In this document: in pieces, positions 1-64,000 of the stretch
Layout: each line of letters begins with the position of its first letter
Numbering within the stretch: the first letter of the stretch is position 1
DNA from: Eledone cirrhosa
Lineage: Eukaryota
Reading direction: 5' to 3'
NCBI GenBank assembly: GCA_964016885.1
Contig: OZ024741.1
Location: forward strand, 126,108,001-126,172,000
Length of the DNA stretch: 64,000 bases
The notes under the pieces: model-generated
The model's database searches: none
The model's input: only the letters and a program-made list of their open reading frames with translations
What the model was told of the DNA's origin: nothing
Program-made: the position numbers and the translations under genes

Positions 1-780
<780 letters not shown>

Positions 781-963
781 TATTATTGTTCATTTAGCTT
801 GGGTTGGAATTTATCAATAAAATTATTTTCTTTAATTTTTCTCTTGATTTCACTTGGGCTGTGTAATTTGTAGAATGGGAATATTATAAATACTTTCTGA
901 CCACATGTTGCTAGATGGTTACTCATGTATACACACATATATATATGTATATATATATATATG

Positions 964-1129
<166 letters not shown>

Positions 1130-1250
1130 TTATATATATATATATTTTTAAGTTGAGACAGTAAACAGAAAACAAAAAAAACAACGTCGAAGCGAAGAAG
1201 CAGTACAAATGTTAATATTAGTTTCACGCTTGAGAGTGGGGGGGGGGGGG

Positions 1251-1794
1251 ATCACGTTTCGGGCATAAGCCCTTCATCAGGAGAAAAGTGGGCAGGAAAA
1301 GAGTTCCGAGGGTGTGTGGAGGAGTGGTGGAAAGACATAAAAAAACGGGGGGGGGGGGAGAGAAAAGGGAGGAAATATTTTTTTTTAGAGAGTAAAAAAA
1401 TTAAAAAGAAAAAGAAACAAGTGGTGAAAGGGTGTGAGGCGTGTAGAGGTGGAGGGGGTGGAGAGGGGAGAGGGACACGGGGGCTCCGAGCGGGGAGGGC
1501 TGAAGGTGGTGTGTGTGTATGTGTATAGGTGTACCTGTGTGTGTGTGTGTGGATGTGAATGTGAGTGTTGGAGGAAGAACGAGGTTCCATGTTCGGGTAA
1601 TAGGGAAACCGGTGTGTACATGGGGTGGCGTGTAAGTCGGTGTGTGTGTGCGTGTGGATGAAGAGGGGTCAGAGGGGGTGGGGGAGAGGGAGCGTGTGGA
1701 GTCCGGAGGCTGAGTGTGTGTATGTGAGGAAACGCACGTGTGTGTGTGTTTATATGTGGTGTGGATGTATGGTTGCGTGGTGCGAAAATAGTGT

Positions 1795-1827
<33 letters not shown>

Positions 1828-2710
1828 CCTGGAGTTTTTCCACGGATTGTGAGACCGGATGTCTGAGTGTAACAGGGTGGATGGCTGGAGCGACGGACCG
1901 GTGGTGTAAAATCCTGGTATGGTAATGAGGAAGTGGAGAGTTATGGGGTGCGCGCCCAACAGGAAGTGGTCAGAGGGTCATGGCAAGCCGAAGGAGGTGG
2001 GAGGAAAGAGATATCAGTAGGGAGGTGACAGCAGGCAAGTAGTAAGGAGGCTGGCAGGTATAGATATGGTCTGTATGTGGTGTGGAATGTGTGTATGTGT
2101 GGGCGGAGGTGCGGTGGACAGGGGAGGGGATGGGTAGTTGTGAAAGGTGGAGGGAGAGGGTGGTGGTGTGGAGGAGTTGGTGTGTATATTAATGGAGGTG
2201 TTAGTGGGATGTGTGTGTGTGTGGGAGGGGGTTGGTGTTGGGGGGTAGAGTGGAGAGAGAGAGGGAGAGAGAAGGTGTTGTCGACAGCAGAAGGGAGTGT
2301 AATGTGCTGGTGTGTGTGGGTGTATTTGGATATGAGTGTGTGTGTATGTGGTAGAGTGGGTGTTAGTATTACTGGTGGTGGGGGAGGGGTTGAATGCGGG
2401 TGTGTGAGTGGGGGTTTGTGGTGGTAGTGTGTGTGTGGAGTGGGCGGTGTATCGGTGTGTACGTAGGTGTGGGTGAGTGTATGTGTGATGGTGTGTGTTC
2501 GTGTGTGTGTGGTGAGGGGGAAGGTGGGTTGGGGGTGTTAGTAATATTAGTGGTGGGGTGGTCAGATGTGGATGTGTGCGTGGGGGTTGGTGGTGGTAGT
2601 AGGGTGTGTGATTAGTGTGAGTGCGTATGTATATGTACAGGTGGGTCTGTGCGTGGCTCGTTTTTGTATTTATTTCGCAAGATTCTTGATCTGAAATTGT
2701 GTGCTGAAAC
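1251..2710 (-). mobile_element. Highly decayed Penelope-like 3' remnant invaded by (CA)n, with an HHR-like motif at 1251-1283
   Basis: Minus strand CUGAUGA A GGGC UUAU GCCC GAAAC at about 1256-1280. A weak GIY-YIG-like peptide (FYTTG...HSDIRSHNP) lies at 1840-1915. Confidence 0.4.
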
Positions 2711-3228
2711 ATATGTTGTTATACTTTTGGAGGGCCCTGCTGGAAATTAATGCTGTAAATTGGAATATATTAAGTCTAAAAATGTATTGGTTCTATTACA
2801 TTATCTTTTGAATTAATAACCTTACTCCATATATTTCGGCGAAAATTACCCTTCTGAAATAGGATCAGGCCTTTTATTTTCTTTATCTTAGTGTACGAGT
2901 AAGACTTGGTCTCAATTATTTATCGAATACATTTCTCTTTGCCTACGTAGTTAATGTTTTCGAGAAAGGCATTGATGTCATTTTTCATTACCATCTTCAA
3001 TGATTCTGACCTCTTGTGAGTAAATTAGAAATTTGTATTATATTAACCCTAGAGCGTCTGTTATATATCTTGCATGATTAAATACAATGCTTCTATGGGA
3101 ACGATAGAATTGAAATCTGAGACGAGCGTCAAGGATTCCTTATCATAAGGAAACATTCTTGCCTGCAAGGAATTATAACATTTAGCGGTTTCTAATAAAA
3201 TTAAGGCACACATACACACCGTCATTTT

Positions 3229-3289
<61 letters not shown>

Positions 3290-3294
<5 letters not shown>

Positions 3295-3660
3295 TCTCCT
3301 ATAATGCAGGTTTTAATAGTAAAATCAACTCATTGGATTCTTCTCTCCCCTTCATCCTTGCCTTTCAAAAAGAATGTATAGCCAGAACCAGTTTCTTCGA
3401 GTCTTCCTTCTTCCAAAAGCCGTGTTTCACTCAGGGGTGCAATGTCCACATTCAGTCAAGCCAGTTCTTTGAGACTAAAGCTGTGGTCTTTCTAGTCTGT
3501 TGGTGTTGTCAATATCGAGAAGAGTTCTTAAATTCCATGTTTCAAAGATCATATTAGTAGTCTTAAGTTTCCTGTTGTTTCAACTGCTTGATGTGTGGCC
3601 CGCCAGGTTTAGGTTTCCAAACTAGGCAGTGCTTTAGTCCACCTTTTCTAGGAACTTCAA
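3290..3660 (-). pseudogene. RTE LINE 5' fragment (APE endonuclease N-terminus), decayed
   Basis: Minus-strand translation gives ...RKTTALVSK...EEGRLEETGSGYTFF..., paralleling RRTALVEKEL...GHLTEFCGEYTFFWKG of the RTE at 14578. Confidence 0.6.
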
Positions 3661-3681
3661 TATAATATACAGTGTATGCAC

Positions 3682-3736
<55 letters not shown>

Positions 3737-3756
3737 TATGCAGTATATATATGTAT

Positions 3757-4093
3757 AAGGGTAAAGACACTCTTCAGTCACGAATGACTATGGGATTTGC
3801 ACCTAGAAAGTTTCCCTTTCTCCAAGTCCGGGCAAGGTTGTTTGTGGAAGACCAGCAGTCACCCATGCATACCAGCCTCCCCTCTCCACGCCACCGATGA
3901 TGTCCAAGGGAAAGGCAAAGGCTGATTGATACAGCTTAGCACCAGTGACGTCGCAACTCATTTTTACATACGAGTAAACTGGAACAACGTGAAATAAAGT
4001 GTCTTGCTCAAGGACACAACGCATCACCCGGTCCGAGAAGTGAACTAACAACCTTCCGATTGCAAGTCAAATGTTCTAACCACTAAGCCACGC
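3757..4093 (-). mobile_element. tRNA-derived SINE
   Basis: Minus-strand head GCGTGGCTTAGTGGTTAG (A box) followed by the central TGTGTCCTTGAGCAAGACACTTTATTTCAC motif shared with other copies in the window. Confidence 0.75.
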
Positions 4094-4881
4094 ACACACA
4101 TGTTTAACGTTTCTTTGGAAGGAGACAGAAGACAAAAAAAGGACAAATGAGAAAAAGAAAAAAGAGAAACGGAGAAAGCTAAACGGGATGAGAAGACCCA
4201 TTTAGTTGTAGACAGCCGTGTAGTCTGAAAACAAGAGTCTTCGAAGTTATTTTCGACTGGCGTAACATTTCAAGCAGTACGCTTTGTTGAGCGGCTGAGA
4301 GTTTATCATAAATTTATCGTAGGATTGACATTTGATAATTCGATTGTAATATCCCAAGTGCTGCATGGATAGAATGAAAAACAGTGCTGCAAAAACTGAG
4401 ACACTCGTCCTCTCAAGATAGTCGGTGCAGGATATTCTACAGGTGAGTGGAGTTCCACTGAAGCAGGTGGAGAAGAACAAGTATCTTGGGGAAATTTCCA
4501 CGATTGATGGATGGAAGGAGGCTGAATTAAGTGCAACGATTGGGGGAGGGGTGCAGTAATGCGTCAGCTTCAGCATTCATTAAACACTGCAGAAGGACGT
4601 TTACATACGATGACGCATAATCTATGTCATCAGCTATAATTGCTGACACGCACCGTTTCAATGATGTCCACTTTATCATCACTGACTGGGTTGGAAGCAG
4701 GGAATAAATTAATTTTTTGTCATGTATTGGGCTGAGATACGAATGAACAAGATTAGATAGTACCATGTTCTGGTACTATCTAATCTTGTATCGGGAGTGC
4801 GATATCACCGAAATATATAAAACACCTCAAATTTAATAGTAAGATATTTTATATACAACAAAAAAATATGTACGCATGTGG

Positions 4882-4930
<49 letters not shown>

Positions 4931-5785
4931 ACACACACACACACATACGCACACACACACATATATATATGTGTGTATATATATATTTATATGCGTGTGT
5001 ACATACATCCGGTTGATTTTCAGAAGGTTTGGGGAATTTTATAATGTAGTTGTCCCGACGTAAAAGACTACAATGATAGTTGATCATTATACATCATAGT
5101 TGAGAAAATAGGGTAAAGTACTGTTGGATATGGAAGAAACTGGACAGAACTGCTTGCAAGGAATCGGACCCTGATGCCAAATAAATGAGTTAACCATTAC
5201 ACTAGAGATACTTGGCTGCTGAACCAGCTTTATTAAGACATCAAATAATTAAGAAATTAACTTGTATTGGTGTAGTTTTATTCTACATTTCCAATGGTTG
5301 AAATTAAATACTTTAGCGTGCAGGAACTTAGCTTAAATCAAAATCGTCCAATATTAAATAAATTAAACGTTAATCTCATAATTGAACATTCTAATTCTAT
5401 GCTTTTAGAGTTTAATATTACTTAGAGGGTTGTTCTTGATTCTATCTGTCTGTCTTTTAATTATCCGTAATTAAACTGTTTATCCCGTTGTTATGATTAT
5501 TGTTGTTGTTTAACTCTATTTTAGACCTGCCTGAACTGACCTTTGTTCAGATATTTCAGTCGTCGTTTTTAGAGCTATGTAGAAGAATGTCGTCTAATGT
5601 ATGATTTCATTTATTGATAAGAGTGCGTTGGGAATTAAAGGATATTTGGCTGTTCTTCCTCGCAGGTCGAGAAGACACATAGTGTCTCAGGCGACAAAAA
5701 ATAAGAATGTTTCGTCTGGCCGTCTCCACCGTTCCCATTGTATAATACATACCATAGTTGTACCATTATTATTATTATGTATTAG

Positions 5786-6262
5786 AGGGCGGTGGATTGG
5801 CAGTATCGGTAGAGTGTCGAACGCCATGCTTTCCATCATAGTTACGTCCCTTTACGATCTGAGTTCAAATCCCGCCGAGGTTGACTTTGCCTTTCATCCT
5901 TACGGGGTCGATAAAATAAAGTACCAGTAATGCACTGGTTTATTGCTGGCCTTGTGCCTAAAGTAGAAACAATTATTATTATGTATTAGAAGAGGGCGAT
6001 GGATTAGCACTATCGGTAGAGCGTCGGACACCAATTTGCGGCATATAGTTACGGATTTTTACGTTCTGAGTTCTAATCCTGCCGAGGTTAGCTTTGCCTT
6101 TCATCTTTACGGGGTAGATAAAATAAAGTACCAGTAAGGCACTGGGGTCGATTTAATCGACTTTCCTCCCCACCAAAATTGTTGCCCTTGTACCTAAATC
6201 AGAAACCATTATTATGTATTAGATGGAGGCGATGGATTGGTGGTATCGGTAGAGCGTCGGAC
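5786..6262 (+). mobile_element. Tandem tRNA-derived SINEs (2 full copies plus 1 partial)
   Basis: Repeated GGATTGGCAGTATCGGTAGAG (A box), GAGTTCAAATCCC (B box) and TTTGCCTTTCATCC...GATAAAATAAAGTACCAG, starting near 5786, 5992 and 6224. Confidence 0.8.
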
Positions 6263-6302
6263 AACTTGTATGTATTTATGCGGGTGTGTGTATATATATA
6301 TG

Positions 6303-6425
6303 AAGGCGTGTGGCTGAGTGGTTAGAGAATTGTATTCGCAATCGTAAGGTTGTGAGTTCGATTCCTGGACCAGGCGATGCATTATGTCCTTGAGCAAGAC
6401 ACTTTATTTCACGTTGCTCCTTCTA
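6303..6425 (+). mobile_element. tRNA-derived SINE, 5' part
   Basis: TGGCTGAGTGGTTAG (A box), GAGTTCGATTCC (B box), TGTCCTTGAGCAAGACACTT core. Confidence 0.75.
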
Positions 6426-6632
6426 CCTGGAGTTGCGACCGATAGATAGTATTAGCAATTGGAAAGACCAACGGAAACATTGTTCCCTCGGTCCGATTTG
6501 ACAAAAAAGTCGATCGTTCCTTCATATATATATATATATATATCACGATAAATTAACGGAGCCATAGACCCTCGCCATTCCCTGTAAATAATGTAATCAA
6601 AGGAGAAGAAATCCTGAGCTCTTTAAAATACA

Positions 6633-7052
6633 ATATGTTGAAAAGCTAACATACTAGAGAGAGATATACAGTGCGCTATCAATAAAACAGGGAAAAACCA
6701 CCAGTGTATGGAATCTATAACCTACGAAAGGCAGACTATAGACACGATAATTAAAAATATAAATTAAAGCGTAAATAAATACCTCTATAACTATATAACA
6801 CACGTACAAATCCAAAGAGATCTGTTTCGCCAGTAAGTTGTTGACAGAAATGGAGTAACCTCGGTTCCTCAGCGTGTGTAAGGCTATACATTTCAGACAA
6901 CACTAAGAGAATTTTAAAAGTGACTGTCCAGCTACACGTGGGAGAGAGAAGTCACAGCGTGTTTAAGGGCAGTGAACCAGTGGTTTTTTCCCTGTTTTAT
7001 TGATAGCGCACTGTATATCTCTCTCTAGTGTGTTACCTTTTCAACATATTGT
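6633..7052 (-). mobile_element. Small fold-back non-autonomous element with central HHR
   Basis: About 70-bp inverted repeats (6633-6703 vs 6979-7050). A second family member lies at about 57450-57710. Confidence 0.65.
6798..6879 (-). ncRNA. Type I hammerhead ribozyme with extended stems II and III
   Basis: ACACACG CUGAGGA [37-nt stem II] GAAA CAGAUCU-CUUU-GGAUUUG UA CGUGUGU. Stem I is 7 bp, stem III 8 bp, cleavage triplet GUA. Confidence 0.8.
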
Positions 7053-7094
7053 ATATATATATATATATATATGCGTGTGTGTGTATGTATGTAT

Positions 7095-7517
7095 GTCAGG
7101 TCTCTCTCGAGTGCTACTGATAACATGTAACCCAGTATAACCTGTCTCATGGTCGGGCAAATGGCGGAGGAACTCAGCAGAGTCAACGGCCATCCAAATA
7201 GTACTTTTGTTTTTTACCTGGAAGTGAAAAGCCACCACCTTTCTGGAGGAGGGGAAACTCAGAAAAAAAAACCCAGCGGCTTCGGAAGCATCAGATGATG
7301 TTGACCAGTTCTCCTTTTCGGGTAGTGTTTTCGCTGTTCAGAGAGTGTGATTGGTCGAGTGCAAGACTTTTCCCCACTTAAAAAACCTTCAAAGCACAGG
7401 CATTGCTTGTTCAGGATCTGTTACATGTTCGTGTGTCTGGCCGTAGCCTAAAAGTGCACTATTTTCTGTAATCTGACAAGCGATAGCAATACTCTTAGCA
7501 GAGTTTTCAGCCATCAT
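7095..7517 (+). mobile_element. Non-autonomous RTE-derived element
   Basis: Shares blocks with the RTE 5' UTR at 14330-14472 and ends in ...CAGCCATC(ATGT)n like the RTE 3' end at 18590. Confidence 0.6.
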
Positions 7518-7601
7518 GTATGTATGTATGCATGTATGCATGTATGTATATATATATAAATGTATGTATCTATGCATGTATGTATGCATGCATGTATATA
7601 T

Positions 7602-10600
7602 GTTATCTCTTTCTCTTAATTTCGAGTATATTTTTTGACCGGCCACCTTCCTGGTAGCAAGGTTGTAAAAGAAAAGAAATTGTCATCTCTTGAATCGCAA
7701 GAATTTTTTGCAAATTTTGAAGGTGCCAGCTATCGCAGCCATTTGTAGACTATGAATTAGGGAGTTGCGATCTTTGTCCGCAAATCCAAGTTCAGTCATA
7801 CTTTGGTCCGAGCGGGTTGATATATAACCCGTAGCTCCAATAATGATGGGTATAAAGCTAAACGTGTATCTTGGATACTGGATTTGTAAACTCCTCATCA
7901 ATGGTCTGTAGATGTCCTCCTTCTCCTGTATTTTTCTGACAACGTTTACATCAAGTGGGCAGCTGATCTCCACAACAGAACACGTTTTCAATGTGTGGTC
8001 CCAAACAGCAATATCAGACCGGTTGTGCTTTAATTTGGTGGCAGTTTTTATTTTCAGGTTCCACCAGTATTCCTTAGTGCCATCTCTCAATATATTCTTC
8101 CTCGTTTGTTGTTAATTTTGTTTTCCGAAGTGCGTACCAGATGGTTCTAGCTATCCCATCGTGTCTCATGGGGAGGTAATAGCGAGATGACATTCTTTCG
8201 CAGCTGGCAACAATGTGGCTTACATCCTCGATCTTTGTTTTACATAGCCTACATTTATTGTTAGCTGATGGCCCTCCCCTTTTGTGCAGCAGATATTTGG
8301 TAGGGGGTTCTTGTTCCTGTATTGCATAAAGATATCCCTCAAGGTGTGATGTCATAAACTTGTCGGAACTCCATGCCAGGCTTTTTGAGTGGTTTATCCC
8401 CTCTATAGTCTGTGTTTTACGTCTCAACTTTTTCTGTAAATAGGTCAACTTTTTCATCTTGTTTGAACATTGAATAGGATCTTCCGATTTCTCTGGGTGA
8501 GAGATTTATATCAGGCTTTATTCCATATCTCTCCTCCAGATCAATCGCTATTCTAATGATATTTTTCTTTCATGCTCATAAACCCGGGCAAGATGGTTGC
8601 CAACCTTTTTCCTCTGTTGAAGATGTTGCTTCAGTGTTAATATCCGGGTCTCATATGATGTTAATATGGATTTTAGACCCCGGCCACCTTCCTTGCGTGA
8701 GAAGTATAGCCTATCCACATCACCATTGATGTTAAAGTTCCCAGTAACACTGAGATATTTGCGAGTTCTAACATCCATCTCACTTAGCTCTTGCAATGAC
8801 CAGTTCAGCAGGCCAAATGTTGGCGTTAGAATTGGCACAGCATAAGTATTGTGGGCAATGTATTTGTTGTACGCTGACAGTTCTGATGACCATATTTTCT
8901 TTACTCTTCTGAGGTATTCAGTTCTGATTCTCTCCTTATTTATGGGTCCATCATATCTGACATTCTCATCCTGTCCAAGATATCTGTAGTTGTCACCTGA
9001 CTGTAGAGGTTGTATTGTCAGGCCGTTCATCTCTAGATTTCTAGAGAAGGGCACAGCTCTTCCATGTTTTACTGCCAAATTTGGACTCACCAAATTTTAT
9101 TTTGATGTCTGTTGAAAATTGTGTAATGAGGTCAAATTGTTTCTTGATGTCATTGATATTTGGCCCATACAACTTCAGGTCACCAACAAAGAAAAGATGG
9201 GAGATACTTCTGGACCCACTTCTTTGTCCTCCTTGTTTCCTGAGTAGGTAAGATAGTGGATTTAGTGAGAGAACGAAGAGTAGCACTGACAAGCTATCAC
9301 CCTGAAAGATGCCCTTCTGGTAATGTATCTTATCAGTCTTAACTTGTTCCTTCTCACATCTAAGGATCAACTTGGTGTACCAGTTCTTGGTCAGACGTTC
9401 AACAGCAGCTACCAGTGGTTGTGGGACTTTGGCTAACTGTAAAGCCTTAACAATCCACCCATGAGGTACACTATCTAATGCTTTTTGATAGTCCAGCCAC
9501 ACCACAGTCATGTTTCTGCGATTCTTTGTTGTTTTTTCTTGAATCATTTTATTAGTTAGGTGATCTATGCAACCCCACACCTCCCTCTTTCTATCAGCTT
9601 ACTCAGGTGTTATGATGTTGTTGGTAGCACAGTGACCCTGTAAGAACAGGTTAAGGCACCCAGTATATAATTTATACATGATGTTTTGGCAGGCTATTGG
9701 GCGGTAATTTTTAGCAAGGGTGGTTTGGCTATTTTTGGGAATGAGGAGAGTAGTGGCAGTTGATAACCATCTGGGCAGTTCTTGTGTGCCTTTAATGGTT
9801 TCTGTAAACAGCCGTATGAGATCTTGCCGATAGAAAGTGAAATTCTTCAACCAGTATCCTGTAATGAGGTCTGGGCCTGGTGATTTCCTATTCGACATTT
9901 TCTGTAGAGCTGTTTCCAGTATTGACCCATCTATGTCATATTGTTTTGTCTGGGCATGTTGGCAGTAGTCCCGTTCCAGTTCTTTTAGCCAATTAGTTTG
10001 TCTGTTGAATCCGTCATCCGTTTCCCATACAGATCTCCAGTAGCTCTCAACCTGTTCTTTTGAAGGGGTGTCATTTACAGAGATTGACCTTTTGCCACCG
10101 AAGCTGCGATAAACTGATTTAGGATCTCTGGCAAACAATCTATTTAGCACTTGTCGTTTATGTGCTGTTGACTTATATTTTAGTCTTTCTGTTGTAGCTG
10201 TGAGTTGTTGTTTCAACTGGTGTAATTTGGAGTTTAAAGTTTTAAATTTTGTATCTCCAAATCGTCTCTCTAACTTTTATTTTTAGGTCTTCCTGGTGTC
10301 GTGTGAAGTTGCTCTCTATGTTGCATTTCATAACGACTGCGATGTGTGAGATACTTGGTCTCAGGGACAAAATTTTGCTTTTTAAATTTCGCATCCACGC
10401 TGGTTCAAGCTTTTTGTTTGTATCTTGATTGTGTGGTTTTAGATGTTTGTTATATGATAACAATGTGACAGCTGAAACATAACAAAATGTTAAGCGTTTC
10501 AAATGTCTTTTCTACAGATCGTATAGCCTTCAGATAATTGTCAGCTATTTCGTTCACCGCTTCCAATTCCAACTTAGTGGCTTCTTTACTGATTCTGGTG

Positions 10601-11756
10601 TTGTATGGTCTGTCACTCACATTAAGGCTGTGTATCTCTTGAAACATATCGTCCCATATCACTTGTAAGGTGTCCACAAGTTTTTGGTGTTCTGTTTGTA
10701 CAGTAGAGTCATGAATTTCAGCCTCGTTGTTGATGTGGTGACAATTACTACTAAAGTTAGCTGACCATTCTCGCTGTTCTTCAGTGGAAGTGGGATGGAT
10801 TTCAGCAAAATTGTTGGTGAACTGTTCACTGTTAGATTTAGTTGGCCATTCTCTTTGTCTGTCATTGGAGGTGGGTGGTTGTCTACAAGGGCTGTATTTG
10901 TAGTATCACTCAATTCTGTTAGATGTATCAATTTACATCTAATGATACGTTTTGCCTGTTCATTTAAATGCTTTGGAGAAAAGTCTAATTCTGGGTGCTT
11001 GGAGTTCCATAAAGATTTTAGCCTTTGCATAAAACCGAACTTTTGGGGTTCAGATTGTTTGTATGCTTCATATAATTCTTTGTTAAGCTCGTAGCTCCAC
11101 TGTATACAACGGTTGTAGTTGCGATTTGGTCGAAGGAGACTTGTACATTTTGCCATGATGAGTTCGTCTATTCACTAATATTTTGTATTTATTTTTCAAA
11201 ATAGTCGATGATCTTCTTTAAAAGTTTCGACAAAGTTCTGTCAGAATCAAATTTAAAGTTATTCACAGCTTGGGTAATATTTCTTTTCAGTTAGTTTTTA
11301 ATTCTACAACTGTGTTTTAAACGTTGTTTTTAAATCGTTTGAATCGAGAACAAAAAAAAAAACCCGTTACTTAGTATATTTCTTTATGAATGTAATATAA
11401 TATAACAACTCATATAAATAGGTGTTCTACAACATACTCACAGTTCAAACACTTATGTTTTTGTTTTTGTTTCTGAATCGAAAACGTTACTTGCATATTT
11501 CTTTACAAATGTAATATAACAACGTTGCATTTATATGTTAAAGTGTATGTATCGTTCATATATCATAAGTGTATGTATCGTTCATATAAATAGGTGTTTT
11601 ACAACACTTAAAGTTCAAACACTTTTGTAGAATTATTGTATGTAATCTTACTGCGTAATGTAGCTCAACTTTTTCCAATATATGGTATGTTGCCTTCATG
11701 TAAGCCGTAATTACACACGTCCGATTATCGGACACTGACCACAACGGTCGCCATTG
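7602..11756 (-). mobile_element. R4/Dong-like non-LTR retrotransposon (RT + CCHC + REL endonuclease), frameshifted
   Basis: Collinear ORF pieces from 11156 down to 7683: N-terminal IQWSYELNKELY...FMQRLKSLW, KSPGPD, NYRPIAC, LDYQKALDSVPH, GIFQGDSLS, HLFFVGDLKLY (catalytic D lost), CRLCKTKIEDVSHIVASC, HNRSDIAVWD...VVEISCP. Clade assigned by motif recall, not phylogeny. Confidence 0.85.
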
Positions 11757-11997
11757 TATGTATATGCAGTGTATATATGTATGTATGCATACATGTATGT
11801 ATGTATGTATGTATGTATGTATGTATGTATGTATGTATGTATGTATGCATGTATGTATGTATGTATGCATGTATGTATGCATGTATATATGTATGTATAT
11901 TTGTATGTATGTATGTATGTATGTATGCATGTATGCATGTATATAGATATGTATGCATGTATGTATGCATGTATATATATGTATGTATGCATGTATG

Positions 11998-12312
11998 GAT
12001 GTTTTCTCTTTCTCTTAATTTTGAGTATATTTTTTTGACCGGCCACCTTCCTGGTGGCAAGGTTGTAAAAGAAAAGAAATTGTCATCCCTTGAATCGCAA
12101 GAATGTTTTGCAAATTTTGAAGGTGCCAGCTATCGCAGCCATTTGTAGACTATGAATTAGGGAGCTGCGCTTTTTGTCCTCAAATCCAAGTTCAGTCATA
12201 CTTTGGTCCAAGCGGGTTGGTATATAACCCGTAGCACCAATAATGACGGGTATGAAGCTAAAGGTGTATCTTGGATACTGGATTTGTAAACTCCTCATCA
12301 ATGGTCCGTAGA
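11998..12312 (-). mobile_element. 5'-truncated second copy of the R4/Dong-like element (3' end)
   Basis: Near-identical to 7602-7915 (PLMRSLQIQYPRYTFSFIP...). Flanked by (TATG)n on both sides. Confidence 0.9.
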
Positions 12313-12462
12313 TGTATGTATGTATGAATGTATGTATGTATATTTGTATGTATGCATGTATATAGGTATGTATGTATGCATGTATGTATGCATGTATGTA
12401 TGTATCCATGTATGTATGTATGCATGTATGTATGTATGCATGTATGTATGTATATATATATC

Positions 12463-12870
12463 GGAGAGATGACTCCTTAGCCTTTGTCAAAGCACAATTC
12501 TAGGAGAAGGAAAACTCTGATATAACACCTACAATCCTGATGGTATCCAATGATGTTGACTTGTTCTTTTTGGTAAATATCATCTTGGTTAAGAGAGTGG
12601 GACTGGCTTTGTGCAGTGCCTTTGCTCACTATAAAAGCTTCCCGGTACAGGCATTGCTTTATATCTGGAGATCTCTCTGCACTTGTCGTCACATGGTACC
12701 ATGGGCTCAGCACTATGTGTCAATAATTGTCACAAGTGTAGTGTTTGTACCAGAGTTTTCAAGTCGCTGGCTGGACTAAAAAGTCACACTCGTTCAGCGC
12801 ATCGGTAGGGGTTCTCCTACATGGATATAAAGTAGTGGCCGTACTCGAAAACGAGAGATGGCAGCCACCA
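12463..12870 (+). mobile_element. Non-autonomous RTE derivative with C2H2 finger relic
   Basis: 5'-UTR-like block, then NCHKCSVCTRVFKSLAGLKSHTRSAH coding relic, 3' hairpin CTCG-AAAA-CGAG and an (ATGT)n tail. Confidence 0.75.
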
Positions 12871-13760
12871 TGTATGTATGTATGTATGTATGTATGTATG
12901 TATGTATGTATGTATGTATGTATGTATGTATGTATGTATGCATGTATGCATGTATATAGGTAGGTATGTATCCATGTATGTATGCATATATATATATGTA
13001 TGTATGCATGTATGGATGTATGCATGTATGTATGTATGTATGTATGTATGTATGTATGTATGTATGTATGTATGCATGCATGCATGCATGCATGCATGTA
13101 TGTATGTATGTATGTATGTATGTATGTATGTATGTATGTATGTATGTATGTATGTATATTTGTATGTATGTATACATGTATATAGGTATGTATGTATGCA
13201 TGTATGTATGTATGTATGTATGTATGTATGTATGTATGTATGTATGTATGCATGTATGTATGTATGTATGTATGTATGTATGCATGTATGTATATATATA
13301 TATATATATGTATGCATGTATGCATGTATGTAGTTATGCATGTATGTATGCATGCATGTATGCATGTATGTATGTATGCATGTATGCATGTATGCATGTA
13401 TATAGTTAAGTATGCATGTTTGTATGTATGTATGTATGTATGTATGTATGTATGTATGTATGTATGTATGTATGTATGCATGTATGCATGCATGTATGTA
13501 TGTATGTATGTATGTATGTATGTATGTATGTATGTATGTATGTATGTACGTATGCATGCATGTATGTATGCATGTATGCATGTATGTATGCCTGTATGCA
13601 TGTATGTATATTTGTATGTATGTATGTATGCATGTATGCATGTATATAGGTATGTATGTATGTATGTATGTATGTATGCATGTATGTATGTATTCATGTA
13701 TGCATATATGTATGTATGCATGTATGTATGTATGCATGTATGTATGTATGTATATATAGG

Positions 13761-13794
<34 letters not shown>

Positions 13795-14024
13795 TACATG
13801 CATGTATGTATGGATGTACGTATACATGCATGTATGTATGGATGTATGTATACATGCATGTATGTATGGATGCATGTATATATGTATGTATGCAGGTATG
13901 TATGCATGTATGCATGTATGCATATATGTATGTATGCATGTATGTATGTATGTATGCATGTATGTATGCATGTATGTATGCATGTATGCATGTATGTATA
14001 TATGTATGTATGTATATATGTATG

Positions 14025-14056
<32 letters not shown>

Positions 14057-14199
14057 CATGTATGTATGTGCGTGTAAGTGAGTAGAGTAGCGTGTGTGTG
14101 TGTTTGTTGTATGTATGAGTGTTGCTGTGTGCGCGCATATGTATGCGTGTGTGTGTATGTCGTACGTATAAGTGTCAATAAGTGATTTTTTTTTTTTTT

Positions 14200-14504
14200 G
14201 CGCGGGGACATAGAAATAATCGGGCTGGATGCCCGATCGCGCAGTTAAATCACTGGGAGTGAAGAACCCCTAACCCTTGTCAGGGTATTCTTCTAGGAGA
14301 AGGCATCTCAGGAAACTGGGTTAACTCCGATATAAAACCTGCGGCTCAGTAGTTACCGATGATGTTGATCTTTTCTTCTTTTCGGGTTATAGCTACTGTC
14401 GCTCAGAGAGTGGGATTGGTTCAGTGCACAGTCTTTCCTCACTTTAAAAATATTCGTCACGCACAGGCATTGCACGTGTGCATTAATAATTATTAATAGT
14501 GTAC

Positions 14505-14543
<39 letters not shown>

Positions 14544-17500
14544 TATTATTACTTTTTTTTTTTTTTTTCCCAATTCAATGATGTTCCAGAACAATGTAAA
14601 CGAGATAATTGCCAATTTGGGTTCTGGAACAAAAAAGATCATTGGCAATAAGGACAGGGGCCCCAAGTTATCACAACCTGGGCCCGCCCGTCATCGTGCC
14701 ATTGTAATAGAGCCTAACAGGGCATTTAGTCTTGGCTGCTGGAACGTACGGACGCTGCTTGACAGGGATTCTTTGGAGCGTCCTGAACGAAGGACCGCTC
14801 TTGTTGAAAAGGAGCTTCGACGTTACGATCTTGACATCGTGGCTTTGTCTGAGACGAGGTTAGCTGGAGATGGTCATCTTACGGAATTTTGTGGAGAATA
14901 TACATTCTTCTGGAAAGGAAGAGATGAAGGAACCAGAAGAGAGGCTGGGGTAGGATTTGCTGTTAAGACTGTACTGGTGAATAAATTAGAAGAATTCCCA
15001 GTGGGGATTAGTGAGCGTCTTATGTCCATGAGAGATCCGCTGGACAAGGGAAGATATGCTACCCTGGTGAGTGTGTATGCTCCAACTATGAATTCTGTCG
15101 ATGAAGAAAAACTGTCCTTTTACCATGCCCTGAAAGGTGTTCTAAGAAATATCCCTCAGGCAGACAAAGTCATCGTGCTTGGTGACTTTAATGCTAGAGT
15201 GGGTAGGGATTTTAACACATGGAATGTAATCGGAAGGCATGGGGTGGGAAAGTGTAACAGCAATGGTATGCTCTTTCTGCAGATGTGTGAGGAGCTGGAT
15301 CTGTGTGTTACCAGCACCATGTTCCAACAAAAGAACAAATTCAAGACCAAATGGATGCATCCTGCATCTAAGGAATGGCATCTTTTGGACTACGTCCTAG
15401 TCAGGATGCGTGACAGACAGGATGTGCAGTGTGTTCGTGTTCTTCGTGGAGCTGAGTGCTGGACGGACCACCGCCTGGTACGCGCAAAAGTGAATCTAAT
15501 CACCAAACGTAAAATCCGGGCTCCTGGTGTTACCCTGCCCAAAAGATTGAATGCTGCTCGTCTTAAGGATAAAAATGTGAAGAGGACATTGGAAGAAGAG
15601 ATGCAGGCTGCAGATCTTGGTGAGGATTGGCCGACCCTTAAAAAGTCGGTTTATGATGTAGGCAGACGTGTTCTGGGATTGGTGCAGAGAAAACATCAGG
15701 ACTGGTTTAATGAGAATGATGTGCATATAGAAGACTTGTTGGCTGATAAGAGGCGTGCTCTGTCACGCTACTTGACGGCAAAAACCACAGGAGAGGAATA
15801 CGTTGCATGAGGAGCTCAGGGATGTAAAATCACGTGTTAGGCGGAGTCTTTCTCAGATGAAGGATCAGTGGTGGAGTGAGAAGGCTGGTGAGATACAAAC
15901 TGCGTCTGATTGCAATAACACAAAGCTGTTGTACAGTCTCTTGCGTGAGGTTTATGGACCGTCTTCTTATCTGGTGACACCGATTCGCAGCAAGGATGGC
16001 AAAGAACTTATTCGTGACTCACAGGGAATTCTACGAAGGTGGCGAGAGCACTTTGATGATCTTTTGAATCAGCCGTCTGTCGTCAGTGAAGATTTCCTCA
16101 ATCTCATTCCGGAAAGTCCTGTGAAAGTAGCTCTCGCAGAACCTCCGACACTTGTGGAGGTTGCAGTGGCTATTTCGAAGCTGAACAGTGGAAGATCTCC
16201 AGGTATGGATGGCATACATGCTGAGCTCCTACAATATGGTGGTGAGAGACTCTTGCAACATCTTCACTCTCTGTTTGGAAGGATATGGGCTAATGAATCC
16301 GTGCCTGAGGACTGGAGAGATGCAGTAATGGTGGTCTTGTACAAGGGAAAGGGTAACAGGAATGATTGTGGGAACTACAGAGGTATATCATTGCTTTCTG
16401 TCGTGGGAAAGTTTTATGTAGGGTGCTTCTGGACCGTCTGCTGACACACATTGCAGATTGTGTCCTTCCTGAAAGTCAATCTGGTTTTCGTGCTGGACGC
16501 GGCACTACTGATATGATCTTCTCAGCTAGACAGCTCCAGGAGAAGTGCATTGAACAGGGCTTGGATCTGTATCAGGTTTTTGTCGATCTGACAAAGGCTT
16601 TCGATACTCTCAACAGAGATGCATTATGGAAGGTTCTCCAGAAACTTGGTTGCCCTGATAAGTTCCTTGCTTTAGTTAGGTCTTTCCATGACGACATGAA
16701 GGCTTGGGTTAATGTCGGAGGTAACATGTCGGAGCCTATCTCAGTAAAAAATGGAGTGAAACAGGGGGATATTCCAGCACCGACCCTGTTTGCCATATAC
16801 TTTGCAATGGTTTTCTGTATTGCATTCAGGAATTGCGAGCATGGTGTTTACATCCGATATCGAACCTCAGACAGCATATTTAACATCAGGCGCTTTGCTG
16901 CGAAGACAAACGTATTTATATCAGTCATAAGAGACCTCTTGTATGCAGATGATTGCGATCTTGTAGCGCACACAGAGAGTGATATGCAGCACATTTTGAA
17001 TGTATTTTCTGACGCTTGCACTGCCCTGGGTTTGACTGTCAGTCTCAAGAAAACCGTCGTCATGTACCAACCTGCCCCTGGTAAGCAGTACACTGAACCA
17101 AACATCTATGTGTATGACAAACGACTTGGAGTGGTTGATCAGTTTGTCTACCTGGGAAGCACTGTCAATCGATACGGCAACCTTGACGGTGAAATCTCAC
17201 TTAGGATTAGGAAAGCAAGTGATGCTTTCGGAAAGCTAGAAAGGCGACTCTGGGGTCGGCGAGACATATGCAGGAGGACAAAGGTAAGGGTGTACAGGGC
17301 ATGTGTACTCTCTTGTCTTCTTTATGCCTGCGAGACCTGGGTCACATATCGACGCCACCTTAAGCAATTGGAGCGTTTCCATCAGATGTGTCTCAGACGG
17401 ATCCATGGCGTTCACTGGAGGGACCACATCAGTGATGTCGAGATTTTGGAAAGCTCTATGTGTGACAGTATAGAAGCTCTTGTGCTTAAGCAGCGACTCC

Positions 17501-18131
17501 GTTGGAGTGGTCACCTTGCCAGGATGAAGGATTCTAGAATACCAAAACAACTCTTCTATGGAGAGTTGGTTAAAGGAAAACGACCGCCACATAAACCAAA
17601 AAAGAGGTATAAGGATTCCTTGAAAGCCTCTCTGAAAGACGCTAACATCTCTGCTGATACATGGGAAAATATTGCTGCTGATCGTAATAAATGGAGAAAG
17701 ACTGTATATGAGGGAAAAGTTGCCTTTGAGGCATCTCGAATCGCACACGAGAAAGTAAAGCGGGACGTGAGGAAGGGCATTGCTGTTGCACTTCCAGACG
17801 GCGAGGGTCCTCCTATGGTTCTGACATGCAGCGTCTGTGCGAGACTCTGCCTAAGCAAAGCTGGACTCGAAAGTCATCTTCGCAGTCATAAAGTAAGACC
17901 AGTGGTTGACTACCAGGCTTCTGTTGGAGATGCTACTCATCATGCTTGCCAAACATGTGGTAGAGAATGTAAATCAGCAGGAGGACTCAAGCGACATGCA
18001 AAAGTACACGAACTCCAACCACAGCCGACTATTCCCAGTAAATGTTTTGGTTGCCGACTCTGTGCAAGACATTTTAGATCATTGGCTGGGCTAAAAAGCC
18101 ACATTCGATCGCAGCACTGTTAGTTGCTATC

Positions 18132-18163
<32 letters not shown>

Positions 18164-18242
18164 GCTTATGTGCGTGCGTGTGTGTGTATATATATATGAA
18201 TATGTATATTATTATTGTTGTTGTCGTTATTATTATTATTGC

Positions 18243-18300
<58 letters not shown>

Positions 18301-18391
18301 ATTGTTATTAATGTATGTGTGTATATATGTGTGAGTGTATGTGTATGTATGTGTGTGTGTATATATGTATGTATGTATATGTATGTGTGTG

Positions 18392-18442
<51 letters not shown>

Positions 18443-18464
18443 TTTCCCTTTTTTTTTTTTTTAA

Positions 18465-18499
<35 letters not shown>

Positions 18500-18592
18500 T
18501 TTTTATTTTTTTTATTTTTTATTTTATTTTATTTTTATTTTTATTTTTTTCTTGTGCAATGGCCATACTCGATAACGAGGGGGCAGCCATCA
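14200..18592 (+). mobile_element. RTE-clade LINE, near full length, two frameshifts
   Basis: 5' UTR, APE-RT-ZnF coding region, and 3' end GGCCATACTCGATAACGAG...CAGCCATC followed by (ATGT)n. Confidence 0.9.
14578..18123 (+). pseudogene. RTE ORF: APE endonuclease + reverse transcriptase + three C2H2 zinc fingers, split at about 15800 and 16410
   Basis: WNVRTL, LSETRL, VYAPT, LGDFNARVG, LLDYVLV, TDHRLV; GRSPGMDG, NYRGISLL, FVDLTKAFD, GVKQGD, LLYADD, YLGS; CSVC..H, CQTC..H...H, CRLC..H....H. Confidence 0.92.
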
Positions 18593-18674
18593 TGTATGTA
18601 TGCATATATGTATGCATGCATGTATGTATGTATGTATGTATGCATGTATGCATATATGTATGTATACATGTATG

Positions 18675-18960
18675 TTGGTTAAGAGAGTGGGACTGGCTTT
18701 GTGCAGTACCTTTGCTCACTATAAAAGCTTCACGGCACAGGCATTGCTTTATATCTGGAGATCTCTCTGCACTTGTCGTCACATGGTACCATGGGCCCAA
18801 CACTATGTGTCAATAATTGTCACAAGTGTAGTGTTTGTACCAGAGTTTTCAAGTCGCTGGCTGGACTAAAAAGTCACACTCGTTCAGCGCATCAGTAGGG
18901 GTTCTCCTACATGGATATAAAGTAGTGGCCGTACTCGAAAACGAGTTGGCAGCCACCATG
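18675..18960 (+). mobile_element. Non-autonomous RTE derivative (copy of 12585-12870)
   Basis: Near-identical sequence inserted in the (ATGT)n tail of the RTE, with its own (ATGT)n tail. Confidence 0.8.
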
Positions 18961-20849
18961 TATGTATGTATGTATGTATGTATGTATGTATGTATGTATG
19001 TATGCATGTATGCATGTATGTATGTATGTATGTATGTATGTATGTATGTATGTATGTATGTATGTATGCATGTATGTATGTATGTATGTATGCATGTATG
19101 TATGTATGCATTATGTATGCATGTATATAGGTATATAGGTATGTATGTATGTATATATGTATGTATGTATACTAAAACCAGATAAGAATTCAAAGACTGT
19201 TCAGTTTTGAGAATTCCCGTTATTGAAACATTGGAATTCGACGTATTGCAAGCGTGAACTTATTCTTTCAATAAATAGGAGTATAAGAGTTTGTTTTGTT
19301 TTTGTTTTGTTTGTTGTTATTTCTGACAGACAGAGAGAACTGCACATACATACATATATACATATACATATATACATATACATATACATATATACATACA
19401 TATACACACACATACATATACACACACATACATATACACAAACATACATATACACAAATATACATACACACACACACATACATACATATGTTTGTTGTTA
19501 TTTCTGAGAAACGGAGAGAACTGCACATACATACATATATACATATACATACATACATACACACACACATGCAAACATACACACACACGCACACACAGAT
19601 ACATACATATACACACATACATATACACACACATACATATACACATACGCACATACATACATATACACACATACATACATACACACATGCATACATACAC
19701 ACATACACACAGATATACATACATACACATATACATACATACAGATATACATACATATCGATCTATTTCCTTTTGAGGCTTTGAAAAAATCAATGAAAGA
19801 AACTACTGTCAAATGTCAGGAAAAACGGGGAAATAGATAAAAATGAAAGAAAAAAATTTAAAATTTGCTGGAATTCATATAAATTTCGGAAGATTTATTG
19901 AAACATATATTAATAGGTTAGACTAAAAGTATTAGAAGACATTTAAAAATGTTTCCCTCTGGTAGGTCTCTGTTGGTTCTTTGTGTAACTCGGAATTTGT
20001 TTGTTATTTGATTTCATTTTTTCTTCGTGAACAATAGAATATCTAAGAAAAAATGAAACAAAGAAAAATAATTTTATCCTTTATAGTAATTCTCTTTAAG
20101 CATTCCGCACCATTTCACCCACTCATATATATTATATCTTTACCAAATATCTGTTGATTTCTCTTTCCGCTGTTTTTTTTCCCTTGCCTTTTCTTTTGTT
20201 TTTAAAGTGTTCGTTTGTTTTTATTTTTAAATAAAAATATTACTTCCTTCTATGAACGTCTGTATTCATTCTTTTAACTGAACTGTCATTATCACTAAGA
20301 ATCTAAAACAATAGCACTCAACTTCTAAATCATAGAGCGTGATGTATTATGTAAGAATAAAAATACTTAACATCGATTTTACAGAAAGGATTATTTAAGT
20401 GTAAACCGTTTGAAAGGTTCATACAATTTTCATGTTTTTTTAAAATCAAAACTAAGGGAAATTATACAGTTTTTTTAATTAATTTATTTTCCCTAACATT
20501 ATTTTATTTTTGCTGCCCCTCCCCATACCTACTACGGGTTATTATTTCTGTGTAAAAGCAAAATGTGACTGCCTGGATGAATGGACTAAAAATGCAGTTA
20601 CAATTAATAAATATAACTTATACAAAAAACTTTACATATTTTATCGCATAAAAAATTCGTTGGGTTTAGTCAACATATAAAAAGAATATGGATTTTTGAA
20701 TAGTTTACACTTAAATGGCCTGCATATTACAATTAACCTTTTTGATATTTTCGACATTTAGAAAAATCTCCATTCAAAGTGCTTATATTTAAATTAAAAC
20801 ATTTCAACCATGTAAGAACCCTTTTCTGATAAATTACTTTCTAAACACC

Positions 20850-22000
20850 AGCAAGTGGACTGGAGATATGTGAAATAAAGCGCCTTGCTCAAGGAGACAA
20901 CGTGCCATTGGAAATTAACTGTTGACCGTGAGCCGAACACCCTAACTACTAAGCCTTCACATATATACTTACAAAAACACAGCACCTGTAACACTATTCG
21001 ATCTCGTGCCTCATCATTTATTATGTATTTAGTTGATTATATGGACTAGTTCTACCGAATAGGTTTCATACTTCGAAATTGACAGGTTCGTATTTCTAGA
21101 AGATGCAAATGACATGTCATTTATTCATTTAGCGTGATATACATTGCTGTCGCAAAATTACAAGAGATAAAAATAAATAGAACAATAAAAATATAAACGA
21201 ATCCGAAAATAAAAACTAACTTGATACAAATAAAGAAAACCTTGTGAAAAATGATTGTCGGAATATTTTACGATCTTTTCTAAATTTTAAGTAAAACAAA
21301 AATGTAGCAATAAACCTACGCCAAATATTTCTTTTTCTTCTTTTTCTTCCTTTTCTTTTTTCTCTTCTTTTTCTCTTTCAGTTGTCATTTGAAGTTGTCA
21401 AAAACAATACTGATATGTCTTCCATTTTGGTTATCCTTTGCCTATGTGTGTGGGTTGTGAAGACGCGTAGCCTAGTGGTTAAAGTGTCGGACTCACGATC
21501 ATAAGGACGTATGTTCAATTCTAGGATTAGAAAGAACGTTATGTACTTGAGTTTTTCATATTGTTTCATTCCACATTGTTTCTTACGATAGGATTGGGCT
21601 CCCTATCATTGAAACATCCAAGAAAGTTCCTATGAAATACCTCATAAGAGGCAAACTAAAACTGCATATGGCATGAGCAGTAAATTTCATTTCACGTTTT
21701 TTTTTACTTATGTGTATTAGACAAGTGTTCATGTTGTTTTACTAATGGAACAGCCTACTCGAGGAAATTGAAGTGCATGTGATTGAACATTCCACAGACA
21801 CGTGTATTATAAAAGTATTTCTTAAAGATATTCAGTGTGACAAGGTTAGTTCTTTGAATTACGCACTTAACCCACTTTTTCTCCAGTTGAGTGGACTAGA
21901 AAAACAGCAAAGTGTTTTGCACAGGAGAAAGCATGTTGCTGGATCAAGGAATCAAACACACGATCATGAGCTGAACACCCTAAGACCTAAGCCAGGCGCC
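20850..22000. mobile_element. Decayed tRNA-SINE copies (about 20850-20960 -, 21460-21575 +, 21725-22000 -)
   Basis: Remnants of TAGTGGTTA heads and TTGAGCAAG...TTTATTTCAC cores. Confidence 0.5.
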
Positions 22001-22294
22001 CCAACGAAGGTTGTTACTATTCTAGAAGGAAACATAATCCCAAGAATTGTAAAATGGTGATAACACAACAGCAATAAAGACACTAGTGTTACACAATAAA
22101 TTCTATTTTTCAAATAGTAATGCTGTATTTAATCGTTTTATCGTGGCAACAGTGAAGTTTCGAATATCTATTATCACAGATGTTTGTGCAGCTTTACTTT
22201 GATGATTATCTTCTCCAGAATTTCAACAGCAGGTTTAACACGGTAACTTTCAATGTGTGTGCGGCGGGCGTGTGCATAACTATGTATATGCATG

Positions 22295-22325
<31 letters not shown>

Positions 22326-22476
22326 AAAAAAAATATGATCAACACTAACGTGTTTTTTTTTTGTAAAATGACAATAATTTTTTTTTTTTTTTTTTTGAAA
22401 TATATATATATAAACTATGCCGTTAATTTCCTTAACTTTACGCTAAAAAATCTACTCCAAAACAACGCCATCCACG

Positions 22477-22511
<35 letters not shown>

Positions 22512-22513
22512 AC

Positions 22514-22547
<34 letters not shown>

Positions 22548-22596
22548 CCAGGTGCGTATTTCAAAACCTTTTTTTAAAATCATATTCTCTATATAC

Positions 22597-22647
<51 letters not shown>

Positions 22648-23004
22648 TTTAAGTGTATATTTATATATATATGCACACACATACACACGTTTAAGTTTGT
22701 ATGTGTAGCGTTCGTTGTATGATGTAAATATCAGTGAGCTTGTTGGAAATCCGATACTTTACAAAGTCCTTTCTTATATTTGTTTTTACCGCGTTACAAA
22801 CACGACTGTGCTTAAGTATATTCTCTTTTACAAAGGATTTCCTTGCATTTTTCAATCCATTTGTATGGCATATTCACAAATTATGGAATTAGTGTGCATT
22901 CATTTCTTGTAGTAGTAATGTATGGTCTATGATTATTTACTTGTTGAGGCATTTTTTCTATAAGCGAGGGAATTTGTTCTTCTGTATGTATATATATATG
23001 TATG

Positions 23005-23055
<51 letters not shown>

Positions 23056-23157
23056 GTATGTATATGTATGAGTTTGTATGTATGTGTATATATATATATA
23101 TATATGAGTATGTTTACATGTGCATGTGTGCATATATATGTACATATGTATATATAA

Positions 23158-23214
<57 letters not shown>

Positions 23215-23270
23215 TATGTATACATGTGTATGTGTGCATATATATGTGCACACACACACACATATATATA

Positions 23271-24272
23271 TACTAGCATTAAAGCCCGGCGTTGCTCGGG
23301 GTCATTAAGTTACCAAAGTTAGGTTGCACCTCCCATTTTATGGCAGCACCTTTTTGTCTGCCAGGCACTGGGTGAATGAATTGCAGACCTGGAAGCATGA
23401 GCTGCGCCAGCAGTGACAATTGTAGTTTCGCCTATGGATATTATCTCTGTGCAAAAAAGTGTTGAAATTTATTGTTTCACAGTACTTGCGCAACACGCGC
23501 GTAGACGATGCCAGCCGAACAACAGAGCTGCGATGGAGTTGTTCTGCATGGTTGTCTGTGTGTTTTCTAAATTTAAGACAGTAGGAAGGGTTGTGATATG
23601 AGGGAGAGTTAGCTGTTGTTTCTAGCAGGTTTAGTGACCTCATAGAGGATATGTGTTTTCTAAATTTAAGACAGTAGGGAGTGGTGTGATATGGGGGAGA
23701 GTTAGCTGCTGTTTCTAGCAGGTTTAGTGACCTCATAGAAGATATGTTTTCTAAATTTAAGACAGTAGGGAGGGGTGTGATATGGGGAGAGTTAGCTGCT
23801 GTTTCTAGCAGGTTTAGTAACCTCATAGAGGATATGTGTTTTCTAAATTTAAGACAGTAGGGAGTGATGTGGGGAGGGGTGTGATATGGGGGAGAGTTAG
23901 CTGCTGTTTCTAGCAGGTTTAGTAACCTCATAAGAGGATATGTGTTTTCTAAATTTAAGACAGTAGGGAGTGGTGTGAACGGACAGTATCACCATCAAGC
24001 TTGGAAAGAGAAAGTAGCAGAAAGTATGAAGTTGTATAGATTTTGAATGGTAGTAGAAAGAGTTCAGCAGTTTAAATGAGAGAGAAAAATCGTAAAATAT
24101 TGAGTTTTATCTATTTTTGCGTAATTGTGGGTGAAATTGAAAAAATTATCTGCGTCAAGACGCAATCGAAACTATTTCGAATATTGAGTTGTAAATTTCA
24201 ATTGAAGAAATTCTATATCGTAGATTTCTATAACGAAGGAGGATGACCACACACTGAGCTTTATAGATTATG
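23271..24272. mobile_element. Non-autonomous Helitron-like element with internal minisatellite
   Basis: Begins ACTAG...CCCGGCGTTGCTCGGG (subterminal hairpin), the same architecture as 33541. Inserted beside (TA)n. Confidence 0.5.
23558..23978. repeat. ~92-bp tandem repeat, ~4.4 copies
   Basis: TGTTTTCTAAATTTAAGACAGTAGG recurs at 23561, 23654, 23745, 23837 and 23943. Confidence 0.92.
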
Positions 24273-24629
24273 ATACATATATAGTGAACATCATTCTTTC
24301 AAACATGTTATATTGAAAACACAATTTTGATCCAGTTCTTAGTTCATTATGCTTAGTTTGAGCTAGTAGTGTTTCCAAATCCATATGTGTGTGCGTACAT
24401 ATGTTAACGTTTCGAAGCCATCACGGCTCATCTTCAATTTTAAATCAGGCTGTCACTTTTTCCTATCATTTTTTTGATACGTTACGACAACACTGCTAAG
24501 CATTTGGCCAATAAGCCACTAATATGGCCAGCCTGTTTCTGAAGATGGCTTTGTAATATTAATATTCACATGGATATAGGAATCTTACTGTCCCAAACTA
24601 ATACAGAAGTAGTAAACATAATTCATAAT

Positions 24630-24810
24630 AATTGTTTCTACTTTTGGCACAAGGCCAGCAATTATCCCAGTGAATTACTGGTACTTTATTTTATTGACCC
24701 CATAAGGATGAAAGGCAAAATTAACCTCGGTGGGATTTGAACTCATAAAGGGCCCTAACTCTATGCTGCAAAGCATGGCGTTCGACCCTCTACCGATACT
24801 GCCCTGGAGC
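24630..24810 (-). mobile_element. tRNA-derived SINE
   Basis: Reverse complement of the 5786 family (GGATTTGAACTC, GGATGAAAGGCAAA). Confidence 0.75.
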
Positions 24811-25974
24811 TACAGTAATATTTTTAATATAGCACACGCACGCGCACACTATTATGTCGATTTTGTCAGCGTTCAGGTCACAAACAACGACCGAACATTT
24901 GGACACCCTGAAATAAATGATACATTTAAAGTCAATTGAACTGTTTTTGTGTTTTATTTTTTATGGCTGACTGCACTCTCAACCAGATGTAATTGATGGT
25001 ACCTATTACGCTTTTAAAGATTTTTATTTATTTTTTGGGAGTAAAGAACACTCTGTGATTCAAACTGTTCGCCTTGACACATGCTGTGTCACACTGAATC
25101 TTCCTGAGAACTAAGTGTCTGTGGAATGTTAAGCCACTTTCTGTTTTTTTCTTTACGAACAGTTTGTTCAACAGAGGTGCAATCCACATACAAATCTCAT
25201 CTTGTGAAGTTTCTTTGATCTCATGTGTCTCAGATATTTTCAATATCTGATATTTAAGATACTTTATGTAGTTTAGTTGTTAACATAATAAAATATAACC
25301 TATATTATATACGAAAGTGAAATATCTCCTTTTGTGACAGTAATTCGCAGTTAACTTTGTCAAACATTCAATTTAATCACATTTCACTGAATGTCGACGC
25401 AACTAATAGACTATCTAGCTTATCGTATTCACACGGATTTTCTGTTTAGTAACTTAATTATAGTGATACAAAATGTTTCTTCTTATCAATCATTTATTTG
25501 CTATTGTCGCGTTTTCTATATCGAATATAGAACTCGTTAATTGTGCTTATATTGGCAAATCTCTATATCTATGAGTAATTGGCGCCACGTAACTTACCCG
25601 AACTCTGAACGACAAGATATCATATTTCAACAAATATCAGTAAAAATACATCAGTAATATGAAGTAGTTACGTTGGGAAAGCTAAGCTGGTACAATGTAA
25701 ATTTAAAATGCAAATGTGAAAACTAGAATAAACTAAGAAAAAACAGTTTACACATATATTAGTAAGATGAAGTAGATAGCTTATATAAAGCTTTGTTTGA
25801 TATGGATGTTTGGGGAAAACTGATACAATAGTAATGAAAAATACAAGAAGTGAAAACTTGAGTAGAGTCAGGGCCGGACTTTCACCTGATGAGGCCTTAA
25901 GCTATAGGAAATATAATAATTATTTTTTAAAATTAATGTTAATGATAAAGAATAAATTGTATGTATGTATTTTA

Positions 25975-26425
25975 TGTCAGGTGGCTCTTCAACATGTAAC
26001 CCAGTCGGATCATCGGCGACTAAACCGGCAACCCCACCGAGATTTCTTGCTGAGGAGCGTGATTTTGGACTCCCTGCAGGATGAAAATCAAAATGCGTAA
26101 AAGGGCGGAGGAACTCAGGAGAGTCAACGACCATCCATGAAAGTTTTCTTTTCAGCGAGAGACTCCTGGTCTTCATTAAGACATCTCTTTATAAAACCCG
26201 CGACTTCGTTTGCATCCAATGATATAGAACAGTTCTTTTTGGGTAAATGCACTCGATGTTCAGAGAGTGGGATTGGCATCGCTTGATATGTGACATTTTT
26301 TGCGATGCATGGCATTGCTTGCCATAGGCAAGTCCCTAGAAGACTAAAAAGTCACGTCTGTGATACTCATGCTTAAGTATCAAGCGATGGCATTACTCAA
26401 AATCGAGTTGCAGCCATCATCATCA
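25975..26425 (+). mobile_element. Non-autonomous RTE-derived element
   Basis: Shares AACATGTAACCCAGT, GGCGGAGGAACTCAG, CAGAGAGTGGGATTGG, GACTAAAAAGTCAC and CTCAAAATCGAG...CAGCCATC with the 7095 and 12463 elements. Confidence 0.6.
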
Positions 26426-26799
26426 TGTATATATATATATATATATATATATTTATGATTTAGTGTTAAAGAATAAAAACTGATGATAAAATAAAGAACA
26501 TATTTTAAAAAATGAGGCCCCAGAGGTGTGTGGCTCTAGCTTATTTAGCATATAAGTATATAAGTAAGTCTAGAACAGAGTAGAGTACGAAAAACAACAA
26601 TTTTAAACATTTACTTAGAATTTCATGATATTTTAAAGTTAGGACCTCTCTTTCAAAAGAAAGAAGATGTAATATGGTGTTGGTGACGGTTGGTGATCTA
26701 CTGCTCAACTTCTTTTTTTCAATGAGTTCCTAACCTCGAAATATCACGAGGTAAAAGAGTAAGCTTTTGTTTTATGTTTCATATTTTATTCGTCTCGTA

Positions 26800-27005
26800 T
26801 GGCGGTGGATTGGCAGTATCGGTAGAGAGTCGGACGCCATGCTTTGCAGCATAGAGTTACGGTCTAAGTTCAAATCCCGCCAAGGTTAACTTTGCCTTTC
26901 ATCCTCACGGGGTCGATAAAATAAAGCACCAGTAACGTACTGGAGTCGATTTAGTCGAATTTCCCCTCCCCTCAAATTACTAGCATTGTGCCTATACTAG
27001 AAATC
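26800..27005 (+). mobile_element. tRNA-derived SINE
   Basis: 5786 family with A and B boxes intact. Confidence 0.8.
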
Positions 27006-29129
27006 ATATTTTATTCTTCTCTAGTTTTCACTCTTGTATTTCTAATTTGCATTGCCCCAACTTTTACATTACGGAATTTACACTCTAGTTTCTTTCATGT
27101 ACGTTTCAAACATTATGATACTTACTGTCAGAAGTTGCATATATAGTACCTTAAAGGTAGACGTATTTGTGGGATGCTTAGCAACTTGTACTATAAAACA
27201 AGATGGACTGTACCTGTAATTCAAACGGCAAGTCTTGTCACACACTGTATCATGCTGAATCTCCCTGAGAATTACATTACTTTTATAAGCATATATTTCA
27301 TTCATCTAACAACTGGAACACTTACCGTCATCGAAACTGACGAAGGTCTATCGGTCACTTACCGAAACTGAATTTTTAATCATGGAGTAAAATAAATTGT
27401 AAAAAGCTCTACAGCTAGGATTGTTAATATCACAGCTAACACAATCTCCACTTTCATTAGCAAACACTTGTATATAGTCTGCTTTTAATAAAACAACATT
27501 CTTATCTTGATTTCCATCTTCAGATAATTATTTCCGTATGATTTCATGTTTGGCACCAAGCCATATATAAGGCATTAAGTCAATCTAAAGCGAAAATTCC
27601 TATTACTGTATGGAAATATTATTTTTAAAACTAAACTGTTAGAATATTCTTTCTCAACTTCTTGAAAGATGAGTTTTCTTAATACTAATATTTATTTATT
27701 TATCTCATTTTATTCAAAATTTCTTTTGTTGTTCTCGTCTAACCACAGATCCGAAATTGTTAATATGCAGAAGATAATTTATGGTGTTTTTCAGATGTAA
27801 AAAATAAGATATTTTCTTCAACGCACGCACGATGACATGGCCGAGTAGAACGTCGGATAGAATATTTTGTGATATTCATTTCGTTCCGGCTCTCCGAGTT
27901 CAAATCCCACTGAGCTCAACTTTGCCTTTCATTTTATCGAGATCGTTAAAACATGTAGCAGTTCAGTAGCATTATATATCTGAGTGTGTGGTCTTGATAA
28001 ACGCTCACAAGCGAGAAACAGACTGTCTGTCGGCCGCTCTCTGTTGTTTTTGCCGAGAATAAGTAAGTGACATAGTCACTACTTTAAAACCCATAGCGAA
28101 TGGTCTTCTAAATGTTACTATACATACATTCATGTATAAATCGCTATTTCAGAGCATTATGCACCTTTCAGTGGCCAGGTTACGTATGAACCTGGTGACA
28201 TCATCAGATGTATATTGCATAATAGTTATGTACCAAAGGAATGATGGTTAACACATCACAAGAGGCTTTAAGGAGGAAATGCAGAGAAGAAGAAAACAGA
28301 AGAAAAAAAAGTTTTTTTTTTGTTTTTGACTCATATATGTGTCATGCTAGCCCACCGTTGTCAATTGACGGACAAGAGAAAAGAGCATTCAATACCGAAA
28401 TAGTTTAAATGTTCATTTATTTCACTCTCTTAAATCATTGGTCAACCCAATACCACGGTATAAGGCACGCAAGGTGCCACGCAGTGAGATAATCTGAAAC
28501 CACGTGGATGCAAATCGAACTCGTTTACCACATAACCATACCTTCAGTATTTTTAACAATGCTTCTTTTTAAAAATTCAAAATAGCGGATAATAAAACTG
28601 CTTTAGTTTCCACATCATTTTTATGGAATTCTGGTATTTCTCAATTCCTACTTTATCATTTATTTTTTTGCTAGTTTTAGTATTTGTAATTTCTATGAAA
28701 CATTTAATACACCAATTTGTTTTATACTTATTTATACGTTCCTATCGTTTTATCATCACAATTTTATGCGGAATCAAGCTTCTCTTAGTTTTTAGTAGCC
28801 AGTTATTTGCCATCATACCATTCTTTCGGCACAAGATGTATTTCTTTATGATGAGCCATAAATACTTGTTGGCTCCGTACTGACTGCAACAAACCTGAAT
28901 TTACACACCTTACGATTTATATATACATATTATTTAATCATCAAGTGACTACACGAGCAACATAAATGGCAGACATATTAATGCGTAATACTACATGTAT
29001 TAAAATAATTCTTCGGCGATTCTTAGCTCAGCTCTGAGATCAAATACACGCGAAGACGATTTGCCTCTCGTTCCCTCAAGCAGCCACCTCTGATCAAGCA
29101 TAACTTTGATCGAAGTTAAAGTTAAGTTC

Positions 29130-29390
29130 TAAGCTGAAGGCTCATCAGGCCGGTGCTTGTCCCTGGTTTTCTTGGCGTTAAGCGACTAAGAATACAAGAC
29201 TCTCCCTGGACAGAACGCAGATCTATCGCAGGTTTAACTCCCCAGCTAGCGTTGGTACTGACTCTCAGTTGAGTGTACTGTCGGAACGTAAAATAAAGTG
29301 TTTTGTTCAATAACACAATGCATCTTCCTGTCCAAGAATCGAACCGACGACATTATGATTCTACGTCAAGAATCTTAACTATTAGGCGTT
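29130..29390 (-). mobile_element. tRNA-derived SINE, decayed
   Basis: AAATAAAGTGTTTTGTTCAA core and GAATCGAACC (B box) on the minus strand. Confidence 0.55.
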
Positions 29391-29499
29391 ACAGTATTTT
29401 TATGCTTGGTAGGGAGTTATACCTTTCGGTGTGCAATAAAAAATAACCCCCAAGGCACAATTTTCGAAACCTTTTTCTTTCCCTTCCTCCTCATCGTCC

Positions 29500-29990
29500 A
29501 TTTATTCCTGAGAGTGCCATAGAGGAGAGTCCTCAAACACTCTTTCCAACGGGTTCTGTTAAAAGCAACCATCTCCAATTGACCCAGCTGGATCTCTAAG
29601 CCAGACCATCAAAGCTCATGGATGTTAACCAAACATCTTGCTCGGGGTAAACCCCTGGGTCTCCCCACATTTATTTTGCCCGTAAAATCTATCCAGCGAT
29701 TCTTTCCTGAGACATTCTAACCACATACCCATAATACCGAAGCTGTGATCTCTCAATTCGGAGAAGTAGCGGCTCTAACTAGAGTGACTCTCTGATCTCC
29801 CGCTAGATATAGTCGGAGTTTCCCCAACAAAGTTCTGTGGCTCTGATACCGTAGATCTGAATGGTGGATGGAAACTCCACTATTCAGGTGTGACGCCAGA
29901 AATGACTGCACAGGTGGGAGTAGAGATACTGAAAACCTCCCGGCTGTCAGAATGTGTTATCTTTGAAACCTGAGGAATGAAAACTTGAAG
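29500..29990 (-). pseudogene. Decayed RTE-like LINE 3' fragment
   Basis: Minus-strand translation LLRIERSQLRYYGYVVRMSQERIAG...GRPRG.PRAR, typical of the RTE C-terminus. Confidence 0.6.
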
Positions 29991-30049
29991 GGTAATCTAC
30001 CCGACATATTCGACTATCTTAAAAGCATCATATAAATTGTGAAAGCTTT

Positions 30050-30422
30050 TCATAATTGTTTCTAAATTTGGTATACGGGAAAGTGAAAGTTAACTTCGAC
30101 GGGATTTGAACTCGGAACGTAAGGGCCGTAACTCTATGCTGCAAACATGTTGCTCGCAACTCTACCAATACTGCCAATCCACCGCCCTTGTGAATCCCTT
30201 TCAAAATGATTTCTACTATAGGCACAAGGCCAGCAATTCTGGGAGAGGGGAAAGTCGATTAAATCGACTCCAGTATATCATGGTGCTGTATTTTATCGAC
30301 CCCGTAAGGATGAAAGGCAAAGCTAACCTCGCCGGGATTTGAACTCAGATCATAAAGGGGTGTAACTATATGCTGCAAAGCATGGTGTCCGATGCTCTAG
30401 CGATACTGCCAATCCATCGCAC
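30050..30422 (-). mobile_element. Two tandem tRNA-derived SINEs
   Basis: Reverse complement of the 5786 family, twice. Confidence 0.8.
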
Positions 30423-30697
30423 TTTTCATAATAAAAGCAAATAAATCTCAAATTTTCAAAGTAGCCTAATTTCTAAATAGATTTTGTAGGTTTATTTACA
30501 TTCTTAATCAACTGTGAAGCCTTCTAATTAAGTGGTGAAGAGTTAGTCGGGCCGCTTTGTTTTATCGGTTGTCACATCTGATTCGCACATGACAGATACG
30601 TAGTTCAAATCCCGCAAGGTTTATCTACCTACTCCTTCGACCATTTTATTGGCATTATGTGAATTCAAATTTTTAAAAACTTGTCCTATGTTTTAAA

Positions 30698-33125
<2,428 letters not shown>

Positions 33126-33140
33126 ATATATATATATATA

Positions 33141-33484
33141 TATTGTTATATTTTGGGAGGGTCATGCTGCCAATAAAAACACACGCACCTGTTGGTTTTC
33201 ACTTCAACACACAAAAACAAGATGGTGTAGGATAGAAAAAAGGAGAAACACAAAATAAAAACCTAGTCACTGAGGAGGTTACAGAATGTGTGACGAAAGA
33301 GCTTCGACAATATATGAACAACCATCCGGTTATCCAACCAGCCGTAAATTAATAATAAATTGAAGTGAAAATGAACAGGTGCGTGTGTTTTTATTGGCAA
33401 CATGACCCTTCCAAAGTATAACAATATCTGTTTCAACACACGTTCTTAGATAAGAAATCTAGCGAAACAAATAAAAAAGACGAA

Positions 33485-33485
<1 letters not shown>
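33141..33485 (+). mobile_element. Solo rearranged pseudo-LTR of the 30802 PLE family, with HHR at 33266-33308
   Basis: Sequence similarity to 32780-33110, plus short terminal inverted repeats (33141-33200 vs 33365-33425). Confidence 0.75.
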
Positions 33486-33540
<55 letters not shown>

Positions 33541-33542
<2 letters not shown>

Positions 33543-34625
33543 TAGCAGCAGGACCCGGCGTTGCACGGGGTCGGAAACGTGAAATAGCAACACGCATATG
33601 CAGAGATTGAGGAATGTAGCTGTGTACTTTTTGAATTCCCTTATTCTCAGGCAATGATTATTCATCTACTGGAAACGTAGAACACCAGCAGACCGAATCC
33701 AGTAGTGGCAGTGTCAGTGGGCTGATTGCGGAAATCCCGTATGAGAAAGGAGTAAGTAAGTGTTGTGGGGCGTTGTATGTCGTAAGTCTGTTCACGAATT
33801 ACGTCACGGATGGAGAACACACGTCAGTCTGAAGGAGTGATGTAGTCAATTGTGTGAAAACCAAGTAGGGATGTACATTTAAGTAGGGATATTGAGATGA
33901 CGAAATCAGCGTGGCAACGCAGCTGCAGCAGAAGGGGGTCATAGTGTAATTAGCACAAACGCTGGGCGGCACTGCTTGCACTGCGTTTACACAGCAACAA
34001 AGGTGCGACAAAAGGGGTCACTGCGGAATTAGCACAACCGGTGTCAATAACACGGCAACGTACACAGGGCCCGGATTTGTGCGTGATGAATGCACGAAGC
34101 GTCTACAGGGTGCCGACAAACATTTTAATTTCCTCCTCATTTCCTCAATCCCCCGAAAATGGTCCTGCGTAAGTAAGTGTTGTGTCTTCTGTTGAATAAA
34201 CCAAAGTTTTAACGAAATATTATACGCTACTTACGATGTTTATGTAGCGTTTATATTGAAAATGAAAATGGCATGTCATGCTCAATTCTAATTCGTAAAT
34301 TTTCTAGAAACCATTAGTGGAATCGGAATTTTTTGTCCACAGCAATGCGAGGGGACTAATTAACGTGCGCTGCAAATGTCGAGGAAATCGGCTGGATTAT
34401 CTTTAAGTTACGCCTCAAAAAGCCTAAAAAAGCCTTAAAATTGCGTTTTTTTTTCGCCTAATGCATAAAAAGTAAAATTCTTTTTAGCCCATTGCACTTA
34501 AAAAAATATATGTAACGCATGTGTAAAGTTTGAAAAAAATCGGTTGGGTACTTCTCGAGTTTCAGGGATTTACACAGACAGACAAATTGACAGACATCCT
34601 CTGTTTTATATATATAATATAGAGC
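33541..34625. mobile_element. Non-autonomous Helitron-like element
   Basis: ACTAG...ACCCGGCGTTGCACGGGGT hairpin at one end and (ACAG)n plus TTTTATATATATAA at the other. Inserted in (TA)n. Confidence 0.5.
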
Positions 34626-35087
34626 TATACAATATATATATATTGTTGAATTACCAGTCTGACGAGTAGATCGATGCTGGAGTCGGGTCCATAGTTTCCA
34701 CAGATGATATTGAGCCAATCATCCACGAAACAGGTCAATACACATTAGACATGTAATGAAACATCATCATTTCTTCTGCCTCCTCTTTTCCTTTTTAATA
34801 TGACCGTTAATTGCCTTCACTTGAACGCAAATAAATCTTTACCAAACCAGCGTTATTCACGTAACGTAACCCACTAACCTACCCTAATCTTTACAAATTA
34901 GATACATGCCATATGAGGCATAAATTAAAACGAATCATGTTCTTCAAAACTATACCCAAACACTCCCACTCTAACAACCAGCCCACACAAATTACTGGTA
35001 CAGGGTAATGGATGCTATGAGGCTGCACTCGTCGTATGACGTAGTTTCAAAGCCATTCAGTAAAATAGAAAGAACCAAATGGCGATC

Positions 35088-35175
35088 TATGAGGATCAGC
35101 TGAAAAGTTCAAAGGCTGACCAAGATACTCTCATGGAATGTCCAAATGAAGTTTATTTTTCAACATAGTCCCTGG
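35088..35175. mobile_element. Possible Tc1/mariner terminal fragment
   Basis: TATGAGGATCAGCTGAAAAGTTC...TTTATTTTTCAACATAGTCCC resembles mariner ends. No partner TIR seen. Confidence 0.35.
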
Positions 35176-35229
35176 AAAGAAACAGCCGTTATTAATAGGA
35201 CGATTTGAAATTAATCCATGCAAAGTTTT

Positions 35230-36400
35230 TCTAGTATCTTCCATTTGATGGAGAAGTCTATATTCTTGTCTTTGAGTTTCCATATTATATTTGCCAAATT
35301 GTGGTGTTTCTTTTATTTGGGTATTCCTTTTATTTGTGGTTAAGGAATCGATTTTTAAACCGGCTCTCTGATATACCGACGTATTTCCAGGATTCCTTTT
35401 GGTAGTGTTGATTCGATGAAAAGACCTCCGCTTCGTATATTATCGCTGGGGTGTTGCATTGTTGATCCAGCGAGTATGGCTCAGGTTTTTAACTAGAACA
35501 TTCATATACTTTGGGGTTCTGTTGTTTATGCAGGCGGTGTGATTTCATGTTTCTGGCCCTGGAGTATCTAATTTTGACTGTATAACTGTTAAATATTTGG
35601 TGGCATTTGTGTCCTAGGGGGAAGTGTTTAGCTATGAGGACTAAAAACTTCTTTCCGACAGTAGTTTTGACATTTAAATGGAGAAGAGAAACAGATGTTT
35701 GCTTTATTTCTCCCCCCCCCCCCTATTTGGAGAGTGGCTTGCAGTGTAGAATATATTCTAGGAGAAGCCGCTATAGCGTAAGTCTATATTATAGCAGGGG
35801 TGGGGGTGGGTGTCCTATAAAAAATGGTTTGGTTAGAAGAGAGGCTAGAGATCCGCTTACTAATATTCTTAACTAAATTTTTAAAGACTATAGTAGGATG
35901 GCAGGAGTTCTTGTGTATACATCTATACCAGAGATTCTGGTAATAAAATCCAGGACTTGGCAACGGCAATGAACGACTGACCCATTTGGAGATCAATTGT
36001 TGAGTCCATTTCGGCTGAGGCCGCCGGATGGTGATGTATATATCTAAGGCTTTCACTAGGCTTATGGAAGGGTTTATCAGTCTGTGTACGTAGGTCTAGG
36101 TTGAAGTCTAAGAAGTTAAGACTAGTGAGGTTAGGGTAACGGTGATTTTTAGCACTAGTTCTCTAAACTTAGTGATTAACTCTTTCCTAATGGTTTCAAG
36201 GTCGTGGTCATTTTTATGGCTCGTAAGAGTCAGGCTATCACCAGAGGAAGGCTTGGATAATGAAATCGCATCAAATGACTGCTTTGATGTTCCTATGGGA
36301 TCGTTTGACAGCGCAGGTATTAGCGATTTGGCGGGACTCTTTATCCTGGATACCTCACGCACGAAATTCCCAGATTTCCACACGGATTTATAACGCACGT
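35230..36400 (-). pseudogene. Decayed Penelope-like RT fragment with internal inversion
   Basis: Minus strand gives DLETIRKELITKFRELVLKITV and SCHPTIVFKNLVKNISKRISSLSSN. Plus strand 36275-36400 gives CFDVPMGSFDSAGISDLAGLFILD. Confidence 0.75.
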
Positions 36401-36689
36401 ACCTGGTATGGCGCCGTTGTAGGAACTGGCCTTAATAACTATATTCAAACTCACTCTTCGAATTTAAGTTGCTCTATACCTTGGATATGTCTATCTACCA
36501 ACCACTATTACTACTACTACTACTACTACACATATATGTATGGCCCCGTGACTCCTGATAGAGCCGTAGGGGCACCGTACTGACATTCGGCGTTTCTTGG
36601 GTATTTTAAGCTTGGCGTACCCAATCTCTCTAGAGGCCTGAGTACAGCAGATTTCTTCCAGAGAAAGATAGAAAGTGAGAGAGGAAGAA

Positions 36690-36844
36690 TCGACCCCAGT
36701 ACTACATTGGTATGTTATTTTATCGACCTCGAAAGGTTGAAAGGCAAAATTGAACTTGGTGGGATTTGAACTCAGAGAGCAGAGAGCCGGAACAAATACC
36801 ATAAAGCATTCTATCCGACGTTCTAACGACTCTGCCAATTCGGC

Positions 36845-36848
<4 letters not shown>
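36690..36848 (-). mobile_element. tRNA-derived SINE
   Basis: 5786-like family on the minus strand. Confidence 0.7.
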
Positions 36849-36923
<75 letters not shown>

Positions 36924-36930
36924 GTATATA

Positions 36931-36989
<59 letters not shown>

Positions 36990-37010
36990 GTATATATATA
37001 TGTATATATG

Positions 37011-37166
<156 letters not shown>

Positions 37167-37189
37167 GTATAAAAATCAATACAATATAA

Positions 37190-37267
37190 TTACCTCATTA
37201 CCAGAGGTTTCCCGAATGAGGCGAATACGAAAGAAACGTCTTCATTCGTTCGTCAGACGAGGCAATA
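37190..37267 (-). ncRNA. Type I hammerhead ribozyme (inverted copy of 40962-41039)
   Basis: Same motif. Its single stem I difference turns a G-C pair into G-U. Confidence 0.8.
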
Positions 37268-38011
37268 TAAAACATGGGTAAATACTTAGAAAAACTCATC
37301 AAGAAAATCAAAAAAAGATATAGACAAATGAATTAGAAATTGAAATATATAAAAATCTATCAAGAAATATAGTTAGGTGTGTGTATATGTATGTATATAC
37401 GCTCACAGATGTGCATATATGTATATGCACATATGTATACGTATAGTGAAAAAGTGTGCGTAAATCTAAAATTTAGGGCAAATGTATCTGTATGTACATC
37501 ATAAGTATATGAATATGAAGGCGCGCGCATAAAACGCCTACACACTCGTACACTTAGATGCGGAAGTAAAAGAGGTAAGGGAGTGTAATAATTAAAGGAA
37601 AGTATCAATCTCGATATATTTATAAAAATGTAACAATAAAAAAATGTAACAATAAAATAGAAAGAAAAAATTTTAGAAAGAAAAAATTAAAGAAAAGAAG
37701 ACAAAAAAGGGTACATACATACACAGACACGCATGTCTCACAAAAGAAACGCAAAAATATATATGCTTATACACACACGCGCACTTACACATCCATACGT
37801 TCGATACGTACATACACACACACACACACAACATACTTACACTCACGCATATTGACCTGTTTGCATGCACATGCATAAAAATGAGTAAGTAAAAAAAGGG
37901 GGGGGGGAGAAGAAAAAAGGAACAAAACATAAAACCGAGATGTCAAAAACACGGATATAAAGAAACATACACATACGCATAATATATACATACACACACA
38001 CACACACATAT

Positions 38012-38060
<49 letters not shown>

Positions 38061-40178
38061 CATACACGCACGCGCGCGCACATACGTAGTCACTCATGTA
38101 CATATATAAAAGTATACACACATTAAGGCGTTCAGCCATATTGATACAGGGTGTAAAAAACTTGTGGATAAGTACAAATATAAAATTGTAAGATTGGCTG
38201 CGCAAAAATAAAAAAATAAAAATGAAAAATATATCTGGATTGAAAAACACAAAAGACAAGTGTAATCAGTTAGTGGAGGAAAAAGGGAAGTAAAAAAAGG
38301 GGAAGTAAAAAATGGAAAGTGAATCGGAGAATAAAGGGGGGGGGGGAGGGGTTTGGTGGATGTGAAGTAAAAAAAAAAAAATAAGAATAAAAATAAATGA
38401 AATTATTGACAAGGATAAAAATGAAAGTAAGTCAGAAAGGGTAACTAAAAAGAGAATAATAAGAGTTTATGGAGGATAAGTATCTGAAAGTGTGTTAAGT
38501 TTATATGAGCTGGAAAGCAGGTGTGATTTCATGTGTGGGCAACTGGTGAAAATTTCCGTCTTTGTGTTCAGGCAGGTCATTGGTGATTTTAGATTTTGCA
38601 ATATCCAATATTTTTCATTTATGCAGAGCGTGCATTTTCTTGTTCCTCTAGCATATTCTTTAGATTGGTTCAAAATTGACCAATCTAATTTATATTGGAT
38701 GTCTTGGTCTTTCAAATCCCAAATTCTGCTAGCCAGAGCTGTTGTAAATCTTTTTTCTGGATGTCGAAAGGATGCGACATGTGAGTAATAACGCGTTTTG
38801 AATTTGTCTTGCGTCATACCCACATATCGTTCACTGGTGGCTGGATGGTTGTTGCTGATGGTTGTCACTTTAGCCGCATATACAATGGCTTTGGTGTTGC
38901 ATTTACCTTGTAATGGGCATTCACTTTTGATTCCACAGGAGCAAATTTGATTTTCTCTAGGTGATATTTTGTTGAGGATATAGGACTTAATAGGGGGACC
39001 GCAGGAATAGCTAATTTTAACACAGTTTCTGTTAAAGATCTTATAGTATCTATGTGTTCTAGGGAAATGTTTATCTAGGAGCTCAAGGAATTTTTTGCCT
39101 ACATTAGTTTTAACTGCTAGAGAGTAGGGGGTGTGAACCAGATTATTTTTCTTTTCCTATTTTTATGTTTAATAGAGTTAGTATAGTTAGGTATGTATTT
39201 AATCGGTTCGCTAAAACCGCTATTTTGGAGGGCTTTATTATAGTAGGGGGATGCCTTATTAAAAATAGCTTCTGAGGAAGAGAGGGTGGAGATCCTACGG
39301 CTAATATTAGGGATAAGGTTTTTAAAAACTATAGGTGGATGGCAAGATCCTTTATTTATATATTTTAAGTTTTCATTAGGTTTATGATATGGTTTATAAG
39401 AAGCAGTAGGCAAATCTAGGTTTATATCTAGGAAATCTACGTTGGAAAGGTTAGTGTCAATAGTAATTTTAAGATTAAAACTAGCGAAGGTTTTTATTAA
39501 GTCTTTCCTTAATCTATCTAAGTTATGGCCTATGGTGGTATGGGAAATTATTAGACCATCGTCGCGATAAAGCCCAAAAATATGGGTAGGAAATTTTTCT
39601 TTAAGTGTATGTAAGAGGAATAGGCCGACCAGATCACAAACATCGGCACCAAAGACCTGCCTGAACACAAAGACGGAAATTTTCACCAGTTGCCCACACA
39701 TGAAATCACACCTGCTTTCCAGCTCATATAAACTTAACACACTTTCAGATACTTATCCTCCATAAACTCTTATTATTCTCTTTTTAATTACCCTTTCTGA
39801 CTTACTTTCATTTTTATCCTTGTCAATAATTTCATTTATTTTCATTCTTATTTTTTTATTTTTACTTCACATCCACCAAACCCCTCCCCCCCCTTTATTC
39901 TCCGATTCACTTTCCATTTTTTACTTCCCCTTTTTTTACTTCCCTTTTTCCTCCACTAACTGATTATACTTGTCTTTTGTGTTTTTCAATCCAGATATAT
40001 TTTTCATTTTTATTTTTATTTTTTTATTTTTGCGCAGCCAATCTTACAATTTTATATTTGTACTTACTTATCCACAAATTTTTTACACCCTGTATCAATA
40101 TGGCTGAACGCCTTAATGTGTGTATACTTTTATATATGTACATGAGTGACTACGTAAGTGCGCGCGCGTGCGTGTATG

Positions 40179-40219
<41 letters not shown>

Positions 40220-40961
40220 ATATATGTGTGTGTGTGTGTATGTATATATTATGCGTATGTGTATGTGTCTTTATATCCGTGTTTTTGACATCTCGGTTTT
40301 ATGTTTTGTTCCTCTTTTCTTCCCCCCCCCCTTTTTTTTACTTACTCATTTTTATGCGTGTGCATGCAAACAGGTCAATATGCGTGAGTGTAAGTATGTT
40401 GTGTGTGTGTGTGTATGTACGTATCGAACGTATGGATGTGTAAGTGCGCGTGTGTGTATAAGCATATATATTTTTGCGTTTCTTTTGTGAGACATGCGTG
40501 TCTGTGTATGTATGTACCCTTTTTTGTCTTCTTTTCTTTAATTTTTTCTTTCTAAAATTTTTTCTTTCTATTTTATTGTTACATTTTTTTATTGTTACAT
40601 TTTTATAAATATATCGAGATTGATACTTTCCTTTAATTATTACACTCCCTTACCTCTTTTACTTCCGCATCTAAGTGTACGAGTGTGTAGGCGTTTTATG
40701 CGCGCGCCTTCATATTCATATACTTATGATGTACATACAGATACATTTGCCCTAAATTTTAGATTTACGCACACTTTTTCCCTATACGTATACATATGTG
40801 CATATACATATATGCACATCTGTGAGCGTATATACATACATATACACACACCTAACTATATTTCTTGATAGATTTTTATATATTTCAATTTCTAATTCAT
40901 TTGTCTATATCTTTTTTTGATTTTCTTGATGAGTTTTTCTAAGTATTTACCCATGTTTTAT

Positions 40962-41039
40962 ATTGCCTCGTCTGACGAACGAATGAAGACGTTTCTTTCG
41001 TATTCGCCTCATTCGGGAAACCTCTGGTAATGAGGCAAT
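40962..41039 (+). ncRNA. Type I hammerhead ribozyme with extended stem II
   Basis: AUUGCCUCGU CUGACGA A-CGAAUGA...UCAUUCG-G GAAA CC-UCU-GG UA AUGAGGCAAU. Stem I is 10 bp, cleavage triplet GUA. Confidence 0.85.
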
Positions 41040-41139
41040 TATATTGTATTGATTTTTATACATTAAATTTTGCTCTGATACTTACATAGAGCACTCTTCA
41101 CTTCTATGACCTTTTCTGTTTCCAACGGAAATTTCAATA

Positions 41140-41211
<72 letters not shown>

Positions 41212-41483
41212 TGTATGTATGTATGTATGTATGTTTTGTTCGTTCATTTTCAACTATATATATATAAATAACAAAGAGGGTGTGGTAAGATACCAGGAGG
41301 ATCATAACGCATCAGAGTACTCAATACTTAGGGTAGTAGAGTGGGTAATAGGAAAAGAGTCAGGTCCTCGACGGCTGAGCTCCGGCCGTTTCGACAGTTA
41401 GATCCGAACTAGATCCGGCGTTCGGATCTAGCTGTCGAAACGGCCGTGTATATATATATATATCAGAGCAAACAGCACGTGTA

Positions 41484-41685
41484 TATATATATATCAGAGC
41501 AAACAGCACGGACACTCTATCTCAAAATTATTTTTGAAAAGCATTTAGAAATGCGCAACCGGTAAAAACTTAAAAACTTAAAACCACAACTGAATACTAA
41601 CCCATACAATCACTAATACTCTTTTATTCCTAATTAAACCATTTTTCAACTGTGAACAATTTGTCAGCATTTTCTATTCCGTTTA

Positions 41686-41692
<7 letters not shown>
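41484..41692 (+). repeat. Dispersed repeat, inverse copy at about 55278-55478
   Basis: Near-identical reverse complement. Flanked by (TA)n. Confidence 0.85.
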
Positions 41693-41738
<46 letters not shown>

Positions 41739-42394
41739 TCATACACACACACACAGGCCTCTGCAGTTTCCGCTAACCAAATTTCACTCACAAGGCATTG
41801 GTCAAGCCAAACCTATAACAGCAGACACTTGCCCAAGTTGTCGCACATCAGAACTTAGCTAAGAACCACATAGTTACTAAGTGAAATCCTTACCTACAGA
41901 GCCATGTCTGCGCATATATTTATTTATTTATTTTGTGTCATCGTGAAGAGAAAGTCATTGTCGACGTTGTCAATGTTTTTTTTATACATCAATTGTTTCT
42001 TAAATAGTGTTTGAAACGTTGTTTTAACAATAAACGGATACAATTTGAGATTAACAAACGATGTTAACATTTTAAGTCTTGAGATATTTTTTCTTTTATT
42101 TGTAATAATGAAAAAAAAGATAATAGTTAAAAACTTTAGATGCGTGCGCCAATATCCCTTACAGTAGTGCAGTAACTAACATTGATTTTAACGGGAGATA
42201 ATTACACAAAACACTGATAATTTTTCTGTCATGTTTTGATTCGGAGGTTGGTGGTGGATTGGAGAAAAAACAAAAACAAAAATATAGCTGTTCATAAAAA
42301 ATGATGTGAAATGACAAGGTTATTGCTTTCGTTGCTGTTGTTGGAACTCCGTCGTTTCCGACGACGAGTGTTCCAGTTGTTTGATAAACGTTAC

Positions 42395-43720
42395 AGTGTA
42401 GTTTTGTTATTAACGTGCAAGTGACTGAGCGTTTCAGACACACACACCACCACCACCATGTACTTCTCAGGGGGATTCAGTGTAACACAGTGTGTGACAA
42501 GGCTGGTCTTTTGAATTACAGGTACACTTCAAGTTTTCAAAACTAAGTGGATTCGATCAATATGAAATAATGTGTCTTGCCCAAGGACAACGTGTCACTC
42601 GGTCTGGAAATCGAACTCACAACCTTATGATCATGAACCGAACACTCTAATCAATAAGCCACACATCTTTGCAGAATGAAAAGGTACAATTCAATAAAGG
42701 TTCTTTATCACATCTCTTCTCAGAATCCCCACCCACAAACAAACCTTGTTCGTTAAGACACGATTTGATATCTAGAACCATATTCAGTCTCATTTCTGAG
42801 ATTCAACTTCCGCTCACAAGATAATGGGATTATAGGTGATTGGCAGTAATGGTAATGCTTTCGTGTTGTCCTTTTAATAATGTACTAGAATCGATAATAT
42901 CCCTCTCACCTAAACATAACACCGTCCACATTTTCCTCTCCTTTACAACATCATTTTTAGTTAGATGAAAATCGAAAAAGAAAAGATATGCATATTCCTT
43001 CATGAAAAGGCACTCGTTGAATTTCGTGAGAGTAAAACACGGAAGAAAAATCAACATTATTGTATTTAGTTTCACGTATTCACGTATCTATATTCTGAGT
43101 TCAAATTTAGTCTTGTTCGACTTCACTTTTCATACGTCTGAGGTCAGGATGAGTTTTGTTTTATTTACCTGATACCCTTCTCTCTCTCTACATGCTACCC
43201 ACTTTTTCTAGAAGACATCGCGTTATGTTTTATCAATGTTACGAAGCCGCTCGCAAACAAACGTCAGCATTTGCACAGATGCAACATGGCCGATTGGTTA
43301 AGAAGTTCGCTTTGCAATCATTAGTGTCTGGGTTTGGTTCCACTGCATGGTAACTTGTGCGTTATTTACTATAGCCTCGAGTCAATCCATGCTTTGTGAG
43401 TGAAATTAGGTAGACAGAAACTGTTTGGAAGACCTCAGCTGGCCTGTACCTATAAAGGCCAAACCTACCAAAACTTTGTCACACTGAATCTCCCTGAGAA
43501 TTTTGTTAAGTGTCTGTGGAATAGTCAGCTATTTACACTATAAGAAAAGATAGACCTACCCATCAATCAAAGGACAGTCTAATCACACACATCGTGTTAC
43601 ACCGAATCGTTAAGGTAACGTACACGTGTCTTTGGAATGCTCAGTTCATCACGTTAATTGCATGAACAGGCAGTTCCGTTAATCGAACAACTGCAATGCC
43701 CATCCTTGAAACTGATGGAG
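42395..43720. mobile_element. Cluster of decayed SINEs
   Basis: TGTCTTGCCCAAGGACA core with AATCGAACTC on the minus strand (42395-42665), TGGCCGATTGGTTAAG head (43287), and repeated GTCACACTGAATCTCCCTGAGAA tails. Confidence 0.55.
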
Positions 43721-44142
43721 ACCCATTCGAATATGTATGCAGTGCATGAACGCATGTGAGTATGAAAAATACACATCTATCTATGCTGTGAGCTACAATT
43801 GTTAAATGCATAGGCAGACAATAACCTGATAGAAAATGGTTTGAAGAAGAACCTTGACACGACATGCCAAAAGCCAGCATTATCTGAAAACAAAAGACGC
43901 AGTCAGCTATCAAATTACTATATTATCATTTTTAAAACGAACAAAATAACCGAAATAGTGAAGCTTGTACTACTTAGTAAAAAGATATAAATGAAATAAA
44001 AGTGTGTATTTGTATCTTAGTTTATTTTTACAAACCTAATAGAAATTTAAATATAATACTACTATTATCTTTCTCTTTCTCTCTCTGTATACGTATGTGT
44101 ATATGTATATATACGTGTATATGTGTATATGTGTGTGTGTGC

Positions 44143-44189
<47 letters not shown>

Positions 44190-44755
44190 CAGACTTACCT
44201 TTCACCGTTAGTTAAACACTATATTTAGTGCGATTAGTGCGTATTTTGCATATCTACCTCAGTTATTCAAATAACTAACCAGGTTGAGAGTTCTGGCGTT
44301 TATTCAGTTATTTGAATTTTACCAACAACGGCTGATTTCAACTGCCGTCCTCTTTAGAAGGTCACGAGAGTCTGACACAGTATTAAACTGCTATCAGGAT
44401 CACACTGATGTATCAGTTCGACTCTGGCAGTCCCTCAGATAAAAATCTCCCATTTGGATTAGGACTGAACTCTCGCTGATAAAATGACACATCAGTCTTA
44501 GTTATGTAATAGTTGTACGATTGTATGACTTCTGTGTGTAATACTTGCAGATGAACTCTTGTGCACAGGACGTGGCATGGAAACTATACAGTTCGGGTCT
44601 ATTAATTGTACTGATACTAAGCCGGTTATCTATTAACTAACGGATAGTATTCACTTTGAGTTACAAATTCGTATTTACAAGATAAGAGTTTTTGTAAATT
44701 AATCGAATGATACGATAGCGACTGGGGCTAAACGGATTGTAAACGAATAGCTTTG

Positions 44756-44859
<104 letters not shown>

Positions 44860-44925
44860 TATGTACTTATATTTAAGTAACAGCCGTACTAATGGTGAGA
44901 AATGAAATTTCGTTTCATTTTTTCC

Positions 44926-44972
<47 letters not shown>

Positions 44973-44984
44973 TGTATCTATCTA

Positions 44985-45182
44985 TCTAGGGCGGGTAAAA
45001 TTCCGGAGATCCATGGACGAGTTCTCTCCAGCGGTCTCTGTACCCCATTATCGCTGCCATGTCCTGCGTCTCCAACAGACCAGTGTCTGTCCTTAGGCAT
45101 CAACATATGTTAACCTTGGTCTTCCAGCGTGTCCATGGATGTCGGTGAGCATGTCCAGCTAACCTCAGTCTCCTCTGTGTCA
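44985..45182 (-). pseudogene. RTE-like LINE 3' fragment
   Basis: QRRLRLAGHAHRHP...GRPRLTYVD on the minus strand. Confidence 0.55.
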
Positions 45183-45231
45183 CTTTTATATAAAAAAGAA
45201 AATTTTGCTCTACATGGCTGAATACAATAAA

Positions 45232-45611
45232 TGTAATCTGAGATTTTCGAATATTAATAATTGTTTCTACTTTTGGCACAAGGCCAGTAATTACCCAGTG
45301 CATTACTGGTACTTTATTTTATCGAATATTAATAATAACATTCTATTCGTTTGCAATTATGCAAACAAGCTTCAATTTTATAGCCATGTCGGTAGAATGA
45401 ACACTTCATTCTTGCTCTTGTGTGGGCATGCGAACATAACTGCAGACACTGTTTCTGGGTATCACCCTTCATCAGTAGAACTCACTGTTCACCTGCCAAA
45501 CTGTCAGAGCAAGAATGAAATGTTCATTCTACTGACATGGCTATACAATTGAGGCTTGTTTGCAAAATTGCAAACGAATAGAATTTTATTATTAATATTC
45601 GAAAAACTCAG

Positions 45612-45617
<6 letters not shown>
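45232..45617 (-). mobile_element. Fold-back element with central HHR-like motif, interrupted by a SINE fragment
   Basis: 45323-45418 is inverted at 45507-45602. CUGAUGA A-GGGU-GAU-ACCC-A GAAA CAGUG UC lies at 45441-45479 (-). The SINE piece at 45261-45321 is flanked by duplicated TCGAATATTAATAAT. Confidence 0.6.
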
Positions 45618-45669
<52 letters not shown>

Positions 45670-45708
45670 AATATATACATATATATATATATATACACAT
45701 ATATATAT

Positions 45709-45763
<55 letters not shown>

Positions 45764-45960
45764 CATATATATAGATAATTCAATATATCAACTAACATAA
45801 GCGCACAGATGCACGCCCATGCCAGCAAATACACAGGTTATGTCATAGTACCTAGGTGGTTCAATGCAGGAGAATGCAGAACAATAATATAAAGGACGTA
45901 AAATAAGAAAATATTTTTTTAAAAAAATTTAAAAAAAATTTTTTACTTACTTAAATTTTC

Positions 45961-46042
45961 ACTCCAACTAATTAGTTTCTGCAATGGGATAAAGACAGTT
46001 ACGTAATCCAACTGTCGAGAATTCATTGCGTCATCAGGGAGT
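45961..46042 (-). ncRNA. Type I hammerhead ribozyme, array copy 1 (also 46517-46598 and 47073-47154)
   Basis: Reverse complement of the motif at 47794-47875. Confidence 0.8.
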
Positions 46043-47793
46043 CTATTCTCAGTTAAGTCTCCAGGCAATGCGCGGACAGTGGCGGCTCATATAAAAATAA
46101 TAATAATTCGGTAGATCGAACAGCTTGCGAGGACTGGATTCTATGTACCGAAATTCTCACTGCTTCAAGTCAAATGGCCGATTCTAAAGAATCAATCACG
46201 TGACACAGAGGCTAGTTAGAAGGAATGGGATGGTAAGATGACTGACGCCTACTAACACCCAAAAAAAAAATTTTTAGAAGTGGTTTTGACAAGTTTGCTC
46301 GACAAATCAGTGATTTGGAGATAAATATAGATAATTCAATATATCAACTAACATAAGCGCACAGATGCACGCCCATGCCAGCAAATACACAGGTTATGTC
46401 ATAGTACCTAGGTGGTTCAATGCAGGAGAATGCAGAACAATAATATAAAGGACGTAAAATAAGAAAATATTTTTTTAAAAAAATTTAAAAAAATTTTTTT
46501 ACTTACTTAAATTTTCACTCCAACTAATTAGTTTCTGCAATGGGATAAAGACAGTTACGTAATCCAACTGTCGAGAATTCATTGCGTCATCAGGGAGTTT
46601 ATTCTCAGTTAAGTCTCCAGGCAATGCGCGGACACTGGCGGCTCATATAAAAATAATAATAATTCGGTAGATCGAACAGCTTGCGAGGACTGGATTCTAT
46701 ATACCGAAATTCTCACTGCTTCAAGTCAAATGGCCGATTCTAAAGAATCAATCACGTGACACAGAGGCTAGTTAGAAGGAATGGGATGGTAAGATGACTG
46801 ACGCCTACTAACACCCCAAAAAAAAATTTTTAGAAGTGGTTTTGACAAGTTTGCTCGACAAATCAGTGATTTGGAGATAAATATAGATAATTCAATATAT
46901 CAACTAACATAAGCGCACAGGTGCACGCCCATGCCAGCAAATACACAGGTTATGTCATAGTACCTAGGTGGTTCAATGCAGGAGAATGCAGAACAATAAT
47001 ATAAAGGACGTAAAATAAGAAAATATTTTTTTAAAAAAATTTAAAAAAATTTTTTTACTTACTTAAATTTTCACTCCAACTAATTAGTTTCTGCAATGGG
47101 ATAAAGACAGTTACGTAATCCAACTGTCGAGAATTCATTGCGTCATCAGGGAGTCTATTCTCAGTTAAGTCTCCAGGCAATGCGCGGACACTGGCGGCTC
47201 ATATAAAAATAATAATAATTCGGTAGATCGAACAGCTTGCGAGGACTGGATTCTATGTACCGAAATTCTCACTGCTTCAAGTCAAATGGCCGATTCTAAA
47301 GAATCAATCACGTGACACAGAGGCTAGTTAGAAGGAATGGGATGGTAAGATGACTGACGCCTACTAACACCCAAAAAAAAATTTTTAGAAGTGGTTTTGA
47401 CAAGTTTGCTCGACAAATCAGTGATTTGGAGATAAATATAGATAATTCAATATATCAACTAACATAAGCGCACAGATGCACGCCCATGCCAGCAAATACA
47501 CAGGTTATGTCATAGTACCTAGGTGGTTCAATGTCGAGCAAACTTGTCAAAACCACTTCTAAAAATTTTTTTTTTGGGTGTTAGTAGGCGTCAGTCATCT
47601 TACCATCCCATTCCTTCTAACTAGCCTCTGTGTCACGTGATTGATTCTTTAGAATCGGCCATTTGACTTGAAGCAGTGAGAATTTCGGTACATAGAATCC
47701 AGTCCTCGCAAGCTGTTCGATCTACCGAATTATTATTATTTTTATATGAGCCGCCAGTGTCCGCGCATTGCCTGGAGACTTAACTGAGAATAG

Positions 47794-47875
47794 ACTCCCT
47801 GATGACGCAATGAATTCTCGACAGTTGGATTACGTAACTGTCTTTATCCCATTGCAGAAACTAATTAGTTGGAGT
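47794..47875 (+). ncRNA. Type I hammerhead ribozyme, array copy 4 (also 48349-48430, 48905-48986 and 49462-49543)
   Basis: ACUCC CUGAUGA C-GCAAUG..GACAGUU-loop-AACUGUC..CAUUGC-A GAAA CUAAUUAG UU GGAGU. Stem I is 5 bp, stem II is two-tier, stem III is the palindrome AACUAAUUAGUU, cleavage triplet GUU. Confidence 0.82.
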
Positions 47876-49612
47876 GAAAATTTAAGTAAGTAAAAAATTT
47901 TTTTTAAATTTTTTTAAAAAAATATTTTCTTATTTTACGTCCTTTATATTATTGTTCTGCATTCTCCTGCATTGAACCACCTAGGTACTATGACATAACC
48001 TGTGTATTTGCTGGCATGGGCGTGCATCTGTGCGCTTATGTTAGTTAATATATTGAATTATCTATATTTATCTCCAAATCACTGATTTGTCGAGCAAACT
48101 TGTCAAAACCACTTCTAAAAATTTTTTTTTGGGTGTTAGTAGGCGTCAGTCATCTTACCATCCCATTCCTTCTAACTAGCCTCTGTGTCACGTGATTGAT
48201 TCTTTAGAATCGGCCATTTGACTTGAAGCAGTGAGAATTTCGGTATATAGAATCCAGTCCTCGCAAGCTGTTCGATCTACCGAATTATTATTATTTTTAT
48301 ATGAGCCGCCAGTGTCCGCGCATTGCCTGGAGACTTAACTGAGAATAGACTCCCTGATGACGCAATGAATTCTCGACAGTTGGATTACGTAACTGTCTTT
48401 ATCCCATTGCAGAAACTAATTAGTTGGAGTGAAAATTTAAGTAAGTAAAAAATTTTTTTTAAATTTTTTTAAAAAAATATTTTCTTATTTTACGTCCTTT
48501 ATATTATTGTTCTGCATTCTCCTGCATTGAACCACCTAGGTACTATGACATAACCTGTGTATTTGCTGGCATGGGCGTGCATCTGTGCGCTTATGTTAGT
48601 TGATATATTGAATTATCTATATTTATCTCCAAATCACTGATTTGTCGAGCAAACTTGTCAAAACCACTTCTAAAAATTTTTTTTTTGGGTGTTAGTAGGC
48701 GTCAGTCATCTTACCATCCCATTCCTTCTAACTAGCCTCTGTGTCACGTGATTGATTCTTTAGAATCGGCCATTTGACTTGAAGCAGTGAGAATTTCGGT
48801 ACATAGAATCCAGTCCTCGCAAGCTGTTCGATCTACCGAATTATTATTATTTTTATATGAGCCGCCAGTGTCCGCGCATTGCCTGGAGACTTAACTGAGA
48901 ATAGACTCCCTGATGACGCAATGAATTCTCGACAGTTGGATTACGTAACTGTCTTTATCCCATTGCAGAAACTAATTAGTTGGAGTGAAAATTTAAGTAA
49001 GTAAAAAATTTTTTTAAAATTTTTTTAAAAAAATATTTTCTTATTTTACGTCCTTTATATTATTGTTCTGCATTCTCCTGCATTGAACCACCTAGGTACT
49101 ATGACATAACCTGTGTATTTGCTGGCATGGGCGTGCATCTGTGCGCTTATGTTAGTTGATATATTGAATTATCTATATTTATCTCCAAATCACTGATTTG
49201 TCGAGCAAACTTGTCAAAACCACTTCTAAAAAATTTTTTTTTTGGGTGTTAGTAGGCGTCAGTCATCTTACCATCCCATTCCTTCTAACTAGCCTCTGTG
49301 TCACGTGATTGATTCTTTAGAATCGGCCATTTGACTTGAAGCAGTGAGAATTTCGGTACATAGAATCCAGTCCTCGCAAGCTGTTCGATCTACCGAATTA
49401 TTATTATTTTTATATGAGCCGCCAGTGTCCGCGCATTGCCTGGAGACTTAACTGAGAATAGACTCCCTGATGACGCAATGAATTCTCGACAGTTGGATTA
49501 CGTAACTGTCTTTATCCCATTGCAGAAACTAATTAGTTGGAGTGAAAATTTAAGTAAGTAAAAAATTTTTTTTAAATTTTTAAAAAAAAATATTTTCTTA
49601 TTTTACGTCCTT

Positions 49613-49664
<52 letters not shown>

Positions 49665-49720
49665 TGTATATATATGCATGTATATATGTATATATATATA
49701 TATGTATATATATGTATATA

Positions 49721-49753
<33 letters not shown>

Positions 49754-50582
49754 ATATATATATATATATAATCTGGACTAAACTAAAACTGGAACGAACA
49801 ATGAACCAAAGCCCGATCCCTATGTTCTCTAAAGAGTTACCTCCCTACACCCTACCTAATCCTTTTTCTTATATAAATGAATTACCCTCTCATTTCTCTC
49901 TCCCCTACCCGACCACCCTGAATTACCTCCCCCTGCATATTAACTCTCTAAAAAGGGAAATCATATCAAACCCCAAACTACCATTTGCCTCCATTATGGA
50001 CCAACTTTGCCTTTCATCCTTACGGGGTCGATAAAATAAAGTACCAGTAATGCACTGGGTAATTGCTGGCCTTGTGCTTAACGTAGAAACAATTATAGAC
50101 CAACCAAGCGCTCTTGCCATAATAACACATTTTGAACTGCTTATCCTCAAGAACTATGCCTGTAAATAATATTATGATTTCTTTCCCATTACCTTATCAT
50201 GTTCCACATCTCACCTTTTCTTTTCTTTTTTCTTTTTACTTCAAAAGCCTTCTTTGTAAATAATATTATTCTTTCTTTCCCATTTCCTTAACATGTTCAA
50301 CATCACATTACTTTCTCTCCATCATTTTATACCAATACAAATTCCCCCCTTTGATAATCCATAACATGCTGAAACCGGTAATAGACAATTATTAAATATA
50401 TAAATAAATAAATAAATAAATAAATGCCATTGTTAATTAATAAATAAATTAACTAATACCTTAACACTTCACACAAAGTAAAATATTTTGTTTTAAACAT
50501 TTTCTAACCCAGAAAAAAGAGAAAAATAAAATAAAAGGAAAAAAAAAATGTTTCTTCCTAATAATCATCTTTTTCTCCCTAT

Positions 50583-50614
<32 letters not shown>

Positions 50615-50620
<6 letters not shown>

Positions 50621-51215
50621 GTGGCGACAATGTGCAGACGACTCGCTGGCTGGATCTTGAGGATTTTCCAGACAAGAGACCGAGACACTATGTTGACAGT
50701 ATGGAGGAAATTTGTCCTAAGCCGCCTAGATTATTGCTCCCAGTTGTGGTCACCCCATAGTGTCAAACTAACCACGGAGCTTGAGGCAATCCAGAGGATT
50801 GCGACGATGAAGGAGATAAGCTACTGGGAGAGGCTAAAAGAACTGAACCTCTACTCCTTGGAACCAAGATGGGAGACATACGCAGTGATCTACATGTGGA
50901 AAATTCTGGAGGGACTAGCACCAAACTTTGGCATTGGGAGCTGGACCAACTGTCGAACAGAACGTCACTGTGTGGTGCCAAAGGTCCCGTCTTCCACATC
51001 TAGAATAAGGAGCAGATATTGCAATAGCCTGGGATTCAAGGGCCCTCAACCCTTCAACAAGCTGCCGAGAGATCTGAGAGATCTGCATGGTGTGGAAGTG
51101 GATGTCTTCAAGAAACATCTCGACACCTTGCTATCCAGGATCCCGGATGAGCCCACAGCAAGGCACAAGGGAACCTAAGGGCAGCAGCAACGAACTCCCT
51201 CTTGCACCAGTGGCC
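50615..51215 (+). pseudogene. CR1-like LINE 3' fragment (RT C-terminus)
   Basis: GWILRIFQTRD, RLDYCSQLWSPH, LEAIQR, SYWERLKELNLYSLE, FNKLP, FKKHLD..L..IPDEP. 5'-truncated. Confidence 0.8.
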
Positions 51216-51330
51216 AACCAATAGAGGGTGGAGATAGAATGTGTAGCAACAAGGCCAAAACAATGCAGGTATGGATATAGAATATAAATGCAAATGCATA
51301 AGATATTGTTGACAATTAGTCTTTTACCTT

Positions 51331-51689
51331 AAATTTATTTAAATATCCTTAATTTTCGAGATAATATCTCTTCTTCGGAGGGAAGTAAAGTGGTTAATCC
51401 AGCGTTCTAAATAGCTTGCCAAGTCATGCTGACAGGAAATGGTATAGAGATTCAATTCTATCTCTAATGTCGAAGAGTTAAGATTAGGTGAATAAAGAGT
51501 AGCCTCCCTTTAAAAGGGGTTTTGTACATGTATGTTTAAGTGTGTGGGAGAATACGTGAAGGCGTAAGTATGCGTGTGTGTGAGTATGAGAAGATATGTC
51601 TATACGTAAATGTGGGGGATAGATGCTCTATCATGTTAAAACTGGTCTTTGTGTGTGTATGTGTGTGTGAGAGAGAATAAGTGGAGGTG

Positions 51690-51749
<60 letters not shown>

Positions 51750-54446
51750 GCGTGTTGGCGAGAGGAGGGTGTAAGTGTGGGGCTAGGTGCTCTATCAAGT
51801 TATAAATTTGGTGTTGAGTTCTAGTCTATTATTGATTGGTTGTTGTGTTTTGTCTATAATTAGTGCTTCCTTAATTCTAAGATTGCCGAGGTTTCTTTCC
51901 TTAGTTTCTATCCTAACTGTTATGTTTTTGTCGGTGTTTTTGCATTTCACTAGGTGTTTCTTAAATGAGGAAGCGTTAGTATTGAGGTGTTCTTTTATTC
52001 TTATGTGACGTGGTCTGGTGGTGCTACCTATGTAGAAATTGCTGCATTTGTCGCACTCTAATCTGTATACGACGTAAGCCTGGTGGCATAGGTCTGTGTC
52101 GTTGATGGGGAAGTTGTCTAGCCTGCAGCGGCTGTCATGTCTGGTGGAGTGTTTTTTTGGTTAGCTGTCCACGTAGAGAAGGTCCTGAGTGGGCTAGTTG
52201 GATATCTATTCCCTCTCGTCTGATAGCTCTGCGGATGGCTGTTGTTGTTTCGTCACTGAAGTGTGGGAGCTTCAGGAAGCAGGTGTTAGTGCCGCGGGTG
52301 TGGTGTCCTCCGTTCTTTCTGGCACGGTTCGTGGTGGACGTCGGGTATCCGTTCAGTTTGAGTACTTCCAGGAAATGTGTGGTGTGTGTGTGTCACGGTC
52401 TCTAGCGTCGGTGCATTTGTTCCGGATACGTGTTAGTTCGTTCCTTATGTATCCGAACTTCGCGCTGACTGGGAGGGCCGATCTGAAATATACGAGCAGG
52501 TCCCTGCTGGCGGTTTTTTTTATAGAAGTAGGTGTGGATGTTGCCTTCCTCTGTTACCCTGAGTTGGAAGTCCAGTAGGGATAGGGATCCGCGGTCATCG
52601 GGTGTTCCATGCTGAACTTTATACTGGCGTCCATGCTGGAGAATGTCGTGTATATTTTATCAGCCTCCTCACGGGATAATGTAAGGATGAGTATGTCATC
52701 TACATATCGGATGAAGAAGGTATGGGAATGGCAGGTGTTGAGGGCTCGGCATTCTAGCTGGTTCATATAGGTGATGGCCAGCAGGCCCGATAGGCTGGAT
52801 CCCATGGGTAATCCTGTTGTCTGTCTGTATGTGTGGTGGTGGAAGGTGAAGTACGTGTTGTCCACTGTGAAGGACAAAATCTGGTGTATGTCCGTCGGAT
52901 GGAGACCGTAGCAGTGGATGTCCTCTGCGACCACGCAGTCCGTCAATAAATCGACAGCTGGATGAGCGGGGACTGTAGTGTAGAGGGAGACAACGTCGAG
53001 GCTAAAGGCGTATTTATTTAGTTTAAGTTGTTCTGGCTGGAGTTGGTGTAGTCTACGTATGACTTCGTCGGAGCTACTGACATGCCCGGGAAAGGTGGGG
53101 AGTAGAGGCTCGAGGACCTGAGAGAGGAGCCAGGAGATTTTGTATAGGGGTCCTTCTATGCTAGAGACGATGGGTCTTATTTGTATCTTAGTACTATTCT
53201 TGTGGGTCTCTATCAGGTGATAGAAAGTGGGCAGTCTGCTATTTCTAGTGGTGTAGTTGAGTTTAACTTTATTTGGGAGTTGTCTTCTCCTACAGATGTC
53301 GAACCAGATGGAGTTGGCCTGTTTCTCGATCTGGGCTGCAGTCATGTCCGGGATCTCTGTATATAGTTCGTTGTCGCTTAGGTGTTCAAAGGCTAGGTTG
53401 TTGTATGTGGCTTGAGAGATGACACAAAACTCTTTACCTATATATAAGTTCCCTATTCCGCAGGTTCTTCAGGGCGAGTTGTTGTGTCCTGGAGAGGTTT
53501 GGGGCTATCTTCTTCTGTTTCTGTAAGATGTTAAATACGGAATGTTTTAGCCTCGAGAGTTTTTCTTCAAGCTCGCGGTTGGCAGGCGGTGGCCAGAGTG
53601 GGCGATCCAGTTGGTATATCGGGTATCTGTGTTTGTTAGATTCCGTGGTGTTGTTGTCGAGAGTCGATATCCATTTTAGTTGGTAGGTGGCCCGACAGAA
53701 ATTCGTTTCTATGTAGAGCCATAATTTGTCGTCCAGTCTCTGTTTCAATATGAACTTGGGACCCAGGCTGAGGAGGTCTAATTCCTCTCGGGAGAGGGAT
53801 CCTGTCAAGTCTGTGACGAGGTGTTTTGCGTCAGGTGTGTTGTCGGTCGGGGCGCCGCTAGGTTCCGTGTTGGTACCGTCTTGTTCGTCTCTGTTGGTGC
53901 TTAGAGTTGGGTTGTTGTTAAGACGGTTAGCCGTGCTGAGTTTGAGAAATTTTTGCGTCAGGCGTATTTTCTCGTAGACTCGGCGATGGTGGTATGACCT
54001 GTCTATAGCGGCGGAGATAACTCTGGGAAGAGGTTCTGGGGTTTCAGCGAGTTGTGGTACAAGGCTGGAAATAGTCCGTATGTGTTGTTGTAGCGTGCGG
54101 TGTAGGTGTTGTATGAGTTTTCTTAGGCAGAATGTTTGTATGTAGCTAAGTGATCGTTTGAGGCCTGGTGTTTTGAAGCATGTTGGTAGGTGCAAGTATT
54201 TGATAGTTATTGGAATGATGTTGTTATTCAGGCATCGTTTGAGGAAGTTTATTTGGCGCGCTTTTCAGATAGCTGGAAGAGTTTCTTTACAGTTTCTTTC
54301 ACTCTTTGACATTAGAGATAGAATGGAATCTCTACACCATTTCCTGTCTGCATGACTTGGTAAGCTATTTAGAACGCTGGATTAACCACTTTATTTCTCT
54401 CCGAAGAAGAGATATTATCTCGAAAATTAAGGATATTTAAATAAAA
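51331..54446 (-). mobile_element. Penelope-like element, near full length, frameshifted, with ~145-bp inverted termini
   Basis: ORF pieces with LSLGPKF, IRPIVS, SLDVVSLYT, GLPMGSSLS and RYVDD. GIY-YIG (VVYRLEC..C..FYIGST...RIKEH) near 51990-52090. 51335-51478 is inverted at 54301-54444. Confidence 0.9.
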
Positions 54447-54469
54447 ACATCGAGGTTAATCAGTGATAA

Positions 54470-55163
54470 GTCAGCTAATTACTATAACCACAGTAAGTAA
54501 GCTAATTACTATAATTTTCTTATTTTACGTTTTTCATATAATTGTTTTGCATCCCCTTGCATTGAACCACAAAGTTACTAAGATAAAACCTATATATTTG
54601 CTTGCATGGGTATACATCTGTATATATATGTTGGTAGATATACTAATTCTTTATAATTATCTCCAAATTATTTTGTTGAGCAAAAATTTGCCAAAATTAC
54701 TACTATAGTTCATAGCAACAGCTTAGCTACTGTCTTTTTAACACCCACTCCTCACTGATTAACCTCGATGTCACGTGATTGATTCTTTTGAATTTGCCAC
54801 CGAACAAGAAGGCAGTGATTTTTTCAGTGTCCTGGAATTTAGTCCCCGCTTGCTCTTTTCCATCCACTGAATATTTTTGTATAAGTTCCCTGTGTCCACG
54901 CATTGCCAGGTATCTTAGCTGAGAATGACTCCCTGATGACAAAAAGGTTTCTCCATGCTCTCCATGTATATTCCTTTCAGAAACTAATTAGTTGGAGTGA
55001 AATTTAAGTAAGTAAGCTAATTACTATAATTTTCTTATTTTACGTTTTTCATATAATTGTTCTGCATCCCCTTGCATTGAACCACAAAGTTACTAAGACA
55101 AAACCTATATATTTGGTTGCATGGGTATACATCTGTATATATATGTTGGTAGATATACTAATT

Positions 55164-55170
<7 letters not shown>
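54470..55170 (+). mobile_element. ~1.3 copies of a 515-bp unit homologous to the 556-bp HHR unit
   Basis: AGTAAGTAAGCTAA recurs at 54492 and 55007. Collinear with the array unit (TGCATTGAACCAC, TGTCACGTGATTGATTC, GCATTGCC.GG, CTGAGAAT). Confidence 0.85.
54928..54998 (+). ncRNA. Type I hammerhead ribozyme, diverged relative of the array HHR
   Basis: ACUCC CUGAUGA CAA-AAAGG...CCUUU-CA GAAA CUAAUUAG UU GGAGU. Confidence 0.78.
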
Positions 55171-55246
<76 letters not shown>

Positions 55247-55501
55247 AAAGAATAGAGATGTAACACACAAGTTATTATATATTGGTAAACGGAATAGAAA
55301 ATGCTGACAAATTGTTCACAGTTGAAAAATGGTTTAATTAGGAATAAAAGAGTATTAGTGATTGTATGGGTTAGTATTCAGTTGTGGTTTTAAGTTTTTA
55401 AGTTTTTACCGGTTGCGCATTTCTAAATGCTTTTCAAAAATAATTTTGAGATAGAGTGTCCGTGTTGTTTGCTCTGATCTGATTAGTTTTGGGAATTCTA
55501 C

Positions 55502-55759
55502 CTGTTTTTATGTTAAAAAAGTGGCTCCAGCGTTACTTTGGTGTTGCAAAAATTCTTGTGGTCAAAACAATTTTGATTGGTCGGTAGAGGTCATGTGAAT
55601 GTAAAAAATTGATTTTGCGCCAAGACTGTTTTTATGTTAAAAAAGTGGCTCCAGCGCTATTTTGTGTTTGCAAAAATTCTTGTGGTCAAAACAATTTTGA
55701 TTGGTCGGTAGAGGTCATGTGAATACCGACCAATCAAAATTGTTTTGACCACAAGAATT
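55502..55759. repeat. ~124-bp direct repeat followed by a 36-bp inverted piece
   Basis: 55502-55600 is repeated at 55626-55723. TACCGACCAATC...CAAGAATT (55724-55759) is its reverse complement. Confidence 0.8.
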
Positions 55760-55769
55760 GTTTTGACCA

Positions 55770-56058
55770 AAAGGAAACGCACAAAAACAAAGAAAAGAAT
55801 CCCCAGTCACTGAAGAGGTCACATAGTGCGTGACGAAAGAACTTTGACAATATATGAACAATCATCTGGTTGTGGAACCAACCAACCGGAAATTTATAAA
55901 TTCCTAAATTTATAAATTTAATTTATAGTAAATTGAAGTGAAAGCAACTGGTGCGTGTGTTTCTTATTGGCAACATGACCCTCCCAAAGTATAACAATAT
56001 CGGTTTCAACACACGTTTTCAGATAAAGAATCTTGCTAAACAAATTCAGAAACGAAAT
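55770..56058 (+). mobile_element. Solo pseudo-LTR of the 30802 PLE family, with HHR at 55806-55848
   Basis: Matches 32806-33125. Confidence 0.8.
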
Positions 56059-56235
56059 ACATATATATACATATATACATACAAATACACACATACATAT
56101 ATACATATATACATATATATATACATATACACAGATATACACACACATATATACACACATACGCACATATATACACACATATATATATACATATATATAT
56201 ATATATACACATATATATATACACATATATATATG

Positions 56236-56374
56236 GGGGCTGCCAACTCGTTTTCGAGTACGGCCACTACATTATATCCATGTAGGAGAACCCCTACCGA
56301 TGCGCTGAACGAGTGACATTTTAGTCCAGCCAGAGACTTGAAAACTCTGGTACAAACACTACACTTGTGACAAT

Positions 56375-56376
<2 letters not shown>
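56236..56376 (-). mobile_element. 3' fragment of the RTE-derived non-autonomous element
   Basis: Reverse complement of about 18815-18955. Confidence 0.8.
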
Positions 56377-56446
<70 letters not shown>

Positions 56447-56485
56447 CACACATACATACACATGCATATACATATACAAGCACAT

Positions 56486-56649
<164 letters not shown>

Positions 56650-56820
56650 AAAGTTATATTTAAATTGTTGGGTTAACAACGAGTAAATATTTATAACTGA
56701 TATGAAAGCACTCAACAAGTATTTGTTCACAATATTTTTTTACTGCCAAATCAACTTCCCAAATGCAAGTCGATTGAAAGGTATGTCATATCTATTTATT
56801 TATAAGACTGTTTATATTGT

Positions 56821-56884
56821 ATTTTGTCTGATGAAGGCATAACATATTGTTAATATGATATCCCTGAAATATATATAATGAAAT
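56821..56884 (+). ncRNA. Type I hammerhead ribozyme in a solo pseudo-LTR (56647-56925)
   Basis: AUUUUGU CUGAUGA AGG..CAUAUU-GUU-AAUAUG..CCU GAAA UAUAUA UA AUGAAAU. Confidence 0.7.
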
Positions 56885-56922
56885 AAATATGGTTTTATAA
56901 ATATAGTTTCCATTTATTTAAT

Positions 56923-56962
<40 letters not shown>

Positions 56963-57003
56963 TATACACACACATACACATATATACACATACGCACATA
57001 CAC

Positions 57004-57056
<53 letters not shown>

Positions 57057-57203
57057 CATATATACATACATATATATATATATACATATATACACACATA
57101 CATATATACATACACATACACACACATATATATATATATGTATATATATATATACACACATATACATATATATACACACATACATACATACATACACATA
57201 TAT

Positions 57204-57246
<43 letters not shown>

Positions 57247-57626
57247 CATATACATATATATATATAAATATACATACACATACACATACATATACATATA
57301 CATACATATATACATATATATATATGTATACACAGAGATATCCACGGTATGTTGTGGGGTCCACATACACACACATAGACATACATGTATACATATATAT
57401 ACACATATATATAGATATAAATATATCTATATCTATATCTATATATATAATAGAATATGTAGAAAAGATAACACACCAGAGAGAGAGAGAGATAGTGCGT
57501 TATCAGTCAAACAGGGAAAAACCACCAGTGTATGGAATCTATAGCCCATGGAAGGCAAAGTAGACACACAATAATTAAAAGTATAAATCAAAGTGCAAAT
57601 ACGTACCTTGATAACTATCTAACACA

Positions 57627-57703
57627 CACGTACAAATCCGAAAGGGTCTGTTTCACCAACTAATTTGTTGACAGAAATGATTAGCCTATGGTTCATCAGC
57701 GTG
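57627..57703 (-). ncRNA. Type I hammerhead ribozyme (family of 6798-6879)
   Basis: CACG CUGAUGA ACCA-UAG-GCUAAU...AUUAGU-UGGU GAAA CAGACCC-UUUC-GGAUUUG UA CGUG. Confidence 0.8.
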
Positions 57704-58202
57704 AGAGGGACAATTCTTTAAAAAAAGAGTTTTATAATGTATATAAAGTATTTGTAAAATTCATCTTATCCAATGTTGAGTATTACAATTAAAATGAATT
57801 AATAAGAATTAAAAACTAAAAATTAAAGATTTAAAATTAAGTGTTGAAGCACGTTTTTTTCATCTTCCTTGTTGAGAAGGAGACTGGTAAAATGAACTCT
57901 CGTGTATAGAGAGGTGTAGTCATGATAATAGCAGCAGCAGTCGTGGCAGGTATGTTTTTTTCACACACAACAAAATTGTTTTAGGGACGAAGGAGATATT
58001 TTGTAAATATGTGTGTATCTCAATTGTGTTAATGGAATGGTCAAGAGTTCAGATGGGGTGGCGAAGAGGGGAATTGTAAGCTAGAGAATAATTCTATGGT
58101 ATGAGCAATAGTAGGGTGGCAAAAGAAGTTCTATTTTTGAAATATGGTTTTAGAGAGAGTGAATGTGTACGTGTGGGAGTGTATATATAAAAATACACAC
58201 AC

Positions 58203-58233
<31 letters not shown>

Positions 58234-58721
58234 CGCGTGCTTGTGGGGTGGGGTGTGGGGGCATGGTGGAAATGTGGTATGTATGAGTGTGCGTGCTTCA
58301 GCATATATATATATATATACTATATGGTTGCTGGGTACGCAAGAAGAACATGTTTTTGCCTGCATCATATCACATAAACGAATATGCATCTGACGAAATC
58401 GCTCCCATACCACCAACAAATGCAGATATGCATCTTGGATTGCATAAGGGTAGCCATAGAAAAAATTATGAATAAACGCTTTATGTAAACACACCATCTT
58501 TCTTAATGTTATTCTTATATATATATATACAATACACACACTATTATATATAAAGCATGAAAGTACTTGTTCAATTAACACTTAACATTTAATATTCTAC
58601 CATACTATTTCATTCTAATACCATTATAAATTTTAAAGGATTGTAAATAAAACGAGTAAATCAGACAAAGTTGGAATTCCTTTTATTAATATAATCTATA
58701 CACAATCATACACACCCGTAT

Positions 58722-58813
<92 letters not shown>

Positions 58814-58913
58814 GTTATCATATACATAAAGTTAAAGATATATATATGTTGCAACTGTTCACTTTTAAGCTCTATGAAGAATTAATAAATTAATATAAAA
58901 AAATCAGAGCATT

Positions 58914-59635
<722 letters not shown>

Positions 59636-60124
59636 CATATATATTTATATATATATAAATATATATAAATATATATAAATATATATAAATATATATTTGA
59701 TTGTATATGTTATAGCGTGTATTTTATATATTCTGGTACATATGCTTTTGCTTATGTGTATACGTGAGTTTTGCGTCTGTGTGAGTATGCGGGTTCGTAC
59801 GTATGTAGGGTGTGTGTATATGTGTACTTCGTATTTTGGTTGACGTACGTCTCCGAACATATGTGTATTTACATGTACGTATGTGTGTGCGTTTGTTATA
59901 TACGTATTTATTTATTTATATACTTTTATTTAATTATTTGTATACACGCATACACGCACATATTTATATGTGCGTGTATTTGTATACCGATGGCGAGTGT
60001 TTTCGCGTATGCTTGTGTATGTACGTATATGGATGCGTGTATGTATTTATTTAATTTCAATTACCTCTCTATTTGATTTACTTTATTCTTAACTCTGAAG
60101 CCGAGAATCATTCGGTTTCCTAGT

Positions 60125-60400
60125 TAGAATTTTAGTCTACGACTTCAGTTATACCATTTACGTGGTTTTGTCTTTATGTGTAATTGTTCTCCACGCTCCA
60201 CATATGACGTATTATCTTCGTTTTTTCCGTTCATTGCCAGAGAACGTCTCTATGAACCACCTAAGAGAATATTAGTCTATGACTTCTTTTATACCATAAA
60301 CGTGGTTTTGTCTTTGCGTGTAATTGTTTTTCACCGCTCCAAATAATGACGTATTTTATTCGTTTTTTCCCGTTCTTTGCCAGCGAACGTTTCCACGAAC
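60125..60400. repeat. Diverged ~140-bp direct repeat, 2 copies
   Basis: TTAGTCTA.GACTTC...CGTGGTTTTGTCTTT...ATGACGTATT...TTGCCAG.GAACGT occurs twice. Confidence 0.75.
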
Positions 60401-60701
60401 CGAGGTATCGTCTTCCTGTCTTCCTCCGGTTGCAACGTTTTTTGAAATATTAACTTCTGCGTTCACAGAATGAGTTTTCTAGTTTCAAAAGATCCCGTTA
60501 AGGATGAAAGCAGCGATTCTTTGCTTAAACTTTAATCTGTTATTTTAATAAATATATATATATATATATATGGAAAGTTATATTTAAATTGTTGGGTTAC
60601 AACTAGTAAATATTTATAACTGATATAAAAGCACTCGACAAATATTTGGAGTATATATACAATATTAAATAAATGGAAACTATATTTATAAAACCATATT
60701 T

Positions 60702-60765
60702 ATTTCATTATATATATTTCAGGGATATCATATTAACAATATGCTATGCCTTCCTCAGACAAAAT
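60702..60765 (-). ncRNA. Type I hammerhead ribozyme downstream of the PLE ORF
   Basis: Copy of 56821-56884 with core CUGAGGA, differing at the free N7 position. Confidence 0.72.
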
Positions 60766-62176
60766 ACAATATAAACAGTTTTATAGATAAATAGATTCGA
60801 CATACTGTAACAACATCGACTTGCATTTGAAAAGGTTGATTTGGTAGTGAAAAAATTGTACACAGAGAGAAAGAAAGAGAGAAAAAAAGAGAGAAAAAAG
60901 GAAAGAAAGACAGAAAACGAAGAAAAAGAAGAAAAAGAAGAAATGCATGGAACAAAATAGAGAGATGGAAAGATAGATAAAGAGAAGAACTTCATGTAAA
61001 GAAACAGAAAGAGATATATATATATAGAGAGAGAGGAAATAGAGATAGATAGATATATATAGAAAACTAGGTAGTGGGACGTCTGTTGAATAACGTATCA
61101 ATGATACATTTATTTATTTATTTATTTATTTAGCTCTAGTATTAATGTAAGGGAGATATATGGAGAGAAACCAGCTGTTATATAGAGAGAGAAAAAAAAT
61201 ATAGAGAGAGAAAAAAATATAGAGAGAGAAAAATTTAAAGAGAGAAAAATTTAAAAATAACCAGACACAGGCGTAAAAAACCTCTGTTTTAATGTAGAGG
61301 TATTAGTATTTACAAAACCAGCCACTACATTGTAAATATCAGTATTCCTGAATGAGACATGTATCCACAATGTGTGAAAATTAATGATCTTATGTTTAGT
61401 TTTTAAAAAAAATTCATATGTTTATGTGATAATTACAAACATCTATGTGAATCTACATGATCAACTCTGCAAACCATATGTTCACGGAAAACATTCTCAA
61501 TGTGGTATAAAAATTTAAGTATACACATATGTGTATATATATACACACAAATATATATAGAGTCAATATTACTATTTCCGTCTTTACTCTACAAGATTAT
61601 CTATCAAGCAAAAATAGAGCAGATTTCAATATACTAATAAAAATAAAAATATATCAGAAACAAAACTAAAAATAACAATAATAATAATAAGTAATAATAA
61701 AATAGAAAACTAAAAAATATTACGAAAGAATATTACATATTAAAAATATTACATATTAAAAAATTTACATATTAAAAATATTAAAAATAAAAATATTAGG
61801 AAATACTACAATAATAAAAATAAAATAAACCACAAAGATCAACCCTTCAAAATTAATTGACAATATATTGCCAAGTTCATTATAAACATCAGAGTCGAAA
61901 AACAGATAAAGCCAAAAATTATCTATCAAATCGCATCTAGCAAAGATCATTTCAAAAAGTTTAGGATGCCCAATTTGGTCTACATGTGTTCTTATATTTA
62001 ATATAGAAGTTTATCTAGTGTAACGTTTATTCGAAATATTTGGAGCATCAACTTTTAGGGTAGCTTAATTTTTCATGAAGAATGTTTAAATAAAAAATAA
62101 TAAAATAAAAAAATAAAAAGAGAATCAAAGATTTATCGGCTAGTTTCCCATATAATTAAAAATCAAACTAAATATA

Positions 62177-64000
62177 CTACATTTTAAATTTAAATTTATA
62201 TTTAAACGTTGAGTTTAATCTATGTTTGCAACAACTGAATAAATTTGTCCGTAGATTAAGGGAATTTTTAGATTTTAGTATAAAGAATATCTCCTCTGCG
62301 CAGAGGTCACATGTCTCAGAGGATGAGTTAAAAGGAATCCCTCTTGAGACTATATTCCAAGCCGTCGAATATCTAACGTTATCTAGCCTAAGTTGCCATA
62401 GTACGCCTGATAGTGCCGTTGAAGATTTTTTGCTTGGATCTGTGAAAGAATTCTTGTGGTTATTATAGCGAAGTTTAAATTCCGTCGATGTGGAACCGAC
62501 GTAGTTAAAAGAATTAGAGTCAGTATTAACATTACAATTGTATACTATATTTTTAACTAAGCAGTTGTTATTTAACGGACATTTAGATCTATCTCTACAG
62601 TTACATTTCTTAACTTGTATATTATTTATGCTATTATCACTAGGTTTTAAGTTCCTATTATTTATTCTATTGATATTTTGTGCTAAATTTTTGGTGGATG
62701 AGTAGGTTAATTTTATTGTATGTCTATTGAAAATTGAGTGATATCTATGTGTTCTAGGGAAGCGATTATCAAGAGCTTTAAAGAATAGTTTAGCGATGTG
62801 GGTTTTAATGTTTAGTGAGAAAGGGGGGGCAAACCAAATTATGTTCCTAGTTCTATTTCTTTTTTGGCCTTTGGAATTATTGTAATGCTTTCTATTATAG
62901 TTGTTAAGGATGTTGCCGTAATTAAAAAAGTTGTTACTTTGTTTAGTTTGTCTATCATTATCTATGTACACAATCTGATCAGCATATCCTGCTCTAGCTA
63001 ATGCTTCATTGTAGTATTGGGCTTTTTCGTCGAAAATCTTTCTATTCGACGAGATCCTAGAGATACGTTTTTGAACAGAGTTTACTATAGTGTTCTTGAC
63101 AGATCTGGGGTGGTTAGAGTTAAAGTTTACATAGTTTAAGTTTTCATTCAACTTGTGAAAAGGATAGTGAAGACATGTGTTGAGATTTAATGTTATATCT
63201 AGGAAATTGACTATTCTATGGTTGTTCTCAATTTCTATTTTAAGATTAAAGTAATTAAAAAATTGTGTAATTTGTTTACATTTTCTATTTAGTTCAGAGT
63301 TATTATTATCAATAATTAAAAGCATGTCGTCTCTATATAAACCTCCGGTAGTACCGGGTATTTTCCTATGTAGCGAATTGATTAAAAATAAGCCCACAAG
63401 GTCAGTTACCTGGGCTGAGTCGGATGATCCCATAGTAATGTCAAAATTGCTATCTCTATCTGCTCTGGTCCATAGTTGGTCATTAAATTCTATCAAAGTT
63501 TTCCTAGCCGATAATATAATATGCATTTCATTGCTAGTTAGGTCAGTATGTTTGAATGCGTAATTTAGTGCCTTATTTAGTAGATTAGGGGTAATAGAAG
63601 AATAATAGTTAGCTATATCAAGTTGAATAAACTTATTATTATTGCTATATTTATTTTGCTTAAACCACTCAACAACCTCTCCAGTTCCCTTCCACAAGCT
63701 CAGGTTAGATAAACAATCCAAGTTCTTAATTTGCTGTATCACCCTGTCAAGAATGTTTTTGCTTAATTTGCCCAGGTCCGATTTTGATGGTGCGATCAAT
63801 CTAACTGGCAGGTCATTTTCAAAATTCCGCTTGTGATCTTTCATATTGATCTTCGGTTTCCTGGGCACGAAAGGTTGTGTTCTGTTCTCAATTTCCAACT
63901 CGTGCATTATACAAGATGCTTCGACATTCATTTTCTCAAGCTCGGCCTTATCTGCTACCTTGTACTTTTTCCTCAGCTCTTTCAGTATGAGGCCATTATA
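62177..64000 (-). CDS. Penelope-like element polyprotein (RT + C-terminal GIY-YIG endonuclease), 5' end beyond window
   Basis: Uninterrupted 584-aa ORF whose frame stays open to the window edge (YNGLILKELRKKYKVADKAELEK-M). Motifs: VRLIAPSKS, LDIANYYSSI, FDITMGSSDSAQV, GLYRDD, FLDI, CNC..CPL...C, NIVY...YVGST..FKLRYNNH, CDLCAEE. Confidence 0.92.
   Translation of the reverse strand, partial: YNGLILKELRKKYKVADKAELEKMNVEASCIMHELEIENRTQPFVPRKPKINMKDHKRNFENDLPVRLIAPSKSDLGKLSKNILDRVIQQIKNLDCLSNLSLWKGTGEVVEWFKQNKYSNNNKFIQLDIANYYSSITPNLLNKALNYAFKHTDLTSNEMHIILSARKTLIEFNDQLWTRADRDSNFDITMGSSDSAQVTDLVGLFLINSLHRKIPGTTGGLYRDDMLLIIDNNNSELNRKCKQITQFFNYFNLKIEIENNHRIVNFLDITLNLNTCLHYPFHKLNENLNYVNFNSNHPRSVKNTIVNSVQKRISRISSNRKIFDEKAQYYNEALARAGYADQIVYIDNDRQTKQSNNFFNYGNILNNYNRKHYNNSKGQKRNRTRNIIWFAPPFSLNIKTHIAKLFFKALDNRFPRTHRYHSIFNRHTIKLTYSSTKNLAQNINRINNRNLKPSDNSINNIQVKKCNCRDRSKCPLNNNCLVKNIVYNCNVNTDSNSFNYVGSTSTEFKLRYNNHKNSFTDPSKKSSTALSGVLWQLRLDNVRYSTAWNIVSRGIPFNSSSETCDLCAEEIFFILKSKNSLNLRTNLFSCCKHRLNSTFKYKFKFKM

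Follow-up and report, generated by a model that had tools for sequence, protein, structure and literature searches.

What kind of element is a non-coding 515-bp repeat that carries a hammerhead ribozyme motif, and does its RNA cut itself? The repeat lies in a 64,000-nucleotide window, the whole stretch of DNA analysed here (G000:C2:126108001-126172000, from a 3.0-Gb animal genome), which is rich in microsatellites and Penelope-like elements (PLEs). The unit (54494-55008, plus strand) is non-coding, with 58 aa as the longest ATG open reading frame once circularised, and its closest genomic copies are 95-97% identical. It is followed by a 162-bp partial second unit (55009-55170, plus strand), identical to the unit start at 159 of 162 positions, and directly 3' by a (TA)38 target microsatellite (55167-55242). 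At 515 + 162 bp, or 1.31 units, the insertion is as the initial annotation described it, a partial tandem of ~1.3 units ending in (TA)n. Its start had been placed too late, as the element reaches back to 54447. A 20-bp inverted fragment there (54447-54466, minus strand), the reverse complement of 54752-54771, appears to be a vestigial second arm and to mark the true 5' junction of the insertion. The patchwork that joins it to the unit (54467-54493, plus strand) consists of short duplicated pieces of the unit start, including AGCTAATTACTATAA at 54473 and 54500, and was likely produced by template jumps of a reverse transcriptase (RT).

The sole hammerhead of this copy is a type I motif at 54928-54998 (plus strand). 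Its motif pattern gives helix I as ACUCC (54928-32) with GGAGU (54994-98), the core as CUGAUGA (54933-39), GAAA (54980-83) and UU (54992-93), a decayed helix II (54941-47 with 54972-78), helix III as the palindrome ACUAAUUAGU (54983-92) and a predicted cut after U54993, in a GUU triplet. A GAGAA strand (54921-54925) is predicted to form a pseudoknot with UUCUC in the helix II internal loop (54949-54953), and CUUAG (54914-54918) with UUAAG (55004-55008) is a candidate distal extension of helix I. A GTAAGT donor-like motif overlaps this candidate helix just 3' of the ribozyme (55003-55016) and is followed by AT-rich sequence; an intron at this point (GTAAAT in the sister family described below) was considered and dropped, as no conserved acceptor was seen by eye. 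Across the family, the core (CUGANGA, GAAA and UH) and three covariation-supported helices with an open helix I are those of a type I hammerhead. The 10.1-11.1 pair at the base of helix II, usually G-C, is replaced by a mismatch (C54940 opposite A54979 in the window copy), and for that reason the hammerhead is a variant and not a canonical one.

The initial annotation presented the unit as a diverged sister of a 556-bp unit, a subfamily present in the window as an insertion with 7 hammerheads in ~99% identical copies (45765-49617). The two units are indeed collinear from end to end, with 372 of 562 columns identical, or 73% of the 509 ungapped columns. The core segments that it called identical are so: GACTCCCTGATGAC (14 nt) and CAGAAACTAATTAGTTGGAGTGAAA (25 nt) are shared by both units. 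No identical run is longer than the 25-mer, the 3' half of the hammerhead, and a run of at least 24 nt occurs in 0.8% of 20,000 column shuffles. The 14-nt run, the 5' half, ranks fourth, and the second longest is a 20-nt block outside the ribozyme, TGTCACGTGATTGATTCTTT, which is conserved about as well as the core.

The stem II swap from GCAAUG/CAUUGC to AAAGG/CCUUU that was also proposed holds only in part. RNAfold does pair AAAGG with CCUUU in the window copy, but the subfamily has GAAA(A)GG/CCUUUC as its helix, which keeps the register of GCAAUG/CAUUGC in the 556-bp unit; the swap was misregistered because the window copy has decayed. Position 54941, which follows CTGATGAC, is G in 46 of 48 copies of the 515-bp subfamily and A in the window; the 3' strand before GAAA is TCCCTTTCA in 42 of the 48, and the window's TTCCTTTCA occurs in 1. 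Since 80 of the 84 exact genome-wide matches to the 515-subfamily signature have G at 54941, the AAAGG/CCUUU register is private to the window copy; contigs of a public run (X1) likewise have G there, at a depth of 1569/1609. With A/C at helix II pair 1, the window's AAAGG/CCUUU looks like a remnant left by two private changes, loss of the first G-C pair and loss of one C. Copies are ~95% identical within the 515-bp subfamily vs 99% within the 556-bp subfamily, and the former is small and older. An array of ~16 of its units elsewhere (G000:C2:226738900-226747651; loci L026 and L029) is 88-95% identical to the window unit and has many broken cores. In circular folds scored against 30 shuffles, the decayed 515-bp unit has a z-score of -1.8 and the 556-bp unit -3.2. 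The window copy is best seen as a worn, 5'-truncated fossil, its single ribozyme lacking the first G-C pair and probably dead. The segment 54928-54998, which had been put forward for a cleavage assay, is therefore a poor construct, being decayed, monomeric and cut short of the covarying pseudoknot strand at 54921-54925.

The family to which this fossil belongs is large, and its division into subfamilies was correctly foreseen. A genome-wide scan with the pattern CTGANGANN{25,55}GAAACTAATTAGT returned 10,856 exact matches and 1 for the reversed-pattern control, and the 147 copies with a long enough body form at least 17 sequence clusters. Eight full-unit representatives are 70-88% alike, and 103 cut-site-to-cut-site intervals give unit lengths of 504-571 bp. 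Over 136 distinct regions, helix II pair 1 is G-C in 129, pair 2 is paired in 135 (A-U 66, C-G 36, G-C 17, U-A 16), pairs 3 and 4 are each paired in 135 and pair 6 in 129. Pair 5 is paired in 84 of the 136, a low count that arises because the 515-bp subfamily has one extra base there, seen as a bulge or A/C mismatch. Helix III is invariant inside the family, and sister families have other palindromes; a search that allowed changes in the outer palindrome bases returned 1 match, which is unrelated.

Covariation was scored on an alignment of 19 rows, 18 hand-picked representatives and the window copy, for four helix II and two helix I pairs, the remainder being misaligned. Pairing is kept in these aligned copies: 96.6% of cells are paired vs 92.0% after shuffling and 27-53% in slid controls, and the 13 double changes (3.1 when shuffled) were reached in 0 of 500 shuffles. 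A tree of the 17 clusters was then drawn from the non-ribozyme body alone (length 1.39), skipping the inserted base of the 515-bp subfamily at pair 5 and using majorities for two mixed clusters. On this tree three changes fall at pair 2 and two at pair 5, with equal counts for the left base, the right base and the pair; neutral simulation left all cells paired in 0 of 20,000 runs, and in 0.27% at half rate. Among the 17 cluster majorities GAAA and UH are fixed and only N7, the free position of CUGANGA, varies, and in some clusters helix I is longer by one base pair, gained on both strands. Where copies depart from the majority of their cluster, pairs are mostly broken, as expected of post-insertion decay. 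The ribozyme is present in 29 of 30 units picked by a motif outside it, the exception being cut by a later insertion. Core identity between subfamilies, again in copies picked by a non-ribozyme motif, is 0.946 vs 0.747 elsewhere, above the background that the initial annotation had named as a yardstick. Conservation matching that of the core is found in 3% of 14-nt windows, including a block, TGTCACGTGATTGATTC (54769-54785, plus strand in the window copy), that is a candidate promoter element and that we take to be E-box-like. Selection on the RNA fold, which the annotation had inferred, is supported at the family level by helix II changes that compensate one another branch by branch.

The mismatch at the base of helix II is itself a constant feature. 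Positions 10.1/11.1 are C/A in 130 of the 136 regions, A/A in 4 and another base opposite A in 2, so that A is present in all 136; among the 100 family-pattern matches listed, for which the pattern fixes neither base, A occurs in 100 and C in 99. The cut-site triplet is GUU in 134 of 136 regions. Rfam covariance models gave no match at gathering score in the window; when matches up to E = 10 were admitted in 45400-58000, none of the 110 was a hammerhead. C/A at these positions was not found in the text portions of the literature searched, and the variant may be in print; the same search found no paper devoted to this repeat family or to cephalopod hammerheads. Unrelated hammerhead families of the same genome have A/A, C/A or U/U at 10.1/11.1 (701 matches, control 14). 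The pseudoknot strands are GAGAA with TTCTC in 86 of the 98 distinct places listed, GAAAA with TTTTC in 10, the mixed GAGAA with TTTTC in 0 and otherwise in 2; in the 136 sampled regions 104 are concordant, 27 unparsed and 5 discordant. The change of pseudoknot inside the family may have been a single event.

A distant sister family bears on how this mismatch should be read. It was found by asking for other palindromes (1,202 matches, control 28, a few unrelated) and consists of 485- and 525-bp units (485-527 bp; loci L215-L241) with the same long helix II and the palindromes CTGATCAG and CTGTACAG. Its pseudoknot, GGAAAA/TTTTCC, is present in 28 of 30 regions, and the distal helix I extension is CCTA/TAGG in 16 of 30, compared with CTTA/TAAG in 103 of 136 regions of the main family. 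The helix II base is G-C in 10 regions, U/U in 14, A/C in 3, C/U in 2 and U/C in 1, and the 485-bp subfamily sets a canonical G-C and a GUA site into this common scaffold. In the light of these bases, C/A reads as a relaxed 10.1-11.1 pair rather than as two insertions. Alignment outside the ribozyme is weak (global score -10 vs a shuffle maximum of 6; a profile score of 9.0 bits vs a maximum of 3.1 in 300 shuffles, in 1 of 12 units only), so homology of the two families rests also on their ends, the two ends of the sister family falling at positions aligned with those of the main family. Its tail, the stretch between these ends, is 107-110 bp. Some sister copies are embedded in (TA)/(TACA) arrays of several kb (L223, L224).

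The annotation's conclusion that these hammerheads are functional runs ahead of the evidence, given the 10.1/11.1 mismatch, a U at position 17, a predicted misfold of the monomer and the report that only 1 of 9 comparable Xenopus dimers cleaved. In the monomer, a fold that pairs CUGAU with AUUAG is predicted to lie lower than the hammerhead fold by 2.5-3.4 kcal/mol, and the palindrome duplex is predicted at -9.0 kcal/mol. It is conceivable, if rather unlikely, that in the same element the fold is kept as a signal for binding or folding with a partner protein, or as part of a promoter or 5' leader, with little or no cleavage. The fixed mismatch and U17 would suit such a role, as would the absence of a pile-up of 5' ends at the cut site and the location of both insertion ends 3' of an intact site (see below). 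Published work points the same way: PAc ribozyme mutants still insert and RNA ends are absent at the PAc site (PMC11167929), and PLE hammerheads are weakly active in vitro (PMC4209133). Against this, the catalytic positions are all fixed while N7 varies, helix III remains palindromic in the sister families, and the 485-bp sister subfamily puts canonical bases into the same scaffold; an axolotl ribozyme with a U/U mismatch at 10.1/11.1 is described as active (PMC7229834). A ribozyme predicted to cleave is the likelier reading.

How the family inserts can be read from its ends. Arrays are 5'-truncated at scattered points and often two-armed (head-to-head). Of 157 3' ends, 77 lie at unit position 47 and 80 further on; all 77 short ends run into (TA)n, and 74 of the 80 long ends (~position 162) into either (TA)n or (CT)n(TA)n. 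Of the 42 loci that have ends on both strands, 39 combine one short and one long end, as at 45765-49617, where the minus-strand arm stops at the long end and the plus-strand arm at the short end. In the window copy (plus strand) the short end corresponds to 55055 (position 47) and the long end to 55170 (position 162), and the 115 bp that separate them are what we call the tail. Measured from the predicted cut, the two ends are 62 and 177 nt further 3', which implies a template that ran through uncut or religated ribozymes. The scissile bond has 2 of 172 5' ends within 3 nt (2.3 expected); 24 lie within -14 to +25 of the cut (12.9 expected), a sampling-biased excess with P 0.06 in a less biased subset.

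This pattern already contradicts a satellite amplified at the DNA level with leftover ribozyme similarity, which could draw on some long local arrays and on equally conserved non-ribozyme blocks. Single insertions are scattered over many contigs, their 5' ends are random, their 3' ends fall at two fixed points, in (TA)n, and compensatory changes recur; such a satellite is hard to square with this, and we put its likelihood close to negligible. The 5' truncation, partial tandems, inverted arm, one-end tail and microsatellite target are those of a PLE insertion, and the non-coding tandem units with one type I hammerhead each are, at the family level, those of a non-LTR retrozyme. With one hammerhead, the window copy falls short of the number expected of an active retrozyme, which other family loci such as 45765-49617 reach. 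The RT plus GIY-YIG ORF of an autonomous PLE is lacking in the unit (the longest ATG ORF is the 58 aa given above) and was not joined to one in 110 loci.

The units could instead be only the terminal repeats (pLTRs) of a coding PLE whose full-length copies lie outside the sample. Retrozymes are reported to derive from pLTRs (bioRxiv 10.64898/2026.07.22.740005), and the sampled loci were 3-10 kb and chosen by DNA likeness. However, tblastn matches in these 110 loci include no PLE ORF joined 5' of a unit, arrays of ~16 ORF-less units exist (C2:226.739-226.748 Mb), and the cut-site-to-cut-site intervals stay at unit length; we consider pLTRs of this kind very unlikely. A partner was likewise not found by tblastn in 20 loci of other mismatch-type families or in the sister-family loci, and a Neptune-like endonuclease query for one returned only the Neptune-like family. 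That coding family ends at two sites in (TA)n, like the repeat family; the two share target and two-end habit and no alignable sequence. Further leads were discarded. The repeat family and the Neptune-like 3' end have an 11-nt word in common, which a hand count places 62 nt ahead of the first end in both; it is missing from the closest relatives and was treated as chance. Locus L126, taken for a coding version, is a unit cut by another insertion. A link to the Naiad 'HHR_half_core' was followed through motif words of the present family, which are absent from the Naiad consensuses of Craig et al., where line breaks could hide matches, bar one unrelated nematode match. Contigs came from six public runs of unrecorded type and carry no information on RNA ends or strand; the 0-3 low-depth contigs from organisms B and C do not count as evidence of host range.

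Several of these points are direct observations: the size of the family, its subfamilies, the covariation, the two ends, the (TA)n targeting, the lack of an ORF and the decay of the window copy. On the strength of the genomic evidence, we consider it about 70% probable that the family is a non-autonomous PLE, or non-LTR retrozyme, with a self-cleaving hammerhead of the dimer type; that it is such an element, whether the ribozyme cleaves or serves in the non-cleaving role weighed above, is very probable. Elements of this kind are already known, and it is the C/A mismatch, the GUU site, the long pseudoknotted helix II and the long tail that make this one a variant.

We hypothesize that tandem units would be transcribed and that the family would borrow an RT-endonuclease for its copying. 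Pairing of two palindromic helix III strands would free CUGAU from its predicted monomer pairing with AUUAG, self-cleavage being predicted only for the dimer. The pseudoknot, which links the strand 5' of helix I to the helix II internal loop, would hold the active shape and tolerate C/A. Cutting after GUU, possibly with ligation to a unit-length circle, may proceed slowly or with the help of a protein. The partner protein would nick both target strands and probably comes from a clade that targets (TA)n, such as Neptune; reverse transcription would start inside the unit, 62 nt 3' of the cut for one arm and 177 nt for the other, and read-through of uncut or religated ribozymes would yield the partial tandems.

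The likenesses and differences that follow are with passages of the hammerhead literature, Weinberg 2019 (PMC6765202) among them. Tandem retrozymes make circles, and an axolotl form with U/U at the helix II base cleaves, better as a dimer (Cervera & de la Pena 2020, PMC7229834); retrozymes derive from pLTRs, and 8 of 9 Xenopus dimers did not cleave (Li, Clavereau & Pollet 2026, bioRxiv 10.64898/2026.07.22.740005). Like these non-LTR retrozymes, the present family runs to thousands of copies in many subfamilies, has coding PLEs alongside and consists of non-coding tandem units that each carry one type I hammerhead. Its unit length is inside the 51-972 bp range of Li et al. and exceeds the 170-400 nt circles of the 2020 study. 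It differs in having a covarying pseudoknot instead of a loop1-loop2 contact, C/A at the helix II base, (TA)n targeting and two-armed inserts with no visible target-site duplications. The hammerheads of PLEs have a palindromic helix III, an extra base after A9, a conserved G10.1-C11.1 and low activity (Cervera & de la Pena 2014, PMC4209133). With those that have a small palindromic helix III, in pLTRs, the present hammerhead shares type I topology, the palindrome, a predicted dimer, a 5-6 bp helix I, a 6-bp helix II and the nucleotide after A9; unlike them, it faces that nucleotide with an A (C/A or A/A), its helix II domain spans 35-50 nt and includes an internal loop and second hairpin, and it has a 10-nt palindrome and a GUU site.

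According to Craig et al. 2021 (PMC8557442), PLEs come with partial tandems, arms in inverted orientation and a tail of 30-40 bp. For the Poseidon element PAc of Anolis, Frangieh et al. 2024 (PMC11167929) show a tail bounded by two internal RT start sites and a protein that nicks both strands and extends them; the ribozyme cuts only with the help of this protein, and insertion in vitro proceeds without the ribozyme. The present family resembles this anatomy in two start sites 3' of the ribozyme that define a tail, in AT-rich targets, 5' truncation and an inverted arm, and departs from it in being ORF-less, in the length of its tail (115 bp, or 107-110 in the sister family, vs the usual 30-40 bp) and in having one end type per arm at 39 of 42 loci. 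Pseudoknots occur in ~40% of hammerheads and U/U is tolerated, and matches with a mismatch at 10.1/11.1 were rejected by default in that survey (Perreault et al. 2011, PMC3088659). As there, ours is a Watson-Crick pseudoknot between helix I and II regions, and an active U/U at 10.1/11.1 is known in that set; unlike those examples, which are mostly type II and bacterial, this is a dimer-type repeat with C/A and a pseudoknot to an internal loop.

A broader and more tentative possibility, which we regard as doubtful for now, is a superfamily of active non-autonomous Penelope-like RNAs with >12,000 ribozyme copies. It would use a hammerhead subtype not found in the literature searched: a pseudoknot reaching a long helix II would leave the 10.1-11.1 pair free to vary (G-C, U/U, A/C, C/A, A/A), palindrome pairing would switch on a self-inhibited monomer, and the inserts would record twin priming at two RT start sites 115 nt apart, one per target strand. 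If so, the purpose of PLE ribozymes and tails would become directly testable; hammerheads of PLEs are dispensable in vitro for PAc and weak in most assays. The family amounts to a natural mutational series that includes young (99% identical) members; it holds a ribozyme form missed by Rfam models and keeps a clean genomic record of two-site priming.

The surroundings of the repeat hold other elements. The window element adjoins the right end of a broken coding PLE (51310-54445, minus strand) with an RT domain (Pfam PF00078, 52554-53468), a C-terminal GIY-YIG-like frame and inverted terminal repeats of ~170 bp (51310-51480 and 54290-54445) that carry a short hammerhead-like motif. We considered whether the two are one element and rejected this, as the PLE is separate, has its own ribozyme and has no DNA match past the junction. 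The Neptune-like family mentioned above (30911-33298 and 55810-56050; CX4CxxC linker, following Craig's description) has 21,188 genomic candidates, a canonical-base hammerhead with a CUU site, and two 3' ends ~57-60 bp apart in (TA)n. A second two-armed family (45400-45614 and loci L162-L176), with no adjacent ORF in 15 loci and several hundred matches, has A/A at the helix II base, the near-palindrome CATTAGTG and a GUC site, and one of its arms in the window ends in (AC)n. A further PLE (37160-41068) has perfectly inverted arms of 669 bp, each with a hammerhead-like motif (37208-37256 and 40972-41020). Hammerhead-like cores of several unrelated families are found at 371-393, 1257-1280, 6825-6872, 25886-25911, 27337-27367, 56828-56869, 57651-57699 and 60717-60758, and hammerhead pattern matches in the window number 19 vs 3.0 expected. 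A broken non-LTR element lies at 8548-11171 (minus strand), and a near-complete LINE, presumably RTE-like, with endonuclease, RT and C-terminal zinc fingers at 14500-18123 (plus strand).
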